A stretch of 64,000 nt of DNA, taken from the NCBI GenBank assembly GCA_040414855.1, contig JBEDUQ010000038.1:38749-102748 (forward strand), in the 5' to 3' direction. Positions 1-64,000 of the stretch are shown here, in pieces. The position numbers and the translations under genes were made by a program. A model generated the notes under the pieces. That model searched no databases, had not been told where the DNA came from, and saw only the letters and a list, made by a program, of their open reading frames with translations. Origin of the DNA: Actinomycetota bacterium. GTDB lineage: Bacteria > Actinomycetota > CALGFH01. Every line of letters begins with the position of its first letter. Position 1 is the stretch's first letter.

Positions 1-645
1 CACGGTCGCCGACAGCCCGATCCGCTGGGCCGGCCTCGGGAGGAGCTCGTCGAGCCGTTCGAGGCTCAGTGCCAGGTGGGAGCCACGCTTGGTCGCGACG
101 ACCGAGTGGACCTCATCGACGATCACCGTGTCGATCTGCCGCAGCGCCTCGCGCGCCTGTGAGGTGAGCAGCAGGAACAGCGACTCTGGCGTGGTGATGA
201 GGATGTCGGGCGGCTTGCTCGAGAAGCGCCGGCGCGCGTCGGCGGGCGTGTCGCCCGTGCGCATGTCCACGGTGAGCTGGGGCATCGGCTCGCCGAGGCG
301 GGCGGCGACTGTCCGGAGGCCGGCCAGCGGCGTCCGCAGGTTCCGCTCGACGTCGGCGGCCAGCGCCTTCAGCGGTGAGACATAGAGGACGCGGAGCCGG
401 CGCTTGGGGTGGACCGGCGGCGCCGCGGCAAGGCGGTCGATCGCCCCGAGGAAGGCGGCCAACGTCTTACCAGAGCCGGTCGGAGCCACGACCAAGGCAT
501 TTCCGCCGCCCGCGATGGCCTCCCATGCCCCGACCTGGGCGGGGGTCGGGGTCTCGAAGGCACCCTCGAACCAGGTCCGGGTGAGCGTTGAGAAGCGGCC
601 GAGGGCACGCTCGGCAGCACGCGAATCAGCTGCGAAATCAGTCAT
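1..645 (-). CDS. lhr: Lhr-type DEAD/DEAH-box ATP-dependent helicase, first 215 codons (gene runs off the left edge of the window)
   Basis: Not in the ORF track because it is truncated by the window edge. My translation of the minus strand from ATG 645..643: MTDFAADSRAAERALGRFSTLTRTWFEGAFETPTPAQVGAWEAIAGGGNALVVAPTGSGKTLAAF...IDTVIVDEVHSVVATKRGSHL...RIGLSATV. This gives the Q-motif, Walker A (APTGSGKT), DEVH box and SAT motif in the order of Lhr-like large helicases. Confidence 0.8.
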   Translation of the reverse strand, partial: MTDFAADSRAAERALGRFSTLTRTWFEGAFETPTPAQVGAWEAIAGGGNALVVAPTGSGKTLAAFLGAIDRLAAAPPVHPKRRLRVLYVSPLKALAADVERNLRTPLAGLRTVAARLGEPMPQLTVDMRTGDTPADARRRFSSKPPDILITTPESLFLLLTSQAREALRQIDTVIVDEVHSVVATKRGSHLALSLERLDELLPRPAQRIGLSATV

Positions 646-682
646 GAAGCCATGGTAGACGGCGCCCGCGACAGTCGCCGAT

Positions 683-695
683 CGTTATCCACACC
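683..695 (+). promoter_or_regulatory. Short copy of the TTATCCACA-containing motif (cgTTATCCACAcc) in the lhr-kgd intergenic region
   Basis: Exact nonamer TTATCCACA read at 685-693. It lacks the AGATTT tail of the long copies. Confidence 0.4.
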
Positions 696-767
696 CCCTG
701 ACCTGGGTGATCATCGCGCGGGCAGCACATGGGATAAGAAAAAGAAGGCCCACGGGTCGTTCATGCC

Positions 768-807
768 GGCGAGGCGGCGAGGCGGCGAGGCGGCGAGGCG
801 GCGAGGC
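768..807. repeat. Octanucleotide microsatellite (GGCGAGGC)x5
   Basis: Five perfect head-to-tail copies counted base by base at 768-807, inside the 528-bp lhr-kgd intergenic region. Confidence 0.95.
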
Positions 808-1028
808 CGCGGGGCGCGGGGCCGGCCGCGCGGTCCTGGGAGGGCGCGTCTGGAGTCGCGGTGCGGGGCGGGGCCCTTGCGGGCGCCGGCGCACGCGGAT
901 GTCCCCGATCACGGCCGAGCTTCGCCAGCCATGTCTGAGGAGATTGCGGGGTCACATCGAGGGGGAATCCACCATGATTCGGGCGTTGAACCGCGGCGCC
1001 GCCGGTAGATTCTCGAACTCGCGCATGA

Positions 1029-1046
1029 GGTTATCCACAGATTCCG
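1029..1046 (+). promoter_or_regulatory. 18-nt motif GGTTATCCACAGATTCCG, sense orientation, 128 nt upstream of the kgd start
   Basis: Direct read. One of four near-identical 18-mers in this window (see findings). Contains the DnaA-box nonamer TTATCCACA. Confidence 0.5.
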
Positions 1047-1173
1047 AGAACCCTCTCGGAGAGCTTGGAGCGAGGTGGCACACTGGTCCTGGAACGCCAT
1101 TCATGCTGGTAGGTCGCGATATGCGCCGGCCCGGCTGGCGTTCGAGCGCTTGACCGAGAGGTGTGGCAACGAG

Positions 1174-4100
1174 ATGGCATGGTTCGATCGGCCGGAGTTC
1201 GGTCCCAACGTGGGCCTCGTCGACGAGGTCTACCGGCAGTACCTGGACGACCCGACCTCCGTGAGCGAGGCGTGGCGCGAATTCTTCGCCGAGCACGACC
1301 TCGAGGAGGACGCCGAATCCAGCGATTCGGTGGAAACCGTCACCCCTGCCGAGACGACGACCCAGCCCTCAGAGGGGAACGGAGCACGGCCTGGGGAGGC
1401 TCAGGCCGGACCGACGACGACGGGCGAGGCGGCTCCCGCGGAGACGGCCGAGGCGGCTCCAGACAAGACCGCGGCGGAGCCCACAGGGGACGGAGCGGCC
1501 GGAGCCGCCGAGGCGAAGCGCGCCCAGGTGAAGCCCACTGAGGCCAAGCCCGCCGAGGCGAGGACCGCGGAGGTCAAGCCGGCCGAGGCCGAGGCCGATG
1601 AGGAGCCGCTCCGCGGAGCCGCGGCGCGGATCGTCCAGACCATGGAGGCCAGTCGGGAGGTTCCGACCGCGACCTCGTTCAGGGTCGTGCCCGCGCGGCT
1701 GCTCGAAGTCAACCGGGACGTGCTCAACGGCCACCTGCGCAGGCGGCGTGGGGGCAAGGTGAGCTTCACGCACCTGATCGGCTACGCGGTGGTCAAGGCC
1801 ATCCAGGCGATGCCGGCGATGAAGTCCATCTACGTCGAGCGGGACTCGAAGCCGAGAGTGCGCCGGCCCGAGCACCTGAACCTCGGCCTCGCCGTGGATA
1901 CCAGGCGGCCGGACGGCAGCCGGACCCTGCTGGTCCCGAACATCAAGGCGGCGGACACGCTCGACTTCGGCGCCTTCGTGAGCGCCTACGAGCAGCTGAT
2001 CAGCAAGGTCAGGAGCAACAAGCTGACCGTCGAGGACTTCGCCGACACGCACGTGACCATCACCAACCCGGGCACCGTGGGAACGGTGATGTCGGTCCCC
2101 CGCCTGCTCGCCGGACAGGCGGCGATCATCGGCGTCGGCGCGATCGACTACCCCGCCGAGTACCGCGGCGCGGACCCGGCGACCCTGGCCGAGATGGCCG
2201 TCGGCAAGACGGTCACGCTGACCTCCACCTATGACCACCGTGTGATCCAAGGGGCCGAGAGCGGGGAGTTCCTGGCCAAGCTCCAGGCGCTACTGCTCGG
2301 TGAGGACGACTTCTACGACGAGGTCTTCCGCAGCGTCGGCGTTCCGTACGTCGCGGTGCGCTGGCACACCGACCAGCGGGCGACTCCCGAGTCGCTCGAG
2401 CTGGCCGAGAAGCAGGCGCGCGTCTACCAGCTCATCAACCTCTACCGGGTGCGCGGCCACCTGATCGCCAACCTCGACCCGCTCGAGACCAAGCAGCCGA
2501 CCATGTACACCGAGCTGGACCCGGCCAGCTACGGCCTCACGATCTGGGACCTGGAGCGGCCGTTCCTGACCGGCGGCCTCTCGCAGGAGCGGGAGCTGCG
2601 CCTGCGAGAGATCATGCGCATCCTCCGCGACGCCTACTGCCGCACCGCCGGCATCGAGTACATGCACATCTCGCACCCCGACGAGAAGGCCTGGATCCAG
2701 AAGCGGGTCGAGGTGCCCCCGGCGACCCTGCCACAGGAGGACCAGCTCCAGATCCTGAACAAGCTCATCGAGGCCGAGGTGTTCGAGCGCTTCCTGCACA
2801 ACAAGTACGTTGGTCAGAAGCGCTTCAGCCTCGAGGGCGCCGAGAGCCTGATCCCAATGCTCGACGCGGTGCTGGACCGCGCCGCCGACGATGGCATGGA
2901 CGGGGTCGTCATCGGCATGGCGCACCGCGGGCGACTCAACGTGCTGGCCAACACGGTTGGCAAGAGCTACAGCGAGATCTTCCACGAGTTCGAGGGACAC
3001 CTCGACCCGGCACTGTCGCAGGGCTCCGGCGACGTGAAGTACCACCTCGGGGCGAGCGGAAAGCACACGGCGCCGTCGGGCAAGCAGATCCGCGTCGAGG
3101 TCGCCTCCAACCCCAGCCACCTCGAAGCCGTCAACCCCGTGGTCGAGGGTCTGACGCGAGCCAAGCAGGACCTTCTCGACCGCGGCGAGGAGGCGCCGGT
3201 GCTGCCGGTGCTGATCCACGGCGACGCGGCCTTTGCCGGCCAGGGCGTCGTGGCCGAGACGCTGAACCTCTCCCAGCTGCGCGGCTACCGGACCGGCGGG
3301 ACGGTCCACGTGGTCGTCAACAACCAGCTCGGGTTCACGACCAGTCCCGACTACGGACGCTCGTCGACCTACGCGACCGACGTGGCCAAGATGATCCAGG
3401 CGCCGATCTTCCACGTGAACGGCGACGACCCCGAAGCCTGCGTGCGCATCGCGCGGCTGGCGTTCGACTACCGGCAGACGTTCAAGAAGGACGTCGTCAT
3501 CGACATGTGGTGCTACCGCCGCTTCGGCCACAACGAGGGCGACGACCCCTCGTTCACCCAGCCGCTGATGTACGCGCGGATCAAGTCGCGGCCGAGCGTC
3601 CGCAAGCTCTACACCGAGGCGCTCGTCAACCGCGGCGACTTCTCGCTCAAGGACGCGGAGCGTTCGCTCGAGGAGTTCCGGCAGCGGTTGCAGCAGGCGT
3701 TCGACGACTTCCGCGAGGACGGCGAGACGCCGGAGGTGGAGCTGGAGCATCCGTCGCCGTTGTCGGCGGACCCAGAGGTCACCACGGCGGTCGACCGGGG
3801 CCGGCTCGAACGGATCCTGGACCGGATCACCACGGCGCCCAACAGCTTCGCGATCCACCCGAAGCTCACCAGGTGGCTCAACGATCGGCGGCAGGCGCTC
3901 GAGCGCGACTCGGTGGACTGGTCACTGGCCGAGGCGCTCGCGCTCGGCTCGCTGCTCGACGAGGGTCGCGACGTCCGGCTCACCGGACAGGACACACGCC
4001 GCGGGACCTTCAGCCAGCGGCACTCCGTGCTCGTCGACCAGAAGAACGGCAAGCAGTACGCGCCGCTCGCCCACGTGAGCGACCGGCAGGGACGGTTCTT

Positions 4101-4938
4101 CGTCTACGACAGCCTGCTGAGCGAGTTCGCCGCGCTCGGGTTCGAGTACGGCTACTCGGTGGCCAACCCCGAGGCGCTGGTGCTGTGGGAGGCGCAATAC
4201 GGCGACTTCATCAACGGCGCCCAGATCATCGTCGACCAGTTCATCGTCGCCGCCGAGGAGAAGTGGGGCCAGCGCACCGGACTGGTGCTGCTGCTTCCAC
4301 ACAGCTTCGAGGGCCAGGGGGCGGAGCACTCCAGCGCCCGCGTCGAGCGCTTCCTCCAACTCGCGGCCGAGGACAACATCCAGGTTGCGTGGCCGTCGAC
4401 CGCGGCACAGTACTTCCACCTGCTCCGCAGGCAGGCGCTGCGCGCGAGCCACAAGCCACTGGTGGTGCTCACACCGAAGTCGCTGCTGCGGCTCGCGGCG
4501 ACACGCTCGACAGTCGAGGAGCTGACCGAGGGCCGGTTCCAGGACGTGCTCCCGGACCCGGCCCGACCCGATCCCCAGCGGGTGCGGCGGGTGCTCCTGG
4601 CGAGCGGCAAGGTCTACTACGACCTCGCAAAGCGCCGGGACGACGACAAGCTGGAGGACGTGACGCTGCTTCGGGTGGAACAGCTCTATCCGTTCCCGGA
4701 CGAGCGGATCCGCGAGCGGCTCGACGAGTACCTGAACGCCGAGCGGGTGGTCTGGGTCCAGGAGGAACCAGAGAACATGGGCGCCTGGAGCTACCTCGCG
4801 GTCAGGTTCGAGCGCGAGTTCGGCAGGCCGCTCGAGCTGGCAAGCCGCGAGGAGGCCGCCGCCCCGGCCACCGGCAGCCCGTCGATCCACCAGCGGCAGC
4901 AGCGCCGACTACTCGACCACGCACTTACGGACCATTAA
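1174..4938 (+). CDS. kgd: Multifunctional 2-oxoglutarate decarboxylase/dehydrogenase E1 fused to an E2o-type succinyltransferase core (Kgd/SucA type)
   Basis: ORF 1075-4938. I place the start at ATG 1174 (MAWFDRPEFGPNVGLVDEVYRQYLDDPTSVSEAWREFF, conserved Kgd N-terminus). An Ala/Pro/Glu-rich linker is followed by an acyltransferase core (TSTYDHRVIQGAESGEFL) and a full ThDP E1o part (IHGDAAFAGQGVV, MWCYRRFGHNEGDDPSFTQP). Confidence 0.93.
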   Translation: MAWFDRPEFGPNVGLVDEVYRQYLDDPTSVSEAWREFFAEHDLEEDAESSDSVETVTPAETTTQPSEGNGARPGEAQAGPTTTGEAAPAETAEAAPDKTAAEPTGDGAAGAAEAKRAQVKPTEAKPAEARTAEVKPAEAEADEEPLRGAAARIVQTMEASREVPTATSFRVVPARLLEVNRDVLNGHLRRRRGGKVSFTHLIGYAVVKAIQAMPAMKSIYVERDSKPRVRRPEHLNLGLAVDTRRPDGSRTLLVPNIKAADTLDFGAFVSAYEQLISKVRSNKLTVEDFADTHVTITNPGTVGTVMSVPRLLAGQAAIIGVGAIDYPAEYRGADPATLAEMAVGKTVTLTSTYDHRVIQGAESGEFLAKLQALLLGEDDFYDEVFRSVGVPYVAVRWHTDQRATPESLELAEKQARVYQLINLYRVRGHLIANLDPLETKQPTMYTELDPASYGLTIWDLERPFLTGGLSQERELRLREIMRILRDAYCRTAGIEYMHISHPDEKAWIQKRVEVPPATLPQEDQLQILNKLIEAEVFERFLHNKYVGQKRFSLEGAESLIPMLDAVLDRAADDGMDGVVIGMAHRGRLNVLANTVGKSYSEIFHEFEGHLDPALSQGSGDVKYHLGASGKHTAPSGKQIRVEVASNPSHLEAVNPVVEGLTRAKQDLLDRGEEAPVLPVLIHGDAAFAGQGVVAETLNLSQLRGYRTGGTVHVVVNNQLGFTTSPDYGRSSTYATDVAKMIQAPIFHVNGDDPEACVRIARLAFDYRQTFKKDVVIDMWCYRRFGHNEGDDPSFTQPLMYARIKSRPSVRKLYTEALVNRGDFSLKDAERSLEEFRQRLQQAFDDFREDGETPEVELEHPSPLSADPEVTTAVDRGRLERILDRITTAPNSFAIHPKLTRWLNDRRQALERDSVDWSLAEALALGSLLDEGRDVRLTGQDTRRGTFSQRHSVLVDQKNGKQYAPLAHVSDRQGRFFVYDSLLSEFAALGFEYGYSVANPEALVLWEAQYGDFINGAQIIVDQFIVAAEEKWGQRTGLVLLLPHSFEGQGAEHSSARVERFLQLAAEDNIQVAWPSTAAQYFHLLRRQALRASHKPLVVLTPKSLLRLAATRSTVEELTEGRFQDVLPDPARPDPQRVRRVLLASGKVYYDLAKRRDDDKLEDVTLLRVEQLYPFPDERIRERLDEYLNAERVVWVQEEPENMGAWSYLAVRFEREFGRPLELASREEAAAPATGSPSIHQRQQRRLLDHALTDH

Positions 4939-4982
4939 GGTAAGCGCTTCGGCAGCCCCTATCCCAAAAGGAGCGATGCGCC

Positions 4983-5369
4983 GTGAAAGTCCGTCAAATC
5001 GCGAGCAGCGCGGTGGTAACCGTCGGGCCGACACAGACGCTCCGAGAGGCAGCGCGGCTCATGGCGACACATCGCGTCGGCTCCGCCGTGGTCCAGGATG
5101 CGGAACACCTCGCCGGCATCCTCACCGAGCGAGACGTGCTGAAGGCGGTCGCGGCCGGGGCGGAGCCCGAGAGCTCGACCGTGCAGGACTTCATGACCCC
5201 CGATGTGGTGACGGTTGGGCCGGAATGGGACCTGATCGAAGCCGCCGGCGAGATGGCCCGCCGGCGGATCCGCCACCTGGTCGTCTACGACGGCGGGCAG
5301 CTCCTGGGCATCCTCTCCGTCCGGGACGTGCTGCCGGCGCTGCTTCCCGCCGACCAGCCCTCGAGCTGA
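4983..5369 (+). CDS. CBS-pair domain protein
   Basis: 128 aa with two CBS repeats (HRVGSAVVQD...ILTERDVL and RRRIRHLVVYDGGQLLGILSVRDVL). GTG start about 9 nt after AAGGAG. Confidence 0.8.
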   Translation: MKVRQIASSAVVTVGPTQTLREAARLMATHRVGSAVVQDAEHLAGILTERDVLKAVAAGAEPESSTVQDFMTPDVVTVGPEWDLIEAAGEMARRRIRHLVVYDGGQLLGILSVRDVLPALLPADQPSS

Positions 5370-5559
5370 GCCAGGGCGGCAACCCGCGACCGCCCCACCC
5401 GACGGCTACGACGCCAATGCGGTTGGGCCGCCCGGACGAATCCAGACCTTCGACCATGGCGAGTGCGGCGCCGCTGTACGTGCCCGAAGCGGTGTGCTAT
5501 CTGTCGCGCGGAGCGTGCGGCCGCGCCGCTGAACACCATCGTTCCCGGAGGGCAAGCCG

Positions 5560-6921
5560 ATGGAGCTGGACGAGGTCCTGTCTGCGATCACGGCAGACGG
5601 CGTCGAGTTCGTCCGATTCGAGCAGACGGACCTGCACGGCATCTCGCGCTCGAAGACGATCCCGGCGAGGCACGTGGAGTCGTTCGCGCGCAACGGCCTC
5701 AACTTCCTGCTGGGGCAGCTCGGTTTCGACGAGCAGGCCGGGGTCGCTCCGGGCACCGGCTACCTCGAGGACCGCGGCTTCCCCGACTCGAAGCTGTTCC
5801 CAGACCCGGACACTTACGCGGTGCTGCCGTGGGCGGACTCGACGGCTCGGCTGATCTGCAATCCGCACTTCTTCGATGGCGCGCCAGCCGGCGCCTCGCC
5901 GCGGCTGGTGATGGGACGCCTGTGCGATGCCTTGGCCGACGAGGGCTACCACCATCTGTCCGGCTACGAGTACGAGCTGTACGTGGTCCGCGCGGAGGAC
6001 CGGCAGCCGCCGTTTCCGGGCATCCAGATCTTCGCCACCTTGCGCAACAGCTTCGACGAGGAGTTCGTCAACGACGTGCTTCGCTCGATGCCGGAGGTCG
6101 GCGTCGACATCATCACCTCCAACGCCGAATACGGCCCTGGCCAGATGGAGATCAATTTCGCGCCGGCGCTTGGCCTGACCGCCGCGGACCACGCGTTCAC
6201 CTTCAAGAACGGCATCAAGGAGATCGCCAGGCGCCACGGCTACATGGCATCGTTCATGACCAAGCCGTACGCCGACCAGAGCGCGAGCGGCTGCCACCTG
6301 CACGAGAGCCTCATCGAGGTCAGCAGCGGCCGCAATGCCTTCGCGAGCGACGACTCGACGCCGGGAGCGCTCGCCGAAGTCGGCCGCTGGTGGCTGGGCG
6401 GCCAGCTCACGCACCAGCCGGCGATGACCGCGTTCTTCGCGCCGACCGTCAACTGTGGCAAGCGCTTCAAGCAGTGGTCGTTCGCGCCGGTGAACGCGAC
6501 CTGGGCGCTGGAGAACCGCTCGGTCGCCATCCGCGTGAAGGGGCTTGCCGGCGCCGGGCTGCACACCGAGAACCGCGTGCCCTGCGGCGCCTCCAACCCC
6601 TACCTGGTCGGAGCCGCTGCGATCGCCGCCGGTCTGGACGGCATCCGCAACCACATCGAGCCACCGCCCGCGCTCGAAGGGCTCGCCTACGGCATCGACG
6701 GCCCGGGGCTGCTCCCCACCCGGCTGGAGGTCGCGCTCGACGCGCTGGAGAAGGACGCTGCCATGCGCGAGTTGCTCGGCGAGGAGCTGATCCGCCTGTT
6801 CCTCGCGGTCAAGCGTCACGAGATCGCCAAGGCCACCGAGCACGCTCTCGACTACACCGCCGCCGACTGGACCGACCGCGTGGACCCCTTCGAGGTCTCC
6901 GAGTTCTTCGAGTTTCTCTAG
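5560..6921 (+). CDS. Glutamine synthetase family protein (GlnA-like gamma-glutamyl ligase, substrate unknown)
   Basis: 453 aa. GS N-terminal beta-grasp (GVEFVRFEQTDLHGISRSK) and catalytic-domain motifs (GPGQMEINF, SGCHLHESL, NRSVAIRV, ENRVPCGASNPYL). GGAGGG precedes the ATG. Confidence 0.85.
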   Translation: MELDEVLSAITADGVEFVRFEQTDLHGISRSKTIPARHVESFARNGLNFLLGQLGFDEQAGVAPGTGYLEDRGFPDSKLFPDPDTYAVLPWADSTARLICNPHFFDGAPAGASPRLVMGRLCDALADEGYHHLSGYEYELYVVRAEDRQPPFPGIQIFATLRNSFDEEFVNDVLRSMPEVGVDIITSNAEYGPGQMEINFAPALGLTAADHAFTFKNGIKEIARRHGYMASFMTKPYADQSASGCHLHESLIEVSSGRNAFASDDSTPGALAEVGRWWLGGQLTHQPAMTAFFAPTVNCGKRFKQWSFAPVNATWALENRSVAIRVKGLAGAGLHTENRVPCGASNPYLVGAAAIAAGLDGIRNHIEPPPALEGLAYGIDGPGLLPTRLEVALDALEKDAAMRELLGEELIRLFLAVKRHEIAKATEHALDYTAADWTDRVDPFEVSEFFEFL

Positions 6922-7061
6922 GGGAACAGGGGCGCGGCGGGCGGCTACGGGGAGCGCCCGCCGGGCGGCCCTGGGACCGGACGGCGCGGGCGGCCCGGGG
7001 ACCGGACGGGGCGGGCGACCAAGGAACGGACCCGCCCCGCGACGACCGACCACGACCCGCC

Positions 7062-8402
7062 TCAGGCGTGGCCGGACCACGCGAGACCGTCGGGGAAGCG
7101 ATGCGCGGCGAGGGCGGCCGGGGTCATTGCGGCGTAGCCGGGCGACCTCGGCAGAAGATACCGGCCGCCGATGACCCGGACGGGCTCGGTGAAGTGCTCG
7201 TGGAGATGATCCACGTACTCGATCATGCGCTCGTCGAGGGAGCCGCTGACGGCGATGTAGTCGAACGCGGAGAGATGCACGACCAGCTCGCAGAGACCGA
7301 CGCCGCCGGCATGCGGGCACACGGGCACGCCGAACTTGGCGGCGAGCAGCAGGACGGCGATGACCTCGTTGACGCCCGCGAGGCGGCAGGCGTCGACCTG
7401 GCAGGCGGCGATCGCGCCGGCCTGGAGGAGCTGCTTGAAGATCACCCGGTTCTGGGCGTGCTCGCCGGTGACGACCCGGATGGGCGCGACCGCCCGGGCG
7501 ATGGCGGCGTGGCCGAGCACGTCGTCGGGGCTGGTTGGCTCCTCGATCCACCACGGCTCGAACTCCGCCAGCTCGGCCATCCACGCGATCGCCTCGGGCA
7601 CGCTCCAGACCTGGTTGGCGTCGAGCATCAGCCCCCGCTCGGGACCAAGCGCCTCGCGCGCAATGCGCAGCCGGCGCCGATCGTCCTCGATGCTCGCGCC
7701 GACCTTGACCTTGACATGGGTGAAGCCGGCGTCCACGGCCTCGCGGCACAGCCGACGCAGCTTCTCGTCGTCGTAGCCGAGCCAGCCAGGTGAGGTGTCG
7801 TACGCGGGATAGCCGCCGGTGGCCAGCAGCGCCTCGCGCTTCGCCCTGCCGGGCTCGCGCTCGCGCAGCAGCGCCAGCGCCTGCTCGGGCGTGAGCGTGT
7901 CGGTCAGGTACCTGAAGTCGACCAGCCCGACGATCTCCTCGGGCGTGAGGTCGACCAGCAGCTTCCACAAGGGCTTGCGGCGCGCCTTGGCGTAGAGGTC
8001 CCAGACGGCGTTGACGACCGCGGCGGTGGCCATGTGCATGACGCCCTTCTCGGGCCCGAGCCAGCGCAGCTGGCTGTCGCCGACCAGCCGGCGCCACAGG
8101 CCGCCCATGTCGGCGAACAGGTCCTCCGCCTTCTCCCCCACCACCATGGGCGCGAGCGCCTGGACTGCCCGCACGCAGATCTCGTTGCCCCGCCCGATGG
8201 TGAAGCAGAACCCGTGGCCCTCCAGGTCCGGGTCGCTGGTGCGAAGGATCACGTAGGCCGCCGAGTAGTCGGGCGCGGGGTTCATGGCGTCCGAGCCGTC
8301 GAGCGCCAGCGAGGTCGGGAAGCGCACGTCGATAGTGTCGAAGCCGGTGACGAGGACCTGGGGAAGGATGCTCAGCTCGACACGCTCCCCTCGGTGTCGC
8401 AC
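7062..8402 (-). CDS. fucD: Enolase-superfamily dehydratase of the L-fuconate dehydratase (FucD) type
   Basis: 446 aa, colinear with the FucD family as I remember it: [88 protein letters not shown]. The exact start is uncertain (a GTG at VELSIL is possible). Confidence 0.8.
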
Positions 8403-8645
8403 CGCCGGTCGACGGCGGCATGCCTCTGTTGCCCATGATCAGAAGAACACAAGCGGGAATCAGGGTCCATGAGCGGGTCCATGGGCGGGTCCCGGCGGGG
8501 CGCGGCAGGAACGAGCGCCGTGCCGAGTCCGCGGTGTCCGACCCCACGCCCGCGTAGCCGCCGATGGCGCCGCGATCTCGATGGTGCGCCGGACTGCCGC
8601 GCCTGATAGGTTGCCCGGCCAGGGGCTGTGCGGGAGGCGTGGGCG

Positions 8646-10079
8646 ATGGCGAAGAAGAAGGGGCGGGACCAAGCCGGCGGACGATCCCAGGACGTGGTCG
8701 AGCGCGCGGCGGCCGAAGGGCTCGACCTGATCCGCTTCCTGTACGTGGACCACGGCGGCGTCATTCGCGGCAAGGCCACCTCCCGCTCGCGCCTACGCGA
8801 GCGGATGGAGACCGGCATCGGGCTGACGCTGGCGATGCAGGCGATGAGCATGCTGGACGAGCTGCAACCGGTCGCCGGCATGGGACCGGTCGGCGAGATC
8901 CGTCTGGTGCCTGACCCAGACTCGTTTGTCGTGCTTCCGTACGCGCCAGGCGCCGGCGCGATGGCGGCGGACATGCGCAAGCTCGACGGCGAGCCCTGGG
9001 AGGCGTGCCCGCGCTCGTTCCTGAAGGACGCGGTCGCCACCCTCGCCGGCCACGGCTACGCCCTGGTGGCGGCGTTCGAGCCGGAGTTCACGCTGGGCCG
9101 GCGCGAGCCGGCGCCGGACGGCGACCCTGACGCGGTCGACCGGCTGGTGCCGGTCGACGACAGCCTCTGCTTCTCGTCGACCGGGTTCGGCGCCGCCCAC
9201 GACTACGCCATCGAGCTGGTCAGGGCCCTGGAGGCGCAGGGGATGGTGGTCGAGCAGTACTACCCCGAGCTCGGCCACGGGCAGCAGGAGCTGTCGATCC
9301 GGCACGCGCCGGCGCTCCGCGCCGCCGACAACCACGTGCAGTACCGCGAGACGGCCCGCGGAGTCGCCTGGCGCCAGGGGCTTTGGGCGAGCCTCGCTCC
9401 CAAGCCGATCCCCGATCAGGCCGGCAACGGCACGCACCTGCACGCCTCGCTGTGGGAGCTCGACCCCGACGGTGGTCCCGGAGCGCCCGGCGCCCGCAAC
9501 CTCTTCTACGACGCCGACGACCGCAACGGGCTTTCCGATGTCGCCTACAACTTCATCGGCGGGCTGCTGGCGCACCTTCCCGCGCTGGTCGCGCTCACCT
9601 GCGGCAGCGTGAACAGCTACCGAAGGCTGGCTCCCGGGTCGTGGAGCAGCGCCTACACGTGCTATGGCATGGACAACCGCGAGGCCGCCGTCCGCATCGC
9701 CTCGCGGATGTGGGGTCTGGAGGAGGCCTCGGCCAACCTCGAGCTGAAGCCGTCCGACTCGACCGCCAACCCCTACCTCGCGCTCGGCGCCTACATCCAC
9801 GCCGGGCTCGACGGCATTCGCAACAAACTCGACCCGGGCGCGCCGACCGATGTCGACCCCGCCAAGCTGAGTGCGTCGACCCGCAGGCGCCGCGGGATCC
9901 GCCGGCTCCCCGACTCGCTCGGCGCCGCCCTTGACGCGCTGGAGCAGGACGAGCTGCTGATGGACGCCCTCGGGCCGCTGCGCCGGACCGCCTACCTGGC
10001 GGTCAAGCGCTCCGAGGTCGCCGCCTTCGCCCAGCACGACACCGCGTTCGAGTGCTTCCACCACTTCACGAAATTCTGA
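8646..10079 (+). CDS. Second glutamine synthetase family protein (GlnA-like paralogue)
   Basis: ORF 8628-10079. ATG 8646 sits 8 nt after GGGAGG, so it is preferred. Motifs: EPEFTL, ELGHGQQELSIRH, NGTHLHASLW, DNREAAVRI, ELKPSDSTANPYL. Confidence 0.85.
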   Translation: MAKKKGRDQAGGRSQDVVERAAAEGLDLIRFLYVDHGGVIRGKATSRSRLRERMETGIGLTLAMQAMSMLDELQPVAGMGPVGEIRLVPDPDSFVVLPYAPGAGAMAADMRKLDGEPWEACPRSFLKDAVATLAGHGYALVAAFEPEFTLGRREPAPDGDPDAVDRLVPVDDSLCFSSTGFGAAHDYAIELVRALEAQGMVVEQYYPELGHGQQELSIRHAPALRAADNHVQYRETARGVAWRQGLWASLAPKPIPDQAGNGTHLHASLWELDPDGGPGAPGARNLFYDADDRNGLSDVAYNFIGGLLAHLPALVALTCGSVNSYRRLAPGSWSSAYTCYGMDNREAAVRIASRMWGLEEASANLELKPSDSTANPYLALGAYIHAGLDGIRNKLDPGAPTDVDPAKLSASTRRRRGIRRLPDSLGAALDALEQDELLMDALGPLRRTAYLAVKRSEVAAFAQHDTAFECFHHFTKF

Positions 10080-10140
10080 GCGGCGAGGTCCCTGACCAGC
10101 GGAAAGATGTCAGCCAGGGCGCCTATATAGGGTTGAGGAG

Positions 10141-10160
10141 ATGACCTCTACAGAGGTCAT
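10141..10160. promoter_or_regulatory. Perfect 9+9 palindrome ATGACCTCT-ac-AGAGGTCAT
   Basis: Direct read. Lies 62 nt after the GS-like stop, at the left edge of the lower-GC islet. No T-tract follows, so it looks more like an operator than a terminator. Confidence 0.4.
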
Positions 10161-10307
10161 GGGCGTGGTGGCCAAATTCGCGAGGCCAATGCTCGCTTCT
10201 GTGGTCGGTAGCAAAGTGAGGCGACGAGCGTAGACCTTCTCGGGGGTTCTACCGGTGTGAGGTGAGGAGGTCGCTCAGGGTGATCCGGATGGGCGATACT
10301 CCCGCGC

Positions 10308-11144
10308 ATGTCGATTCGATCGGGCGCCACTCTCCGCTTGTCCACGTTCGATGCCGCGCTTGTCCCCGACCCCGACGCTAGTCCGGTGACGATCGATCTT
10401 TCAGAGTTCGAGTTCATCGACGTGTTCGGGCTTGTGGGTATCGCGTCGCACATCTTGGAGGCCAGACTTGCTGGACGAGAGGTTGAGCTTCGTGTCCCCA
10501 AGAATCCCGATGTCGCGGCGTACGTAGCTCGGATGTACCTGGGTCTATTGCTCGATGCAACCGACGTTGAGCTGGATGCGCCCTTGCCGGTCGTCGAGGA
10601 ACGCGACCAGCGCGGAAACCTAATCGAGCTGAAGCCCTTCAACAGCACACGTGGCAGCGAGGAGCTCGGCGAGTACCTTTGGCACCGGCTCGCCGATCAA
10701 GCGGATGGAGCCCTTGTTACACAGATCTACGAAGCGGCTGGTGAACTGGGCAACAACGTCATTGAACATGCCAACTGCCCAGCTGGCGGCTACATGGCAG
10801 CGCAGTGTTACAGGCGCGGCCAGCCGGACGAGTACGTGATCATGGCCGTCGGAGATGCCGGCATCGGCATCCAGGAATCATTGCGGCCCCGGTACGGCCC
10901 GATGACTGAAACAGAGGCGATTGAACGGGCGCTCCAGCCGTTCGTGTCCGGCACTAACGATCCACATCGAGGGCAAGGGCTTCCCGACATCGTCGAGGGC
11001 GTTACGGGGTTCGGTGGGATCGTCTACGTGCGAAGTGGATCTGCCGGCCGATGGATCACACGCGATGGGGTATCTAGCAACAACGTGTCACGCCTTCGCG
11101 GTACGATCGTGGGTGCCAAAGTGCCATGCCGGCCCGGTCGGTAG
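10308..11144 (+). CDS. GHKL/RsbW-like (HATPase_c) ATP-binding protein with an N-terminal STAS-like domain
   Basis: 278 aa. N-terminus is STAS-like (VTIDLSEFEFIDVFGLVGIASHIL). The C-terminal half has an N-box (AAGELGNNVIEHA), G1 box (VGDAGIGI) and G2 box (HRGQGLPDI), as in SpoIIAB/RsbW-type serine kinases. The RBS is weak and the start is not certain. Confidence 0.7.
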   Translation: MSIRSGATLRLSTFDAALVPDPDASPVTIDLSEFEFIDVFGLVGIASHILEARLAGREVELRVPKNPDVAAYVARMYLGLLLDATDVELDAPLPVVEERDQRGNLIELKPFNSTRGSEELGEYLWHRLADQADGALVTQIYEAAGELGNNVIEHANCPAGGYMAAQCYRRGQPDEYVIMAVGDAGIGIQESLRPRYGPMTETEAIERALQPFVSGTNDPHRGQGLPDIVEGVTGFGGIVYVRSGSAGRWITRDGVSSNNVSRLRGTIVGAKVPCRPGR

Positions 11145-11162
11145 GTCCAGGCGAGGGGGGAA

Positions 11163-11471
11163 GTGGAGCGTCCGATGCCGACACTGACCACACCCAAGCT
11201 CGTCTCCAGCAGAGACCAAGCTCGGGACCTGACTGCGGAGCTTCCATCCAACCTGGAGGACACCACCGTCGTTGTCGATTGCTCAGAGCTCCAGGCGAGC
11301 ACGCCCTCGTTCGTTGACGAGCTGGTGAAGATTTGCCTGGTGGAGCGCCATGCGCAATGCCTGGCTCTGGTGAATGCTCCCGAACGGACCGAGGAGCTTG
11401 CTCGCCGTGCGGCTCGCAATAGACAGGTGGCCGACCGACTCGAGATCGACCGGCCCCTCCGGCTCGGCTAA
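11163..11471 (+). CDS. Small STAS-like protein (resembles DUF4325)
   Basis: 102 aa starting 19 nt after the preceding stop. VVVDCSELQASTPSFVDELVKICLVE matches the 'DF.gV..is.SFaDE' core I associate with DUF4325/STAS-like domains. ATG 11175 is an alternative start. Confidence 0.6.
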   Translation: MERPMPTLTTPKLVSSRDQARDLTAELPSNLEDTTVVVDCSELQASTPSFVDELVKICLVERHAQCLALVNAPERTEELARRAARNRQVADRLEIDRPLRLG

Positions 11472-11546
11472 CAGGACTACCGGGCGGAGTCGTCCACGCT
11501 CGAGCCCGGACCTGCCGCGACCGGCAGGCAGGCCGATGGTCGACGC

Positions 11547-11912
11547 CTACGAGGACCTGTTCCGGCGGGTGGTGCGCTGCGGGGACTCGCGTGAGGATCG
11601 CCGTCGTCGGGACAGGTAGAGGACGGCGAAGGCCACGTTGGCGATCACCAACAAGAAGGCGAGCATGATCAAGGCGGCGCCGTCGTTGACGCTCTCTCTG
11701 GCCTGGCAGGCACGCAACTGCTCGCCGGTCATCCCGGCGCAGCCGGACCGCGTCAGCACGCTGAACAACACGACCCCGAAGAACGCGTTGGTCACGAGCG
11801 CGACCAGCAGCAGCCCGCGGCGTCGCCACCACGGCTCCTGATCAGGGTCGGACGTGGGCGGCCGCTGACGGCTCCGCGGCGTTCCCCGCGTGCCACGAGT
11901 CTTGTTGGGCAT
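11547..11912 (-). CDS. Hypothetical small membrane protein (2 predicted TM helices)
   Basis: C-terminal 121 codons of ORF 11547-12347, from ATG 11912: MPNKTRGTRGTPRSRQRPP...GLLLVALVTNAFFGVVLFSVL...AALIMLAFLLVIANVAFAVLYL...RRRRSS. A basic N-terminus is followed by two hydrophobic spans. I recognise no homology. Confidence 0.4.
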   Translation of the reverse strand: MPNKTRGTRGTPRSRQRPPTSDPDQEPWWRRRGLLLVALVTNAFFGVVLFSVLTRSGCAGMTGEQLRACQARESVNDGAALIMLAFLLVIANVAFAVLYLSRRRRSSRESPQRTTRRNRSS

Positions 11913-12096
11913 CGACGCTCCCTGGTCCGCGGGCTGGGAGACCGCAGGATATTCAGGCCTGGCCCCCAGTTGTGGGACCTCCACGTCTCGATCGGCCCAA
12001 GGCGTGGGCGACCTCCCTACCACGATGGATCCTCCGCTTCTCCACCGCAACGACCCGCGGCTCGCGACGCTCGGCCGGCGCCCGAGTCCTGAGAGC

Positions 12097-12110
12097 ATTG
12101 TCCACAGCTG
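12097..12110 (+). promoter_or_regulatory. Variant motif aTTGTCCACAGCTg (actinobacterial-type DnaA-box nonamer TTGTCCACA), about 107 nt upstream of the permease start
   Basis: Direct read. Same core and orientation logic as the GGTTATCCACAGATTT copies, but with an A-to-G change in the nonamer. Confidence 0.35.
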
Positions 12111-12216
12111 GAGCAAAAGCTCTGGTTCGTGTCGTGGCCGCGGGCTACGATGCCCGCGGTCGCGCAACCTCGACCAGCGCCTCCCGGGGTATGGAGCCCG
12201 AGCTGGAGGAGGAATC

Positions 12217-13773
12217 ATGGCAGCGGTGGAGCCTGCCCAAAGCGGTGAGCTGCTCTCCGAGCGGGTCGCCGGCGGCATCCTTCCAAAGGTCCTCAACTCA
12301 TTCGACATGGTGGCGATCTTCGCCGCGATCGTGCTGTTCATCACCAACGCGGCGGTGATTCAAACGGCCGGGCCGACCGCATTCGGCTGGTGGATCCTGG
12401 GCTTCATCGCCTTCCTCATCCCGAGCGCGATCGTCACCGGCCAGCTCGGGGTGATGTTCCCTGGCGAGGGCTCTATCTACCTGTGGACGCACAAGGCGTT
12501 CGGAGCCTTCTGGGGGTTCTTCGCCGGGTTCTGCGCCTGGTGGCCGGGAGTGCTGGTGATGGTGGCGACGGGCACCATCACGCTCGCCTACCTCGGTTTC
12601 GTCTTCGATACGGTGGGATCCTGGAGCATCCAGGTGCAGGGTCTGCTCATCATCGCGTTCATCCTGCTGTCGGGATTCCTCGCGGTGCTCCGCTTCCGCG
12701 TCACGCAGAACATCGTCAACCTCGTATTCGTGCTCTACGGCGTCGCGATCGCGCTCATGCTGATCGCGGGCATCGTCCACCTGGCGCGCGGTCGCGCCGC
12801 CGAGGTCGACCCGGCCGCGATATCTGCCTGGAACCCGGGCAAGCCGACAGGGATCAACTTCACCAACTGGACCTTCTTCGGGCTGGTGATCCTCGCCCTC
12901 CTCGGGGTCGAGGTGCCGCTGAACATGGGCGTCGAGATCAAGAACACCCGGTCGATCACCAGGTACCTCTTCTGGGGGTCGATCACGGTGATGGCCGCCT
13001 ACCTGATCGCGACCTGGTCGGTGATGGTGACCGTGCCGGCCGCCGACGGCCGCTCGGCCCAGGTCACGGCGGTGGCCGAGGCGGTTCGGCTGTCGCTCGG
13101 CACATTCTGGGGCGACCTGGTGGCGCTGATCCTGGCGGGGTTCTTCCTGTTCATCACGGTCGTCTACAACTACTCGTTCGCACGCCTCATCTTCGTGTCC
13201 GGGCTCGACCGGCGGCTGCCGCGGGCGATGAGCCACGTTAACGCGAACAAGGTGCCCGACGTCGCCGTACTGGCGCAGACGATCCTGGCCGTGCTGTTCA
13301 CGCTGCTGGCGTTCGTGATCCTGCCGGCCACCGCCGGCGGGGGCAGCGCCGTCGACATCCAGACCAAGGTCTACGACGTGCTCCAGGCCGGGGTCACGGT
13401 GATCTGGTGCGTCTCGATGGTGGTGCTGTTCATCGACGTGCTGATCATCCTGCGGCGCTACGCAGCCCAGTTCGCGGCTCGCCGGCTGGCGCACCCGGCG
13501 GTGTTCTGGGCGTGCTCGGTGATCGGGGCGCTGGCGGCCTTGATCGGGATCATCTCGACATTGAGCGGCTCGTGGACGCCGCTCATCTCGAACGACAGCG
13601 GCACCGTGACGGTCATCGGCGCCAAGATCTCCTACGGGACCTGGTTCTGGTGGGTCGGCGGGATCGCGGTGGTGTCGATGCTGGTCGGCGCCCTGTTGTA
13701 CGTCATCGGCCGGCGGACCGAGGCGTCTTCGGCACCGACGGGCGCCATCCCGGCGGCTGGACAAGGAGGCTGA
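12217..13773 (+). CDS. APC-superfamily amino acid/amine permease
   Basis: ORF 11890-13773 trimmed to ATG 12217, which follows GGAGGAGGAATC. MAAVEPAQSG..., about 12 hydrophobic spans, and the N-terminal motif VTGQLGVMFPGEGSIYLW typical of APC transporters. Confidence 0.88.
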   Translation: MAAVEPAQSGELLSERVAGGILPKVLNSFDMVAIFAAIVLFITNAAVIQTAGPTAFGWWILGFIAFLIPSAIVTGQLGVMFPGEGSIYLWTHKAFGAFWGFFAGFCAWWPGVLVMVATGTITLAYLGFVFDTVGSWSIQVQGLLIIAFILLSGFLAVLRFRVTQNIVNLVFVLYGVAIALMLIAGIVHLARGRAAEVDPAAISAWNPGKPTGINFTNWTFFGLVILALLGVEVPLNMGVEIKNTRSITRYLFWGSITVMAAYLIATWSVMVTVPAADGRSAQVTAVAEAVRLSLGTFWGDLVALILAGFFLFITVVYNYSFARLIFVSGLDRRLPRAMSHVNANKVPDVAVLAQTILAVLFTLLAFVILPATAGGGSAVDIQTKVYDVLQAGVTVIWCVSMVVLFIDVLIILRRYAAQFAARRLAHPAVFWACSVIGALAALIGIISTLSGSWTPLISNDSGTVTVIGAKISYGTWFWWVGGIAVVSMLVGALLYVIGRRTEASSAPTGAIPAAGQGG

Positions 13774-13908
13774 CGAAAGCAGCAACAATAACGATCACGC
13801 ACCAAGCCGAAGGCGGCGCGACGACGGGGAAGGCGTCTCGCGCCGTGGGGGACGAATCGGAGAGCGCGACAACCGGCCAGCCGGGGGTCGCGACGAGGAG
13901 GCGTGACG

Positions 13909-15117
13909 ATGTATGCGGCGGCGTTCGTCGACCATCACTGCCACAGCGTGATCGAGACCTGGGCCAAGGCCGATTCGGGACCGTGGCCCTCCTGGCGGCG
14001 CTGCTTCACCGAGTCAACCAACGAGCGGGTGCTGGCTCGGGACGTGATCGACCTGCTGGGCTACCGGCACTTCCTCGCCGCGCTGCGCGGCCTCATCGAG
14101 GCGGAGTCCAGCTCGGAGCGGGACGTGGTCGCCGCGCGCGACGATCTGGCCGGCGCCGACCCGGAGGGCTACCTGCGCCGTCTGATGGATGACGCGGGGA
14201 TCGAGGCGCTGCTGGTCGACACCGGCTATGGCGGCCCGGGCACGCTGCTTCCGGCCGACCTGGAGCGTGAGGCCGACCGGACGGTCCGCGAGATCGTGCG
14301 CATCGAGTCGGTCGCCGAGGAGCTGCTCGCGGCGGGCGGGCCCGCGACCGATACGCTGAACGGGCTGGTGGACGCCTTCGAGGAGCGCATCGTCGAGGCG
14401 ATCGAGGGCGGCGCGGTCGCGCTCAAGTCGGTGCTCGCCTACCGTGCCGGGCTCCACATGGAGTCGAGCGGGGTCGGTGAGGTCCGCGGCGCGTTCGAGC
14501 GGCTCGACCTTGCGGCACAGGGACGCCGCTTCGACGACCCGGTGCTGGGCCCATTCCTGGCCCGCAGGGCGGCGGAGGTCGCCGGGCTCTGGTCGGTCCC
14601 GCTCCAGTTCCACACGGGCTTTGGCGACGAGGACATCCATCTGCCGTTCGCCGACCCGGCGATGCTGCGGCCGCTCTTGCACGACCCGCGGACGGAAGCC
14701 TGCCCGATCGTGCTCCTGCACTGCTACCCGTTTGTCGGCAGCGCGGCCGCGATGGCCGGCGCGTATCCGCAGGTCTACCTCGACCTGTCGCTGGCGATCC
14801 CGCTGGCGGAGCCGTTCGCGCCCGACCTGGTGCGCGAGGCGCTGGGGCTCTGCCCGGCCAGCAAGCTGCTGGCGGCTTCGGACGGGCACACGTTCCCCGA
14901 GATGCACTGGTGGGGGGCGAAGGTCTGGCGGCGCGCCCTGGCGACGGTGCTCGGCGGTGAGGTCGAGCGCGGCGACCTCGACGACGCGGCGGCCGAGGAC
15001 CTCACCAGCCGGATCCTCGGCGGCAACGCCAAGCGCCTCTACGACCTGGACCTCCGCGGCCGCCGCGACCACCAGCCGCCGAACGAGGAGCACAGGCCCC
15101 GCGGCTCGACGGGGTAG
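13909..15117 (+). CDS. Amidohydrolase_2-type metal-dependent hydrolase (TIM-barrel)
   Basis: ATG 13909 lies 7 nt after GAGGAGG (ORF track starts at GTG 13903). FVDHHCH at the N-terminus, PLQFHTGFGDED, VLLHCYP, YLDLS, ASDGH and GGNAKRLYDL match the amidohydrolase_2 pattern. Confidence 0.8.
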   Translation: MYAAAFVDHHCHSVIETWAKADSGPWPSWRRCFTESTNERVLARDVIDLLGYRHFLAALRGLIEAESSSERDVVAARDDLAGADPEGYLRRLMDDAGIEALLVDTGYGGPGTLLPADLEREADRTVREIVRIESVAEELLAAGGPATDTLNGLVDAFEERIVEAIEGGAVALKSVLAYRAGLHMESSGVGEVRGAFERLDLAAQGRRFDDPVLGPFLARRAAEVAGLWSVPLQFHTGFGDEDIHLPFADPAMLRPLLHDPRTEACPIVLLHCYPFVGSAAAMAGAYPQVYLDLSLAIPLAEPFAPDLVREALGLCPASKLLAASDGHTFPEMHWWGAKVWRRALATVLGGEVERGDLDDAAAEDLTSRILGGNAKRLYDLDLRGRRDHQPPNEEHRPRGSTG

Positions 15118-15262
15118 ACCGAGCGTCAACTCCCCCGGAGCCGACGCCGCGGCTCGACGGGGTAGGCGGGGCGCCCCACGGCGGCCGCCCGACCAGGGCC
15201 GGTCCTCAAACCCCTGACCGACCCGACCCCGGGCTGGACCCCCACCCCGCGCCGGACCTCGA

Positions 15263-15826
15263 TCAGGGCGGGACGAACTTGGAGATGATCCAGCCCTTGG
15301 CGGGGTCCTTGAGGAGGGTGCACCAGTAGACCTGGCGGTTGCCGGGGACCGCCCGGATGAGCCTGCCCGACTCGAGCATGAGCTTGGCGTCGGAGCGGCC
15401 GAGCAGGGCGACGACGGTCCAGTGCCGTTCGGAGACCTTGGTCATCTTGAGGATCTGGACCGGCAGCTGAAGGCCCTTCCACACCTCGTTCTTGCTGAGC
15501 ATGGTCTTGATCTCGTCCCGGTCCTTGGTGAGCTGGGGCGAGTCGGGGGTGTAGATGGTGGTGAGCAGGCGCTGGTTGCGACTGGTGAGCGCACGCTCGC
15601 GCACGTTCATGATCTGGAAGAAACGCGAGGTGACCTCGGACCGCTCGCGGATGAACGCGGGGTCGATGGTAGTGGTCGGGGCCGGCGCGGTGGTGCGCGT
15701 GGCCATGACGCCGGCGGCGGCACCTGAGAACAGCAGCACCAGGACCAGGCCGACGAAGAAGAGGCCGACGGTGCCGCCATTGTCCTGGCGGCGGGCGGCA
15801 TGACGTTGTCGCTGGGTACCGATCAG
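15263..15826 (-). CDS. Hypothetical membrane-anchored protein (single N-terminal TM, compact C-terminal domain)
   Basis: Only the last ~188 codons of the 605-aa ORF 15263-17080 are plausible: ...GGTVGLFFVGLVLVLLFSGAAAGVMATRTTAPAPTTTIDPAFI...WKGLQLPVQILKMTKVSERHWTVVALL...KGWIISKFVPP. There is no ATG/GTG before the TM span. A CTG at 15826 overlaps the thyX-like TGA (CTGA), so the start is uncertain. Confidence 0.45.
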   Translation of the reverse strand: MIGTQRQRHAARRQDNGGTVGLFFVGLVLVLLFSGAAAGVMATRTTAPAPTTTIDPAFIRERSEVTSRFFQIMNVRERALTSRNQRLLTTIYTPDSPQLTKDRDEIKTMLSKNEVWKGLQLPVQILKMTKVSERHWTVVALLGRSDAKLMLESGRLIRAVPGNRQVYWCTLLKDPAKGWIISKFVPP

Positions 15827-17451
15827 GCCGGCAGCCCTCCAGTGCGTCGCGCTTGCGACCGTTGCTCGGCCGCGAGGCGCCCGAGCTCGACGTCGTCGTG
15901 GACAACGAACCGCATGGCGCCGGCGAGACCGTGGTGACCGGCGCGCTCGGCGATCAGGGTGTGCATCCGCTGCGCGACCGCGCGATAGGTCGGATGTCCC
16001 TGTGGCGACGACCGCAGCTCGGAGAGGTGCATCAGCTCGCGGGCGTTCATGGTCATGGAGTAGCGGACCCGGTGCGCCATGCTGACCGCGTAGGGCGCCT
16101 GCGCGGGGAAGCGCGGCTCCAGCGCCCGGTACAGCCCCGCGAGCTCGCCGACGCGTTCCGCGTAGCGGTCCCCGAGCCCGGCGGCGGCCACCTCGGAGGG
16201 CACCTCGAAGCCCAGGTCCGGGGTGAGCCGCTGCCACACGATGGTGCACATCCGGTGGCGCTGGAGGTCGCGGAAAGCGCCGTAGTCGCTGACCACGTCG
16301 AAGGTGTAGACGGCGCGCTCGAACGCCCGGCCGGGGCGGTGGCGGCGGTTGGTCCGATCGCCCACGTAGGCGGAGAGCAGCCGCGCGCGCTCGTCGGCGT
16401 CGAGGCCGGCCACACGCCTGGCGACCTCCGCCTCGCCGAGGCGCATCGACGGGTAGGCGATCGCGGTGAGGACCTTGTCCTCGCCCGCCGGGTCGAACTC
16501 GACCAGCCGAACAGAGGGCCCCTGCTCGCGCGGCGCGGGGTCGCCGAGCAGCGCGTCGACGGTCTTGGTGGTCTCCTCGGCGGTCTCGGCGAGGTAGTGG
16601 ACCCACGCCCCGCCCCGGTCGGGCAGGTCGACCCGCTCGAGGAAGCTGGGGATCACCTGCCGCAGCTCGTGCAACAAGAGCTCGGCGTAGCTGCGCGCCT
16701 CGGGCAGCGGGTTGGCGCGCAGGCGCAGCAGCAGCGCCTCGTATGCCTGGCCGCTCGCGAAGATGCCGAGATTGGCGGTGGTCGCCGCCGGGAGCATGCC
16801 TCGCAGCGCGTCGAGCGCGCGCGCTCTGACCGCGCGGCGCCAGGCCGCCTCGTCGACCCCCGGCTCCGGCGGCAGGGTGGTGCCGAGGTGGTCGATCATC
16901 GCGGGCACCAGCTCGGCGTAGGTGGCGAAGACGCCGTCGAGCACCCGCCGGTACTCCACGCCGAGCTCGGGGTCGGCGTCGACGTCGGGGTCGAGGTGGT
17001 AGCGCCAGCGGCCGCCCGGCTGGTCGGTGTAGGTCTGGTAGCGCGTGGACTGCTCCATGTAGGCGGCGAGCCGCCCCCACTCGAGCGCCTTGGTCAGCAG
17101 GTTCGACGCCTGCTCGCAGGCGACGTGCGCGCCGGCGAGCTGGGCGACCGAGTCGTCGCCGTACTCGTCGAGCACCCGGCGGTAGAAGCGGGTCGCCCGC
17201 TCTTCGCCGACCGTGGAGTCGACCGGCGGCCGCTCCTCGGCGACCTGGTCGTAGAACTCGTCGAGGAACAGGCGCCGCAGGCTCTTGCCGCTGCGGGAGT
17301 AGCGCGCGAACAGGGCGCCCTTGACCACCTCCGGAAGGTTCCGCAGCGCGAACACCGGGCGGTCGGTGTTGGTGAAGTACGGTTCGAGCCGCGCCCGCTC
17401 GCGGTCGTCGAACTCCTCGACCCAGTACGCCGGCTGGCTGGCCATGGTCAC
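15823..17451 (-). CDS. thyX: Long-form (tandem-domain) ThyX-like FAD-dependent thymidylate synthase family protein
   Basis: 542 aa. N-terminal half has LPEVVKGALFARYSRSGKSLRRLF. C-terminal half has the ThyX signature region FRDLQRHRMCT plus SELRSSPQGHPTYR. GTG 17451 and ATG 17445 are both possible starts. Confidence 0.75.
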   Translation of the reverse strand: MTMASQPAYWVEEFDDRERARLEPYFTNTDRPVFALRNLPEVVKGALFARYSRSGKSLRRLFLDEFYDQVAEERPPVDSTVGEERATRFYRRVLDEYGDDSVAQLAGAHVACEQASNLLTKALEWGRLAAYMEQSTRYQTYTDQPGGRWRYHLDPDVDADPELGVEYRRVLDGVFATYAELVPAMIDHLGTTLPPEPGVDEAAWRRAVRARALDALRGMLPAATTANLGIFASGQAYEALLLRLRANPLPEARSYAELLLHELRQVIPSFLERVDLPDRGGAWVHYLAETAEETTKTVDALLGDPAPREQGPSVRLVEFDPAGEDKVLTAIAYPSMRLGEAEVARRVAGLDADERARLLSAYVGDRTNRRHRPGRAFERAVYTFDVVSDYGAFRDLQRHRMCTIVWQRLTPDLGFEVPSEVAAAGLGDRYAERVGELAGLYRALEPRFPAQAPYAVSMAHRVRYSMTMNARELMHLSELRSSPQGHPTYRAVAQRMHTLIAERAGHHGLAGAMRFVVHDDVELGRLAAEQRSQARRTGGLPA

Positions 17452-18248
17452 TCGAGGTCCAGCAGTGGCTCGAGGCCGACCGTCAGGCCAGGCCGACCCG
17501 GCACGGCACGGACCGACATGAGCACGCCGGGCATGAAGCTCGACAGGTCGAGCGAATCGTGACGCAGCGTGAGCAGCTCTCCCTGGCCGCCAAAGATGAC
17601 CTCCTGGTGGGCGACCAGGCCGGGCAGCCGCACCGAGTGGACCCGGACGCCCTCGACCTCGCCGCCCCTGGCGCCGGTGACCAGCTCGCGCCCCGGCCGC
17701 ACCGAGCCGGGCCGCGAAGCGTCCCTGGCCGAGGCCATCGACCGGGCGGTCCGTAAGGCGGTGCCCGACGGGGCGTCCGCTTTCCCAGCGTGGTGCAGCT
17801 CGATCACCTCGGCGTCGGGGTAGTAGCGGGCGGCGATGGTGGCGAAGCGCTGCGCGAGCACGGCGCCGAGCGCGAAGTTCGGCGCCCAGACGATGTTGCC
17901 GTTGGCGCGGTCGCCGGCGAGCGTGCCGAGCTCGTCCATCGCCTCGGGCGACAGCCCGGTGGTCCCCGAAACGAGGTGGACGCCCTCCGGCAGCAGCACC
18001 CGGGCGGCCTCCATGGTCGCCTCGGGCGCCGAGAAGTCGATCACCGCCTCGGCCTTGGCCTCCAGCAGGTCCGCCGAAGTGGCGTGGACCTGAAGCGACT
18101 CCGGCGCCTCGGCGATCAGCTCGTGGAGCCGGGTCCCCGCGCTGGAGCGCGCGACCGCGGCGACCAGCTCGAGGTCGCCGGAGCCGAGGACGGCACGGCA
18201 GCTCGCGCGGCCCATCCGTCCGGACGCTCCCAGCACTCCGACCCGCAT
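17448..18248 (-). CDS. dapB: 4-hydroxy-tetrahydrodipicolinate reductase
   Basis: 266 aa. MRVGVLGASGRMG (NAD(P)-binding GxxGxxG) and the DapB signature ELHHAGKADAPSGTALRTA. Confidence 0.92.
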   Translation of the reverse strand: MRVGVLGASGRMGRASCRAVLGSGDLELVAAVARSSAGTRLHELIAEAPESLQVHATSADLLEAKAEAVIDFSAPEATMEAARVLLPEGVHLVSGTTGLSPEAMDELGTLAGDRANGNIVWAPNFALGAVLAQRFATIAARYYPDAEVIELHHAGKADAPSGTALRTARSMASARDASRPGSVRPGRELVTGARGGEVEGVRVHSVRLPGLVAHQEVIFGGQGELLTLRHDSLDLSSFMPGVLMSVRAVPGRPGLTVGLEPLLDLE

Positions 18249-18555
18249 GGCTTGTTCGCCTCCCTGCTCCGCAACCCAGACGGCGTGTCAGGATACCGTG
18301 ATCGGCCCCGCGGAGATTGCCGAACTGCCCGTCATGGCCGTCTCAGGCGGAGATCTTGCCCTGCCTTATCCCATTCGTAACGAGGGGCTCTACCAAGAAG
18401 CGCCGGGATGGCGCCCGCCGTTTCAACTCAAGGGACCAAAGCATGCCGACGATTTGTCGGTATATGTATTAGACTCCAAGCGTGGATTCAAACTCGGATC
18501 CACGAAGTTCACATCTTGGTACCAACCAGCCGAGCATCTGCCGAGGAGCACGCCT

Positions 18556-20046
18556 ATGGCCCGAGGGCGGGAGCACGCCGTCGCCGGTCGGCGCACCCGT
18601 CTTCCCGCCGGATTTGGCGCGGTATGGGGCTGTGTGCTCATCGACCTCATCGGCTTTGGGATCGTCCTCCCGATCTTGCCGCTCTGGGCGGAGCGGTTCG
18701 GCGCCAGCCCCGGCACGATCGGCGCCCTGGTCGCCACCTACTCGGCCTTCCAGCTCGTCTGCGCACCGCTGCTGGGAAGACTCTCCGACCGGATCGGGCG
18801 CAAACCGGTCCTGATCCTGTCGCTGGTCGGCACCGCCGTCGGCAGCCTCGTGACCGGGCTGGCAGGGAGCCTGGCGCTGGTGTTCCTCGGCCGCGCGATC
18901 GACGGGATCTCAGGTGGCAGCGTGGCGGTCGCGCAGGCGGCGGTCGCCGACCTGGCCGAGGAGTCCGAGCGGCCGCGGCTGCTCGGCTTCATCGGCGCGG
19001 CGTTCGGGCTCGGGTTCGTCGCCGGTCCGGCCATCGGCGCGCTGGCCGCCCTCGGCGGTCCACGCACCCCGTTCCTGGTCGCGGCGGCGCTGGCCGCCTG
19101 CAACGCCGTGGTCGCGGTGGTCCGCCTCCCGGAGACCCGCGGCGCCGCCGTTGCCGCCGTTCCGGAGACCCGCGGCGCCGCCGTTCCCGCTGGGGCGGCG
19201 GGCCAGAAGTGGCGGGGTCGCGACGGCGCACCCGCCCGTGGCGCCGGCCGTGGCGGCGCCGAGTGGCCCGATCGTGGATCCGGCCGTGGCGGCGCCGAGT
19301 GGCCAGGCCGTGGCGCCGACCGTGGCGCCGACCGTGGAGCCGAGTGGCCCGGCGGTGGCTCCGACCGTGGCGCCGACCGGGACCCCGGGAACGCCGAGTG
19401 GGCCGACCCGCTCGACCGGGACGGCGCGACGGGCGGCGAGGTGGACGAGGGGCCCATGCGAAGGAAGCGACTGGTGCGGTTGCTGGTGGTGGCGTTCACC
19501 TCGCTGGTGGCGTTCAGCGCGTTCGAGGCGACCTTCGCGCTGTTCGGGGAGCGGCGGCTCGACCTGCGGCTGGCCTCGACCGGGGCGGTGTTCGCGGGCA
19601 TCGGGCTCGCGGTGGTGCTGACCAACGCCGGCCTGGTCGCCCCGGCCGTGCGCCGGCTCGGCGAGCTGGGCGCGCTGCGGCTCGGCCTCGGGCTCAACGC
19701 GCTGGGGCTGGCGCTGCTGGCAATGACGCGGACCTGGGCGATGCTGGTCCCCGCCCTGCTCGCGCTGACGGCCGGACAGGGGCTGATCACGCCGACGCTG
19801 TCGTCGTCGGTGGCGGGCACGGTGGAGGCCTCGCGGCGCGGCGGGGCGCTCGGCTTGCAGCAGGCCGCCGGGGGGCTCGCCCGGGTGGTCGGTCCGCTTG
19901 CCGGCGGTTTCGCGTTCCAGCGCATCGGCATACCGGTCCCGTACGCCGCCGGAGCGGCATTGGCGGCCATATGCCTCCTGCTGGTCCCAAGACGGGCGCG
20001 CAGCCACGCGCCGGAGTTACCCTTGCCTCATGCTCGCGCCCGTTGA
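18556..20046 (+). CDS. MFS transporter (Tet/TCR-like drug:H+ antiporter family) with an expanded repeat-containing central loop
   Basis: ORF 18247-20046 trimmed to ATG 18556 (MARGREHAVAGRRTRLPAGFGAVWGCVLIDLIGFGIVLPILP...). MFS motif A is LLGRLSDRIGRKPVL. Six hydrophobic spans lie on each side of a hydrophilic loop of about 150 aa. Confidence 0.85.
   Translation: MARGREHAVAGRRTRLPAGFGAVWGCVLIDLIGFGIVLPILPLWAERFGASPGTIGALVATYSAFQLVCAPLLGRLSDRIGRKPVLILSLVGTAVGSLVTGLAGSLALVFLGRAIDGISGGSVAVAQAAVADLAEESERPRLLGFIGAAFGLGFVAGPAIGALAALGGPRTPFLVAAALAACNAVVAVVRLPETRGAAVAAVPETRGAAVPAGAAGQKWRGRDGAPARGAGRGGAEWPDRGSGRGGAEWPGRGADRGADRGAEWPGGGSDRGADRDPGNAEWADPLDRDGATGGEVDEGPMRRKRLVRLLVVAFTSLVAFSAFEATFALFGERRLDLRLASTGAVFAGIGLAVVLTNAGLVAPAVRRLGELGALRLGLGLNALGLALLAMTRTWAMLVPALLALTAGQGLITPTLSSSVAGTVEASRRGGALGLQQAAGGLARVVGPLAGGFAFQRIGIPVPYAAGAALAAICLLLVPRRARSHAPELPLPHARAR
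19129..19380 (+). repeat. In-frame tandem repeats inside the MFS central loop (33-bp x2, 36-bp x2, then CGTGGCGCCGAC-type units)
   Basis: CCGGAGACCCGCGGCGCCGCCGTT at 19129 and 19162. GGCCGTGGCGGCGCCGAGTGGCC at 19246 and 19282. Protein: PETRGAAV x2 and (R)GGAEWP(D/G)RG repeats, with AEWP occurring three times plus one AEWA variant. Confidence 0.9.
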
Positions 20047-20731
20047 CAACGAAGCGGTGGTGCTGGCGGTGCTCTCCGACCGCTACGGGCTGCCGATGGA
20101 CCGGCTGGTGCCGGGCGAGATCGCCGTCGCGGAGGTGCAGCACCCGAGCCTGCCCGTGCGGGCGTTCAGCCGGCAGGGCAGCGCGGTGCTCGCCGTGGCG
20201 CCGCAGCACGCGAACCTTCTGCGCAGCCGGCTGACCGACCCGGCGCACCTGCTGCCCGCGCTCGAGGAGGCCGCGGCCGCGCTGCGCGGGCACCTGTTCT
20301 CCGGGGTGGCCCGGACCGGCGTGGCGATCCCGCCGCCCGTCCACGAGGTGACCCTGCTCGACGCGTCGGACCCGCGCCTGCCCGACTGGGTGATCGGCCA
20401 TTTCACGGGCGAGGCGTGGGTGGTGCTCGACAGCGACGGGAGCGTGCTGTCGACCGCGGTGCTGAAGCGCTACGACGACCGCGTCCGCGAGATCTCGGTC
20501 GGCACGGCGGAGCGGGCCCGCGGGCGCAGCCTGGCCCGGTCGGTGGTCGCCGCCGCCGCCCGCGCGGTGCTGGCGCAGGGCCGCGCGGTCCTCTACAACC
20601 ACGCACCCGACAATTACGCGTCGGCGAAGGTCGCGGAGTCGGTCGGCCTGCACGAGTTCGGCCGCTACCACGCGATCGTGCCGGACCGCAGCATCGGAAT
20701 CGAGTACGGCAAGGACGACTCGACCCGCTAG
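20030..20731 (+). CDS. Putative GNAT-family N-acetyltransferase
   Basis: ORF 19898-20731 trimmed to ATG 20030 (17-nt overlap with the MFS stop). The C-terminal part, ISVGTAERARGRSLARSVVAAAARAVLAQGRAVLYNHAPDNYASAKVAESVGLHEFG, resembles the GNAT acetyl-CoA-binding core (R/Q-x-x-G-x-G/A). Confidence 0.6.
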   Translation: MLAPVDNEAVVLAVLSDRYGLPMDRLVPGEIAVAEVQHPSLPVRAFSRQGSAVLAVAPQHANLLRSRLTDPAHLLPALEEAAAALRGHLFSGVARTGVAIPPPVHEVTLLDASDPRLPDWVIGHFTGEAWVVLDSDGSVLSTAVLKRYDDRVREISVGTAERARGRSLARSVVAAAARAVLAQGRAVLYNHAPDNYASAKVAESVGLHEFGRYHAIVPDRSIGIEYGKDDSTR

Positions 20732-20806
20732 CCCTCCACCCCCGCCGCGGTCACAGCAGCCGTTCCGCTAGCGCTCCACCCGCGCCGCGGTCACAGCAGC
20801 CGTTCG
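20727..20806. repeat. 40-bp tandem duplication (37/40 identical) carrying both convergent stop codons
   Basis: Unit 1 (20727-20766): gctagccctccacccccgccgcggtcacagcagccgttcc. Unit 2 (20767-20806): gctagcgctccacccgcgccgcggtcacagcagccgttcg. The GNAT TAG (20729-20731) is in unit 1. The TGA of the TIR-NB-ARC-KAP gene (20791-20793, minus) is in unit 2. Confidence 0.95.
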
Positions 20807-23800
20807 GACGCCTTCGCGATCGACGGCTCCGAGGCGAGAAAGCCGCGGAGCTCCTCGACCCAGAGACGATCGGCGACGGAGGGCGCGCCCGCGGAGACCG
20901 CGCCGTCGGCCAGCCCAGCCGCGGCCAGCGCCTCCTCCCAGTTGTCGGGCTTCCCGGGCTTGCTGGGCTTGCTGGGCTTGCCGTTGGCCTCGGCGGCCTC
21001 CGCGGCGGTCGCATTAGCAGCCTGACTGGCAATCGCCCGGGCGTGTCGCTCCAGGTGGGCGAGCGCGCTGGGAGCGCCGTCGATCGCCAGGCGCGCGCCC
21101 AGCGCGTTGAGCAGGTGCGGCCAGCGGATCGCCAGTACCGCCAGCTTGGCGATCTCGGGACCGTCGGGCGCGAGCACCCCCCGCAGCCGGTCCTGCTGCG
21201 CCACGAAGGTGTAGAAGCGGAACAAATTGATGAATCGCTTGATCTCTCTGGGGTTGGCGGAGTCGAGCTTCGGCAGCGCCTCCTCGATCGCGTCGCGCGA
21301 GTCCGCGTCGCTGTAGAGCTCGACGAAGACGCGGTTGGCCGCCTCCAGCGCCTCGGGCAGCAGGACGCCGTCGGGCACCTCCCCGACGATCTGGGCCTGC
21401 GCGTCTCGCGCGGCCTGCGCCAGGTTCTCGGCGGTGGGCGTGCCGCTCCGGATCGCGTCCTCGATGCGCCGCACCAGGTCCATCCGCAGCCCCTCGCGCG
21501 CGAGGGGGACGCCGGTCCCCGCGTTCGACTCGACGACGCCTTGGGTCGCGGCCGCATTGTCGCCGCTGACGGCGGCCCGCGAATCCCCGGTGCCGCCCAG
21601 GCCCCCCGCGCCCGCCGCATCCCCCGCACCGCCCGCGCCCTCTTTGCCGCCTGCGCCCGCGCCGCCCGCGGCCCCCACCCCGCGCGGCCGCTTGCCGAGA
21701 CCCTCGTCCGGCTCAGGGCCCCCGGGACCGAGCAGCGAGTCGAGGTAGCGGTCGATGCCGCCGGAGCCGACCGGCAGCGGCAGGCTCAGCGGAAGCTGCA
21801 CGATCTTCTCCAGGAAGCGCCAGCCTAGCGACGACCTCCCGCCGTGCGGCTTGCCGCCGAGGCTGGTGACCAGTTCCTTGTAGGCGACCTCGACGTGCGC
21901 GGCCACCACCGCGGGCTCGACCGCGAGCACGAACACGCAGTTCGGGAACTCGCCGGCCAGGAACAGGTTGATCGCCTCGATCACCTGCGCGACCGTGCTG
22001 GGCGAGCAGCGGTCGAGGTCGTCGACGAACACCACCAGCGGCCGCCGCTCGGTCGCGACCAGGTCCAGCACCCGCTTCATGTCCGTCTGCACCAGGTACA
22101 GGAAGCCCAGCCGCGCCTGGTAGCCGGGGTCGCGCACGAGCTCGTCGAACGAGCCCCTCGCCTGCTCGTCGAGCAGCTTCCTGGTGCCGGTGAGGCTCGG
22201 CTCCCCCACCAGCCTGCGGAACTGGCCGGCGGCCTCCTCGCCGAAGAACCCCAGGCCGCGCCGGACGCCGTCGACCAGCGTGCCGAGCGTCCCCAGCGAC
22301 AGCAGCGTCGCCGTCAGCGGCCGCAGCACGTGCCTGGTATCCGGCAGCAGCCAGGCGACGATTCCCATCGCGGCCACCACCAGGATCGCGACGCCGAGGG
22401 TGAGCGCCAGCGGCAGGAAGCGCTCGGCCAGCAGGCGGTAGATCCGCCGCCGCACCGCCTGGCGGTCGACCCGGCGGAGGTTCAGCTCCAGCCAGAATCG
22501 CTCGCGGTCGCCCGGCTCCATGCGGCCGCTGACCTGGGTGATGATCTCGTGGGCGAGGCCCGCCCAGACCTGCTCGCCGCTCTGGTACATCCACGGGTTG
22601 AACCAGACGGTCGGGCGCCAGTCGCGCCGCTGGCCGAGCCGCTCGCTGGCCGGCGGCTCGACGCCGAGCGCCTCGAGGTCGGCCTCACTGGCCCCCGGTC
22701 CGCGGGTCGCGCGCCGCAGCAACTCCAGGACGGTCACCGGCTGCTCCGCCTGGCTCTGTCCCGATGCGGTGGCGCGCGAGCGGCCGCGCCTGCGCTCTGG
22801 GGCCGAGACGCTCAGCGGCCCGTCGTCGGCGAGCGAGCGGCGGGACCGGCCGCTCAGCCGGAGCCGCGTGGGCGTCCAGGTGGCCCGGTCGGAGGGCGGG
22901 TCGAGCCGCTCCTGGACCATCCGCATCAGCGAGGTCTTGCCGGCCCCCCAGGGGGCCTTGACCCCGATCGTCAGCGGCGGGCGGGTCTCCTGATGACGGA
23001 TGAACGAGGCGATGGCGTCGGCGTACTGCCCGTAGCCGAGGGTGTCGTCCGCGGTCCAGAAGTCCCGCGCGATCCGGGAGTCGGGCTCGTAATGACCGCG
23101 GATCGCCAGCCAGCGAAGGGCGCGCCTGAGCGCGGTGCGCCGGTCGTCGGCGCTCTCCTCCGCGTTCAGCCGTGCCTGCGCCAGGTCGCGCACCAGGTCC
23201 CGGACCCGGTAGCGACCCTCCCCAGTCGGTTCGGCGAGCTGCGCCTCGACCAGGCGTCCCAGGGTCGCCTCGGCGTCCTCCAGCGGGACGTCGACCAGGG
23301 TCGCCGCCAGGCCGACCTCGACCTCCGGGTCGAGCAGCAGCTCCATTCGCCGGAACAGCCGGCGGTCGGACCCGGCCAGGTCGTCGTAGACGCGCTCCAG
23401 CCCGGTTCCGAGGCGGGTGGCGCCCGACTCGCCGCTGGGGACCACGAACTGGGTCAGCACCGCGCCGACGTCCAGCTCGGGGTGCTCGCGCATCTGCAGC
23501 GCCAGCAGCGCCACCAGGATCGGCGCGCCTTCGAGCTGGCCGAGCGCCGCGGCGATCGCCTCGCGCTCGGCCTCGACCCGCTCGGCGCCGAGCTCCCATT
23601 CCAGCAGCAGCAGGGCCTGCACCTGCGTGAGGCGCTCCAGGTTGACGACCTTCGTCGCCCAGCCGGTCAGTACCTCCATGCCGTCAGGCTCGTGCCGGCC
23701 GGTGACCACCACCGCCGAGCCAGGTGCCGCCGGAAGCAGGTCGGTCACCCGGCCCAGATCGCTGACGGCGTCCATCACGACCAGGATCTGTCGCCCGGCG

Positions 23801-24477
23801 GTCAGTGTCCGGTACGCCTCGACCTGGACGTCCCGCGGCTCGAACAGCTCCGAGCGGGGCACCCCGAGCGCGTCCAGCAGCAGGCGGATCGGCTGCTCGG
23901 TGGGGCGCGTGCCGACGCTGCAGAACAGCCGGCCGTCCGGGTACCGGTCGCCGAGCCGGTGGGCGAGGTAGCGGGCCAGGCTGGTCTTGCCGATCCCCGG
24001 CGGGCCGGTGATCATCGCGGCGCGGCGTTCGGGGGTCGGCGGTTCGAGGAACTCGACCAGTTCGTCGAGCTCGTGGTCCCGGATCGGGCCCCGGAGCGAC
24101 TCCGGCGGCAGGTTCGACAACCCTGGCCGCATCCGTGCCAGCGTCAGCAGCAGCTCGAAGGCACGCTGGTCGCCGGGGCCGTCGTCGCCGGAGAAGCGGA
24201 CGATCGGCAGCGCCGAGGGGAGCGGCGGCACCCTCAGGTTGCCGACCAGCACCGCCACCTCGCGACCCGCTGTGCTTCCAAGCTCGGACAACACCTCGAG
24301 CGGCCAGCTACTGGACCGCACCATGATGTGCGTCACGCCGGCCGGGATGGACTCCGGCCGGACACCCTCGCTGCGGTGCACCATGATCCCCGACCGCTCC
24401 AGGCGCTCGACCAGAGCTTCAACCCACTCAGCGTCCTCGCGGACGTACGAGACGACGACCTCCGAGGCTGGGTCCAT
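20791..24477 (-). CDS. TIR_2-like / NB-ARC (STAND) ATPase / KAP-family transmembrane P-loop NTPase fusion protein, 1228 aa
   Basis: Single uninterrupted ORF.
- aa 5-110, TIR_2-like: VVVSYVREDAEWVEALVERLERSGIMV ... IMVRSSSWPLEVLSEL.
- aa ~135-460, NB-ARC: Walker A GPPGIGKT (158-165), Walker B ILVVMDAV (231-238), GSAVVVTGR, GAPILVAL, winged-helix GRYRVRDLVRDLA.
- aa ~475-1125, KAP NTPase: Walker A APWGAGKT (508-515), two hydrophobic helices (aa ~687-738) inserted in the NTPase, Walker B LVVFVDDLDRC (814-824), C-terminal PREIKRFINLFRF.
AAGGAAAG precedes the ATG. Confidence 0.85.
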   Translation of the reverse strand: MDPASEVVVSYVREDAEWVEALVERLERSGIMVHRSEGVRPESIPAGVTHIMVRSSSWPLEVLSELGSTAGREVAVLVGNLRVPPLPSALPIVRFSGDDGPGDQRAFELLLTLARMRPGLSNLPPESLRGPIRDHELDELVEFLEPPTPERRAAMITGPPGIGKTSLARYLAHRLGDRYPDGRLFCSVGTRPTEQPIRLLLDALGVPRSELFEPRDVQVEAYRTLTAGRQILVVMDAVSDLGRVTDLLPAAPGSAVVVTGRHEPDGMEVLTGWATKVVNLERLTQVQALLLLEWELGAERVEAEREAIAAALGQLEGAPILVALLALQMREHPELDVGAVLTQFVVPSGESGATRLGTGLERVYDDLAGSDRRLFRRMELLLDPEVEVGLAATLVDVPLEDAEATLGRLVEAQLAEPTGEGRYRVRDLVRDLAQARLNAEESADDRRTALRRALRWLAIRGHYEPDSRIARDFWTADDTLGYGQYADAIASFIRHQETRPPLTIGVKAPWGAGKTSLMRMVQERLDPPSDRATWTPTRLRLSGRSRRSLADDGPLSVSAPERRRGRSRATASGQSQAEQPVTVLELLRRATRGPGASEADLEALGVEPPASERLGQRRDWRPTVWFNPWMYQSGEQVWAGLAHEIITQVSGRMEPGDRERFWLELNLRRVDRQAVRRRIYRLLAERFLPLALTLGVAILVVAAMGIVAWLLPDTRHVLRPLTATLLSLGTLGTLVDGVRRGLGFFGEEAAGQFRRLVGEPSLTGTRKLLDEQARGSFDELVRDPGYQARLGFLYLVQTDMKRVLDLVATERRPLVVFVDDLDRCSPSTVAQVIEAINLFLAGEFPNCVFVLAVEPAVVAAHVEVAYKELVTSLGGKPHGGRSSLGWRFLEKIVQLPLSLPLPVGSGGIDRYLDSLLGPGGPEPDEGLGKRPRGVGAAGGAGAGGKEGAGGAGDAAGAGGLGGTGDSRAAVSGDNAAATQGVVESNAGTGVPLAREGLRMDLVRRIEDAIRSGTPTAENLAQAARDAQAQIVGEVPDGVLLPEALEAANRVFVELYSDADSRDAIEEALPKLDSANPREIKRFINLFRFYTFVAQQDRLRGVLAPDGPEIAKLAVLAIRWPHLLNALGARLAIDGAPSALAHLERHARAIASQAANATAAEAAEANGKPSKPSKPGKPDNWEEALAAAGLADGAVSAGAPSVADRLWVEELRGFLASEPSIAKASERLL

Positions 24478-24553
24478 TTGCTTTCCTTGGGGCGGCGGGC
24501 GGGTTCGCTGGCTGGAGTGAATGCAAACAGAACGGGATGGTCAAGACCTGTTG

Positions 24554-24689
24554 TGCTACTCTCCGCCTCGCAGAGGTTCAACGTTTGGCTTCGCAGCCCG
24601 CAGTCGAGCTTGTCCCTTGCCGTCAACGGCAGAGGTTGCCGTGACGTTGTACGACACCTCCAAGTTGAGGGAGGGAGGGACAAAGCATC
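24554..24689 (+). promoter_or_regulatory. Putative cspA promoter (extended -10 TGcTACTCT at 24554-24562) and long 5' UTR
   Basis: A TGnTAnnnT-type element read at 24554-24562. About 120 nt of leader ends in the GAGGGAGGGAGGGA RBS. Long structured 5' UTRs are usual for cold-shock genes. Confidence 0.4.
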
Positions 24690-24896
24690 ATGACCGTTGG
24701 AACCGTCAAGTGGTTCAACTCCGAGAAGGGTTACGGATTCATCCGGCCGCCCGAGGGCGAGGATGTGTTCGTGCACTTCAGCGCCATCCAGTCGAGCGGA
24801 TACCGAACCCTTGAGGAGGGCCAGACCGTCGAGTTCGAGGTCACCCAGGGCCCCAAGGGCCCTCAGGCCGCCAACGTTCGCGCCGTTACGGAGTAG
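24690..24896 (+). CDS. cspA: Cold-shock protein (CspA family)
   Basis: 68 aa: [33 protein letters not shown], with RNP1 (KGYGFI) and RNP2 (VFVHF) motifs. Confidence 0.95.
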
Positions 24897-24913
24897 CCGG
24901 CCGCCCGGCACCG

Positions 24914-24950
24914 GAGCCCACCCCACCAGGGTGGGCTCTGATCGTTTCGG
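24914..24950 (+). terminator. Intrinsic terminator-like hairpin after cspA
   Basis: Perfect 10-bp stem GAGCCCACCC / GGGTGGGCTC with a 5-nt loop (24914-24938), followed by TGATCGTTTCGG. Confidence 0.6.
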
Positions 24951-24993
24951 GGCTCGTTTCCCTCCGGCGAGGACCGACGCAGCCGCCGGACGC

Positions 24994-25617
24994 TCAGGCC
25001 GGCTCGGCGGTCCAGTCCTCGGCGAGCGCCTCGGAGGGCGGCGGGCGCCCGGGCCCGTCGCCATTGGCGGCGGCCTCGACCAGGTCGACCGCCTCCTCGG
25101 AAGTGGCGGCCACCACGAACAGCGAGCCCTCGCCCTCCCGCGCGAACCCCTGTCCGGTGATCTCCCGCACCATCGCCAGGAACGGGTCCCAGAAGCCGTT
25201 GACGTTGACCAGCACGATCGGGCGGTCGTGGAGGTTGAGCTGCCGCAGGGTCAGCACCTCGAGCAGCTCCTCCATGGTCCCGAAGCCGCCGGGCAGCGCC
25301 ACGAAGGCGTCGGCCCGGTTGTCCATCTCGGCTTTGCGCTCGCGAAGTGTCTCGGTCACCACCAGCTCGTCGGCGGGACCGTAGGCCAGCTCGCGCTCGA
25401 CCAGGGAGCGCGGGATCGCCCCGAAGACCTCGCCGCCGGCGTCGTGGACCGAGGCGGCGACCTCGCGCATCAGGCCGACGTTGCCGCCGCCGTAGACCAG
25501 GCGGTGGCCGCGCCGGCCGATCTCCTTGCCGAGCAGGCGCGCGCTCTCGAGGTAGACCTCGTCGAGGCCGGACGCCGAGGCACAGAACACGCAGATCGAC
25601 AGCCGCGCATCGCTCAC
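24994..25617 (-). CDS. LOG-family (TIGR00730-type) nucleotide 5'-monophosphate phosphoribohydrolase
   Basis: 207 aa: LVYGGGNVGLMREVA and the PGGFGTMEEL motif. Its GTG start overlaps the pepR stop (GTGA). Confidence 0.9.
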   Translation of the reverse strand: MSDARLSICVFCASASGLDEVYLESARLLGKEIGRRGHRLVYGGGNVGLMREVAASVHDAGGEVFGAIPRSLVERELAYGPADELVVTETLRERKAEMDNRADAFVALPGGFGTMEELLEVLTLRQLNLHDRPIVLVNVNGFWDPFLAMVREITGQGFAREGEGSLFVVAATSEEAVDLVEAAANGDGPGRPPPSEALAEDWTAEPA

Positions 25618-26882
25618 GTGACGTACCGCTCGAAGCCTTCCTCGTCGAACGGGCCGATCACCGCGAGCGAGCGCGGTCCGGTGCCGAGGATCTCCTTGGC
25701 AACGGCGCGGACGTCGTGGTCGCTGACCTCGTCGACCCGGCGGACGATCTCGTCGATCGAGAGGATCTCGCCGCTGGTCAGCTCGGACTTGCCGAGCCGC
25801 GACATGCGGCCCGAGGTGTCCTCGAGCCCGAGCACCAGCGAGCCCTTGAGGTGGCCCTTGCCCCGCTCCAGCTCCTCCTCGGTGAGACCGTCGGCGATCA
25901 CCCGGTCGAGCTCCTCGCTGACGATCGAGAGCACCTCGTGGACCCGCTTGGGCGCGGTGCCCGCATAGATCGAGAACGACCCGGTCTCGGTGTATTGCGT
26001 CGCATACGAGTAGATCGAGTAGACCAGCCCGCGCTGCTCCCTGACCTCCTGGAACAGCCGCGAGCTCATGCCGCCGCCGAAGGCGATGTTGAGCACGCCG
26101 AGCGCGAAGCGGCGCGGGTCCGACCGGGACAGCCCGCGGGTCCCGAGCACCACGTGGGCCTGCTCGGTGGGCTTGTGCCGCACCTGAACGCCGCCGTAGA
26201 TGCGGGGCTCCTTGCGTGCCGCCGCCGGCTCGAGCCGGCCGCCCTCGGCGCCGTCGAACGCGGCGCCGACCAGCTCGACGACCTCGTCGTGCGAGCAGTT
26301 CCCGGCCGCCGCGACCACCAGGTTGCCGGGCACGTAGTGGCGCCTCCAGTAGCGCGCCACGGCGTCGCGGCTCATGCCGGTGATCGAGTCGACCGTGCCG
26401 AGCACGGGCCTGCCGAGCGGATGGCCGCCGAGCAGTACCTCCGCGAACAGGTCGTGGACGATGTCGTCGGGCGCGTCGTTGTGCATCCCGATCTCTTCGA
26501 GGATGACCGTGCGCTCGGCCTCGACGTCGGCCTTGGCGATCTTGGAGTCGCGCAGCATGTCGACCAGCACGTCCACCGCCAGCGGCAGGTCGCGGTCGAG
26601 CGTCCGCGCGTAGAAGCAGGTGTACTCCTTGGCGGTGAAGGCGTTGGTCTCACCGCCGACCGCGTCCATCACCTCGGCGATGTCCCTGGCCGTCCGGCGC
26701 TTGGTGCCCTTGAACAGCAGATGCTCGAGGTAATGCGAAGCGCCGGCCAGGCGTGGGGTCTCGTCGCGAGACCCCACGCCGGTCCAGATCCCGAGCGCGG
26801 CCGAGCGGACCGTCGGCATGCGCTCCGTCAGGATCCGCAGGCCGCTCGGCAGCTCGGTGCGCTCGTAGGTGCCGGTCTCCAT
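25614..26882 (-). CDS. pepR: M16-family zinc peptidase (PepR-like)
   Basis: 422 aa with the inverted zinc motif HYLEHLLFKGT (HxxEH). Sits directly downstream of pnp, as in other actinobacteria. Confidence 0.9.
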   Translation of the reverse strand: METGTYERTELPSGLRILTERMPTVRSAALGIWTGVGSRDETPRLAGASHYLEHLLFKGTKRRTARDIAEVMDAVGGETNAFTAKEYTCFYARTLDRDLPLAVDVLVDMLRDSKIAKADVEAERTVILEEIGMHNDAPDDIVHDLFAEVLLGGHPLGRPVLGTVDSITGMSRDAVARYWRRHYVPGNLVVAAAGNCSHDEVVELVGAAFDGAEGGRLEPAAARKEPRIYGGVQVRHKPTEQAHVVLGTRGLSRSDPRRFALGVLNIAFGGGMSSRLFQEVREQRGLVYSIYSYATQYTETGSFSIYAGTAPKRVHEVLSIVSEELDRVIADGLTEEELERGKGHLKGSLVLGLEDTSGRMSRLGKSELTSGEILSIDEIVRRVDEVSDHDVRAVAKEILGTGPRSLAVIGPFDEEGFERYVT

Positions 26883-26886
26883 CCGC

Positions 26887-29109
26887 TCAGCGGCCTCCGT
26901 CGTCGTCGCCGCCCTCGCCGGAGGCGCTGGACGCCGCGGTCTGGGTGGTCTCGCCCTGGTCCTCGTCGGCCAGCTTCAGCGAGATGCGACCCTGACGGTC
27001 GACCTCGGTGACCTCGACGAGCACCTTGTCGCCGACGTTGACCACGTCCTCGACCGCGCGCACCCGCTGGCCCTTCTTGCCCAGCTTGGAGATGTGCAGC
27101 AGGCCGTCCTTGCCCGGTGTGAGCGACACGAAGGCGCCGAAGGTGGTGGTCTTGACGACCGTGCCGAGGTAGCGCTCGCCGACCTGCGGCATGACCGGGT
27201 TCATCTGCTCCCGGATCATGCGCAGCGCGGTCTCGAGCTGCTGGCCGTCGGTGGCGCCGATGAACACGCGCCCGTCGTCCTCGATCGAGATCTCGGCGCC
27301 CGAGGTGGACTGGATCTCGTTGATCCGCTTGCCCTTGGGGCCGATCAGCTCGCCGATCTTGGCGACCGGGATCTGCTCGATGTGGACCCGCGGGGCGAGC
27401 ATCGAGATCTGGTCGCGCGGGTGGTCGATCGCCTGCTGGATCACGTCGAGGATCACCATGCGGGCGTCGCGCGCCTGGGTCAGCGCGTTGATCAGGACCT
27501 CGCTCGGGATGCCGGTGAGCTTGGTGTCGAGCTGGAGCGCGGTGACGAACTCACGGGTGCCCGCTACCTTGAAGTCCATGTCGCCGTAGGCATCCTCGGC
27601 GCCGAGGATGTCGGTCAGGGTGACGTACTCACCACCCTCGGCGACCAGCCCCATGGCGATGCCACCGACCGGCGCCTTGATCGGCACGCCCGAGTCCATC
27701 AGCGACAGCGTCGACGCGCAGACCGAGGCCATCGAGGTCGAGCCGTTGGACGACAGCACCTCGCTGACCAGCCGCAGCGTGTAGGGGAAGTCCTCGCGGG
27801 AGGGGATCACCGGCAGCAGCGCCCGCTCGGCGAGCGCGCCGTGACCGATCTCGCGGCGCTTGGGGCCGCGCATGAACCCGGTCTCGCCGGTCGAGAACGG
27901 TGGGAAGTTGTAGTGGTGGATGTAGCGCTTGCGGTCCTCGGGGTCGAGCGTGTCGATGATCTGCTCCATGCGGACCATGCCCAGGGTGGTGATGTTCAGC
28001 ACCTGGGTCTCGCCCCGCTGGAACAGCCCCGAGCCGTGGGCGCGGGGCAGGATGCCGACCTCGGCGGACAGCGGGCGGATGTCGCGCGGGCCGCGCCCGT
28101 CGATCCGCTTGCTCTCCTTGACGATGCGCTGGCGCACCAGCTCCTTGGTCAGCGACCGGAACGCGGCCGGGAGCTCGCGCTCGCGCCCGGCGATCGCCTC
28201 GCCCAGCTCCTCGGTGACCCGCTCGACGGTCTCGGCCTTGAGCTCGTCGAGCAGCGCCTCACGCTCGGCCTTGTCGGCGATGGTGATCGCCTCGCGGACC
28301 CGCTCCTCGGCCACCCGGCGGACGGCCTCGGCGACCTCGTCGCCGTACTCGGAGAACAGCGGGAACTCGCGCTGCTGGCTGCCGGCCTGGCGGAGCAGCT
28401 CGCGCTGGAGCTCGCAGGCGGTGGCGATGTGCGGCTTGGCCAGCTCGAGCGCGAGGCCGATAGCCTCCTCGCTCGGCTTGGGAGCGCCGTCCTCCATCAG
28501 GCGGATGGCGTTCTCGGTCGCCTCGGCCTCGACCATGAGGATGTCGACCGAGCCGGCGTCGTTCTGCCGGCCGGCGACGACCATATCGAAGCTGCACTCT
28601 TCCAGCTCCTGGAAGGTGGGGTTGACGATCCACTCGCCGCCGCGGCGGCCGAGGCGGACGCCCCCGACCGGCCCGGAGAACGGGATCCCCGCCAGCATCA
28701 CAGCCATGGAGGCGCCGTTGATCGACAGCACGTCGGGGTTGTTCTCCATGTCGGCGGAGACGATCGTCGCGATCACGTGGATCTCGTTGCGGAGGCCCTT
28801 GGGGAACGACGGCCGCAGGGGCCGGTCCACGAGCCTGGCCGTGAGGATGGCGGTCTCGGATGGACGCCCCTCACGACGGAAGAAACCGCCGGGGATCTTG
28901 CCGGCGGCATACATTCGCTCCTCGATGTCGACCGTGAGCGGGAAGAAGTCGAGCTGCTCCTTCGGGGACTTTCCCGCGGTCGCGGTCACCAGGACCTGGG
29001 TCTCGCCGATTCCGACGATGACCGCGCCGCCGGCCTGATTTGCCAGCTTGCCGGTCTCGAAATACATCTCACGATTGCCGACGGAACCTTGAATACGATG
29101 AACTGCCAT
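26887..29109 (-). CDS. pnp: Polyribonucleotide nucleotidyltransferase (PNPase)
   Basis: 740 aa with two RNase PH domains, KH ([19 protein letters not shown]) and S1 ([20 protein letters not shown]) domains. Confidence 0.97.
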
Positions 29110-29490
29110 GAAGTCTTCCTTCTCCTTCTTTCTTGCCGCGCGCGTGGCGCGCGAAATGCCGGTACCCGCCAGTGCGGGTCTTCGGACCCGTCCCGGTCAC
29201 CGCGCGCTTCCCGAAGCGCTTGCTCGGTCGGCCTGCATGGTGCGGGTGGCCGGGGGACGGCACGACGGCGGAGGGAGCGGCATCAGAGACCGGACGGCCA
29301 CCACGCGCCAGTTCCCAGTCGAAAGACCTGGAAGCCAAGCTCCAGGGCTCACCACTGACAACTGACACGACCAGGCTGGCCAACCTCTCCCGCGCGTGCC
29401 GGTCACCATGCCAAGGGCATCACCTTCCCCGCGGCCGCAGCGCTGCGTCGCCTCGCTCCGGCCCGCCCCACACCGCCGGACCCGTCCAGT
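29110..29490 (-). promoter_or_regulatory. 381-nt rpsO-pnp intergenic leader
   Basis: Long non-coding spacer between the rpsO stop and the pnp start. pnp leaders are processing and autoregulation sites in other bacteria. I could not fold it by eye. Confidence 0.35.
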
Positions 29491-29757
29491 TCAGCGGCGC
29501 AGTCCGAGCCGCTCGATCAACGCCCGGTAGCGGGAGACGTCCGTGCTCTGGAGGTATCGGAGCAGCCGGCGGCGGCGGCCAACCATCTGGAGCAGACCGC
29601 GACGCGAGTGGTGGTCATGCTTGTGGACCCGCAGGTGCTCGGTGAGCGTGTTGATCCTGCGCGTCAGGATGGCCACCTGGACCTCGGGCGACCCGGTGTC
29701 GCCCTCTTTGGTCGCGTACTCCGTGATGATCTTGGTCTTCTCGTCCTTGACCAGCAT
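29491..29757 (-). CDS. rpsO: 30S ribosomal protein S15
   Basis: ORF 29491-29826 trimmed to ATG 29757: [56 protein letters not shown]. Confidence 0.95.
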
Positions 29758-29899
29758 CCGTTTGCCTCTTCCTTTCCGATGCGGATTCTGCCCGGGGGCC
29801 GCGCGATCGGTCGCGCTGTCCCGCATCCCGGGCGGTCGCCGGACCTGAATGGCCCAGCCACCCGCGTAAGGTTAGCACTGTCGTGAATTGCGCCGCGAT

Positions 29900-30892
29900 T
29901 CAGGCGCCGAGCAGCCTCCGGCTGCGGGCGATGTCGTCGCGCATCTGCTCGACCAGCGCCGCAACGTCGGGGAACACCACCTCGTCGCGGAGCCGGTGCT
30001 CGAACCAGACCCGGACCCGCCGGCCGTAGAGGTCGCCGTCGAAATCCAGGACGTGCGTCTCGACCCGGAGCTCCTTGCCGCCGAACTGGGGAATGTCGCC
30101 GACGTTGGACACCGCCGGGAGCGGCGGGCCGAGCACGCCACCGGCGGCACCGGCGCCACCGCCACCGCCGTCGGCCATACTGGTTCTAACCTGCAGGTGA
30201 CCTGCGTAAATTCCCTTCGCGGGCAGCAGCAGCCCCGATGGGACCTCGAGGTTGGCGGTCGGCACGCCGAGCAGCCGGCCCCGCTTGGCGCCGACGGTCA
30301 CGCGCCCCTCGACCGTGAACGGCCGCCCCAGCAGCCGCGACACCGTGTGGACGTCGCCCTCGGCCAGGGCGCTGCGGACCCGGGTCGACGAGATCGCCTC
30401 GCCGGCGTCGGCGTCGAGCCCGAGCGGGACGACCTCGACCCCACGCGGGCCGGCAAGCTCGGCGATCAGGCGGGCGTCGCCGGCCGCCCGGTGGCCGAAG
30501 CGGAAGTTCTCGCCCACCACGATCACCCGCGCCGAGACCGCCTCGATCAGGACCTTGATCGCGAACTCCTCCGCGGCCATCTGGGACAGCTTACGGGTGA
30601 ACGGCAGCACCAGCACGAACTCCATGCCGCAGGACCCGAGCAGCTCGACCCGCTCGCGGAGGGTGGACAGCATCTTGGGGTCGCTCCCCGGCCGGACCAC
30701 CTTGAGCGGGTGCCGGTCGAAGGTGATCGCCCCAGGGACCAGGCCCTTCGACGCCGCCTCGTCGACCACCCGGCGCAGCAGCGCCTGGTGACCACGGTGG
30801 ACGCCATCGAACACGCCGATGGTGACCGCGGTCGGGCCCAGGTCGGCGGGCACCTGGCCGAGGCCGATGTAGGTGCAGGGGCGGGCGGTCAC
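29900..30892 (-). CDS. ribF: Bifunctional riboflavin kinase / FMN adenylyltransferase
   Basis: 330 aa: VTIGVFDGVHRGHQALL (FAD synthetase) and a C-terminal riboflavin kinase (GFPTAN-like GVPTANL, ...ETHVLDFDGDLYG). The GTG start overlaps the truB stop (GTGA). Confidence 0.92.
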   Translation of the reverse strand: MTARPCTYIGLGQVPADLGPTAVTIGVFDGVHRGHQALLRRVVDEAASKGLVPGAITFDRHPLKVVRPGSDPKMLSTLRERVELLGSCGMEFVLVLPFTRKLSQMAAEEFAIKVLIEAVSARVIVVGENFRFGHRAAGDARLIAELAGPRGVEVVPLGLDADAGEAISSTRVRSALAEGDVHTVSRLLGRPFTVEGRVTVGAKRGRLLGVPTANLEVPSGLLLPAKGIYAGHLQVRTSMADGGGGGAGAAGGVLGPPLPAVSNVGDIPQFGGKELRVETHVLDFDGDLYGRRVRVWFEHRLRDEVVFPDVAALVEQMRDDIARSRRLLGA

Positions 30893-31767
30893 CCGAGCAC
30901 GACCTTTGGGCGGGCGCGTCCGTCGCCGTCCTGGATGACCGCGACCAGCCGGCCGTCCGGCCCGACCGCCGCGACCGGGTCGCCGACGCCGCTCGGGCCG
31001 AGGCTCTGGCCGGTCGACAGCGCCGCGGCCTCGCGCTCGCTGAGCGCGCGGACCGACACCGACCGCATCGCAGCGGCCGGGTCGATCAGCACGCTGTCGA
31101 GGTTCGGCATCGCCTCCAGCTCGCGGAGGGTGTGCGCCTCCCGCTCGGTGAAGGCGCCGACCTCGGTGCGGCGCAGGTTGGCCAGATGCGCAAGCGTGTC
31201 GAGCGCCCTGCCGACGTCGGCGGCGAGCACGCGGACGTAGGTGCCGCCCGAGCAGGTCACCGAGACCGTTGCCAGCGGGTGCGGTCCCGGCTGGAAGCCC
31301 AGCAGCTCCAGGGCCTGGATGGTGATCGGGCGCGGCTCGCGCTCGACGGTCTCGCCCCGGCGGGCCTTGGCGTAGAGGCGCTCGCCGCCCTGCTTGAGGG
31401 CGGAGACCATCGGCGGGATCTGGCGCTGCGGGCCGAGGAACCGCTCCAGGACGCTCCGCAACGACCGCTCGTCGACGCCGTCGGCCGGTGCGGTCGCGGT
31501 GACCGTGCCGGCGGCGTCGAGCGTGTCGGTCTCGGCGCCGAAGGCGATCTCGGCGACGTAGCGCTTCGGCTCCATCGGCAGGAACGGGAGCAGCCTGGTC
31601 GCGCGGCCTAGCGCGATCACCAGCACGCCGGTGGCCGGCGGGTCGAGGGTCCCGCCGTGCCCGACCCGCCGCTGGCGGGCGAGCCGGCGAATCTTGGCGA
31701 CCACGTCGTGCGAGGTCATCCCGGCCGGCTTGTCGCAGACGAGGACCCCATCGAGCACATCGCTCAC
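30889..31767 (-). CDS. truB: tRNA pseudouridine(55) synthase
   Basis: ORF 30889-32145 trimmed to GTG 31767 (VSDVLDGVLVCDKPAGMTSHDVVAKIRRL...GHGGTLDPPATGVLVIALG, catalytic Asp motif). The start overlaps the nrnA stop (GTGA). Confidence 0.9.
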   Translation of the reverse strand: MSDVLDGVLVCDKPAGMTSHDVVAKIRRLARQRRVGHGGTLDPPATGVLVIALGRATRLLPFLPMEPKRYVAEIAFGAETDTLDAAGTVTATAPADGVDERSLRSVLERFLGPQRQIPPMVSALKQGGERLYAKARRGETVEREPRPITIQALELLGFQPGPHPLATVSVTCSGGTYVRVLAADVGRALDTLAHLANLRRTEVGAFTEREAHTLRELEAMPNLDSVLIDPAAAMRSVSVRALSEREAAALSTGQSLGPSGVGDPVAAVGPDGRLVAVIQDGDGRARPKVVLG

Positions 31768-32828
31768 CGTCTGGAGGCCACCTCGCTCTGGGCGGTCTGG
31801 CGCTCGTCGGCGGTGGCGCCGGTCGCCGCGGCGCCTTCGCCGTTGGCGGCGGCGCGCTGCTCGGCCAGGGCGGCGACGATCTGGGCGACGGTGTCGGCGG
31901 CGTTCCGCCGCGAGGTGAACCCGGAGGCGAGCGCGTGCCCGCCCCCGCCGAAGCGGCCGGCGACCTGGGCGACGTTGGTCGCGCCCTTGGACCGCAGCGA
32001 CACCTTGAAGCCGCCCTCGGGCTGCTCCTTGAGGACGGCGGCGACGTCGCTGGCGCCGTCGGTGCGGACCACGTCGATCAGCCCCTCGGTCGCGTCCATG
32101 CCGATGCCGTGGGCGTCGAGGTCGTCGCGGGTCACGACGGCCCACACCAGCGAGACCTCGGGCACCTGGGTGATCCGACCGAGCACCTCGCCGAGCAGCC
32201 GCAGGTAGCGGATGTCGTTGGTCTCGAAGACCGCCTTGGAGACGTCGTACTGCCTGACCCCGGCGGCCAGCAGCTCTGCTGCCAGCTCGTGCGTCTCAGG
32301 CACGGTCGACTGGTACTGGAAGCGGCCGGTGTCGGTCACCAGCGCGGTGTAGAGGTCGGTGGCGATCTCCGCATCCAGCGGCAGGCCGAGACGGCGCAGC
32401 AGCTCGCGGCAGAGCACGGCGCTGGCCGGCGCGGCCGGGTCGATCAGGTTGATGTCACCGAAGCTGTCGTTGGAGCCGTGGTGGTCGACCACCAGGGTCC
32501 GCTTGGCGCGCTTGAAGGTCCCGGCGAGGCTGCCGAGCCGGTCGACGGAGCCGGTGTCGAAGCAGACCAGCAGCTCGGGCTCGGGGGGCACCTGGCCGGG
32601 CGGGGTCAGCCGCTCGACCCCGGGCAGGAACCGATACTGGGGCGCGACCTCGAACGGCTGCGAGAAGCTGACCACGGCGGAGCGGCCGGCTTTGACCAGC
32701 GCGCCGTGCAGCGCCAGCGCCGAGCCGAGCGCGTCGCCATCCGGGTGGAGATGGCAGGTGATCACCACCTGGCCGGCGGCGTCGATCGCGTCGACCGCTG
32801 CCTGCCAGTCCCGCTCGGCGATGGTCAT
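31764..32828 (-). CDS. nrnA: DHH/DHHA1 phosphoesterase (NrnA-like oligoribonuclease/pAp phosphatase)
   Basis: ORF trimmed to ATG 32828: MTIAERDWQAAVDAIDAAGQVVITCHLHPDGDALGSALAL, ...VVDHHGSN (DHH motif), ...GGGHALASG (DHHA1 GGGH motif). Confidence 0.85.
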   Translation of the reverse strand: MTIAERDWQAAVDAIDAAGQVVITCHLHPDGDALGSALALHGALVKAGRSAVVSFSQPFEVAPQYRFLPGVERLTPPGQVPPEPELLVCFDTGSVDRLGSLAGTFKRAKRTLVVDHHGSNDSFGDINLIDPAAPASAVLCRELLRRLGLPLDAEIATDLYTALVTDTGRFQYQSTVPETHELAAELLAAGVRQYDVSKAVFETNDIRYLRLLGEVLGRITQVPEVSLVWAVVTRDDLDAHGIGMDATEGLIDVVRTDGASDVAAVLKEQPEGGFKVSLRSKGATNVAQVAGRFGGGGHALASGFTSRRNAADTVAQIVAALAEQRAAANGEGAAATGATADERQTAQSEVASRR

Positions 32829-33244
32829 GAGCCCTGTTCCTCGTCCCTTGGGTCGCTGCTCCCTCCGGTCGCCTCGGAGCCGTCGGGCTCCTTGGCGTCG
32901 ATCTCGTCCAGGAGCTGGTCGATCCGTGCGCCGCGGGCGGGGAGGTCGTCCGACACGAATTCTAGCGTCGGGGCGTGACGGAGCCGCACGTGGTGCGCCA
33001 CGTAGGCGCGCGCTCTCGGGGTCGACTCGGCCAGCCGCGCCTGCGCCAGGGCGCGCTCGTCGTCGGCGCCGAGCACGGTGTAGAAGACGGTCGCGCGGTG
33101 CAGGTCGGCGGTGACCTGGACGTCCGTCACCGTCACCAGGGCGGGCTGGCGCTCCTCGATCTGCTCCTCCTCGAGCCACTCGCTGACCAGCCGCCTGAGC
33201 GTCTCGGCCAGGCGTCGCGAGCGTGGATAGCTGGGATTGGCCAT
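32825..33244 (-). CDS. rbfA: Ribosome-binding factor A
   Basis: ORF trimmed to ATG 33244: MANPSYPRSRRLAETLRRLVSEWLE...VTVTDVQVTADLHRATVFYTVLG. Its stop overlaps the nrnA start (ATGA). Confidence 0.9.
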   Translation of the reverse strand: MANPSYPRSRRLAETLRRLVSEWLEEEQIEERQPALVTVTDVQVTADLHRATVFYTVLGADDERALAQARLAESTPRARAYVAHHVRLRHAPTLEFVSDDLPARGARIDQLLDEIDAKEPDGSEATGGSSDPRDEEQGS

Positions 33245-33246
33245 GG

Positions 33247-33540
33247 CTACTCGTCCTCCGGCCCATACATCGAGATGTGGCTGGACAGCAGCTCCACCCC
33301 CGGCGTGCGCTCGACCTCGCGCTCCGCGCTGACCAGCACCTTGCGGGCGTGGAAGCCCTCCGCCGAGACCGCCGCCACCGCCAGCGTGGCGCGCTGCCGC
33401 AGCTCCTGGTGCTCGACCTCGGCCACGGAGCAGTTCAGCCGTCGAAGACCTGCAACCAGGCTCTTGACCGTCGAGCGCTTGTCCTTCAACGACGTGGCGT
33501 CGGGAAGGCGCAGGTCGACTCGGAGCAATGCGACGAACAT
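33247..33540 (-). CDS. DUF503 (YlxP-like) protein
   Basis: 97 aa from ATG 33540: MFVALLRVDLRLPDATSLKDKRSTVKSLVAGLRRL. Conserved position between infB and rbfA. Confidence 0.8.
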   Translation of the reverse strand: MFVALLRVDLRLPDATSLKDKRSTVKSLVAGLRRLNCSVAEVEHQELRQRATLAVAAVSAEGFHARKVLVSAEREVERTPGVELLSSHISMYGPEDE

Positions 33541-33683
33541 GGGCTGAGTACACGGGTCGGGGACGGGACGATTCCTCGGCGCGGACGGCGCCGGGCCCAG
33601 AGCCGGGCCCGGCCCCGCCACGTTCGTGGATCCTGGCGCCGGCGGGCGGGGTCGCTTGACCGGGCCCGCGGCGCCACCCCGGG

Positions 33684-36600
33684 TCAGCGGGGAATCTCCA
33701 CCATCTCGTAGTCCTCGATCTGGTCGCCTTCGTGGATGTCCTGGAAGTTCTCCAGGCCGATGCCGCACTCGAAGCCGGTCGCGACCACCCGCGCGTCCTC
33801 CTTGAAGCGGCGGAGGGAGTCGATGCGCCCCTCGTACACGACCACACCGTCGCGGATCAGCCTGGCCCTCGCGCCACGCTGGATCTCGCCGTTGGTGACG
33901 TAGGAGCCGGCCACCACGCCGACGCGCGGCACGCGGAAGGTCTGGCGCACCTCGGCGGTGCCGAGCTGCCGCTCTTCGAACTCCGGCGCGAGCATCCCCT
34001 TCAGCGCCCGGTCGATGTCCTCGACGAGCTGGTAGATGACCGAGTACAGGCGGATGTCCACACCCTCGCGGTCGGCCAGCTCGCGAGCCGCCGGCGACGG
34101 GCGGACGGCGAAGCCGACCACGATCGCGCCGGCGGTCGCGGCCAGGCTGACGTCGCCCTCGGTGATCCCGCCGGCCGCCTTGTGCAGCACCCGCAGGCGC
34201 ACCTCGGGCACCTTGAGGTTGTTCAGGGCGTCGTCGATCGCCTCGACCGAGCCCATCATGTCCGCCTTGATGACCAGCGGCAGCTCCTGGAGCTGGCCCT
34301 CGCTGATCCTGGCGAACAGGTCCTCCAGGCGTGGCGCCCTGGTGGTGGCGATGTCGGCCTGGCGCTGGCGCGCCTCGCGGGTCTGGGAGATCGAGCGGGC
34401 GACCCGCTCGTCGGTGACCGCGCGGACCTCGTCGCCCGCGATCGGGACGCTGGAGAGACCGAGCACCTGGACCGGCTGCGCCGGCAGGGCCGCGGTGACC
34501 TCCTTGCCGTTCTCGTCGTACATGTTGCGGACGCGCCCGAAGGCCGTGCCCGCCACGATCGCGTCGCCGACGTGCAGCGTGCCGCGCCGGACCAGGATGG
34601 TCGCGACCGGGCCGCGGCCCTTGTCGAGGTGCGACTCGATGATCGAGCCCTGCGCGCGCCGGTTCGGGTTGGCGCGCAGGTTCAGCTCGACGTCGGCGAC
34701 CAGCAGCACGGTCTCGACCAGCTCGTCGAGGCCGATCTCGCTCTTGGCCGAGACGTCGACGAACTGGGTCTTGCCGCCGTACTCCTCGGCCACCAGGTCG
34801 TACTCGGTGAGCTGCTGCCGCACCCTGATGCGGTTGGCCTCGGGCTTGTCGATCTTGTTGACCGCCACCACGATCGGCACGCCGGCCGCCTTGGCGTGGT
34901 TCACCGCCTCGACGGTCTGCGGCATCACGCCGTCGTCGGCGGCGACCACCAGCACGACCACGTCGGTGATCGCGGCGCCGCGCGCGCGCATCGCCGTGAA
35001 GGCCTCGTGGCCCGGGGTGTCGATGAAGGTCACCAGCCGGCCGTCGGCGCCCGCCTTCACCTGGTAGGCACCGATGTGCTGGGTGATCCCGCCAGCCTCG
35101 GTCGCGACCACGTTGGTGCGCCGGATGGCGTCGAGCAGCTTGGTCTTTCCGTGGTCGACGTGACCCATCACGGTGACCACCGGCGGCCGCGGACGGAGGT
35201 CCTCGTCGCGGTCGGGCTCGTTGTCCTCCCAGCCCTCGATCGCGGCGAGCTGGTCGGCATCGGCCGGGTCGACGATCTCGATGCGGGCGCCGATCTCCTC
35301 GCCGAGGAGCGCGACGGCGTCGTCCGACATCGACTGGGTCGCCGTCAGCATCTCGCCCATCTGCATCAGGATGCGGATGAGGTCGGCCGCCGGACGGCCG
35401 AGCCGGTCGGCGAAGTCCTGCACGGTGACGCCGCGAGGCACGCGGATCACGCCGTCGACCGAGATGTCCGGCCGCGACTCGATGCTCGGGGCGTTCATGT
35501 TCTCGAACTCCTCGCGACGCCTCGCGCCCCTCCGCCGCTTCGGGCGCGGGCCGCGGAAACCGCCGAAGCCCCGGCCGCCCGGGCCACCGCCCGGACCGCC
35601 ACGGCCGCCTCCGGGACCGCCGGGTCGGCCACCGCCCCCTCCGGGGCGTCCACCGACGCCACCGGGACGACCGCCGCCGCCGGCACCACCCGGACGACCA
35701 CCCGCACCCGCGGGACGGCCACCGCCGCCGGGACCTGCCGGACGCCCGCCGGCACCCGGACCACCCGGACGACCACCGGCACCGGGACCACCCGGACCAC
35801 CCGGACGGCCACCGGCACCCGGGCCTCCGGGACGGCCGCCGCCGGCCGCGCCGGCGCCACCGGGACGGCCACCGCCGTAGCCGCCCCCGGGACGGCCACC
35901 GCCGCCCGGACCACCGGGACCGCCTGGACGGCCACCGCCGCCCGGACCGCCTGGGCGGCCCTGTCCAGCTGGACCGCCGGGACGGCCCTGGCCGGCGCCC
36001 TGGCCAGGACGCTGGCCCATGCCGGGACGGCCGCCGGGACCCGCGCCGGGCTGGCCCGGCCGGCCGCCCGCGGGTCGCGCTCCGGGCGGAAGCGGACGGC
36101 CCTGCCCCGGCGCTCCGGGACGGCCGGGTACACCACCCGGACGGGCACCGGGCGGCAGCGGACGCACGCCGGGCGGAAGCTGACGAGGCGGCTGGCCAGG
36201 CTGACCCGGCCGCGCCGGACGCATGCCAGGCGGCAGCGGACGCACGCCGGGCGGGAGCTGACGACCCTGGCCGGGCTGGCCGGACTGACCGGGACGCGGC
36301 TGGCCGGGCTGACCCGGCCGCATCTGGCCAGGCTGACCCGGGCGAGGCTGACCGGGCTGACCCGGACGTGCCTGGCCAGGCTGGCCTGGACGCGCCTGAC
36401 CGGGCTGCGGCGGTCGCGCCTGACCGGGGCCGGCCCTGCCGGCCTGCGCGGGGCGCTGCTCCTGGTCACCGGGCCGGGCCTGCCCCGGCTGGCCGGGGCT
36501 CTCCAGTCCCGGCCGGCTGGCGCGGGTCTGCCCCGGCTGGCCACTCTGGGCGCCGCTGGGCTGACGGGTGCCGCCGTCGGCGGACTCGCCGCGGGCGGCT

Positions 36601-36794
36601 CCGCCCGATCCGGCACCAGACCGCTGTCGTGTGCCGCCAGGTCGGATCGCTGAACGCAGCTTGTCCGCAACGTCTGGCGACACGGTCGAGGCATGGCTCT
36701 TCGCCTCCACACCCATGGAGGTCAGCCTCGACAGGAGGTCCTTGGACGGGACCCCGAGTTCTTTGGCGAGTTCATAGACGCGCGGATTGCTCAA
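33684..36794 (-). CDS. infB: Translation initiation factor IF-2
   Basis: 1036 aa. TTG start overlaps the ylxR stop (TTGA). [15 protein letters not shown], a Pro/Gly/Arg/Gln-rich region of about 400 aa, then the G domain (VTVMGHVDHGKTKLLD, DTPGHEAF, NKIDK). Confidence 0.97.
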   Translation of the reverse strand: MSNPRVYELAKELGVPSKDLLSRLTSMGVEAKSHASTVSPDVADKLRSAIRPGGTRQRSGAGSGGAARGESADGGTRQPSGAQSGQPGQTRASRPGLESPGQPGQARPGDQEQRPAQAGRAGPGQARPPQPGQARPGQPGQARPGQPGQPRPGQPGQMRPGQPGQPRPGQSGQPGQGRQLPPGVRPLPPGMRPARPGQPGQPPRQLPPGVRPLPPGARPGGVPGRPGAPGQGRPLPPGARPAGGRPGQPGAGPGGRPGMGQRPGQGAGQGRPGGPAGQGRPGGPGGGGRPGGPGGPGGGGRPGGGYGGGRPGGAGAAGGGRPGGPGAGGRPGGPGGPGAGGRPGGPGAGGRPAGPGGGGRPAGAGGRPGGAGGGGRPGGVGGRPGGGGGRPGGPGGGRGGPGGGPGGRGFGGFRGPRPKRRRGARRREEFENMNAPSIESRPDISVDGVIRVPRGVTVQDFADRLGRPAADLIRILMQMGEMLTATQSMSDDAVALLGEEIGARIEIVDPADADQLAAIEGWEDNEPDRDEDLRPRPPVVTVMGHVDHGKTKLLDAIRRTNVVATEAGGITQHIGAYQVKAGADGRLVTFIDTPGHEAFTAMRARGAAITDVVVLVVAADDGVMPQTVEAVNHAKAAGVPIVVAVNKIDKPEANRIRVRQQLTEYDLVAEEYGGKTQFVDVSAKSEIGLDELVETVLLVADVELNLRANPNRRAQGSIIESHLDKGRGPVATILVRRGTLHVGDAIVAGTAFGRVRNMYDENGKEVTAALPAQPVQVLGLSSVPIAGDEVRAVTDERVARSISQTREARQRQADIATTRAPRLEDLFARISEGQLQELPLVIKADMMGSVEAIDDALNNLKVPEVRLRVLHKAAGGITEGDVSLAATAGAIVVGFAVRPSPAARELADREGVDIRLYSVIYQLVEDIDRALKGMLAPEFEERQLGTAEVRQTFRVPRVGVVAGSYVTNGEIQRGARARLIRDGVVVYEGRIDSLRRFKEDARVVATGFECGIGLENFQDIHEGDQIEDYEMVEIPR

Positions 36795-37126
36795 CCAGTC
36801 CTCACTTCCTCGTGTTCACTCAAGCTGGAAGCTCCCACCAGGCTTCCGCCACCCTGTGTCGCTCGTAGCGCTTCCACGGCGTGCTCCACGGGGCCGGCGT
36901 CGGCCATGCGAAGGGCTCGCTGCAACGCGCGCCGCTTCCCTGCCAACTCCAGGCACTTCAGCCCATCACACACGTAGGCACCGCGTCCGGGCGCCGTACC
37001 CGACGGATCGTATCGGACCACGCCATCCGGCGAGCGGACGATTCGGTGGAGAGTGCCCTTGGCCGCCGAGGTACGGCAAACCACACAGGTGCGCATTGGT
37101 CCAACGCTCGGACGCGGCTTTGGCAT
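36791..37126 (-). CDS. ylxR: YlxR-family (DUF448) RNA-binding protein
   Basis: [20 protein letters not shown]...GRGAYVC motif. The start may be the internal ATG at MRTCVVC. Confidence 0.85.
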
Positions 37127-37138
37127 TCCCCTCCCCTC

Positions 37139-38152
37139 CTATCGTCTCGGCCCGGCGACGCGGCCACTCTCGGCCCCGCCGCCCTGGGTGCTCGCCTGAC
37201 TCTCGCTGGCGATGTCGATCCTCCATCCGGTCAACCGCACCGCCAGGCGCGCGTTCTGGCCCTCCTTGCCGATCGCCAGCGACAGCTGGTAATCGGGCAC
37301 GACCACGTGGGCGGTCCGCTCCGCCTCGTCAATCTGGACGCTCTTCACCTTGGCGGGCGAGAGCGCCTCCGCCACGAACTGGGCGGGGTCGTCCGAGTAG
37401 AGGACGATGTCGATCTTCTCGCCCCGCAGCTCGTTCACCACTGAGCGCACCCGCATGCCGCGAGGGCCGACGCAGGCGCCCTTGGGGTCGACGCCGGGGT
37501 CGTTGGAGCGCACCGCGATCTTGGTCCGGTGGCCCGGCTCGCGTGCGACGTTGGTGATCTCGACGATCCCCTCGGCGATCTCCGGTACCTCGAGCTCGAA
37601 CAGGCGGCGGATCAGGTCCGGGTGGGTGCGCGAGACGACCACGCGCAGGCCCCTGGGCGAGCGCGAGACCTCGGTCACGTAGACCTTGATGCGGTCGTTG
37701 TGCTGGTAGTGCTCGCTCGGCACCTGCTCGGCGTGTGGCAGCTCCGCCTCGACCTTGCCGAGGTCGACGCTCACGTGGCGGGGGTCGCGCTGCTGCACGA
37801 TCCCGGTCACGATGTCGCCCTTGCGGCCTTCGTACTCGCCGAAGGTGACGTCCCGCTCGGCCTCGCGGAGCCGCTGCACGATCACCTGCTTGGCGGTCAC
37901 CGCCGCGATCCGGCCGAAGTCCGAGGGGGTGTCCTCCCACTCCCGGATCACCTGCTCGTTCTCGTCCAGCTCCTGGGCGTAGACGCTGACCTCACCGCTG
38001 TCGCGGTCGACGACCACGCGGGCGTCGTCGGGCGCGTTCGGGCGACGCTTGTAGGCCGCGGCCAGCGCGCTCTCCAGCGCGGTGATCACGGTGTCGAGCG
38101 AGATGCCCTTCTCTCGCTCGAGGAAGCGCAGGTCCTCGATTGGGATGTTCAC
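37139..38152 (-). CDS. nusA: Transcription termination/antitermination factor NusA
   Basis: 337 aa with the N-terminal domain, S1 ([10 protein letters not shown]...) and two KH domains (RTKIAVRS...[29 protein letters not shown]). Confidence 0.95.
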
Positions 38153-38207
38153 GTCGCCGTCCTCTCGTCAGGGATGCGGGAAGTCATGGGGAATGCGTGC
38201 CTGGCTG

Positions 38208-38750
38208 TCACCACGGCAACACCACCCTTCCTCGCACCACGTCGGACAGCGGCACCCGAATCTGGCTGCCCTCGACCTCGAGCGTCACCGCCTGGTCATC
38301 GGCGTCCGCCACCACGCCCCGGATCTGGGCCCGCCCCTGGTCCTTGGGGGCGGTCCGGCGGTTCCCGCCGGCGTCGGCCACGGCGCCGCCGGTCTCAGCG
38401 CCGCCGGCGTCGGGCTCGGCGCCGTTGGTGGGCGCCTCGCGGAGGATCTCGACCTCGTGGCCACGCTGGCGGCGGAAATCACGCCCGCTGCGCAGCGGGC
38501 GGTCGAGCCCTGGCGTGGTCACCTCGAGCGTGTAGCTCCCCTGGAGCGGGTCCGCATCGTCGAGTTGGTGGGAGAGCTCCTTGGTGACCCGCTCGATCGC
38601 GTCGGAGTCGACCGGGTCGTCCGCGTCGAGCACGACGCTCAGCACATGGGAACGGCCGTGGCGGCGGAGGGCGAGCTCGAGCACCTCGACACCCTGGGCA
38701 CCGGCGACCTGCTGTGCCAGTTCTTGGACACGCGGAGGAAGCGTCGTCAC
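38208..38750 (-). CDS. rimP: Ribosome maturation factor RimP
   Basis: 180 aa. GTG start 10 nt after GGGAGG. ...VLSVVLDADDPVDSDAIERVTKELSHQLD...YTLEVTTPGLDRPL. First gene of rimP-nusA-ylxR-infB. Confidence 0.88.
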   Translation of the reverse strand: MTTLPPRVQELAQQVAGAQGVEVLELALRRHGRSHVLSVVLDADDPVDSDAIERVTKELSHQLDDADPLQGSYTLEVTTPGLDRPLRSGRDFRRQRGHEVEILREAPTNGAEPDAGGAETGGAVADAGGNRRTAPKDQGRAQIRGVVADADDQAVTLEVEGSQIRVPLSDVVRGRVVLPW

Positions 38751-38840
38751 GATCGCTGACCTCCCTCACGCGTCTACGTTGCTGGTCGCCCTCTCGGTAG
38801 CGGCACCCGTCCATCTCCTGCCGTGTGGCGAGAGCCCGGA

Positions 38841-38869
38841 CAAAACAGAAGTGGGCGAATGCCCACTTC
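38841..38869 (-). terminator. Intrinsic terminator (9-bp GC-rich stem, GAAT/ATTC loop, then TGTTTTGT on the minus strand)
   Basis: Plus strand: caaaaca-GAAGTGGGC-gaat-GCCCACTTC (stem 38848-38856 / 38861-38869). On the minus strand the hairpin is followed by a T-rich run. It lies about 100 nt upstream of the rimP start. Confidence 0.65.
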
Positions 38870-38928
38870 GTGATTCTGGTCAGCCGTACCTGCCGATGCA
38901 TGTACGGTGCCACACGTCAACAGTTTGC

Positions 38929-38957
38929 ACGATAGCACCAGCTACCAGTCTCGGCAA
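38929..38957 (-). promoter_or_regulatory. Candidate housekeeping-type promoter TTGCCG-N17-TATCGT (minus strand)
   Basis: -35 = complement of 38952-38957; -10 = complement of 38929-38934; exact 17-nt spacer. It would start a transcript about 50 nt before the terminator hairpin stem (38848-38869). Confidence 0.4.
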
Positions 38958-39087
38958 CTGGATTCATGCCCCTGGCCTGCGGGTTTGCGTCACCCTCGAC
39001 CGCCGCCGGACACCTCCCGTTCAGCGTACGCGGATGTGGCGCTTCGAAGCCAAACGAGGTCACCACGGCCCTGGCGCGGTCCGCCCT

Positions 39088-39223
39088 TCAGCGCACGCCC
39101 ACACGAGGACCAGCGCCCGGTCCGCACCCCGAGCTGCGGCCTCGGCGCTCGGCGACGAGGGCCAGCACCCCGGGCTGTAGTCTCAGCGCCCGGCGACGAG
39201 GGCCAGCACCCCAGGCTGCGGCC
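39088..39223. repeat. Three degenerate tandem copies (~41-54 bp) of the yukD-like gene 3' end, immediately downstream of its stop
   Basis: Units start at 39088, 39142 and 39183. Units 39142 and 39183 are 35/41 identical. The true gene end starts at 39224 (tcaccgcacgccgacgaggaccagcacc) and matches unit 39183 at about 25/30 positions. Two of the three copies (39088, 39183) retain a stop-like TCA at the equivalent position; the 39142 copy has TCG. Confidence 0.85.
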
Positions 39224-39493
39224 TCACCGCACGCCGACGAGGACCAGCACCTCCCCATGCCCGATTCCGCACTGCTCCAACGATCGCCCGACCGGCAGCG
39301 GCAGGGCGCCCAGCGGCGCCAGGCCGAGCGGCTTTCGAGCTCCTGGGTCGATCGGCGGCGCCGCGCCGGGTCCGGCGGGATCGCGGAGGAGCTCGGCGAT
39401 CGGTTCGAGGAGGTCGGCGATCGGGACGTCGGCGCGCACGGCGAGGTCACGGCGGCGCTTTCCCACCACCACCGTGATCAGGAGGGTGGTCAT
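39224..39493 (-). CDS. YukD/EsaB-like ubiquitin-fold protein (also resembles the EccD N-terminal domain)
   Basis: 89 aa from ATG 39493, which overlaps the eccC-like TGA (ATGA): MTTLLITVVVGKRRRDLAVRADVPIADLLEPIAELL...SLEQCGIGHGEVLVLVGVR. The pattern (beta-strand start, 'D..vP.d.pv..Li', C-terminal 'GI.dGevLvL') is that of T7SS ubiquitin-like components. Confidence 0.7.
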   Translation of the reverse strand: MTTLLITVVVGKRRRDLAVRADVPIADLLEPIAELLRDPAGPGAAPPIDPGARKPLGLAPLGALPLPVGRSLEQCGIGHGEVLVLVGVR

Positions 39494-42400
39494 CCGGACG
39501 CGTCGGCGGTGGCCGGTTCGTTGCTGGACCGGTGGTCGGGTGGCGGTTCGTTGCTGGACCGGTGGTCGGGTGGCGGTGCGTTGCTGGACCGCTGGTCGGG
39601 TGTGGCCCGGGGTCGTAGGGCCGGTGTCCAGGCCACCTGGACCAGGCCCGACCGCCCGTGGCGGCGGACGAGGTAGCCCCGGCCCGGTGGCTGTGGCGCG
39701 GCGGCGCGGCCCCCGAGCAGCTCTCCCTCGCGCGGGTCGCCCGACATGATCAGCCCGGGACCGCCACGCTCGCGGATCCGTTGGAAGAACGGCTCGAACG
39801 AGGTTCGCGCCGAGCCGCTGACGGGGCGGGCGAGCAGGACGTGCAAGCCGACGTCCCGGCCACGGCCGAGCAGGTCGATCAGCGGCTCCAGCGGGTTGCC
39901 CGCGACCGGCGCCACCAGGTCGTAGTCGTCGACCACCAGCACGTGACGCGGTTCGTGCCGCATGCCCGGCGCCGGTGCGCCGCGGTCGAGGCGGACATCG
40001 AGCGACGAGCGCAGCCGGCGGATGCCGTCGAACACCAATGCGGGTGAGTCCAGGTAGGCCCTGCACTGGGGCAGGTCGGTGAGGTCGGCCAGCGTGCGCC
40101 GGTAGTCGACCACGATCAGCCGCAGCTCGTCGGTGCTGTAACGGGCAGCCAGACCGGTGGCCAGGCACCGCAGCGTCGAGGTCTTCCCGCACTCGGCATC
40201 GCCGAGCACGAGAAAGTGCGGCGCTGACCACAGATCGAGGGTCACGACGTCGAGGCGGTGGTCGTGCAGCGCGAATGGCACTCCCCCGCTCGCTTCCAGC
40301 TCGGGACAGGCGGCCGCCCGCCGGAGAAGGTCGTCGATCGGCACCAGCGTAGGCAGCCGTCGCAGCCGCGGAGCGATCGCGCCCGTCGGGCTCCGCAGGA
40401 CATGCCGGAGGAGCGCTTCGGCCGCCACCGGAATCGCGCCACCGTCGCCGCCAAGGACGGTGCCGGGGCCAACCGTCTCGTCACGGCTCGCGCCAGCCCG
40501 GGCCACGGCCGGCAGGGCGGTCTGGAACTGGTGACCGTTGGCGGAGAGCCCCCGTCCCGGGGTGCGAGATGGCAGGCGGGCAGCGGCCGCGCGGCCGACC
40601 TGCGATTCGAACGGGTCGTTGAGGTGGAGCTCCAGCCGGCCGCCGAGGTTGTCCAGGAGCCCGAGCCGGAGGTCGGCCCACCGGTTGGCGGCGATCACCA
40701 GGTGCACGCCGTGGTGCAGCCCAACCGCCGCGAGCGCTTCGATCTCGTGATCGAGGTCGGGAAGCTCCTGCCGGAGCCTGGCCCAGTTGTCGACGACCAG
40801 GAACACATCGCCGTACCCGTCCTGGCCCAGCGCGGGCTGGTGGCGGCGGCGGGCATGCCACTCCGCCATCGACGCGATCCTCTCTTCGCGGAACTGCTGG
40901 TCTCGCTCGGCGACGACCGTGCGCAGCTCGCGGACCAGCCGTCTGGCCTCGTCGGGGTCGTGGACGCCCGCCACGGCTCCGACGTGCGGCAGGTCGCCCA
41001 GCCGGTGCAGCAGTCCCCCGCCGAGGTCGATGCAGTACAGCTGCACATCGTCCGGAGCGTGGGTAAGGGCGAGGGCAGCCACCAGCGTGGCCAGTAGCGT
41101 GCTCTTGCCACTCCGCGGCGCGCCGGCGATCGCCAGGTGACCTCGCCGACCGGTGAAGTCCAGCTCCAGCGGGTGCTGCGACTGTGTGAACGGCTCGTCC
41201 ACGATGCCGACCGGCACTCGCAGCCAGCCCGGGTCGCCGGGACGCCGGGCGTGCCGCGGCGAGCCGGCGGAACCCACGTGATCCCGCGGACCCGGCGGAC
41301 CCGGCGGACCCTGGAGACCCCGCGGACCTGGTGGCCCTAGCGGACCCGGCGGACCCGGTGGACCCGCCGGACCGGCCGCTCCGCGGCAGCGCTGGAGCAC
41401 CTCGTCGAGGGTGATCACCCGCGCGAGGGGCGGCAGCCAGACGCGGTGCGCGCGCGATTCGGTGGCCGCACGGGCCGCGGCGGAGAGCGCGGCCAACTCC
41501 TCGGCGGCCGCCGCGGCCGTGGGCACGTCGGGCATGGCGGGGAGGACGTCGTCGCGTGGCAAGGCGATCGGCTCGAAGGGCACGACCAGCGGCACCGGGT
41601 CGCCGGGCGTGGCCCGCGGGCCCGCGTGAGATGGCGTGAACCCGCCGGCGACCACGAGACCCTGGAACGGCACGCAGGGACCGTCGTCGACCCGGAGCAG
41701 ACCGTGGCCGGGAGACGCCGGGAGATGGAACGCGTCGGCTGTGCCGAGCACGGCGGTGGACTCGGCCGCGCTGAAGGTGCGAAGGCAGATCCGGTAGCGG
41801 AGATGGCTCTCCAAGCCGCGGAGACGGCCCTCGTCTAGGCGCTGCGACGCGAGCAGCAGGTGGATCCCCAGGCTGCGGCCGGTCCGGCCGATCGCGGTGA
41901 AGAGGTCGAGGAACTCCGGATGGGCGGCGAGCAGCTCGCCGAACTCGTCGACGACCACCAGCAGGCTCGGCAGCGGCTCGAGGCGTCCGGTCGCCGCCCG
42001 TCTTCGGTGCGCGGCGATGCTGTCGAGGTTCGCCTCCCGGAGCAGGCGCTGCCTGCGGTCGACCTCGCCGAAGAGGGCGCTCCGGGCGCGCTCCACCATG
42101 CTGGGATCGTCCTGGAGGTTGGTGATCAGGCCGGCGGTGTGGGGCAGGCCGGCCAGCGGTGCGAACGCTGCCCCGCCCTTGAAGTCGACCAGCGCGAACG
42201 AGAGCCGCTCGAGCGGGTGGGTCAACGCGAGCCCGACGACGATCGTGCGCAGCAGCTCGCTCTTCCCCGACCCGGTGGCGCCGATGAGCAGGCCGTGCGG
42301 GCCCATGCCGCCCTCAGAGGCCTCCTCGAGGTCGAGGACGACACCGGCATCCACGCCAGCATCGACGACGGCCGGGGCCGCGAGGCCACCGGAAGGCGCG

Positions 42401-43875
42401 ACCGGTCGCCCGATCGGAACCCGAAGTCGCGCGGACGCCGCGCCCTCGCGCCAGACCCTCGCGAGCCCCGGACCGTCGAGAGCTGAATCACGACCGAACC
42501 CGAGCACGTCGAGGAGGCCGGCGGGCGGCCGCCCACGGCCATAACCATCGCGGCCCTCACCGCCCTCACCGGACCCCGGGCCCGCGAGCCACAGCGGCGC
42601 GAGACGCCTCGCCAACGCCTCCGAGAACGCCAGGCTCGCCGCGTCGGCCCGACCGCCGGCGTGGACACGCCCAACGGGACCCGCCTCGCGGACCGTGAGC
42701 CCGCCGTCCCCGTCGACCTCCACGGTGCACCGTGCCGCCGGCGGCTCGCCGAGCGCACCACTGGCGAGCCAGAGGACCGTGGCGCAGAGCTCCGGCGCGG
42801 CCCGGAGCAGCTCGTCCACGATCTCCGAGCGACCCAACGGCCCTCCCGGCAGGTAGCCGTCAACCACGACCAGCAGGTGCGGCGGCAAGGCCCCAGCGCG
42901 CGAACCGCCCCCGCTCGCGCGCGAGCGCCGGCCGCGCAGCCGGGGGCGGACCTCGCGCTCGATCAAGCCGGACGCGCCGGTCGGGCTCGCGGCCAACATG
43001 CATCGCGGCGACACCACCGGCCCTCCACCCGCCTCCAGACCCGGCCGCGCGTGCGGGAGCCATTTGAGCCACTCCCAATCGAGCACGGCGTCCGGTGTCG
43101 TCACGGCCACGATCCACAGGTCCTCGGGCGCGTGGGCGACCGCGGATTGGAGCAGCATGCCCCGCACCAGCGAGCGCGCGGCGGCCCTGGGGCCGCGGAC
43201 GGTCACGACCCCAACGCCTCGCAGCGGCACCGTGACCGGGAGGTCCTCGACCCCCGCTGACCTCGCGACCACCTCCCGCGCCGCCCGGAGCAGCTCGGGG
43301 TCGTGGTCCGCCAGCGGGTCGCGCCCGAGGTCCAGGGACAGTCTGGCGGCGAGCGGCACGGGACCGCGTCCCACCCGGACCTCCAGGAAGTCCGCGTCGG
43401 GCGGCGACCGCTCCCAGACTCGGCCGTGGTCGATCATGCCGGCCAGCCGGTCCAGGTCGGGGTGCACGTGCTCGGCCGCCGCGCGCTGCGCCGCCGCCGC
43501 CTCGGCCGCCCGAGTGCCGACCTCGTCGAGGTGGGCGCGATACCGAGACACCTCGACCCGCCTCGCACGCTTGGCGGAACGGCGCCCGAGCAGGCGTGTG
43601 CCCAGGCCGACCAAGGCCGACAGCAGCAGCGACCCGCCCGTGGCGAGGAGCAGCCATCGGCGCCCGGAGCCCGACGACGAGAGCAGCAGCGGCAGCGACC
43701 CGATGCCGCCGAGGGCTGGCAGCAGGAACAACGGCCAACCGCCCGACGCCGGTGGAGCCGATCGCGGTGGCGGGGCGACGACAATTTCTCCGGAGGGCAC
43801 CGGCGGCGGGTGGCGGCGCGGTCCCCGATCCACGCGGAACCGGCCGGAGCCGAGCATTTGGACGTTGTTCTCCAT
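39490..43875 (-). CDS. eccC: EccC/EssC-like type VII secretion FtsK/SpoIIIE-family ATPase (3 P-loop domains)
   Basis: 1461 aa. N-terminus has two hydrophobic spans (WPLFLLPALGGIGSLPLLL, WLLLATGGSLLLSALVGLG). Three Walker A sites: GATGSGKSELL, GAPRSGKSTLL, GDAECGKTSTL. The N-terminal 'GEIVVAPPP' motif is typical of EccC. Confidence 0.88.
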   Translation of the reverse strand: MENNVQMLGSGRFRVDRGPRRHPPPVPSGEIVVAPPPRSAPPASGGWPLFLLPALGGIGSLPLLLSSSGSGRRWLLLATGGSLLLSALVGLGTRLLGRRSAKRARRVEVSRYRAHLDEVGTRAAEAAAAQRAAAEHVHPDLDRLAGMIDHGRVWERSPPDADFLEVRVGRGPVPLAARLSLDLGRDPLADHDPELLRAAREVVARSAGVEDLPVTVPLRGVGVVTVRGPRAAARSLVRGMLLQSAVAHAPEDLWIVAVTTPDAVLDWEWLKWLPHARPGLEAGGGPVVSPRCMLAASPTGASGLIEREVRPRLRGRRSRASGGGSRAGALPPHLLVVVDGYLPGGPLGRSEIVDELLRAAPELCATVLWLASGALGEPPAARCTVEVDGDGGLTVREAGPVGRVHAGGRADAASLAFSEALARRLAPLWLAGPGSGEGGEGRDGYGRGRPPAGLLDVLGFGRDSALDGPGLARVWREGAASARLRVPIGRPVAPSGGLAAPAVVDAGVDAGVVLDLEEASEGGMGPHGLLIGATGSGKSELLRTIVVGLALTHPLERLSFALVDFKGGAAFAPLAGLPHTAGLITNLQDDPSMVERARSALFGEVDRRQRLLREANLDSIAAHRRRAATGRLEPLPSLLVVVDEFGELLAAHPEFLDLFTAIGRTGRSLGIHLLLASQRLDEGRLRGLESHLRYRICLRTFSAAESTAVLGTADAFHLPASPGHGLLRVDDGPCVPFQGLVVAGGFTPSHAGPRATPGDPVPLVVPFEPIALPRDDVLPAMPDVPTAAAAAEELAALSAAARAATESRAHRVWLPPLARVITLDEVLQRCRGAAGPAGPPGPPGPLGPPGPRGLQGPPGPPGPRDHVGSAGSPRHARRPGDPGWLRVPVGIVDEPFTQSQHPLELDFTGRRGHLAIAGAPRSGKSTLLATLVAALALTHAPDDVQLYCIDLGGGLLHRLGDLPHVGAVAGVHDPDEARRLVRELRTVVAERDQQFREERIASMAEWHARRRHQPALGQDGYGDVFLVVDNWARLRQELPDLDHEIEALAAVGLHHGVHLVIAANRWADLRLGLLDNLGGRLELHLNDPFESQVGRAAAARLPSRTPGRGLSANGHQFQTALPAVARAGASRDETVGPGTVLGGDGGAIPVAAEALLRHVLRSPTGAIAPRLRRLPTLVPIDDLLRRAAACPELEASGGVPFALHDHRLDVVTLDLWSAPHFLVLGDAECGKTSTLRCLATGLAARYSTDELRLIVVDYRRTLADLTDLPQCRAYLDSPALVFDGIRRLRSSLDVRLDRGAPAPGMRHEPRHVLVVDDYDLVAPVAGNPLEPLIDLLGRGRDVGLHVLLARPVSGSARTSFEPFFQRIRERGGPGLIMSGDPREGELLGGRAAAPQPPGRGYLVRRHGRSGLVQVAWTPALRPRATPDQRSSNAPPPDHRSSNEPPPDHRSSNEPATADASG
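39510..39600 (-). repeat. In-frame 30-bp tandem repeat x~3 at the extreme 3' end of the eccC-like gene
   Basis: tggcggttcgttgctggaccggtggtcggg at 39541-39570, a near-identical copy at 39571-39600, and a partial copy at 39510-39540. Encodes PPPDHRSSNE repeats. Confidence 0.9.
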
Positions 43876-43960
43876 GCGGCGAGCACCGAGGGGGTCGAAA
43901 GGATGTGCGAACCTCGGGCCTCGACGCTAATGGCGCGCCAGCCCGGCGGAAAGCCCACCT

Positions 43961-43978
43961 CGAAATCTGTGGATAACC
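43961..43978 (-). promoter_or_regulatory. 18-nt motif GGTTATCCACAGATTTCG (read on the minus strand), 86 nt upstream of the eccC-like start
   Basis: Plus strand reads cgaaatctgtggataacc. Sense orientation relative to the downstream minus-strand gene. Confidence 0.5.
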
Positions 43979-44038
43979 GCGTCGGCGCGGCAAGGAAGGC
44001 CCGTCCCCCGGCGACGGCAGGAACGCCGTCGGGCGGGG

Positions 44039-44929
44039 CTACGGCAGGATGACCGTCTGGAAGTCGTAGGGCTCGCGCTGAAACCCCAGGCGCTCGTAGA
44101 GAGCGACCGCCGGCGCGTTGAAGTCGTTCACGTAGAGCGAGAGAGCGGGGTGGCGCTGAAACGCCAGCTCGCAGCAGGCGGCCATCGCCTCGGTGCCGAG
44201 ACCCTGGCCGCGGACGGCGGGCGGGACGTAGACGCCCTGGATCTGCGCGCCCTTGTCGCTGGCGCAGCCAACGTCCATCTTGAACTGGAGCTCTCCGCCG
44301 ACCTCGTAGACGTAGGTCCAGCCGCGCGCGGTGAGGATCTGGACCCTGCGGCGGTAGCCGGACGGGTCGCGGGCGAGCGGGTTCTCGCCCATCTCCTCGG
44401 TGTACATCGCGGCCGACAGATGCAGCACCCGGTCCTCGTCCGCCGGCTTGGCGAGCCGCGCAAAGCCCGCCGCCGGCCCGTCTGGCGGGATCAGGGTGCG
44501 GGGGTCGACCACGTAGACGAATTGGCGGGCGCGGACCTCCCTCGGCGGCGGATAGGTGGCGCCGACCAGCTCCCAGAGCCGCTCGACCGCGAGCCGCTCG
44601 CCGACCAGCATCCGGGTCGCGGCCGAGCCGGCGGCGGCCGGCGCGAGCGTGTCGCACACCATGCTGTCGTCGAACGCGGGCACCACGTTGGGGCCGACGT
44701 GCAGGACGCCGACCAGCTCGCCGGAGCCGGTCGAGAACGCGCCCCACAACGGGCTCCAGCCGGGAGCCCTGAGAACGCCGTCGTTGAGCACCCGGCTGGC
44801 GATGAAGACGTCCCTGGCCGGCTGCCGGTCGAGATACGCCAGGGTTGCCCGCTCGTCCTGGCGGCCGAGCAGCCGGACCTCGAGGCCGGACGACCCGCGT
44901 GTCCCGCCCCCCGGTCGCCCCAGACGCAT
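44039..44929 (-). CDS. GNAT-family acetyltransferase (DUF4081+GNAT type found next to ispG in actinobacteria)
   Basis: ORF 44039-45250 trimmed to ATG 44929. The C-terminal core QGVYVPPAVRGQGLGTEAMAACCELAF...LYVNDFNAPAVALYERLGF is the GNAT motif A/B. Confidence 0.8.
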   Translation of the reverse strand: MRLGRPGGGTRGSSGLEVRLLGRQDERATLAYLDRQPARDVFIASRVLNDGVLRAPGWSPLWGAFSTGSGELVGVLHVGPNVVPAFDDSMVCDTLAPAAAGSAATRMLVGERLAVERLWELVGATYPPPREVRARQFVYVVDPRTLIPPDGPAAGFARLAKPADEDRVLHLSAAMYTEEMGENPLARDPSGYRRRVQILTARGWTYVYEVGGELQFKMDVGCASDKGAQIQGVYVPPAVRGQGLGTEAMAACCELAFQRHPALSLYVNDFNAPAVALYERLGFQREPYDFQTVILP

Positions 44930-44931
44930 TC

Positions 44932-46077
44932 TCAGCCTCGGGTCACCTCCGGCTTGCCGCTGGCGGCGCCGGACGCCTTGTACTCCTCGGCCAGCAACTT
45001 CGCCTCCTGCATCAGCGAGTCGACGATCTCGGACTCTGGAACCGTCCGGATCACCTGGCCGCCGCGGAAGATCTGGCCCTTGCCCTTGCCTGACGCGACC
45101 CCGATGTCGGCCTCGCGGGCCTCGCCCGGGCCGTTGACGATGCAGCCCATGACCGCGACCCGCAGCGGGGCGTCGATCTCGCCCATGCGCTCCTCGACCG
45201 CGTTGGCCAGCGTGAAGACGTCGACCTCGGCGCGGCCGCACGACGGGCACGCGACCAGGTCGAGCTTCTTGGGCCGTAGGCCGAGCGCGCCGAGGATGGC
45301 ATTGCCGACCTTGACCTCCTCGACCGGCGGCGCCGTCAGCGACACGCGGATGGTGTCGCCGATGCCTTCGGCGAGCAGCGTGCCGATGCCCACCGACGAC
45401 TTGATGATCCCGTCCTTGGGCGTGCCCGCCTCAGTGACGCCCAGGTGGAGCGGGTAGTCGCAGCGGGCGGCCAGCAGCCGGTACGACTCGATCATCATCA
45501 CCGGGTTCTGGTGCTTCACCGAGATCTTGATGTCGCCGAAGCCGACCGACTCGAGGATCCCGATCTCGAACAGCGCGGACTCGACCAGCGCCTCGGGCGT
45601 CGGGCCGCCGTGTTTGGCCAGGATCTCCTTCTGGAGCGATCCGGCGTTGACGCCGACCCGGATCGGGATACCCCGCGCCGAGGCCTCCTGGGCGATCAGC
45701 TTGACCTTGTCGTGCTTCTTGATGTTTCCGGGGTTGATGCGGACCCCGGCGCAGCCCGCCTCGATCGCGGCCATCGCGTACTTCCACTGGAAATGGATAT
45801 CCGCGACGACCGGAATCGTCGACTTCGCGGCGATCGCCTTGAGCGCCGCCGCGTCGTCGGTGTCGGGCACGGCGACCCGGACGATGTCGCAGCCGGACGC
45901 GGCCAGCTCAGCGATCTGCTGGAGGGTGGCGTTGATGTCAGCGGTCTTGGTGATGCACATCGACTGCACGCTGATGGGCGCGCCATCCCCCACCGGCACC
46001 TTGCCCACGTTGATGCGACGTGAGTGCCGGCGGCCCTTTCCTGCCGCGATGTCGGTCAACTCGAGGGGGTAGGCCAC
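44932..46077 (-). CDS. ispG: 4-hydroxy-3-methylbut-2-en-1-yl diphosphate synthase
   Basis: 381 aa: ...[20 protein letters not shown]..., RVAVPD, RINPGNI, CPSCGR...GCIVNGPGE (Fe-S cysteines). Confidence 0.95.
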
Positions 46078-46156
46078 GGTCCTTAGCTCCTTTTCGAGAG
46101 GTCTCGCTTGGAGGGGGAATTCGGCGGAGACCGTCGAGCCGGGTTTCTCTCAAGCG

Positions 46157-47344
46157 TCATCTGAACGGGTTTGCGATCGGGTTGGTGATATCGAGCCACA
46201 CCACCACCAGCACGAACACGAACAGCAGGCTGACCGCCACCGCGGCGATCGGTGCCAGCTTGCGCAGGTCGACCTCCCGCCTGGTGATGGCCTGCCAGCC
46301 GATCAGCGCGAGGTAGCCGCCGTCCAGGATCGGTATCGGCAGCAGGTTGAAGATTCCAACGAACACGTTGAACTCGATCAGCAGGATGAGGAACCCCACC
46401 CACTGCCCAGCCGAGACCGCCTCGCCGGCGAGCCGCCCGATGCCGATCAGGCCGACCGGGCCGGATTCTCCTCCTCCGCCACCTCCGCCGCCACCACCGT
46501 TACCGCCGCCGGCGGGCGAGCTGTGCAGGCGGTCGGCGAGGCCCGGGACCAGCCCGCCGATGCCCTTGAACGAGCCGACCACCAGGTCGCCGAACATCTT
46601 CCCGCTGGAGGCGACGCCCTCGACCGGGCCCTTGCGCTCCACGGTGCCGGCCGGGCTGATGCCCAGGAAGCCGTGCGGCTGGCCGTTGGCGTCCCGCTCG
46701 ACCGCCGGCACCAGCTGAGTGGTGAACGACTTGCCGTCACGCTGGTAGCCGATCGTGACCTGCTTGCCGGCCTTGTCGGACAGGACGGCGCGGAGCTGGT
46801 CGAAGGTGCTGATCGGCTGGCCGTCGATCGAGACGATCTTGTCGCCGACCTTGAGCCCGGCGGCCGCTGCCGGCGCTGGCCGGCCGTCGGTGGTGGTGGC
46901 GACGGTGTTCTGGATGGTGGTCGTCGGCGGCCCGACCTGGAGCCCGATGACGACGATCAGCCCGTAGATGAGCACCAGCGCGACCAGGAAGTGCGTGACC
47001 GAGCCGGCCGCCAGCACGATCGCGCGCTGCCAAGCCGGCTTGTTGCGGAATTGCCGCTCCGGCTCGACCGGCTCAGGCCTCTGGCCGCGCTCCTGCTCGA
47101 GGAAATTGCCGTCGAACTCGTGTGGGCTCATCCCGGCGATCTTGCAGAAGCCACCGAGCGGCAACAGCTTGATGCCGTATTCGGTCTCACCGCGGCGGAA
47201 CGACCAGAGGGTCTTGCCAAATCCCAGGAAGAAGCGCTCGACCTTCATACCGAACAGCTTCGCCGTCAGGAAGTGACCGCCTTCGTGAAGGAAGATCGCC
47301 AGCATGAGGGCGAAGAGGAACAGCAGGATGCCGATCAGACTCAT
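46157..47344 (-). CDS. rseP: M50 site-2 protease (RseP/Rip1 family) with PDZ domain
   Basis: ORF trimmed to ATG 47344, which overlaps the dxr TGA: MSLIGILLFLFALMLAIFLHEGGHFLTAKLFG (HExxH). PDZ segment (GLKVGDKIVSIDGQPI). C-terminal NLLPIPILDGG motif. Contains an unusual GGGNGGGGGGGGGESGP run. Confidence 0.9.
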   Translation of the reverse strand: MSLIGILLFLFALMLAIFLHEGGHFLTAKLFGMKVERFFLGFGKTLWSFRRGETEYGIKLLPLGGFCKIAGMSPHEFDGNFLEQERGQRPEPVEPERQFRNKPAWQRAIVLAAGSVTHFLVALVLIYGLIVVIGLQVGPPTTTIQNTVATTTDGRPAPAAAAGLKVGDKIVSIDGQPISTFDQLRAVLSDKAGKQVTIGYQRDGKSFTTQLVPAVERDANGQPHGFLGISPAGTVERKGPVEGVASSGKMFGDLVVGSFKGIGGLVPGLADRLHSSPAGGGNGGGGGGGGGGESGPVGLIGIGRLAGEAVSAGQWVGFLILLIEFNVFVGIFNLLPIPILDGGYLALIGWQAITRREVDLRKLAPIAAVAVSLLFVFVLVVVWLDITNPIANPFR

Positions 47345-48513
47345 GCGGTCTCCCCGGTGGGGGTCAGGTCTTGAACCAGTGTACGAGCGCGCTCCCGGGA
47401 CCACTGTTCGGCCGCGAGCACGGAGTCGAGGTCGACCACGTCGGGTGGCCGGTGGTCGCCGAGCACCTGGCCGACGACCTCGGCGATCTCGGGGAATCGG
47501 AGCCGCCCGGCGAGGAAGGCCGCGACCGCCTCCTCGTTGGCGGCGTTGAGCACGGCGGGCGCCGTCCCGCCGCACCGTCCGGCCGTGATCGCCATGTCGA
47601 GCAGCGGGAAGACCTCCCGCTGCACGGGCTGGAACTCCAGGGTCGACGCCCTGGTCCAGTCCATCCGGCCGATCGGCCTCGAGGAGCGCTCGGGCCAGCC
47701 GAGCGCAAGGCCGATCGGCAGCCGCATGTCGGGCATGGACAGCTGGGCGATGGTGGCGCCGTCGCGGAACTCGACCATCGCGTGGACGATGCTCTGCGGG
47801 TGCACCACCACCTCGATCCGCTCGTACGGCAGCTCGAACAGCAGATGGGCCTCGATCACCTCGAGGCCCTTGTTCATGAGCGTCGCGGAGTTGATGGTGA
47901 TCACCGGGCCCATCCGCCAGGTCGGGTGCGCGAGGGCCTGCTCGGGCGTCACCTCGGCCAGCTCCGCGGCCGAACGGCCCCGGAACGGGCCGCCCGAGGC
48001 GGTGATGACCAGCCTGGCGACCTCGCTGGGGGCGCCGGCGCGCAGGCACTGGGCGAGGGCGGAGTGCTCGGAGTCGACCGGGACGATCTGCCCCGGGCGG
48101 GCTCGGGAGGCGACCAGCGGGCCGCCGACGATCAGGCTCTCCTTGTTCGCCAGCGCGAGCCGCCGGTCGGTCTCCAGGGCCCGCAGGGTCGGCAGCAGGC
48201 CGACCGAGCCGGTCACGCCGTTGAGCACCACGTCGGCGTCGTCCAGCGCCGCCAGCTCCCCCATCGCCTCCTGGCCGACCTCGAGCCGGCAGCCGGGCGG
48301 CAGGTCGCGGGCGAGCTGGGCGGCCTCGGCCTCGTCCACCAGCGCGACCACCTCCGGCCGCAGCTCGCGCGCCTGGGCGGCCAGCCGCGCGGCCGAGCGC
48401 CTGGCGGCCAGGGCGACCACCTTGAAGCGGCCGTCGGCCTCCCGGATGACCTCCACGGCCTGCTCGCCGATCGAGCCGGTCGACCCGAGGAGGGCGACCC
48501 CGGTAGCACTCAT
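47341..48513 (-). CDS. dxr: 1-deoxy-D-xylulose 5-phosphate reductoisomerase
   Basis: 390 aa: VALLGSTGSIGEQA, LANKESL, PVDSEHSA, NKGLEVIEAH. Confidence 0.95.
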   Translation of the reverse strand: MSATGVALLGSTGSIGEQAVEVIREADGRFKVVALAARRSAARLAAQARELRPEVVALVDEAEAAQLARDLPPGCRLEVGQEAMGELAALDDADVVLNGVTGSVGLLPTLRALETDRRLALANKESLIVGGPLVASRARPGQIVPVDSEHSALAQCLRAGAPSEVARLVITASGGPFRGRSAAELAEVTPEQALAHPTWRMGPVITINSATLMNKGLEVIEAHLLFELPYERIEVVVHPQSIVHAMVEFRDGATIAQLSMPDMRLPIGLALGWPERSSRPIGRMDWTRASTLEFQPVQREVFPLLDMAITAGRCGGTAPAVLNAANEEAVAAFLAGRLRFPEIAEVVGQVLGDHRPPDVVDLDSVLAAEQWSRERARTLVQDLTPTGETA

Positions 48514-49775
48514 CGAACCGCCTCCTCGCCGGTCGGGCGCGCGGCCCCCGCTGGCACACGGGCCGGCCGGGACGCCGGGGCAGCCACCTCGACCGTCCGT
48601 CCTGGCCGTCCGACCGAGGTGCGGAGCTGGCCGCAGGCCGCGGCGATGCCGACGCCGCGGTTGGCGCGGACGCTCACCGCGAGGCCGTGCGCGGCGACCA
48701 CCTCGCGGAAGCGCTCCACGGCGGCGCGTGACGGGGTCTCCAGACCGAGCCCGGGGGTCGGGTTGTAGGGGATCAGGTTGACGTGCGCCGCGTGCCCGCC
48801 GGAGCCGGGCATACGCAGCGGCGACAGCAGCCGCCCCAGCGCCTCCGCCTGGTCGGCGCCGTCGTTGAGGTCGCGGATGAGGGCGTACTCGAACGAGACC
48901 CTGCGCCGGGTCGCGGCCACGTAGGCGCGCACCGCCTCGATCAGATCGGCGATCGGCCAGCTGTGGTTGAGCGGGACCAGCCGCGAGCGCAACTCGTCGG
49001 TGCCGGCGTGGATCGAGATCGCCAGGTTGACCGGCAGCCGCTCGCGGGCGGCGCGGTGGATGCCCGGCACCAGCCCGACCGTCGAGATGGTGATCCCCCT
49101 CGCGGACAGGCCGAAGCCCTCGTGGATGCGCCAGGCGGCCCGCCAGGTGGCCGCGGGGTTGGCGAACGGCTCGCCCATGCCCATGAACACCACGTTGGTC
49201 AGGTGGTCGGGCGCCGACGGGTCAGGGCGCAGCTGGTCCAGGGCGCCCCAGACGCGGGCGACCTGCTCGACCACCTCGCCGGCGGACAGGTTGCGGGTGA
49301 AGCCGAACTGGCCGGTGGCGCAGAAGGTGCAGCCCATCGCGCAGCCCGCCTGGGTTGAGATGCACAGGGTCGCGCGGCCCTGGCGGCCACGCTCCTCCTC
49401 GGGCTCGGCGCCGTCCGCGTCCGGCGCGGGCGGGTAGGCGGGCGGGTAGAACATCAGCACCGACTCGACGCTGTCGCCGCCCTGGAGGCCGAACAGGAAC
49501 TTGTGGGTCCAGCCGTCGTCGCCGACCTGGTGGCGCTCCAGGACCAGCCCGGCCTCGGGCAGCCGCTCCCTGAGGTACTCGCGGAAGCCGGCCGGCAGGT
49601 CGGTCATGGCCTCGGGGTCGGCGACCTTGCGCCGGTCGAGCTGCTGGGCGAGCTGGCGCGACCGGTAGGCGGGCTGGCCGGCGTCGCTGGCCAGGCGCGC
49701 GAGGTCGGCCGGCTCGAGGTCGTACCACGACCGCGGTTCGCCGGCGCTCGGAACGGCCACGCGACCGTCCGTCAT
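48510..49775 (-). CDS. rlmN: 23S rRNA/tRNA (adenine-C2)-methyltransferase, radical SAM
   Basis: ORF 48510-49799. I prefer ATG 49775 because it forms an ATGA overlap with the cdsA stop. Radical-SAM cluster CISTQAGCAMGCTFCATG; ...GMGEPFAN... Confidence 0.9.
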   Translation of the reverse strand: MTDGRVAVPSAGEPRSWYDLEPADLARLASDAGQPAYRSRQLAQQLDRRKVADPEAMTDLPAGFREYLRERLPEAGLVLERHQVGDDGWTHKFLFGLQGGDSVESVLMFYPPAYPPAPDADGAEPEEERGRQGRATLCISTQAGCAMGCTFCATGQFGFTRNLSAGEVVEQVARVWGALDQLRPDPSAPDHLTNVVFMGMGEPFANPAATWRAAWRIHEGFGLSARGITISTVGLVPGIHRAARERLPVNLAISIHAGTDELRSRLVPLNHSWPIADLIEAVRAYVAATRRRVSFEYALIRDLNDGADQAEALGRLLSPLRMPGSGGHAAHVNLIPYNPTPGLGLETPSRAAVERFREVVAAHGLAVSVRANRGVGIAAACGQLRTSVGRPGRTVEVAAPASRPARVPAGAARPTGEEAVR

Positions 49776-50653
49776 GGGGTGCGAAGCAGGTTGAACCATG
49801 CCATCACGTAGTAGAGCACTGGAGCCATGAACAAAAGCGCGTCGATCCGGTCGAGCATGCCACCATGCCCAGGCAGGATCGAGCCCATGTCCTTCACCGC
49901 CAGGTCACGCTTGAGCATCGACTCGGACAGGTCGCCGAGCGGGGCCACCACGCAGGTGAACGCCGCCAGCACCAAGCCCGACGCGAAGCTCCAAGGTTGC
50001 CACAACGGGATCAGGAACGCTCCGGCCGCCAACGTGGCCACGGTCGCGCCCGCCGCGCCCTCCCAGGACTTGTTCGGCGATACCGCCGGCGCCATCGGAT
50101 GCCGGCCGACCAGCACCCCGGTCGCGTAGGCGAAGGTGTCGTACACGACGGTGAGGATCGCGTAGGCGAGGATCGCGCCGACGTAGTGGGGAGCCTGCCG
50201 AACCACCAGCGACAGGTGCGCCGCCATGAAGGGCACGTAGACGGCGGCCAGCACGGTGGCGGCGACGTTCCTGGTGACCTCGGTGCGCTGGCGGTCCACC
50301 AGGTACCACGCGAAGGCCGCCAGGATCGTCAGCAGCAGGCCGAGCGAGAGGGCCGACGGGCCCTCGAAATAGGCGCCGAGCACCAGCACCGCCGCGGTGG
50401 CCAGCACCACCGGCTCCGCGGGCCGGGTGGCGCGCGCCCGCAGTACCGCGAGCAGCTCGAGCAGCGCGAGGATGACGATGACCAGCAGGAACGCGACGAA
50501 CGCCGGGCGCGAGAAGATCAGCGTGCCGATCAGCGCGCCGCCGAGCAGCACGCCGGTGCCGATCGCAAGGGGCAGGTTGCGGCCGGCCTTGCGCGGTCGC
50601 CGTGGTTCCTCCGGCTGGGGCGCAGGCTCCTCGACCGGTGCCGGGTCAGCCAT
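49772..50653 (-). CDS. cdsA: Phosphatidate cytidylyltransferase
   Basis: 293 aa polytopic membrane protein with the CDS signature SMLKRDLAVKDMGSILPGHGGMLDRIDALLF. Confidence 0.9.
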   Translation of the reverse strand: MADPAPVEEPAPQPEEPRRPRKAGRNLPLAIGTGVLLGGALIGTLIFSRPAFVAFLLVIVILALLELLAVLRARATRPAEPVVLATAAVLVLGAYFEGPSALSLGLLLTILAAFAWYLVDRQRTEVTRNVAATVLAAVYVPFMAAHLSLVVRQAPHYVGAILAYAILTVVYDTFAYATGVLVGRHPMAPAVSPNKSWEGAAGATVATLAAGAFLIPLWQPWSFASGLVLAAFTCVVAPLGDLSESMLKRDLAVKDMGSILPGHGGMLDRIDALLFMAPVLYYVMAWFNLLRTP

Positions 50654-50683
50654 GGCGTCCCCGGGGCCTGCCCTCCATGCCGC

Positions 50684-51241
50684 CTACACCTCGAGCAGCT
50701 CCCGCTCCTTGTGCTGGAGCAGGGAGTCCACTTCGCCGACGAACTTGTCCGTCAACTGCTGGACTCGCTGCTCAGCACGGCGCAGCTCGTCCTGGGAGAT
50801 CTCTCCGTCCTTCTCCAGCCGCTCCAGCTGCTCCTTGGCGTGCCGGCGGACGTTGCGGATGCTGGTCCGGGACTCCTCGGCCCGCGTCTTCGCCAGCTTC
50901 ACGTACTCCTTGCGGCGCTCCTCGGTCAGGGGCGGGAAGGCGAGCCGGATCACCTGGCCGTCGTTCGCGGGGTTGATGCCGAGGTCGGAATTGCGGATGG
51001 CCTTCTCGATGCCGGCGGTCGCATTGCGGTCGTACGGCGACACGACCAGGAGCCGTGCCTCGGGGGCGGCGATCGACGCGAGCTGCTGGAGTGGGGTCGG
51101 GGTGCCGTAATAGTCGACGTTGAGGCGGCCGATGAGGGCCGGGTTCGCGCGACCGGTGCGGATCCCGCTGAAGTCCTCCTTGGCGACGTCGATGGCGCGG
51201 CTCATCCTGGACTCGGCGTCTCGCAGGGTGTCCTCGATCAT
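50684..51241 (-). CDS. frr: Ribosome recycling factor
   Basis: ORF trimmed to ATG 51241: MIEDTLRDAESRMSRAIDVAKEDFSGIRTGRANPALIGRLNVDYYGTPTPLQQLA... Confidence 0.95.
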   Translation of the reverse strand: MIEDTLRDAESRMSRAIDVAKEDFSGIRTGRANPALIGRLNVDYYGTPTPLQQLASIAAPEARLLVVSPYDRNATAGIEKAIRNSDLGINPANDGQVIRLAFPPLTEERRKEYVKLAKTRAEESRTSIRNVRRHAKEQLERLEKDGEISQDELRRAEQRVQQLTDKFVGEVDSLLQHKERELLEV

Positions 51242-51255
51242 GTGCGCTCCCCTCG

Positions 51256-52074
51256 TCACTGGGTTTGGCCGGTGCGGCCGTCCTCGAGCTCGTCCGGGAA
51301 GTCCGCACTTGCGCCCACGATCGTCCCGATCGGCTCGCCGCACACCGCACGCCGGATGTTTCCTTCGGTGAGCAGGTCGAACACGATGATGGGGAGATCG
51401 TTGTCTTTGCACAAGGACAGCGCGGTCGTGTCCATCACCTTGAGCTCGCGGCGGATCGCCTCGAGGTAGTCGAGATGCGCGAACTTGCGGGCACCCGGAT
51501 GCTTCTTGGGGTCCGCCTCGTAGACCCCGTCGACGCCGTTCTTCGCCATCAGGATCGCCTCGGCGCTGATCTCCAGCGCCCGCTGCGCCGCGGTGGTGTC
51601 GGTCGAGAAGTACGGCACACCCAGGCCGGCGGCGAAGATCACGATCCTGCCCTTCTCGAGGTGCCGAATCGCCCGCCGGGGGATGTAGGGCTCCCCGATC
51701 TGGGTCATCTGGATCGCCGTCTGGAGGCGGGTCTCGATGCCGCGCCGCTCCAGGGTGTCCTGGAGCGCGAGCGAGTTGATCACTGTGCCTAGGATGCCCA
51801 TGTAGTCGGCCCGGTTCCGGTCCATGCCGACCTTGGCCGCCGCCTCGCCGCGGACGATGTTGCCGCCACCGACCACGACCGTGACCTGCACGCCCAGGTC
51901 GTTGACCTCGGCGAGCTGGGCGGCGATGCCCGAGATCTTGTCGAAGTCGAGCCCGAAGCCGCCGTCGTCGCCGGCGAACGCCTCGCCGGAGAGCTTGACC
52001 AGCACCCGGTCGTACCGGGGTTTGCCGGTGCATGGCCTCACCACAGGCTGATCACCCGCGATCACGAAGGCCAC
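51256..52074 (-). CDS. pyrH: UMP kinase
   Basis: ORF 51256-52158 trimmed to GTG 52074, which follows AGGAGGAAGCGCAG. ...[13 protein letters not shown]..., [10 protein letters not shown], ...[10 protein letters not shown]... Confidence 0.92.
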
Positions 52075-52188
52075 CTGCGCTTCCTCCTGGAGGTCGACCC
52101 CATGCGCCCGATATGTCCCTCCATCCTGCGCCAGCCCTTCAGGCCCAGCTCTTCCCACACGTTCCCGACTTCCCGCTTCGCGGCCCTC

Positions 52189-52260
52189 TCAGCCATTCCG
52201 TCTTCGCCAGGGTCCTGTCATCCATTCCGTCCGGGGCAGCGTTCCATCAGCCGTTCCGTC
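52189..52260. repeat. Three copies of a 14-nt box TCA(G/T)CC(A/G)TTCCGTC at an exact 29-bp period, between tsf and pyrH
   Basis: Boxes at 52189-52202, 52218-52231 and 52247-52260, with unrelated 15-nt spacers. Minus strand (gene sense): GACGGAAYGGMTGA, located 115-186 nt upstream of the pyrH GTG. Confidence 0.9.
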
Positions 52261-52318
52261 CCTGACAGCCTACGGTGACAGGTCGGGCCGCGCGGCGACC
52301 CGACCGCGATCACCCAGG

Positions 52319-52936
52319 TTAGGCGTCGTCGCCCACCTTGAACCGCGTGAACCGGCGCAGCACGATCCGCTCGCGCACCCGGTTGGAAGTCTCGTCGATC
52401 AGCTCCTGGAGGGTCCTGCCCTGGTCGCGGACGAACCCCTGCTCCAGCAGCACGACCTGCTTGTAGAAGTCGTTCAGCTTGCCATCGACGATCCGCTCGA
52501 CGATGTGGTCAGGCTTGCCCTCGGCCTGCGACGCGTAGATCTTCCGCTCCTGCTGCACCAGCTCGTCGGGAACCTCGTCTCGGGTGATGTAGGACGGGTC
52601 GGACCAGGCGATGTGCAGCGCGATGTCGCGGGCGAGGTTCCGGAACTCGTCGGTGTTGGCGACGAAGTCGGTCTCGCAGTCCAACTCGACCAGCACGCCC
52701 AGCTTCGGCGGCAGGTTCGGGTCCGGCGTGTGCAGGTAGGACTCAATGACGCCCTCGCTGGCAGCGCGGCCCGCGCGCTTCGAGATGCCGGCCTTGCCGG
52801 CCTCGCGCAGGATCTGCCTTGCCCTCTCGAAGTCGCCATCCGCCTCTTGCAATGCCCGCTTGCAGTCCATCATGCCCGCGCCAGTGGCGTCGCGCAGGGC
52901 CTTGACCTGGGCGGAGGTGATCTCCATCTCGAACAA
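52319..52936 (-). CDS. tsf: Elongation factor Ts (short ~200-aa form)
   Basis: 205 aa: ITSAQVKALRDATGAGMMDCKRALQEADGDFERA (UBA-like N-domain), ...LVELDCETDFVANTDEF. The start may be the second ATG (MEITSAQ). Confidence 0.9.
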   Translation of the reverse strand: MFEMEITSAQVKALRDATGAGMMDCKRALQEADGDFERARQILREAGKAGISKRAGRAASEGVIESYLHTPDPNLPPKLGVLVELDCETDFVANTDEFRNLARDIALHIAWSDPSYITRDEVPDELVQQERKIYASQAEGKPDHIVERIVDGKLNDFYKQVVLLEQGFVRDQGRTLQELIDETSNRVRERIVLRRFTRFKVGDDA

Positions 52937-53055
52937 TGCTCCTTCTTCTTGATCTTCCGCCGTCCCGCCGGCGCGCCGGGGGCGGCGCGCTCGGCGGACG
53001 GCTTCGTCTTCTGCCCGCTCTGCCCTCTTCGCGCGTGCGCGGAGGGCAAGCGACC

Positions 53056-54237
53056 TCAGGACTTGTCTTCGCCCTCGCCGGTCCCGGAGCCCGAGCCCTC
53101 GGGGGTGGCCTCGGCGTTCGCCTCGGCCGTCGAGCCCTCGGCGGCGGTCTCCGCGTTTGCCTCGGCCGTCGAGCCCTCGGCGGCGTCGGTGGACTCGCTG
53201 GTCTCGGTGGTCTCAGTGGCGGCCGGCGTGGTCGAGGCCTCGTCGCCGGTGGCGGTTGCGGTGGGCTCGCCCGTCGAAGGAGCCGCGCCGTTGGCGGCCG
53301 GCGTCGCCCCGCCCTCGGCCGGAGCCTCGGCCCGCCCGGCGGAGCGTGTCGAGCGACGAGCGGTGCTCGGGGCGGCGGTCGCCGTCGAGGCCGCCGACGT
53401 CTGGGCGGGGCCGCTGGCGGTCGCGCCGGCGCCCTGTGCCTCGCCCGACTCCAGCAGCTCGCGCTCCCACTCGGCGAGCGGCTCCTCGTCGGCAGGGCTG
53501 GCCGCAACCGGGGCGGTGCCCTCCTTGGCGGCGCTCTCCGCGCCGTAGACCGCGCGCAGCCGCAGGCCCTCGGCGACCGCGTCGGCCACGATGCGGGTCA
53601 GCAGGCTGCCCGCCCGGATGGCGTCGTCGTTGCCGGGGATCGGGTAGTCGACCTCGTCGGGATCGCAGTTGGTGTCGAGGATCGCGACCACGGGGATGCC
53701 GAGCTTGCGAGCCTCGGTGACGGCGATGTGCTCCTTGCGCGTGTCCACCACCCAGACAGCGGCCGGCGGGCGGGTCATGTCCCTGATGCCGCCCAGGTTC
53801 CGCTCGAGCTTCTCGCGCTCGTGCCGCAGCCGCAGGACCTCCTTCTTGGGGAGGACATCCATGCCGCCGGTGGTCTCCATCGCCTCGAGCTCCTTCAGGC
53901 GCTGGAGCCGCCGGTAGATGGTGGTGAAGTTGGTGAGCATGCCGCCGAGCCAACGGTAGTTGACGAACGGCATCGCGACCCGCTCGGCCTGGCCCTTGAT
54001 CGCCTCCTGCGCCTGCTTCTTGGTGCCGACGAACAGGACCGTGCCGCCCTTGGCCACCGTGTCGCGCAGGAACGCGAAGGTGGTCTCGATCGACATCATG
54101 GTCTTTTGGAGGTCGATGATGTAGATGCCGTTGCGCTCACCGTAGATGAAGCGCTTCATCTTGGGGTTCCAGCGGCGCGTCTGGTGACCGAAGTGGACGC
54201 CAGCTTCCAAGAGCTGCCGCATGGTGACGACTGCCAA
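53056..54237 (-). CDS. rpsB: 30S ribosomal protein S2 with a long low-complexity C-terminal extension
   Basis: ORF 53056-54453 trimmed to TTG 54237, which follows GGGAGGATTACC: (M)[42 protein letters not shown]. The conserved S2 core ends near ...RLRAVYG. About 150 further residues are Ala/Thr/Glu/Gly-rich. Confidence 0.93.
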
Positions 54238-54512
54238 GGTAATCCTCCCTGGTTGATACCGGTTTGGCCTCTGCCTGCCCTGCGTCCCACGGTCGTCGAG
54301 TCGTAGGGGTTGCCGGGAATCCCGACCCGCTCCACGTGGGAAGCGGGCACCGATCGAGTTCCCGTAGACAGGCGTGCGTTGTAGCCCGGGAGAGCCCAGG
54401 CCCGGGCGGACGATAGCACAGCACGCCACTCCACCGCCTCGACCGAGATGCACGAATCTCCCGCACCCGCATGCTCACCCGCGCCAGGCTGGTCGGCGGG
54501 GTCAGCGGAGGA

Positions 54513-55205
54513 TCAGTGCGGTCCTCCCGGCTCGGCGAGCGGGACCAGGCGGGGTGCCGCAAGGCCCACGAGCCATGGCAACGGGTCGACGTACACGCCG
54601 TCGACGCGGAGGCTGAGGTGCACAGCGGAGGTCGCGGCGCCGGTGGTGGGATCGGTGGCTTCGTGACCGTTCGCCAACGGACCCACATCGCCGCCAATGG
54701 CGACCTTCGCGCCCACGGAGAGGGCCGTGGTCCGCAGCGGCCCGACGCTCGCCAGCACGCCCGGTGTGGCCTCGACGGTCACCCAGTTCGTTCCGGCGAC
54801 CGGGCCCGCGAAGGTCACGCGCCCACGGACCGGCGACCGCACCGGTGTCCCCGGACCCGCGGCGAAGTCCACACCTCGGTGGCCCGGTCCGAACGGTCCC
54901 GCCGGCTGCTCGAAGCCGCGGACGAGCGGCCCGGCGACGGGCGCACGCAAACGCGGGACTCGACCGGTCAACGCTCTGGCGGCCGGGGCGGAGCCGGGAC
55001 CTGCCGCCGGCCGCAGCGCGCCGAGCCGCGTGATCGGAGAGTCGAGCGGGGCGACCGGAGTGGGCCGAACGACACGGGCGAGCGACGTGCCGACGAGGCC
55101 ATGAACGGCCAGGATCAGGCTGAATGAGACCAGCATCGCCGCCGCGGTGTGGATACGGCGTGCCCCCGCGCTGAAGGGGGTCGGGCGGAGCGGCGGGGCT
55201 GGCAC
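54513..55205 (-). CDS. M23-family (LytM-type) peptidase, membrane anchored
   Basis: 230 aa; GTG start after GGAGGA. N-terminal hydrophobic span (MLVSFSLILAVHGLV). M23 motifs GHRGVDFAAGPGTPVRSPVRGRVTFAG and HLSLRVDGVYVDP. Confidence 0.85.
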   Translation of the reverse strand: MPAPPLRPTPFSAGARRIHTAAAMLVSFSLILAVHGLVGTSLARVVRPTPVAPLDSPITRLGALRPAAGPGSAPAARALTGRVPRLRAPVAGPLVRGFEQPAGPFGPGHRGVDFAAGPGTPVRSPVRGRVTFAGPVAGTNWVTVEATPGVLASVGPLRTTALSVGAKVAIGGDVGPLANGHEATDPTTGAATSAVHLSLRVDGVYVDPLPWLVGLAAPRLVPLAEPGGPH

Positions 55206-55278
55206 GGGAGGTCCTCCGGAGGCGGCGGTGTGTCTCCCGAAACGGTAGGCGGTGGCCGACCGGCCGTGGGGCGGCGAG

Positions 55279-55296
55279 CGAAAATTGTGGATAACC
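55279..55296 (-). promoter_or_regulatory. 18-nt motif GGTTATCCACAATTTTCG (read on the minus strand), 74 nt upstream of the M23 peptidase start
   Basis: Plus strand reads cgaaaattgtggataacc. Sense orientation relative to the downstream minus-strand gene. Confidence 0.5.
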
Positions 55297-55355
55297 CACG
55301 GCCGGCACGTCGGGCCGCCGCGGCGGTCGCGTGCTCCGGCGCCAGGTAGCGCCGG

Positions 55356-56258
55356 CTAACGGACGTCCTGGAGCTTTCCCCTGAGCTGAAGGACGGCCTT
55401 GGTGTGCATCTGGCACACCCTCGATTCGGTGACTCCGAGCACCTGGCCGATCTCGGCCAGGGTCAGGCCTTCGTAGTAGTAGAGGGTGATCACGATCTTC
55501 TCGCGCTCGGCGAGCCGGTTGATTGCGGTCGCGAGGATGGTCTTCATCTCCTCGGACTCGAACGCCGCCACCGGGTCCTCCGCGCCCTTGTCTTCCAGCG
55601 TGTCGACCAGGCTGAGACGGTCGCCGCGCTCCGAGCCGACCGAAAGCAGCTCGTCGAGGGCAACGACCGAGACGAATGAGATCTGGCTGAAGATGTGGTG
55701 CAGCTCGGCTGTGGTGATGCCAAGCTCCTGCGCGACCTCTGCGTCCGTGGGGCTCCGGTGCAGCCGGTTCTCCAGCTCGGCGTAGGCCTTCTCGACCTCG
55801 CGTGCCTTGAACCGCACCGAGCGGGGGATCCAGTCGATCGCCCGCAGCTCGTCAATGATCGCGCCCCTGATGCGCGAGATCGCGTAGGTCTCGAACTTGA
55901 TGCCCCGCTCGAGGTCGTACTTCTCGATCGCATCGATCAGCCCGAAAATCCCGTAGGACACGAGATCGGCCTGCTCAATATTGGGTGGCAGACCGACAGA
56001 TACCCGACCGGCGACATACTTGACCAGCGGAGCGTAGTGAAGGATCAACCGCTCTCTGGCATCGACGGACGCCTTGAGCTTGAACTCCTCCCACAGCCGA
56101 CTCACGGACGACGGCTCGTCCAAAGAAGCCCCCCCTTTGGCCGTCCGGCGCTCGCTGAGCCCGTCTGGCGTTTTGTCCCCCCGCAGCGGCTGAGCGAGAA
56201 CCCCCCGCGCTCGGCGTCCGGCGACCGGTGCGGGCGGCTCAAGCGCGCGGGTGAGCAT
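55356..56258 (-). CDS. whiG: FliA/WhiG-family RNA polymerase sigma factor
   Basis: Region 2 ([16 protein letters not shown]..., [36 protein letters not shown]), region 3, and region 4 ([31 protein letters not shown]). The start is uncertain: ATG 56258 overlaps the xerC 3' end by 20 nt, and the ORF extends to 56324. Confidence 0.85.
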
Positions 56259-57513
56259 CCTCGTAGACCCGGCGTAGCCGCTCGTTCGATACGTGAGTGT
56301 AGGTCTGGGTTGTTGTAAGGGCAACGTGGCCGAGCAGTTCCTGGACCGAGCGCAGGTCGGCGCCGCCCTCCAGAAGATGGGTCGCGAAGCTGTGCCGAAG
56401 GGCGTGCGGACTGGTCCCCCGAGGCACGTCGAGCGCCCTCCGGTAGCGGTCGATCATGCCGCGAACGTCGCGTGTCGACATCGGACGGCGCCGCCGGTTG
56501 AAGAACAGCGAGCGCTCACCGCCGGCACTGGCGGGGTCGGTCGTGCTGCCCGTGGTGCTGCCCGTCATGGTGCCCGTCGTGGTGCTGCCCGTGGTGCTGC
56601 CCGTCGTTTGGCCCGCCCTGCTGCCCGTCGTTTGGCCCGTCCTGCTGCCCGACGCGGCGGGCAGCATCAGGGCGCGACCTTCGGCCAGATACTCCCGAAG
56701 CGCGGCGCGAGCCGGCTCCCCAAAGGGGACCAAACACTCCTTGCCGCCCTTTCCGTGCACACGGGCGACCTGGCCTTGGAGGTCCAGGTCGCCGAGCTCG
56801 AGCCCGCACAGCTCGCCGACGCGCATCCCGGTCGCGTAGAGCAGCTCGAGGATCGCGCGGTCGCGCAGCCCGACCGGGTCCCGAGGCTCCGGCGACGCGA
56901 GCAGCACCTCGACCTGCCGCTGCTTCAGCACGACCGGCAGCCGTTTCGCCCCACGCGGCGCCCCGAGGTCCGCGGCCGGGTTGGCCGGGATCAGGGCCCT
57001 CCGGGCCAGCAGGCGGAAGCACGCCCGCAGCGCCGCCGCCTTCCGGGCGATCGACGTATCCGCCAGCCCACGCGTCCTGAGCTGGGCAAGGAAGCGCCGC
57101 AGCAGCAGCTGCTCGACCGCGGCCGGGTCGGTCACCCTGGCCCGCGCCGCGAACCGGAAGAACTGGAGCACGTCGCGCTCGTATGCGGCCACGGTGTTCC
57201 CGGACAGGCCGCGCTCGTCCCGCAGGTGAGCCACGAACGTCTCGACCCCGTGCCGCACAAGGTCCGACAGCGGCTCGTCGGCGGTGCGGGGCGCCGGGCG
57301 GTCGGTCGAGCCTTCTGGGCTCCCGTGCTTCGGACCCGAGCCGCCGCGCGTTCCGGAGCCCCGGACCCGACCGTCCCCGGCCGCGTCCGAGGCGCTGGCG
57401 CGTCGCTCCTTGGCCGACGCCCCCGTGACGGACCGGGATGCGGACGCACCCTTCGGGCTCGTGGTCCCGCTCGAAGGCGTCGTGGGACGCCGGGCGCCTG
57501 GAGTCGTGTTCAC
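56239..57513 (-). CDS. xerC: Tyrosine recombinase XerC-type, with N-terminal extension and an internal Thr/Gly repeat insertion
   Basis: 424-aa ORF. Core-binding domain ([23 protein letters not shown]) and catalytic residues in order (ATGMRVGEL ... [39 protein letters not shown]). The true start may be downstream of 57513. Confidence 0.88.
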
Positions 57514-57610
57514 AGCGGCATGATCCAGGCTCGGGGACCGGCCCTCAAGCCTCGATCGGCGATCGGCGCGCGTTGGGACTGCCCGATCACGCCGGCGGCC
57601 GGATTGGCAC

Positions 57611-57760
57611 GGTGACCGGGATAGGCCCTGGACCGCCGATCGCGACGGTCGCGGCTGGCTGCGGCGTGGGTCACCGGAACAGGCCCTCGACTGCCGATCA
57701 CGAAGGTCGCGGCGGCGGTCACCGGGACGGGCGATGGACCGCCGGCGGGCCGCGGTTGGC
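57611..57760. repeat. Degenerate tandem copies (58- and 48-bp periods) of the dprA 3' end, lying downstream of its stop
   Basis: Units start at 57611, 57669 and 57717 (the last contains the dprA stop at 57719-57721). 57611 vs 57669 is 38/45 identical. 57717 vs 57611 is 23/28 identical. Weaker related units occur at 57540-57610. Confidence 0.8.
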
Positions 57761-59008
57761 GGGGTCGAGCGGCATGGCGATGGCCTCGGCGCCGGACGCG
57801 GTGCGGCGGGCGAGGCCGGCCAGCTCCAGCTCGAGCAGGGCCGCCACGACCCTTGCTGGCTCCAGGCCGGTCACGCTGGCGAGCGTGGCGACACCCATCA
57901 GCTGGTCGTCGCCGAGCGCGTCGATCACCCGGCGTGCGGCGGCGGATGCGCCGTCCGGCAACGGGCGGCATGGGAGACCGTTGCCGGGCGCACGGCTCAG
58001 CCCGTCCGGCCCGGCGGACGGAGCCCTCGCGCTCGCCGCCGGCTCGACCTGGATCGGCCGGAGGGCTTCGAGGACGTCGTCGAGGCCGCGGACCAGCGTG
58101 GCGCCGTCGCGGATCAGGTCGTTGCAGCCGGCGGCGCCTCGATCCCACGGCGCGCCGGGCACGGCGAGGACCTGACCGGTACCTCGAGAGCCGGCGGCGC
58201 GCGCCGTCGAGAGGCTTCCGGAACCGGACGCGGCCTCGACCACGACGACGGCGCCGGCCAGCGCCGCGATCAGGCGGTTGCGCGGCAGGAAGTGCGCGGC
58301 GAGCGGCCTGGCTCCGGGCGGGTGCTCGGTCAGGAGCGTTCCTCCGGACTCGCGCACCCTGCGGAACAGCTCGAGGTTCCGGCGCGGGTACGGGACGTCC
58401 AGCCCGCAGCCGAGGACCACCACGGTCGCTCCCCCGGCCTCGAGCGCGCCGGCGTGCGCCGCGGCGTCGATGCCGATCGCGCCGCCACTGACCACGCAGA
58501 CCCCCGCGGCGGCCAGACCGCCGGCGAGCGTTCGTGCGGTCGCCCTCCGCAACGCGGACGCCCGGCGGCCGCCGACGATCGCCGCGCACCGTTCGGGTGG
58601 CGGCGGGTCAGGACCGATGACGAAGAGCCACGGGCATGGCGGGTCAGGAGGCGCCACTTGGAGCGGCCAGCCTGGGTCGCCCGGCAGGAGGAAGCGGATG
58701 CCGAGGTCGTCCAGGAGCCGCGCCACCGCGGCGGGATCGGGACTCTCGGGGTTGAGAAGGTCGCCGGGACCCGCACCGGCGGCAAGCAGCGCGCCGGTCG
58801 CGGACGGGAGGCGCCCGTGTGTGGCCGCGAGCCCGAGCAGCGTGTCCCGCGGCGGCATCACCGGCGACCACCACGCGGGCGGCGAGGCCCGTCGAAGGCG
58901 CGAAGGATCGCCGGCGTCGGGCTGACCGGCGCGGTCGGGGGCGGGGGGCGAGGCGCGTCCAGCGGAATCGCCGCCGGCGGGGTCGGGGGTGGGTGGTGGA
59001 GAGGTCAT
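57719..59008 (-). CDS. dprA: DNA-processing protein DprA (SMF family)
   Basis: ORF 57719-59488 trimmed to ATG 59008, which overlaps the comM TGA (ATGA). Rossmann-like core: AIVGGRRASALRRATARTLAGGLAAAGVCVVSGGAIGIDAAAHAGALEAGGATVVVLGCGLDVPYP...FLPRNRLIAAL. Confidence 0.85.
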   Translation of the reverse strand: MTSPPPTPDPAGGDSAGRASPPAPDRAGQPDAGDPSRLRRASPPAWWSPVMPPRDTLLGLAATHGRLPSATGALLAAGAGPGDLLNPESPDPAAVARLLDDLGIRFLLPGDPGWPLQVAPPDPPCPWLFVIGPDPPPPERCAAIVGGRRASALRRATARTLAGGLAAAGVCVVSGGAIGIDAAAHAGALEAGGATVVVLGCGLDVPYPRRNLELFRRVRESGGTLLTEHPPGARPLAAHFLPRNRLIAALAGAVVVVEAASGSGSLSTARAAGSRGTGQVLAVPGAPWDRGAAGCNDLIRDGATLVRGLDDVLEALRPIQVEPAASARAPSAGPDGLSRAPGNGLPCRPLPDGASAAARRVIDALGDDQLMGVATLASVTGLEPARVVAALLELELAGLARRTASGAEAIAMPLDPANRGPPAVHRPSR

Positions 59009-60531
59009 GCGGCGCCGGCTTCGCCGGTGGGGTCGAGGGTGAGGTGGCGGAGACCGAGGGCTTCGCGGACATGGTGCTCGTCCACGCGGGGGTCCCCGGC
59101 GAGGTCGGCGATGGTTCGGGCGACCCGCAAGCACCGGTGGAATCCGCGGGCGGACAGGCCGAGGCGGTCGACGGCGGCGCCGAGGAGACGGCGGGCCGCC
59201 GTGGTGGGGCGGCAGACGAGGTCGAGCTCCCCGACCGTGAGCATGGCGTTGGCGACCCCGGCGCGCGCTGTGGCGACCTCGCGAGCCGCGGCGACGCGGG
59301 GACGGACGGCGGCGGAGGGCTCGCCCTCTACCGAGGATTCCAGGTCGGCGGCGGCGACGCGGTCGACCCTCACGTAGAGGTCGACGCGGTCGAGCAGCGG
59401 CCCGGACAGACGGCGCTCGTAGCGGCGGACCTCCTCGGGACCGCAGCGGCACTGGCGCTCGGGATCGCCGAGGTAACCGCACGGACACGGGTTGGCGGCC
59501 GCGACCAACTGGAACCTGGCAGGGAAGCGCACGCTGGCGGAGGCGCGGACCACGGTGACCTCGCCCTCCTCCAGCGGCTGGCGGAGCGACTCGCAGGCGG
59601 CACGGCTGAACTCGGCCAGCTCGTCCAAGAACAGCACGCCGTGATGGGCGAGGCTGACCTCGCCCGGCCGCGGGATCCGGGACCCGCCGCCGACCAGGCC
59701 GGCGACCGAAACGGTGTGGTGAGGCGCGCGGAACGGGCGCACCGTGACCAGGCCGGCTTCGCGGCCGAGCAGTCCGGCGGCGCTCAGCACCTGGGTCACC
59801 TCGAGCGACTCGTCGCGCCCGAGGTCCGGCAGCAGGCCGATGAGCCTGCGGGCGAGCATGGTCTTGCCGCCGCCGGGCGGGCCGACGAGCAGCAGGTTGT
59901 GGCCACCGGCGGCGGCGATCTCCAACGCGCGGCGGGCGAGCGGCTGCCCGCGAACGTCAGCGAGGTCGTCGACCTGGACCGGTGGCGTCGGGCGAGTCGA
60001 GCCCGGCGGTGGAAGGGTAGCTGTGCCGCGCAGCCATTCGCTCACCTCGGCCAGGCTGGTCGCGCCGGCCACCGCCAGACCGGGGACGAGCGCGGCCTCG
60101 GCCAGGTTTGGAGCTGGCACCAGCAGGGTGGCGGCGCCGAGGCCGCGCGCGGCCAGCGCGGAGGCCAGCACGCCGCGGACGGGGCGGAGGTCACCGCCGA
60201 GGCCGAGCTCGCCGACCGCCCAGAGCCCCTCCAGCGCCTTGGACGGCACCAGTCCGGTGGCGGCGAGGAGGCCGACCGCGATCGGCAGATCGAAGCCGCT
60301 GCCCTGCTTCGGCAGGTCGGCCGGCGGGAGCGAGATGGTGATCCGCCGGTCCGGCCAGTCGAAGCCGGAGTTGCCGAAGGCCGCCCGGATGCGATCACGC
60401 GCCTGGAGGACGGCGGCGTCGCCGAGCCCGACCACCGTGATCGAAGGGAGGCCACGGCCGATGTCGACCTCGACCCCGACGGGATGGGCCACCAGCCCGA
60501 GCAGCGCGGTGGTGGAGAGGCGGGCGAGCAT
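59005..60531 (-). CDS. comM: YifB/ComM-family Mg-chelatase-like AAA+ ATPase
   Basis: 508 aa. Lon-like N-domain (VGVEVDIGRGLPSITVVGLGDAAV...), Walker A (LLLVGPPGGGKTMLA), Walker B (GVLFLDELAEF), C-terminal GLSARGFHRCLRVARTIADL. Confidence 0.92.
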   Translation of the reverse strand: MLARLSTTALLGLVAHPVGVEVDIGRGLPSITVVGLGDAAVLQARDRIRAAFGNSGFDWPDRRITISLPPADLPKQGSGFDLPIAVGLLAATGLVPSKALEGLWAVGELGLGGDLRPVRGVLASALAARGLGAATLLVPAPNLAEAALVPGLAVAGATSLAEVSEWLRGTATLPPPGSTRPTPPVQVDDLADVRGQPLARRALEIAAAGGHNLLLVGPPGGGKTMLARRLIGLLPDLGRDESLEVTQVLSAAGLLGREAGLVTVRPFRAPHHTVSVAGLVGGGSRIPRPGEVSLAHHGVLFLDELAEFSRAACESLRQPLEEGEVTVVRASASVRFPARFQLVAAANPCPCGYLGDPERQCRCGPEEVRRYERRLSGPLLDRVDLYVRVDRVAAADLESSVEGEPSAAVRPRVAAAREVATARAGVANAMLTVGELDLVCRPTTAARRLLGAAVDRLGLSARGFHRCLRVARTIADLAGDPRVDEHHVREALGLRHLTLDPTGEAGAA

Positions 60532-60532
60532 G

Positions 60533-60934
60533 TCAGAACGCCGCCTCGAGATGGTCGACGACCGCCGCTCCGCCGGTCGGCCAGGTGATGGTCACGACGT
60601 CGAACCGGACGCTCACCGGCGGATGCTCGACGGCCTCGAGATAGGCGGCGGCGAGCCTGCGCAGGCGGGCGCGCTTGGTACGGGTGACCGCCTCGCCCGG
60701 CGTGCCGAAGCCGTGGCCGCGCCTGGTCTTGACCTCGCAGAACACCAGCAGACCCGGGCCGGCGGCGACGAGATCGATCTCGCCGTGCCGGCAACGCCAG
60801 TTGCGGGCGACCACCCGGAGGCCGCCGTCGGTCAGCCGCTGGCAGGCGAGGTCCTCGCCGAGGCGGCCGAGCTCGCCACGGCGGTCGCGGGACCGGTCGC
60901 CGCGGGCTGCTGAGTTGCGTGGATCGCTTGACAT
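60533..60934 (-). CDS. yraN: YraN-family (UPF0102) endonuclease-like protein
   Basis: 133 aa: GEDLACQRLTDGGLRVVARNWRCRHGEIDLVAAGPGLLVFCEVKTR (restriction-endonuclease-like D-x(n)-E-x-K core). Confidence 0.85.
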   Translation of the reverse strand: MSSDPRNSAARGDRSRDRRGELGRLGEDLACQRLTDGGLRVVARNWRCRHGEIDLVAAGPGLLVFCEVKTRRGHGFGTPGEAVTRTKRARLRRLAAAYLEAVEHPPVSVRFDVVTITWPTGGAAVVDHLEAAF

Positions 60935-60977
60935 GACCGGAAGCTACCGGTCGGCCGACCCGCGATCGACCCCGTTT

Positions 60978-60995
60978 CCAAATCTGTGGATAACC
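60978..60995 (-). promoter_or_regulatory. 18-nt motif GGTTATCCACAGATTTGG (read on the minus strand), 44 nt upstream of the yraN start
   Basis: Plus strand reads ccaaatctgtggataacc. Sense orientation relative to the downstream minus-strand gene. Confidence 0.5.
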
Positions 60996-61051
60996 AGGGC
61001 GCAATGGGGGCAGGGGAGGGAAAGCCTGGGATCACACCCGCCCGACCTCCC

Positions 61052-62509
61052 TCAGCAGGGGCGGGGGTCGTAGTCGCGGAGGGCGAGGGCGGGCTTCTTG
61101 GGGGCGGCGGGCTTCTTGGTGGTGCCGCCGCCGCTGGTCTTCGGCTTGGCGGTGGTGGCGGGGTTCGACCCACCGACCTGCACCTTGATGAAGTTGCCCC
61201 CGAGCATGAGGGTCAGCTCGCCCGCCGCGACGCTGACGTCCTCCTGGATCTGGGATGGGCCAAGGATGGACGCCTGCAGGGCCTGCGCCAGGGCGGACTC
61301 GCCCGGGTGGTAGAGGATCCGGGTGACCGCCAGATCGCCGATGCTGGCGTTGCCGACGTCGGCCACGTGGAAGCCCGCGGCCACAAGCTGGTCCCGCGCC
61401 TTGGCGCCGAGACCCTGGATCCCGATGGCGTTGCGGACGTGGATCATGGTCGAGACCGTCAGCGCGGAGTCGGGACCGAGGGTGGTCGTGGTGGGATCGG
61501 GCTGGCCGAGGAATTTGGCGACGACCTTCTGGGAGTCGACCTGCTTGAGCACCTCACCGCGGTAGACCTTGCCCTCCCATAACGGCTGGGTCGGGACGGT
61601 GTAGGTCGCGAGATCCGACGGGCTGAACGACCGGAACCGGGTGGCGATGCTCACGATGTCGGAGATCTTCATCCCCTTGTCCTTGGTGAGGTCGCCGACC
61701 ACCGCCCCGATGAACGCGTTGGCCTTGAGCGGGTTGGTGAGCCCCTGGCTGAGGCCCTTGCGCAGGACGCCCTGCATGAACGCCTGCTGGCGGCGGATGC
61801 GTCCGAGGTCGCCGTTGGGGTCCCAGCTCCAGCGGCCGTTCCGCAGGTAGGAGAAGTCGCGGCTGCGGGCAAGCGCGAGCGCCTGCGTGCCGTTGAGCAG
61901 CTGGCAGCCCGGGGTCCGGATGTTGAGCCCGGACATGTTGTGGCCCTTGTTGTCCATGTCGCGGGACTGGAAGGGGAAGTCGACGCGGATGCCGCCGAGC
62001 GCGTCGACGATGCCCTTGAAGCCGTTGAAGTCGATGAGCAGATAGTGGTTGATCGGAATGCCGAAGTTCTGCTCGATGGTCTTGGCGACCCGGCTCGGCC
62101 CGCCGCTGAACGCCGCGTTGACCTTGTCCTGACGGCCGATGTCGGCGATCGGGACCAGCAGGTCCCTGGGGATGGACAGCAGCGACACCTTGCGGCTGGC
62201 CGGCTCGACGTGGACGACCATGGTGACGTCGTTGCGCTGGCCGGCGACGACGCCGTACTTGCCGCCGGTGTTCGCCCGCGAGTCGGAGCCGACCACCAGC
62301 ACGTTGAAGGGCTTGCCGGCGGAGGCGGCATGCAGGCCGGGCACGTCGACGGAGGCGATCTGGCCCAGCCGCCACCGTGCGTAGCCGAGCGTGGAGAAGG
62401 CCATCGTGAACACCAAAGCAAGGCTGATTACGACCAGCCGTCGGCGGTTGCGCCGTGTACGTCGGCGTATGGCCTGGTTGCGTAGGGCGCGGGAGGTGGT
62501 GTCCAGCAT
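61052..62509 (-). CDS. LCP (LytR-CpsA-Psr) family cell-envelope phosphotransferase with LytR_C domain
   Basis: 485 aa. Basic N-terminus plus TM (LVVISLALVFTMAF). LCP core (FNVLVVGSDSR...DVTMVVHV...LSIPRDL...INHYLLIDFNGFKGIVDALGGIRVD). C-terminal LytR_C-like segment (VRNAIGIQGLGAKARDQLVAAGFHV). Confidence 0.88.
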   Translation of the reverse strand: MLDTTSRALRNQAIRRRTRRNRRRLVVISLALVFTMAFSTLGYARWRLGQIASVDVPGLHAASAGKPFNVLVVGSDSRANTGGKYGVVAGQRNDVTMVVHVEPASRKVSLLSIPRDLLVPIADIGRQDKVNAAFSGGPSRVAKTIEQNFGIPINHYLLIDFNGFKGIVDALGGIRVDFPFQSRDMDNKGHNMSGLNIRTPGCQLLNGTQALALARSRDFSYLRNGRWSWDPNGDLGRIRRQQAFMQGVLRKGLSQGLTNPLKANAFIGAVVGDLTKDKGMKISDIVSIATRFRSFSPSDLATYTVPTQPLWEGKVYRGEVLKQVDSQKVVAKFLGQPDPTTTTLGPDSALTVSTMIHVRNAIGIQGLGAKARDQLVAAGFHVADVGNASIGDLAVTRILYHPGESALAQALQASILGPSQIQEDVSVAAGELTLMLGGNFIKVQVGGSNPATTAKPKTSGGGTTKKPAAPKKPALALRDYDPRPC

Positions 62510-62619
62510 GCGCGGAGCAAGCTACCATGCCTGCCGAAGCCGCGTTATGGGAGGTATTGGCGAGTCACCCTCACCACAGGCGGCGACCAGCCCGGCCCAC
62601 CCGCCGCGGAGGGCCGGCC

Positions 62620-62748
62620 CTAGCGGCCGCCGGCGGCGAAGACCCAGCCGACCAGCAGGACGACGATCACGATCGCCGAGACCAGGATCGCGAGGTCGAC
62701 AGTCTTCTTGCCGCGGTAGCGGCGGGTCGCGTTGAAGCCCACTGGCAC
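62620..62748 (-). CDS. Possible 41-42-aa single-TM peptide
   Basis: My own translation (too short for the ORF track): (V)PVGFNATRRYRGKKTVDLAILVSAIVIVVLLVGWVFAAGGR-stop. GAGGG lies just upstream, and GTG 62748 or 62742 could be the start. Support comes only from its basic-then-hydrophobic shape. Confidence 0.3.
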   Translation of the reverse strand: MPVGFNATRRYRGKKTVDLAILVSAIVIVVLLVGWVFAAGGR

Positions 62749-62794
62749 ACCCTCGTTGCGCTGCGAATGCCGCGAATGCTGCCGATGCTGCCGG

Positions 62795-63091
62795 TCAGAG
62801 CTCTTCCTTGCGGATGAGCTCCTCGATGTTGACGTCCTTGAAGGTGACGACCCGGACCTTGTTGACGAACCTGGCCGGCCGGTACATGTCCCAGACCCAG
62901 GCGTCGGTCAAGGAGAGGTCGAAGTAGGTGTCGCTGTCCTGGTTGCGGACCTGGAGGTCGACCTTGTTCGCGAGGTAGAAGCGCCGCTCGGTCTCGACCA
63001 CGTACTGGAACATCCCGAGCACGTCGCGATACTCCTGATAGAGCTGGAGCTCCATCTCGGCTTCGTACCGCTCCAGGTCCTCGGCGCTCAT
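62795..63091 (-). CDS. DUF2469-family protein
   Basis: 98 aa from ATG 63091 (after AGGAGG; overlaps the rnhB TGA): MSAEDLERYEAEMELQLYQEYRDVLGMFQYVVETERRFYLANKVDL... Conserved actinobacterial neighbour of rnhB. Confidence 0.85.
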   Translation of the reverse strand: MSAEDLERYEAEMELQLYQEYRDVLGMFQYVVETERRFYLANKVDLQVRNQDSDTYFDLSLTDAWVWDMYRPARFVNKVRVVTFKDVNIEELIRKEEL

Positions 63092-63747
63092 CGCCCCTCC
63101 TGTCCTACCTCTTCGTTCGCTGGTTCCTGGCGCTCCACCGCCCACGGTACGGCGACCCCCGCGAACGAGAAGCGATGGTAGGCCGAAGGGCCCAGCTTGC
63201 GCAGCGCGGTCCAGTGTTCGTCCGTTCCATACCCTTTGTGCCGCTGGAACCCGTAGCCGGGATAGCGCTTGGCCGCTCCCCGCATGATCCGGTCCCTGGT
63301 GACCTTGGCGATGATCGACGCGGCGGCGACGCAGGCGACCACCTGGTCCCCTTTGCGGATGCCGAGCACCGGACCGGGCAGGGCGCCCACCAGCGGGAAG
63401 CCGTCGGCGAGCCCGTAGTCGAAGCCGTCGGGGAGCAGCCGCAGCGCCCTGGCGTTGAGGGCGAGGTTGGTCCGCTGGAGGCCGCACCGGTCGATGGTGT
63501 CGGGCGATGCCCGGACCACGGTGATGGCGACCGCGACCTCGCGGATCTGGACGGCCAGCTCCTCGCGTCGCTCACGCGTCAGCAGCTTGGAGTCGGCGAG
63601 CCCCTCGATCGGGCACTCGGAGGGCAGGATGACCGCAGCGGAGACCAGCGGGCCGGCGAGCGCGCCTCGGCCCGCCTCATCGACACCGGCGACACGGGCG
63701 AAGCCAACATCGCGGAGTCGGTCCTCGAGAACGGCGGTAGCTAGCAC
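63088..63747 (-). CDS. rnhB: Ribonuclease HII
   Basis: 219 aa: VAGVDEAGRGALAGPLVSAAV (DEAGRG catalytic motif), ...DSKLL..., AAASIIAKVTRD. Confidence 0.92.
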   Translation of the reverse strand: MLATAVLEDRLRDVGFARVAGVDEAGRGALAGPLVSAAVILPSECPIEGLADSKLLTRERREELAVQIREVAVAITVVRASPDTIDRCGLQRTNLALNARALRLLPDGFDYGLADGFPLVGALPGPVLGIRKGDQVVACVAAASIIAKVTRDRIMRGAAKRYPGYGFQRHKGYGTDEHWTALRKLGPSAYHRFSFAGVAVPWAVERQEPANEEVGQEGR

Positions 63748-63782
63748 GTCAGGGAGTGTAGGACGAGGGCGCGACCAGCGCT

Positions 63783-64000
63783 CTACCGATCACGCCGTAA
63801 CCAGCCGGTATGGCTGAGCGGCCAGATCCGCACGAAGGCCCTGCCGACCACGCTGGACCGCTCGACCGGCCCGAAGGTGCGGGAGTCCTCGGAGTTGTTG
63901 CGGTTGTCGCCCATGACGTACAGCTTGCCCTGCGGCACGGTGGTCGGCGTGCAGTTCTCGGTGGTGGTCCCCGGAGCCAGGTAGGGCTCCGGCACCATCT
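63783..64000 (-). CDS. lepB: Signal peptidase I, C-terminal part (gene continues beyond the right edge of the window)
   Basis: ...VPQGKLYVMGDNRNNSEDSRTFGPVERSSVVGRAFVRIWPL = S26 box D/E (GDNRxxSxDSR). Confidence 0.85.
   Translation of the reverse strand, partial: MVPEPYLAPGTTTENCTPTTVPQGKLYVMGDNRNNSEDSRTFGPVERSSVVGRAFVRIWPLSHTGWLRRDR

What the first reader, a model, noticed from the sequence alone, without database searches (positions are those of the whole stretch)
10080..12216. Lower-GC ~2-kb islet splitting a catabolic cluster: STAS-fused RsbW-like ATPase + DUF4325/STAS-like protein + small 2-TM protein
Composition: hand counts of two 60-nt lines inside the islet (10261-10320 and 10441-10500) give about 60-62% G+C, against about 75% for a flanking line (9001-9060).

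The islet sits between a GS-like gene and the permease/amidohydrolase genes that look like its operon partners. It contains three genes.
1. A 278-aa protein with an N-terminal STAS-like domain fused to a GHKL serine-kinase-like ATPase (N-box ELGNNVIEHA, G1 VGDAGIGI, G2 GQGL).
2. A 102-aa STAS-like/DUF4325-like protein, 19 nt downstream.
3. On the opposite strand, a 121-aa basic protein with two TM helices.

Established knowledge: RsbW/SpoIIAB-type kinases work with STAS antagonists in partner-switching and normally control a sigma factor or another output protein.

Inference: no sigma factor or PP2C phosphatase is adjacent. This looks like an orphan, horizontally inserted partner-switching-type module whose output is unknown. 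A small membrane effector, or a role in phage defence or stress signalling, are speculative possibilities.

A perfect 9+9 palindrome (10141-10160) marks the left edge.
Basis: partly seen in the sequence, partly recalled or inferred. Interest (0 to 1): 0.65.

Follow-up and report, generated by a model that had tools for sequence, protein, structure and literature searches.

The report
Inserted sensor-kinase and STAS-partner gene cassette
A 2-kb piece of foreign DNA dropped into a soil actinobacterium's nitrogen-compound operon carries a kinase and its small likely substrate, related to the stress-sensing CapK/CapS and VapK/VapS pairs described in 2026, but without the DNA-binding domain or toxin through which those pairs act, so its output is unknown.

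Summary
Window 10078-12118 is absent from every relative in which the GS-like and permease genes are adjacent. There the gap is 35-215 bp; here it is 2.1 kb. Contigs from four soil metagenomes span both junctions.

Only gene 1 (10308-11144) and gene 2 (true start 11175, 98 aa) are compositionally foreign: GC3 is 0.69/0.73 against 0.92-0.94 for host genes. The 2-TM gene (11547-11912, minus strand) is host-like at 0.89.

Gene 1 is an N-terminal STAS-like domain fused to a GHKL kinase. Its family profile scores 41-56 bits against CapK/VapK (Chambers et al. 2026), against 17 bits for the best solved structure. Gene 2 is a divergent STAS/DUF4325-like protein with an invariant Ser45 at the phospho-acceptor position.

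The pair always travels together, in variable actinobacterial contexts, in a mobile element, in a plasmid and beside the integrase in two temperate phages. It lacks CapS's wHTH and VapC's PIN toxin.

Best reading: a horizontally acquired CapK/VapK-type sensor kinase and STAS-substrate module with an unidentified output. The 2-TM gene is linked to it in three contexts and is a candidate target. This is a new variant of a known kind, of moderate interest.

The parts
10078..12118 (.). Window-specific 2.04-kb insert between the GS-like gene (stop at 10079) and the native permease leader
   Evidence: DNA homology to the closest relative L013 ends at 10077 and resumes at 12119. GS2 and the permease are 35-215 bp apart in L013, L015, L026, L029 and L050. 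Contigs from four soil metagenome runs span both junctions, and no empty-site joint was seen.
10141..10160 (.). Perfect palindrome ATGACCTCT-AC-AGAGGTCAT in the window-only left segment (10078-10215)
   Evidence: Read directly and counted. It is not in L187, whose homology starts at 10216. It is not enriched over chance, and its function is unknown.
10216..10307 (+). Upstream region of gene 1 shared with the independent contig L187. It presumably holds the cassette's own promoter and 5' UTR.
   Evidence: 91.6% nt identity between window 10216-11474 and L187 688-1942, with unrelated sequence further upstream. No sigma-70 consensus was found, so the promoter is inferred.
10308..11144 (+). Gene 1, 278 aa: CapK/VapK-like kinase. 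It has an N-terminal STAS-like domain (about aa 9-95, with aromatic F36) plus a GHKL kinase domain (about aa 100-275). Kinase motifs are N-box E146/N150/H154, G1 box D183-G185-G187 and G2 box R221-G222-Q223-G224-L225.
   Evidence: dN/dS against L187 is 0.11.
11175..11471 (+). Gene 2, 98 aa: small STAS/DUF4325-like protein and presumed kinase substrate. It has an invariant motif S42-T43-P44-S45-F46-V47-D48-E49 at the start of helix 2.
   Evidence: dN/dS against L187 is 0.22. The start codon was reassigned from the GTG at 11163 using the homologues' N-termini.
11547..11912 (-). 121-aa basic protein with two TM helices (aa 34-52 and 80-98) and a conserved C-x10-C loop (SGCAGMTGEQLRAC). It lies convergent to the pair, inside the insert, but has host-like GC3 (0.89).
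   Evidence: Only 5 clusters of homologues exist. Its 3' end follows gene 2 in L187 as well. A 34%-identical homologue is convergent downstream of the pair in L009. The Holin-X hit is sub-threshold and inconsistent.
12119..12216 (+). Native leader of the permease gene. It is not part of the insert, although it lies inside the finding's coordinates.
   Evidence: About 85% identical to L013 11567-11664. No Rfam match.

Best explanation
The insert carries a horizontally acquired two-gene signalling cassette of the CapK/CapS-VapK/VapS type.

Proposed mechanism:
1. Gene 1 is a soluble Ser kinase whose GHKL catalytic domain is fused to a non-phosphorylatable STAS-like domain.
2. By analogy with CapK/VapK, the groove between the two domains senses a stress or infection cue, most plausibly single-stranded DNA. 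The aromatic F36 is equivalent to CapK W68 and VapK F54, and the basic residues R169/R170 sit in that groove.
3. The activated kinase phosphorylates the small STAS/DUF4325-like protein (gene 2) on the invariant Ser45.
4. Phosphorylation switches gene 2's binding to a partner.

Unlike CapS (a wHTH repressor) and VapS (inhibitor of the PIN toxin VapC), gene 2 is a bare STAS domain, and no effector is encoded in the operon. The output is therefore either a protein encoded elsewhere in the host, or the convergent 2-TM membrane protein that travels with this sub-clade of the cassette.

What is shown and what is inferred:
- Shown: the insertion, the foreign composition, the domain folds, homology of gene 1 to CapK/VapK, obligate pairing of the two genes, purifying selection, and presence in phages and plasmids.
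- Inferred: kinase activity on Ser45, the activating cue, and any defence or stress role.
For: Insertion and foreign origin:
-.

Gene 1 is a CapK/VapK relative:
- With the same HMM and the same database size, CapK scores 55.6 and 49.0 bits and VapK 41.2 bits (E 4e-14 to 1e-9).
- The best PDB chain (CheA) scores 17.4 bits, and SpoIIAB/RsbW are not detected at E<=1.
- hhalign gives probability 96% against CapK and 93% against VapK. The VapK alignment covers 244 columns and both domains.
- The GHKL fold is supported by Foldseek: SpoIIAB 1tid_A, probability 1.0, TMt 0.70.
- All ATP-binding motifs are invariant.
- VapK F54 (numbering confirmed) aligns to g1 F36. That position is F or W throughout the family.

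Gene 2 is a STAS-like partner:
- The predicted fold is beta-alpha-beta-alpha-beta-alpha-beta.
- The top structural match is the anti-sigma antagonist TM1442, together with SulP STAS domains.
- Relatives give sub-threshold DUF4325 and STAS_2 hits.
- An S-[FC]-x-D-E motif recurs in the partner in all three kinase clades and in the phage Phishy and the Janibacter plasmid partners, and the Ser is kept in MPV1 (SFLDQ); it matches CapS S54-F55.
- VapS itself is a bona fide DUF4325.

Pairing:
- A small partner follows the kinase in nearly every locus surveyed where the downstream sequence is readable; a few rows gave a spurious out-of-frame ORF, and those where gene calls exist (L004-L007) have the 92-aa partner.

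Selection:
- dN/dS is 0.11 for gene 1 and 0.22 for gene 2.

Mobile and phage contexts:
- Gordonia phage Phishy gp32 plus a small ORF, between the tail genes and the integrase.
- Marinitoga phage MPV1, kinase plus DUF4325 next to the integrase.
- A Janibacter plasmid.
- A Prim-Pol/Fic element in L092-95.
- phrog_3364, E 1e-21.
- A STAS-GHKL module at the N-terminus of a PADLOC DrmA model.
Against: - No biochemical data exist for this clade.
- Gene 2 has no statistically significant sequence similarity to VapS or CapS, nor to the partner family of the distant clade. Its homology rests on position, motif and a weak fold match (Foldseek E 0.013).
- Pfam hits on the window proteins themselves are below threshold.
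- No effector, phosphatase or DNA-binding domain is present, so the output step is unknown.
- In two lineages the pair sits at a fixed housekeeping site: capA|pair|clpS in actinobacterial MAGs, and a pfkB...ftsEX operon in the distant clade. That argues against an exclusively anti-phage role.
- The window locus is not in a defence island.
- Other members of the 2-TM family appear to lie on contigs without the pair. This is inferred only from contig lengths.
Confidence: 0.72

Rival explanations
1. Classical partner-switching. Gene 1 acts as an RsbW/SpoIIAB-type anti-sigma factor kinase, and gene 2 as its RsbV/SpoIIAA-type antagonist. Together they would control a sigma factor encoded elsewhere in the genome.
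For: - The GHKL domain's best compact structural match is SpoIIAB.
- Distant relatives pass HATPase_c_2 and are named anti-sigma regulatory factors by JGI.
- From general knowledge, actinomycetes carry many orphan RsbW/RsbV-like genes.
Against: - The family profile does not detect SpoIIAB or RsbW among PDB sequences at E<=1, but it scores 41-56 bits on CapK/VapK.
- The fused N-terminal STAS domain and the linker motif (dvrsYlaRmhlg, LIEL) are shared with CapK, not with RsbW.
- The pair is compositionally foreign and occurs in phages and plasmids, which is unexpected for a regulator of a resident sigma factor.
- No sigma factor gene is linked in most contexts. The ECF sigma in L004/L006 lies 3 kb away and is absent from the sister loci.
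Confidence: 0.12
2. A self-contained toxin-antitoxin or abortive-infection pair. The kinase itself would be the harmful component, phosphorylating host proteins or acting on the 2-TM protein. The STAS protein would be its inhibitor or pseudo-substrate, released on phage infection.
For: - The kinase gene decays while gene 2 stays intact in two lineages. L096-L100 keep only aa 1-66 and 135-173 of the kinase, with gene 2 identical in at least 24 contigs. In L095 the kinase is frameshifted.
- The pair lies next to HigBA in L008, next to a CcdA-like gene and an SDH protease in L010, and next to an AAA_21 ATPase in L096.
- Prophage locations beside the integrase are typical of superinfection-defence genes. 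That this location is typical is general knowledge.
- VapKSC, the nearest system, is a TA-type defence (PMC13373217).
Against: - No toxicity data exist.
- The stable chromosomal, operon-embedded copies in two clades are atypical for TA or Abi modules.
- There is no PADLOC hit apart from the domain-level DrmA match.
- Gene 2 is more conserved than gene 1 (about 70% against 50% identity between clades). That suits a protein with its own conserved target better than a mere inhibitor.
Confidence: 0.13
3. The islet is inert hitch-hiking DNA: decaying remnants with no current function.
For: - No mobility genes or flanking repeats were found.
- No promoter or terminator consensus was found.
- Kinase pseudogenes exist elsewhere.
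Against: - All three ORFs are intact.
- dN/dS of 0.11 and 0.22 against an independent contig shows purifying selection.
- All catalytic motifs are intact.
- The insert is identical in structure in four metagenomes.
Confidence: 0.03

Closest known systems
VapKSC (VapK kinase, VapS STAS antitoxin, VapC PIN toxin; Chambers et al., EMBO J 2026, PMC13373217)
   Same: - The kinase has the same STAS-GHKL architecture without an N-terminal HTH and is of similar size (278 aa against 301 aa).
- hhalign gives 93% probability over both domains. The HMM scores 41 bits.
- The aromatic residue equivalent to VapK F54 is conserved (g1 F36).
- The partner is a small STAS-like protein encoded immediately downstream, with a conserved Ser at the start of helix 2.
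- VapS is a DUF4325, and relatives of gene 2 give weak DUF4325 hits.
   Different: - No PIN/VapC gene is present in the insert or in any of the contexts examined.
- Gene 2 (98 aa) lacks VapS's C-terminal inhibitory helix (residues 94-116).
- Gene 2 shows no significant sequence similarity to VapS.
- The host range is actinobacterial and compositionally distinct.
CapK/CapS (ssDNA-activated kinase and STAS-wHTH repressor upstream of CBASS, Bub and Thoeris operons; PMC13373217)
   Same: - This is the best sequence match for gene 1: 49-56 bits, E 4e-12 to 4e-14, and hhalign 96%.
- The linker and GHKL motifs are shared.
- Basic residues follow the conserved Tyr (g1 R169/R170 against CapK K237/K239).
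- The gene order is kinase then STAS protein.
- The S-F motif at the phospho-site is shared (CapS S54-F55, g2 S45-F46).
   Different: - Gene 1 lacks CapK's N-terminal HTH.
- Gene 2 lacks the wHTH, so it cannot be a DNA-binding repressor.
- No immune operon lies downstream. The flanks are the GS-like, permease and amidohydrolase genes.
- The distant roughly 300-aa clade and the Janibacter plasmid pair do have wHTH-bearing partners, so they are closer to CapKS than the window pair is.
RsbW/RsbV and SpoIIAB/SpoIIAA partner-switching modules
   Same: - A GHKL Ser-kinase fold (SpoIIAB 1tid_A, TMt 0.70).
- A STAS-fold partner with Ser at the N-terminus of helix 2.
   Different: - The kinase carries an extra fused STAS-like domain.
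- No sigma factor or PP2C phosphatase is linked.
- The family profile does not reach these proteins by sequence.
- The pair is mobile and phage-borne.
Pfam DUF4325 (PF14213) and PHROG 3364
   Same: - Gene 1 matches phrog_3364 over its full length, E 1.2e-21.
- Partners of homologous kinases in Marinitoga phage MPV1 and the Janibacter plasmid pass the DUF4325 threshold.
   Different: - Gene 2 itself does not reach DUF4325 at E<=0.1. Only its relatives do, at E 0.001-0.04.
- Both families are annotated 'unknown function'.

Membership tests
CapK/VapK-like STAS-GHKL kinases (PMC13373217) | STAS-like domain fused N-terminally to a GHKL kinase domain, with detectable homology to CapK/VapK | tested here: met
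   The AF2 model shows two domains. The HMM scores 55.6, 49.0 and 41.2 bits on V. cholerae CapK, E. roggenkampii CapK and VapK. hhalign gives 96% and 93%.
CapK/VapK-like STAS-GHKL kinases (PMC13373217) | Intact kinase active site (N-box Asn equivalent to CapK N218; G1 and G2 boxes) | tested here: met
   E146, N150, H154, D183, G185, G187, R221, G222, G224 and L225 are invariant in 42 sequences.
CapK/VapK-like STAS-GHKL kinases (PMC13373217) | Conserved aromatic residue in the STAS domain used for ssDNA stacking (CapK W68, VapK F54) | tested here: met
   VapK F54 (numbering from supplement) aligns with g1 F36. The position is F or W across the family.
CapK/VapK-like STAS-GHKL kinases (PMC13373217) | Kinase activated by ssDNA; phosphorylates the partner's Ser | not testable with these tools
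   This needs an in vitro kinase assay.
CapKS transcriptional regulator | Partner protein carries a C-terminal wHTH and represses an adjacent operon; the kinase has an N-terminal HTH | tested here: not met
   Gene 2 is 98 aa and STAS-only. Gene 1 starts directly with the STAS domain. No immune operon lies downstream.
VapKSC toxin-antitoxin | Third gene encoding a VapC-like PIN nuclease; VapS C-terminal helix that blocks it | tested here: not met
   No further ORF with support lies in 10078-12118. No PIN was found in any context examined. Gene 2 ends about 6 residues after the last strand.
STAS / DUF4325 (gene 2) | Passes the Pfam gathering threshold for STAS, STAS_2 or DUF4325 | tested here: not met
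   Gene 2 hits STAS_2 at E 0.029 (15 bits against a cutoff of 29.2), with no DUF4325 hit. Relatives give DUF4325 at E 0.001-0.043 and STAS_2 at 3e-4, all below threshold.
STAS / DUF4325 (gene 2) | STAS fold with a conserved Ser/Thr at the N-terminus of the second helix | tested here: met
   The AF2 model has pLDDT 84 and four beta-alpha units. S45 is invariant at the start of helix 44-57. Foldseek top hits are TM1442 (probability 0.98) and SulP STAS domains, but E is only 0.013-0.07.
RsbW/RsbV partner switching | Linked sigma factor and/or PP2C phosphatase; kinase is a single HATPase_c_2 domain | tested here: not met
   Neither is present within the insert or its flanks. The kinase has an extra STAS domain. 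HATPase_c_2 gives E 0.027, below threshold.
Known anti-phage defence systems (PADLOC v2) | Protein matches a defence-system model as a system component | tested here: not met
   The only hit is a domain-level match of the GHKL region to the N-terminus of DrmA model PDLC02567, E 1.9e-6. Gene 2 and the 2-TM protein have no hit.

The most novel reading that the evidence does not exclude
The cassette would be a previously undescribed minimal stress or anti-phage switch. A CapK-like kinase senses ssDNA or DNA damage and phosphorylates a bare STAS protein. That protein then gates an effector that is neither a nuclease nor a promoter. In this sub-clade the effector would be the linked small 2-TM membrane protein with a C-x10-C loop, acting as a membrane-disrupting or exclusion factor. 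In other sub-clades it would be a host protein acting in trans. This would extend the CapK/VapK sensor logic to a third output class, and would explain why temperate actinophages carry the pair next to their integrase.
Probability: 0.15. Interest if true: 0.75.

Novelty: new variant of a known kind. Interest (0 to 1): 0.55.

Why it matters
CapK/CapS and VapKSC were described only in 2026. They show that a GHKL kinase and STAS substrate pair can couple DNA-damage sensing to different outputs.

This locus and its relatives form a large family: 563 clusters at 50% identity with E<=1e-30 and 3,710 with E<=1e-10. Much of the kinase family therefore appears to be uncharacterised, and in the clade of this window the partner has no recognisable output domain.

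Finding what the bare STAS protein binds would define a new output for this sensor module. It would also show whether the pair is a phage-defence or prophage-exclusion device, or a general stress regulator that spreads horizontally.

For this genome specifically, the cassette splits a conserved GS-like, permease and amidohydrolase cluster. That could alter expression of the cluster.

Tried and rejected
- NCBIfam gave nothing for genes 1 and 2.
- PDB sequence searches gave only marginal CheA and STAS hits.
- The CapS and VapS-VapC crystal structures (9Z71-9Z7O) were not among the Foldseek matches, so no direct fold comparison with them was possible.
- hhalign of the gene 2 family against VapS, CapS and the distant-clade partner family was not significant.
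- I guessed that a 96-aa ORF upstream of the cassette in L187 was a PP2C fragment. Pfam found nothing, so I dropped the idea.
- The Holin-X (PF07332) hit for the 2-TM protein recurred in only 2 of 6 family members (the window protein and P0232) and was always below threshold. I rejected it as an assignment.
- No flanking direct or inverted repeats, integrase or transposase, tRNA-type attachment site, promoter or terminator consensus, or Rfam family was found in or around the insert. The insertion mechanism is unresolved.
- The palindrome at 10141-10160 is not enriched over chance, and its half-site occurs nowhere else relevant.
- The IMG/VR scan found only one weak viral hit, and Phishy gp32 has no close homologue in other deposited phages. 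The pair is therefore rare in sequenced phages.
- There are no paralogues of the three genes elsewhere in the window.
- Only DNA metagenome runs hold the sequence, so expression could not be tested.
Full report
**1. Observation**

The composition profile shows G+C of 0.60-0.63 across about 9950-11450. The flanks are at 0.70-0.75. The lowest-GC 1.4-kb stretch of the whole 64-kb window starts at 10051, at 0.612 against a window mean of 0.713 with SD 0.031.

Third-position GC separates the genes more sharply:
- The GS-like, enolase-type, permease and amidohydrolase genes have GC3 of 0.92-0.94.
- Gene 1 (10308-11144, +, 278 aa) has 0.685.
- Gene 2 has 0.727.
- The minus-strand 2-TM gene (11547-11912, 121 aa) has 0.893, which is host-like.

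So only about 1.5 kb of the 'islet' is compositionally foreign. The ORFs, the quoted motifs and the 9+9 palindrome at 10141-10160 are all present. The palindrome is one of about 15 independent perfect palindromes with arms of at least 9 nt in the window, against about 8 expected. It is therefore not remarkable.

**2. It is an insertion**

A scan of species-representative genomes with the GS-like protein (8628-10079) returned 79 loci. Where the permease lies directly downstream of GS2, as it does here, the two genes are 35-215 bp apart. Those loci are L013, L015, L026, L029 and L050; the amidohydrolase follows the permease there too. None of the loci contains gene 1, gene 2 or the 2-TM gene.

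The closest relative is L013, a MAG labelled 'Actinomycetes bacterium'. Its proteins are 84% (GS2), 88% (permease) and 79% (amidohydrolase) identical to the window's. DNA homology to L013 stops at window 10077 and resumes at 12119. The insert is therefore 10078-12118, and 12119-12216 is the native permease leader.

Contigs from four independent soil-metagenome runs span both junctions with even depth. No empty-site joint appears. The arrangement is thus real and apparently fixed in this population.

I found no flanking repeats, recombinase, tRNA, promoter or terminator consensus, or Rfam family. How the DNA got in is unresolved.

**3. Gene 1**

Pfam hits on the window protein are all below threshold: STAS_2 E 1.6e-3, HATPase_c 3.8e-3, HATPase_c_2 0.027. 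The family-level evidence is stronger.

- 110 clusters of homologues of about 278 aa exist, almost all from metagenomes. More distant homologues of about 300 aa carry HATPase_c_2. Some relatives pass the HATPase_c, HATPase_c_2 or STAS gathering scores.
- In a 42-sequence alignment, these motifs are invariant: the N-box (E146, N150, H154), the G1 box (D183-x-G185-x-G187) and R221-G222-Q223-G224-L225.
- The AlphaFold model (pLDDT 86, pTM 0.88) has an N-terminal alpha/beta domain and a C-terminal Bergerat fold.
- Foldseek returns GHKL proteins only. SpoIIAB (1tid_A) is the best compact match, at probability 1.0 and TM 0.70 normalised by target.

**4. Gene 2**

Homologues all start MPTLT or MSTL, so the real start is the ATG at 11175 (98 aa). 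The protein is more conserved than gene 1, at about 70% against about 50% identity to the second clade. It has an invariant S45-F-V-D-E-L block.

The AlphaFold model (pLDDT 84) is a four-unit beta-alpha fold. S45 sits at the N-terminus of the second helix. The top structural hits are the anti-sigma antagonist TM1442 and SulP STAS domains, but with weak E-values of 0.013-0.07. Relatives give sub-threshold DUF4325 (E 0.001-0.04) and STAS_2 (3e-4) hits.

**5. The pair is a unit and it moves**

In nearly every locus where downstream sequence is readable, a small partner gene follows the kinase gene. In a few rows of the survey my ORF picker returned a spurious out-of-frame ORF; those where gene calls exist (L004-L007) have the 92-aa partner.

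Close relatives (63-67% identity) sit in unrelated contexts:
- next to a NERD protein (L009);
- with SSB, an SDH protease and a CcdA-like gene (L010);
- near metal-homeostasis genes (L011);
- in an element with Prim-Pol, Fic and HTH_31 genes (L092-95);
- next to HigBA (L008, 42% identity).

In all of these the pair's GC3 (0.70-0.82) is below that of core genes (0.93-0.97).

A forest-soil contig, L187, carries the same cassette. It is 91.6% identical in nucleotides to window 10216-11474, behind entirely different upstream DNA. dN/dS between the two copies is 0.11 for gene 1 and 0.22 for gene 2, so both genes are under purifying selection.

Two clades are chromosomally stable:
- capA | pair | DUF2017-clpS in a group of actinobacterial MAGs;
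- a clade with a kinase of about 300 aa, translationally coupled inside a pfkB...Cys/Met-PLP-ftsEX operon.

The kinase gene has decayed twice while gene 2 stays intact. In L096-L100 it is reduced to aa 1-66 plus 135-173, and in L095 it is frameshifted.

**6. Phages and plasmids**

tblastn finds the following:
- Gordonia phage Phishy gp32, annotated 'histidine kinase', at 35% identity and E 3e-26. A 94-aa gene 2 homologue (…ISFADELIKEILVNRHA…) follows it. The pair lies between the tail genes and the integrase and repressor.
- Marinitoga phage MPV1 has a kinase plus a 123-aa partner beside its serine integrase.
- A Janibacter plasmid has a kinase plus a 188-aa partner, beside AAA-ATPase and ThiF-like genes.

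The MPV1 partner is a bona fide DUF4325 (E 3.9e-16). The Janibacter partner is DUF4325 plus a MarR-type wHTH.

Gene 1 matches phrog_3364 over its full length, at E 1.2e-21. The only PADLOC hit is to the N-terminal 250 or so positions of one DrmA model. Those positions therefore encode the same STAS-GHKL module.

A published Francisella prophage table lists a 293-aa hypothetical protein, a DUF4325 protein and a small TM protein between the repressor and the integrase (PMC7924643). I did not test homology for that case.

**7. Link to the literature**

Chambers et al. (EMBO J 2026, PMC13373217) describe two systems.
- CapK (HTH-STAS-GHKL) is activated by ssDNA. It phosphorylates Ser54 of CapS (STAS-wHTH), which releases CapS from DNA.
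- VapKSC consists of VapK (STAS-GHKL), VapS (STAS plus a C-terminal helix, acting as antitoxin) and the PIN toxin VapC.

I took their published sequences and scored them with the gene 1 family HMM, using the same database size as my PDB search. The results were V. cholerae CapK 55.6 bits, E. roggenkampii CapK 49.0 bits and VapK 41.2 bits, with E from 4e-14 to 1e-9. The best solved structure, CheA, scores 17.4 bits, and SpoIIAB/RsbW give no hit at E<=1. hhalign gives 96% against CapK and 93% against VapK, and the VapK alignment spans both domains.

Further points of agreement:
- VapK F54, the proposed ssDNA-stacking residue, aligns with g1 F36. That position is F or W throughout the family.
- By my reading of the hhalign pairing, CapK K237/K239 fall on g1 R169/R170.
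- VapS is a strong DUF4325, at E 2.7e-17. This also explains the older remark that one VapC subfamily is coupled to DUF4325 genes (PMC5499597).
- By eye, the CapS phospho-site 'SS54F' lines up with g2 'PS45F'. The partners of the distant clade have 'YSCADE'.

However, gene 2's family shows no significant profile similarity to VapS, to CapS or to the distant-clade partners. Its homology is inferred from position, motif and fold.

**8. What differs**

Gene 1 lacks CapK's HTH. Gene 2 lacks both CapS's wHTH and VapS's inhibitory C-terminal helix. No PIN gene or immune operon is nearby. The output step is therefore missing.

The one recurrent neighbour in this sub-clade is the 2-TM protein.
- Its 3' end follows gene 2 in L187.
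- A 34%-identical homologue (E 8e-11) lies convergent downstream of the pair in L009.
- The family is tiny, with 5 clusters. It has a conserved SGC-x-GMTG-x-x-L-x-x-C loop between the helices.
- Against a dedicated role: its GC3 is host-like. It is absent from the other contexts. The other family members sit on contigs whose lengths match none of the pair-bearing contigs, which is a weak inference.

**9. Size of the family**

A full HMMER scan of 1.84 billion cluster representatives with the gene 1 profile finds 563 proteins at E<=1e-30, 3,710 at E<=1e-10 and 8,836 at E<=1e-3. The best 150 are almost all full-length matches of 260-310 aa. The STAS-GHKL architecture of about 275 aa is therefore widespread.

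**10. Verdict**

The interpretation (an orphan, horizontally inserted partner-switching-type module) is supported. It is now sharpened: the pair is a CapK/VapK-type sensor kinase and STAS-substrate cassette that lacks both known output types.

I give about 0.7 to that statement as a description of what the genes are and how the first steps work. A defence or abortive-infection role, and a functional tie to the 2-TM protein, are each well below even odds. The finding rates as a new variant of a recently described kind, of moderate interest.

Noticed in passing
window 7062-8402 (minus strand): An enolase-superfamily (MR_MLE) gene lies between the two GS-like genes. In the closest relative L013 the two GS-like genes abut with nothing between them. 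This gene has host-like GC3 (0.94), so it is a second gene-content difference in the same cluster.
   Followed up: partly
window 12119-12216: The roughly 100-nt leader upstream of the permease start is conserved at about 85% with L013 11567-11664, even though it is intergenic. It has no Rfam match. It may be a regulatory leader of the permease-amidohydrolase genes.
   Followed up: partly
window ~15350-15800: A second, milder GC dip (0.65-0.68). It covers the 3' part of a minus-strand ORF that appears to encode a membrane-anchored protein.
   Followed up: no
L001, L003-L007 (e.g. L001 6786-7937): In the chromosomally fixed actinobacterial clade, a capA-like PGA_cap gene sits about 62 nt upstream of the kinase on the same strand in L001 and L003-L007. 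PGA_cap proteins belong to the metallophosphatase superfamily (from memory, not checked here), so this gene might supply the missing phosphatase.
   Followed up: no
L096-L100 (e.g. L096 8636-9297) and L095 2988-3738: The kinase gene is reduced to a remnant (aa 1-66 plus 135-173), or frameshifted, while the small STAS gene stays intact and identical in at least 24 contigs. In L096-L100 the locus lies next to an AAA_21 ATPase gene.
   Followed up: partly
L101 7899-8390; L117-L186: In the distant clade with a kinase of about 300 aa, the partner proteins (143-200 aa) carry a C-terminal wHTH-like tail (…LDELVERRLAARxPGG…). Their architecture is therefore CapS-like. They are translationally coupled inside a pfkB...Cys/Met-PLP-ftsE-ftsX-M23 operon, which is not a defence context.
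   Followed up: partly
PADLOC model PDLC02567 (DrmA), positions ~5-265: One DISARM DrmA model has an N-terminal STAS-GHKL module homologous to gene 1 and to the phage kinases (E 1e-6 to 4e-11). This implies a helicase fused to this sensor-kinase module.
   Followed up: no
L103 5772-6056 (Gordonia phage Phishy): The deposited annotation of gp33 (75 aa, 29192-29419) appears to start too late. A 94-aa ORF beginning 3 nt after the gp32 stop is the gene 2 homologue.
   Followed up: partly

What the first reader, a model, noticed from the sequence alone, without database searches (positions are those of the whole stretch)
20791..24477. Single 1228-aa gene fusing TIR, a complete NB-ARC/STAND ATPase and a complete membrane-inserted KAP NTPase: candidate undescribed immune sensor-effector
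Seen in the sequence: one uninterrupted ORF encodes three modules in order.
1. A TIR_2-like domain, aa 5-110 (nt 24148-24465): VVVSYVREDAEWVEALVERLERSGIMV and the SSSWPLEVLSE segment. That segment holds the candidate catalytic Glu E61/E65 in the position of the 'SxWxxxE' TIR motif.
2. An NB-ARC module, aa ~135-460 (nt 23098-24075), with an intact Walker A (GPPGIGKT), Walker B (ILVVMDAV), GSAVVVTGR, GAPILVAL and a winged helix.
3. Where STAND proteins normally carry TPR/WD40/LRR sensors, a full KAP-family P-loop NTPase, aa ~475-1125 (nt 21103-23055). It has its own Walker A (APWGAGKT) and Walker B (LVVFVDDLDRC), the family-defining pair of TM helices inserted between them, and the C-terminal PREIKRFINLFRF signature.

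Established knowledge: TIR domains act as NAD+-consuming or signal-producing effectors in Thoeris, CBASS and STAND/Avs-like immunity. KAP NTPases with inserted TM helices were defined by Aravind and colleagues, and a transmembrane KAP NTPase (Tmn) was reported as a defence gene by Gao et al. 2020.

Inference: two independent, apparently functional NTPase switches plus a TIR output in one membrane-tethered polypeptide is an architecture I cannot match to any named system. It suggests a two-step, NTP-gated, membrane-associated abortive-infection sensor.

The gene is monocistronic (convergent with a GNAT gene, divergent from cspA). It has host-like GC (about 72% on a hand-counted line), so it is not an obvious recent acquisition.
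Basis: partly seen in the sequence, partly recalled or inferred. Interest (0 to 1): 0.85.

Follow-up and report, generated by a model that had tools for sequence, protein, structure and literature searches.

The report
Membrane-anchored TIR-like/NB-ARC/KAP fusion protein
One intact 1228-residue gene of an uncultured actinomycete joins a shrunken TIR-like domain, an NLR-type NB-ARC switch and a membrane-anchored KAP ATPase; it belongs to an unnamed actinobacterial family of probable immune or cell-death switches, but its TIR part looks decayed rather than being the weapon.

Summary

- **KAP NTPase:** certain (Pfam 104.5 bits). It carries a helical hairpin between Walker A and Walker B.
- **NB-ARC:** certain (AfsR 9e-27; Foldseek to Apaf-1 and NRC2). 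This lineage has A237 in place of the second Walker B Asp, and R426 in place of the MHD His.
- **TIR:** homology is real only at family-profile level (PdTIR 1.6e-7). The domain has only three helices and lacks about 9 residues present in solved TIRs. It has no conserved catalytic Glu, evolves almost neutrally (dN/dS 0.74-0.87 against 0.19-0.27 for KAP), and is partly deleted in one orthologue.

The architecture is not unique. This KAP clade has at least 1307 relatives and 247 genome loci; all 80 loci kept are Actinomycetota. Its N-terminal domains are swappable (TIR, caspase, trypsin, phospholipase C, NYN, PG-binding). About 22 of the best 150 50%-identity representatives carry the NB-ARC-KAP tandem.

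The gene sits in a variable slot between the core genes pnp/M16 and dapB. Orthologues keep that position, but six relatives sampled by PNPase lack it and carry other cargo, such as a Fic module or a conservon-like four-gene set.

The best reading is an accessory, membrane-tethered, NLR-like conflict switch. I found no paper describing the tandem. I rate it a new variant of a known kind.

The parts
20791..24477 (-). Whole gene: 1228 codons plus the stop codon TGA (20791-20793)
   Evidence: ORF list and translation. GC3 is 0.93. The start agrees with orthologues.
24130..24465 (-). Reduced TIR-like domain, aa 5-116. It has five strands but only three helices. W58, E61 and E65 lie here.
   Evidence: Pfam TIR_2 is sub-threshold at 19.5 bits. 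The family profile matches PdTIR at 1.6e-7. The AF2 model has pLDDT 77.8. Foldseek is not significant. dN/dS is 0.74-0.87.
23098..24081 (-). NB-ARC module, aa 133-460: NBD (133-290; Walker A 158-165, Walker B 231-238 with A237, sensor-1 R261), ARC1 (291-355; GxP 317-319) and ARC2 winged helix (356-460; YRVRD 423-427 in place of the MHD motif)
   Evidence: Pfam NB-ARC 26.9 bits against a 23.5 cut-off. NCBIfam AfsR 3e-31. PDB AfsR 8k60 at 9e-27. Foldseek NRC2, Apaf-1 and CED-4 at 1e-10 to 1e-8. Motif columns.
21763..23052 (-). KAP P-loop NTPase core, aa 476-905: Walker A 508-515 (K514) and Walker B 814-824 (D819, D820, D822, R823)
   Evidence: Pfam KAP_NTPase 8e-30, aa 482-901. The motif residues are invariant in 51 relatives. 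dN/dS is 0.19-0.27.
22240..22464 (-). Helical hairpin inserted in the KAP P-loop domain, aa 672-746, with hydrophobic cores at 687-711 and 721-738. It is the predicted membrane anchor.
   Evidence: Hydropathy gives KD 2.65 for TM1 and a weaker TM2. AF2 models helices 553-591 and 593-627 in model numbering.
21508..21762 (-). Gly/Ala-rich disordered insert, aa 906-990
   Evidence: pLDDT is below 50. Composition is G 28 and A 15 of 85 residues. Pairwise identity is 0.29. It is the site of the frameshift in the P0017/P0018 alleles.
21088..21507 (-). KAP C-terminal helical region, aa 991-1130, with the NPREIKRFxN signature (1075-1088)
   Evidence: Motif position. P1076, R1077, K1080, R1081 and N1084 are invariant. 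The model is helical.
20794..21087 (-). C-terminal tail, aa 1131-1228. It is variable except for the last ~25 residues (...LRGFLASEPSIAKASERLL).
   Evidence: Alignment A1. Pairwise identity is 0.45.
24478..24689 (.). 212-bp divergent intergenic region shared with cspA. It is conserved in orthologous loci, and also in a relative that lacks the gene.
   Evidence: Alignment A6. No sigma-70-like promoter was found by the consensus scan.
20725..20805 (.). 40-bp tandem duplication (2 copies, 95% matches) spanning the stop codons of the convergent GNAT gene and this gene
   Evidence: Orthologous loci have only 1-10 bp between the two genes.

Best explanation
**What it is.** The gene encodes an accessory, membrane-tethered, NLR-like conflict (immunity or programmed-death) switch of an uncultured Actinomycetes lineage.

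**Conserved working parts.** The working parts are an AfsR-type NB-ARC module and, above all, a KAP P-loop NTPase. The KAP domain is held at the cytoplasmic face of the membrane by a helical hairpin inserted between its Walker A and Walker B motifs. KAP stands where STAND proteins normally carry TPR, LRR or WD40 sensors.

**Wider clade.** Across the actinobacterial clade, the same KAP module carries interchangeable N-terminal 'death/effector' domains, either directly or through the NB-ARC or an ARC2 remnant. These include TIR, caspase, trypsin-like and subtilisin-like proteases, phospholipase C, NYN RNase and peptidoglycan-binding modules.

**Proposed sequence of events (inferred).**
1. In the resting state the NB-ARC is closed, as in ADP-bound NLRs.
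2. A membrane-proximal or protein trigger acts on the KAP module or its C-terminal helical region.
3. NTP-dependent rearrangement leads to oligomerisation through the NB-ARC.
4. The N-terminal domains cluster, and/or the membrane hairpins are perturbed.

**This lineage.** The N-terminal TIR-like domain is reduced and almost unconstrained. It is unlikely to be a conserved NADase. The output is more likely scaffolding by the TIR-like domain or an effect of the KAP/hairpin assembly on the membrane, as reported for PifA.

**Shown versus inferred.** Shown: the architecture, motif conservation, selection pattern, family-wide domain swapping, and presence/absence at a chromosomal hotspot. Inferred: the topology, the trigger, oligomerisation and the immune or death role.
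For: **Architecture and folds**
- Domain and fold evidence.
- The modelled NB-ARC fits resting or ADP-bound NLRs (rmsd 4.6-4.8 Å to 8xuo, 1z6t and 8bv0). It does not fit resistosome states (15-17 Å).

**Selection**
- The KAP catalytic and signature residues are invariant in 51 tandem proteins.
- dN/dS is 0.19-0.27 for KAP and 0.26-0.64 for NB-ARC. The neighbouring PNPase and M16 genes give 0.20 and 0.15.

**Swappable N-terminal domains on the same KAP clade**
- Evidence: - NB-ARC-bearing forms are spread over the KAP tree.
- About 22 of the best 150 50%-identity representatives span NBD to KAP in a single alignment stretch.
- ARC2-only remnants occur in 17 of 80 genome loci.

**Accessory behaviour**
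- Orthologues keep the slot between LOG/cspA and GNAT/dapB.
- Six relatives chosen by PNPase identity (83-91%) have that slot empty or filled differently. The other cargo is a DUF6290-Fic pair, a four-gene set (histidine-kinase-like ATPase, Roadblock/LC7, DUF742, ATP_bind_1 GTPase) or a Mo-oxidoreductase.
- One allele is frameshifted.

**Literature**
- KAP ATPases can take the place of STAND NTPases in predicted conflict systems of multicellular bacteria (PMC8195603).
- KAP fusion proteins protect E. faecalis from phages and need Walker B to do so (PMC13552941).
- PifA, a KAP member, causes membrane depolarisation on T7 infection (PMC13001434).
Against: - There is no experimental datum for this protein or for any close relative.
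- There are no defence genes in the window neighbourhood.
- Only sporadic PADLOC hits were found among 122 neighbour ORFs of 16 diverse loci, and no control set was run.
- No phage or plasmid copies were found.
- Long-term retention at one chromosomal position, and strong purifying selection on KAP, would also fit a physiological role.
- The nearest NB-ARC relatives (AfsR/SARP) are transcription regulators, not immune proteins.
- The NB-ARC lacks the second Walker B acid and the MHD His, so a canonical ADP/ATP cycle is uncertain.
- The second TM helix is only weakly hydrophobic.
Confidence: 0.45

Rival explanations
1. This is a two-step, NTP-gated abortive-infection sensor whose output is NAD+ cleavage, or signal synthesis, by an active N-terminal TIR domain with E61 or E65 as the catalytic residue.
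For: - The family N-terminal profile matches catalytic bacterial TIRs (PdTIR, AbTIR, BtpA).
- An acidic residue at W+3 is kept in the three closest sequences: E, D and E in P0001-P0003.
- P0006 and P0016 have the canonical W-x-x-x-E.
- TIR-NB-ARC-TPR relatives exist (P0060, P0066).
- Plant TIR-NLRs show that NB-ARC-driven TIR clustering can activate NADase activity (7crb, RPP1).
Against: - TIR_2 is below the Pfam cut-off and matches only residues 7-34.
- About 9 residues after strand B are missing relative to PdTIR and AbTIR, and the model has only three helices.
- Foldseek gives no hit at E <= 1e-3, and flavodoxins and receiver domains score as well as TIRs.
- The catalytic position aligns to Ala in the family consensus. 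It is absent in P0010 and P0013, the Trp is missing in P0004, and the segment is deleted in P0005.
- dN/dS is 0.74-0.87, close to neutral.
Confidence: 0.15
2. The protein is not an immune protein. It is a membrane-associated signalling or regulatory ATPase of actinomycete physiology (for example envelope or cold stress, development, or control of a neighbouring transporter), built from an AfsR-like NB-ARC and a KAP scaffold ATPase.
For: - The closest NB-ARC relatives are AfsR/SARP regulators.
- The pairing with cspA, and the position next to GNAT-MFS, is conserved in all five loci that carry the gene.
- The divergence of the gene tracks that of its neighbours, with no sign of allelic replacement.
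- Streptosporangiaceae paralogues also sit in a conserved neighbourhood of ordinary genes.
- There is no defence context.
- Some clade members carry HTH, kinase or GNAT N-termini.
Against: - The dominant N-terminal partners in the clade are classic death or effector domains: caspase, trypsin, subtilase, phospholipase C, NYN and TIR.
- The gene is dispensable. It is absent from six relatives sampled by PNPase, and one allele is frameshifted.
- In L088, cspA, GNAT and MFS persist without it, so there is no obligate functional coupling.
- Its slot elsewhere holds a DUF6290-Fic pair.
Confidence: 0.25
3. The gene is a decaying relic: an open reading frame kept by chance or very recent relaxation, with no present function.
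For: - The TIR-like domain and the linker evolve near neutrality.
- P0005 has an internal deletion.
- P0017 and P0018 are frameshifted.
- The gene is lost from L088.
- The NB-ARC catalytic residues are changed.
Against: - A 3.7-kb ORF is intact, with GC3 0.93.
- The KAP and NB-ARC parts are under purifying selection comparable with housekeeping neighbours.
- The KAP motifs are invariant.
- Intact orthologues persist down to 58-62% identity at the same locus.
Confidence: 0.05

Closest known systems
KAP family P-loop NTPases (Pfam PF07693; PifA of the F plasmid; E. faecalis EF_KAP and gut-metagenome KAP fusion defence proteins, PMC13552941)
   Same: - The Pfam match is clear.
- Walker A, the hhhhDDLDR Walker B and the NPRxxKRxxN signature are all present.
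- Helices are inserted within the NTPase domain.
- The NTPase is fused to other modules.
- A role in phage defence has been shown for some members, and Walker B is required in EF_KAP.
   Different: - The tested KAP defence proteins carry unknown C-terminal regions. Here the variable module is N-terminal and is preceded by a complete second NTPase (NB-ARC).
- PifA lacks TM helices.
- Similarity to the PADLOC PifA and QatA models is partial.
- No solved structure is detectably related.
STAND / NLR-like proteins with NB-ARC: AfsR (closest sequence), plant TIR-NLRs (RPP1, Roq1), Apaf-1/CED-4, and bacterial antiviral STANDs (Avs, bNACHT)
   Same: - The order is N-terminal effector-type domain, then NBD-ARC1-ARC2.
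- The P-loop Lys, sensor-1 Arg and GxP motif are conserved.
- The modelled conformation is that of resting NLRs.
- TIR-NB-ARC-TPR relatives exist in actinomycetes (P0060, P0066).
   Different: - There is no repeat sensor. A membrane-anchored KAP NTPase occupies that position.
- The second Walker B acid and the MHD His are replaced.
- There is no PADLOC hit to Avs or bNACHT models.
- AfsR has a SARP DNA-binding domain and TPRs instead.
Predicted NTP-dependent conflict systems of multicellular bacteria (Kaur, Burroughs, Iyer, Aravind; PMC7159879, PMC8195603)
   Same: - The logic is the same: variable effector domains (TIR, caspase, trypsin and others) are coupled to a regulatory NTPase.
- The systems are enriched in actinobacteria.
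- The authors state explicitly that a KAP ATPase may displace the STAND NTPase.
   Different: - There KAP replaces STAND. Here both are in tandem in one polypeptide.
- I did not look for effector-associated adaptor domains or multi-gene loci. The immediate neighbours in the window are ordinary genes.
- I found no mention of the tandem.
[quoted passage not shown] 2020; PMC13001434)
   Same: It is a P-loop NTPase with two TM helices inserted inside the NTPase domain, membrane-anchored, single-gene and antiviral. It senses a phage protein and raises ATP turnover.
   Different: - It belongs to a different family (YobI, not KAP) according to its own authors.
- There is no PADLOC Tmn hit.
- Tmn has no accessory domains, no NB-ARC and no TIR.
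Qat system (QatA KAP ATPase with QatB, QatC, QatD)
   Same: It gives the best PADLOC and NCBIfam similarity of the KAP part: QatA 1.8e-26, and 114 bits.
   Different: - The score of 114 bits is far below the equivalog cut-off of 600, and the matches are partial.
- The neighbours scanned (11.9-29.9 kb) showed no family suggesting a Qat partner: QueC-like, TatD-like or QatB.

Membership tests
KAP family P-loop NTPase (PF07693) | Match to the family model above its curated cut-off | tested here: met
   104.5 bits against a cut-off of 20; aa 482-901 match profile positions 1-227 of 293.
KAP family P-loop NTPase (PF07693) | Walker A GxxGxGK[ST], Walker B hhhhDDLDR, and the C-terminal NPRxxKRxxN signature (feature list from my own knowledge of the family) | tested here: met
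   APWGAGKT 508-515, LVVFVDDLDRC 814-824 and NPREIKRFIN 1075-1084. All are invariant in 51 relatives.
KAP family P-loop NTPase (PF07693) | Transmembrane helices associated with or inserted in the NTPase domain | tested here: met
   Hydrophobic segment 687-711 (KD 2.65) plus a weaker one at 721-738, between Walker A and B. AF2 models a helical hairpin at 672-746. This is prediction only, and no dedicated TM predictor was available.
NB-ARC / STAND NTPase | NBD-ARC1-ARC2 module recognised by sequence and by fold | tested here: met
   Pfam NB-ARC 26.9 bits against 23.5. AfsR 8k60 at 9e-27. Foldseek NRC2 at 3e-10, Apaf-1 1z6t, and the NRC1 NB-ARC with TMt 0.69.
NB-ARC / STAND NTPase | Complete nucleotide-cycle motifs: Walker A Lys, Walker B with two acidic residues, sensor-1 Arg, MHD His | tested here: not met
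   K164 and R261 are present. Position 237 is Ala (Asp in 33 of 51 relatives) and position 426 is Arg (His in 21 of 51).
NB-ARC / STAND NTPase | C-terminal repeat sensor (TPR, LRR or WD40). This is typical of the class, not strictly defining. | tested here: not met
   There is no repeat family in Pfam. The C-terminal 760 residues are the KAP module.
TIR domain (catalytic NADase type) | Match to TIR or TIR_2 above the curated cut-off | tested here: not met
   TIR_2 scores 19.5 bits against 28, over residues 7-34 only. Several orthologues do carry a precomputed PF13676 hit.
TIR domain (catalytic NADase type) | Homology to solved TIR domains | tested here: met
   The profile of 14 N-termini gives 3h16 at 1.6e-7, 7uwg at 1e-6, 8g83 at 2e-6, plus BtpA, RPV1 and Roq1.
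TIR domain (catalytic NADase type) | Full TIR fold with the helices and the loop that follow strand B | tested here: inconclusive
   The AF2 model (pLDDT 77.8) has five strands and three helices. The alignments to PdTIR and AbTIR lack about 9 residues after strand B. Foldseek gives TMq 0.55-0.59 to TIRs, but no hit at E <= 1e-3, and flavodoxins score equally.
TIR domain (catalytic NADase type) | Catalytic Glu four residues after the conserved Trp (as in AbTIR and PdTIR) | tested here: not met
   The window has W58-P-L-E61-V-L-S-E65, so W+4 is Val. The family consensus has Ala there. Only P0006 and P0016 have W+4 Glu.
Named single-gene defence systems (Avs, bNACHT, Tmn, PifA, PDC-S20) | Full-length match to the PADLOC model of the system | tested here: not met
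   There are no Avs, bNACHT or Tmn hits. PifA (73 bits, best stretch aa 476-531) and PDC-S20 (51 bits, aa 804-866) match only partially.
Qat system | QatA equivalog score, and the partner genes QatB, QatC and QatD nearby | tested here: not met
   114 bits against a cut-off of 600. The scanned neighbours are cspA, GNAT, MFS, dapB, M16 and pnp plus a LOG-family gene.
Defence-island gene (contextual criterion) | Recurrent neighbourhood of known defence genes | tested here: inconclusive
   There are none in the window. There are few PADLOC hits among 122 neighbours of 16 loci, and no control was run. However, the gene occupies a variable slot that elsewhere holds a DUF6290-Fic pair.

The most novel reading that the evidence does not exclude
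The NB-ARC-KAP tandem may define a new class of bacterial NLR-like receptors. In it, a membrane-integral second NTPase (KAP) replaces the repeat sensor. That would give a two-NTPase logic gate which reads a membrane-proximal event, such as phage entry or envelope damage, and drives swappable death domains (TIR, caspase, trypsin, phospholipase C, NYN). The class would be ancestral to a large actinobacterial clade, and in some lineages it would be kept for long periods at a chromosomal hotspot.
Probability: 0.3. Interest if true: 0.8.

Novelty: new variant of a known kind. Interest (0 to 1): 0.55.

Why it matters
If the family is immune or death-related, it would add a membrane-anchored branch to bacterial NLR-like immunity. 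The component in the sensor position would itself be an NTPase, so the order of nucleotide-dependent steps becomes testable with two separable P-loops (K164 and K514).

It would also give KAP NTPases, long predicted and only recently shown to defend against phages, a defined place in STAND-type signalling.

The family offers a natural series for dissecting which parts are needed: effector-NB-ARC-KAP, effector-ARC2-KAP and effector-KAP.

For this particular gene, the useful lesson is a caution. The TIR label would mislead automated annotation, because the conserved machinery is NB-ARC plus KAP.

Tried and rejected
- **Qat, Tmn, Avs, bNACHT and PifA membership:** rejected, because the PADLOC and NCBIfam scores are partial or absent and Tmn is YobI-family.
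- **Mobile-element carriage:** there is no phage match, and no plasmid carries the tandem. Plasmid hits are only AfsR-type NB-ARC genes and one Rhizobium KAP.
- **Conserved operon partner:** clustering of the neighbours of 80 loci found only lineage-specific synteny in Streptosporangiaceae (Dps, MarR-GNAT, VIT-VWA, PFK, ThiI). No universal partner emerged.
- **Defence-island association:** no signal in an uncontrolled PADLOC scan.
- **Allelic replacement or balancing selection at the locus:** rejected, because the gene's divergence scales with its neighbours.
- **Promoter and terminator scan:** nothing above the shuffled expectation.
- **Solved KAP structure:** none found by sequence. The whole-model Foldseek search was dominated by the NB-ARC, so the KAP fold could not be compared separately.
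- **Aravind et al. 2004 KAP paper (PMC416466):** not held in the library.
- **Organism name:** PNPase gives only 'MAG: Actinomycetes bacterium' at 83%, then at most 70%.
- **Deletion scar in L088:** the shared upstream sequence also serves cspA, so loss versus never-gained could not be settled from the sequence. Neighbour identities favour loss.

Full report
**1. The observation**

ORF 20791-24477 on the minus strand is a single uninterrupted 1228-codon frame that starts with ATG.
- Its third-position GC is 0.93, like that of neighbouring genes. Its overall GC is 73.4%, against 71.3% for the window.
- The gene is divergent from cspA (24690-24896, +). It is convergent with a GNAT gene that ends at 20731.

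**2. The three modules**

*KAP.*
- Pfam KAP_NTPase scores 104.5 bits against a cut-off of 20, over aa 482-901.
- Walker A (508-515), Walker B LVVFVDDLDRC (814-824) and the NPREIKRFIN signature are invariant in 51 related tandem proteins.
- One strongly hydrophobic segment (687-711, KD 2.65) and one weaker segment (721-738) lie between the two Walker motifs.
- An AlphaFold2 model of aa 120-1228 (51-sequence alignment, pLDDT 78.9) shows them as two long antiparallel helices, 672-710 and 712-746. It also shows a disordered Gly/Ala-rich insert at 917-990.
- Both halves of the P-loop domain must lie on one side of the membrane. The loop between the helices is only a few residues long. I therefore infer that the hairpin is an anchor, not an external sensor.

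*NB-ARC.*
- Pfam NB-ARC is above its cut-off, and NCBIfam AfsR scores 3e-31.
- The best solved relative by sequence is AfsR (9e-27), followed by the plant TIR-NLR RPP1.
- Foldseek on the model finds NRC2, Apaf-1, NRC1, ZAR1, CED-4, Roq1 and RPP1. The rmsd is low (4.6-4.8 Å) only to resting or ADP-bound forms.
- The P-loop Lys, the sensor-1 Arg and the GxP motif are conserved. However, the window lineage has A237 where 33 of 51 relatives have the second Walker B Asp. It also has R426 where 21 of 51 have the MHD His.
- The module probably binds nucleotide. A normal hydrolysis cycle is doubtful.

*TIR-like domain.*
- Alone, the sequence fails Pfam TIR_2 (19.5 bits against 28, residues 7-34 only).
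- A profile of 14 orthologous N-termini does find solved bacterial TIRs (PdTIR 1.6e-7, AbTIR 1e-6, BtpA), so the homology is real.
- Those alignments lack about 9 residues after strand B. The model (pLDDT 77.8) has five strands but only three helices.
- Foldseek gives no hit at E <= 1e-3, and flavodoxins and receiver domains score like TIRs.
- The catalytic Glu of AbTIR and PdTIR (W+4) aligns to Ala in the family consensus. The window has Glu at W+3 and W+7. Two orthologues have no Glu, one lacks the Trp, and P0005 has deleted the segment.

**3. Selection**

Codon alignments to two orthologues give the following NG86 dN/dS values.

| Region | dN/dS (two orthologues) |
|---|---|
| TIR-like part | 0.74 / 0.87 |
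| NB-ARC | 0.26 / 0.64 |
| KAP core | 0.19 / 0.27 |
| Linker | 1.05 / 0.46 |
| KAP C-terminal region | 0.24 / 0.24 |
| PNPase (neighbour control) | 0.20 |
| M16 (neighbour control) | 0.15 |

Two caveats apply. The extreme GC3 compresses dS, and indels make the TIR alignment less certain. With those caveats, the conserved machinery is KAP, then NB-ARC. The supposed effector is nearly unconstrained.

**4. The family**

- A full-length search found about 19 clusters with the same three-part order. Most are metagenomic, plus Couchioplanes caeruleus at 46% identity. Beyond them there are only AfsR-type NB-ARC hits.
- The KAP part alone finds at least 1307 proteins at E <= 1e-10. A scan of species-representative genomes finds 247 loci; the 80 kept are all Actinomycetota.
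- On this one KAP clade the N-terminal partners include:
  - TIR_2 with or without NB-ARC, and NB-ARC alone (Actinomadura, Streptomyces, Actinoallomurus);
  - Trypsin_2, caspase, kumamolisin/subtilase, phospholipase C and NYN;
  - peptidoglycan-binding modules, HTH, GNAT and protein kinase.
- In a distance tree of the KAP core, NB-ARC-bearing forms are spread through most of the tree.
- In an exhaustive profile search of 1.84 billion 50%-identity representatives, about 22 of the best 150 are matched in one stretch from NBD into KAP. About 20 more start at the ARC2 winged helix.
- Sub-domain HMMs find an ARC2-like segment directly in front of KAP in 17 of 80 genome loci that lack an NBD.
- The tandem is therefore a recurrent, probably old architecture of the clade, not a one-off. 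Other TIR-bearing members use a different TIR_2 subtype, which shows repeated swapping.

**5. Genomic context**

- The window's neighbourhood is housekeeping: rpsO, pnp, M16 peptidase, LOG, cspA, the gene itself, GNAT, MFS, dapB.
- Orthologues of 84%, 76% and 62% identity sit in exactly this position. Their divergence tracks that of the flanking genes, which indicates vertical descent.
- Six relatives chosen only by PNPase identity (83-91%) all lack the gene. Their slot contents are listed below.

| Locus | Slot content |
|---|---|
| L088 | cspA-GNAT-MFS with a 165-bp gap |
| L087 | four-gene set: HATPase_c, Roadblock/LC7, DUF742, ATP_bind_1 |
| L089 | Mo-oxidoreductase |
| L091 | nothing |
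| L090, L092 | DUF6290-Fic pair |

- By my own knowledge, the four-gene set in L087 resembles an actinobacterial conservon, and the DUF6290-Fic pair resembles a toxin-antitoxin module.
- One allele is split by a frameshift in the Gly/Ala linker, in two samples.
- The gene is thus an accessory occupant of a variable slot between core genes. It is long-lived in some branches and lost in others.
- There are no defence genes next to it. PADLOC hits among 122 neighbours of 16 diverse loci are sporadic, though no control was run. No phage or plasmid copy of the tandem exists in the collections searched.
- PNPase places the organism in an uncultured Actinomycetes lineage: 81-96% identity to metagenomic proteins, then at most 70%.

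**6. Mechanism**

What is shown:
- the anatomy;
- which parts are constrained;
- that the KAP module is a hub for effector-type domains;
- that the gene behaves as an accessory gene.

What is inferred: the cytoplasmic N-terminal domains are held at the membrane by the KAP hairpin. KAP, with its C-terminal helical region, stands in the sensor position of an NLR-like protein. NTP-dependent change in KAP licenses NB-ARC-mediated oligomerisation. The N-terminal domains are then brought together, or the hairpins perturb the membrane.

Published precedent supports each element separately:
- KAP can substitute for STAND in predicted conflict systems (PMC8195603).
- KAP fusion proteins defend against phage and need Walker B (PMC13552941).
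- PifA depolarises the membrane (PMC13001434).

For this lineage I consider a catalytic TIR output unlikely (about 0.15). I put an immune or death switch with a non-NADase output at about 0.45, a physiological signalling role at about 0.25, and a dying gene at about 0.05.

**7. Comparison and novelty**

- By sequence and motifs the protein is a member of the KAP family and of the NB-ARC class. It is not a member of Qat, Tmn (a YobI-family protein), Avs, bNACHT or PifA.
- It works most like a STAND/NLR protein whose repeat sensor has been exchanged for a KAP NTPase.
- I found no paper containing KAP, NB-ARC, TIR and NTPase together. The Aravind-group papers speak of KAP replacing STAND, not of the two in tandem. 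The 2004 KAP paper could not be read, so an early mention of such fusions cannot be excluded.
- Public annotation calls these proteins 'P-loop NTPase fold protein' or lists the three Pfam names.

**Verdict**

This is a new variant of a known kind. Interest is moderate (0.55). The family deserves testing, but this particular copy has a degraded TIR and an altered NB-ARC, and there are no functional data.

Noticed in passing
window 20725-20805: A 40-bp tandem duplication (2.0 copies, 95% matches) contains the stop codon of the GNAT gene (TAG, 20729-20731) and, in the second copy, the last codons and stop of the KAP fusion gene (TCA, 20791-20793). Orthologous loci have only 1-10 bp between the two convergent genes.
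   Followed up: partly
L083 10001-13599 and L084 3127-6725: The orthologue P0017 is split by a frameshift in the Gly/Ala-rich linker into a 983-aa ORF and a 216-aa ORF. The same state is seen in two different metagenome samples. P0018 shows a similar shifted C-terminus.
   Followed up: partly
L087, L088, L089, L090, L091, L092 (slot between M16/LOG and GNAT/dapB): The chromosomal slot that holds the gene is variable in this lineage. It is empty (L088, L091), or it holds a four-gene set (histidine-kinase-like ATPase, Roadblock/LC7, DUF742, ATP_bind_1 GTPase; L087), a Mo-oxidoreductase (L089), or a DUF6290-Fic pair (L090, L092).
   Followed up: yes
L005, L007, L009, L012, L046 and about 12 Sphaerisporangium/Streptosporangium loci: Many KAP proteins of the clade have only an ARC2 (winged-helix)-like segment in front of the KAP domain, with no nucleotide-binding domain. 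An example is Nocardia Trypsin_2-ARC2-KAP. This suggests NBD loss, or that ARC2 plus KAP forms a unit.
   Followed up: partly
L010-L074 (about 40 Streptosporangiaceae loci): The Streptosporangiaceae paralogues carry a conserved N-terminal region of ~450-600 aa with no Pfam match. They sit in a conserved neighbourhood: Dps-like ferritin, MarR-GNAT, VIT-VWA protein, MerR, lactonase, PFK and ThiI.
   Followed up: partly
window 39490-43926 (-): A 1478-aa protein has three FtsK/SpoIIIE ATPase stretches. This resembles EccC, the type VII secretion ATPase. It lies between the nusA-infB cluster and ispG. Related contigs have a YukD-like gene nearby (L088, L090).
   Followed up: no
window 1009-4938 (+): A 1309-aa fused 2-oxoglutarate dehydrogenase carries E2-type acyltransferase and E1 domains, as in OdhA/Kgd of actinobacteria. 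Two glutamine synthetase genes follow, at 5533-6921 and 8610-10079.
   Followed up: no
window 20791-24477 compared with 25614-29109: Synonymous divergence of the fusion gene from its L081 orthologue (dS 0.39) is two to three times that of the adjacent PNPase (0.14) and M16 (0.20) genes in the same genome pair. This is probably a codon-bias or expression effect.
   Followed up: no
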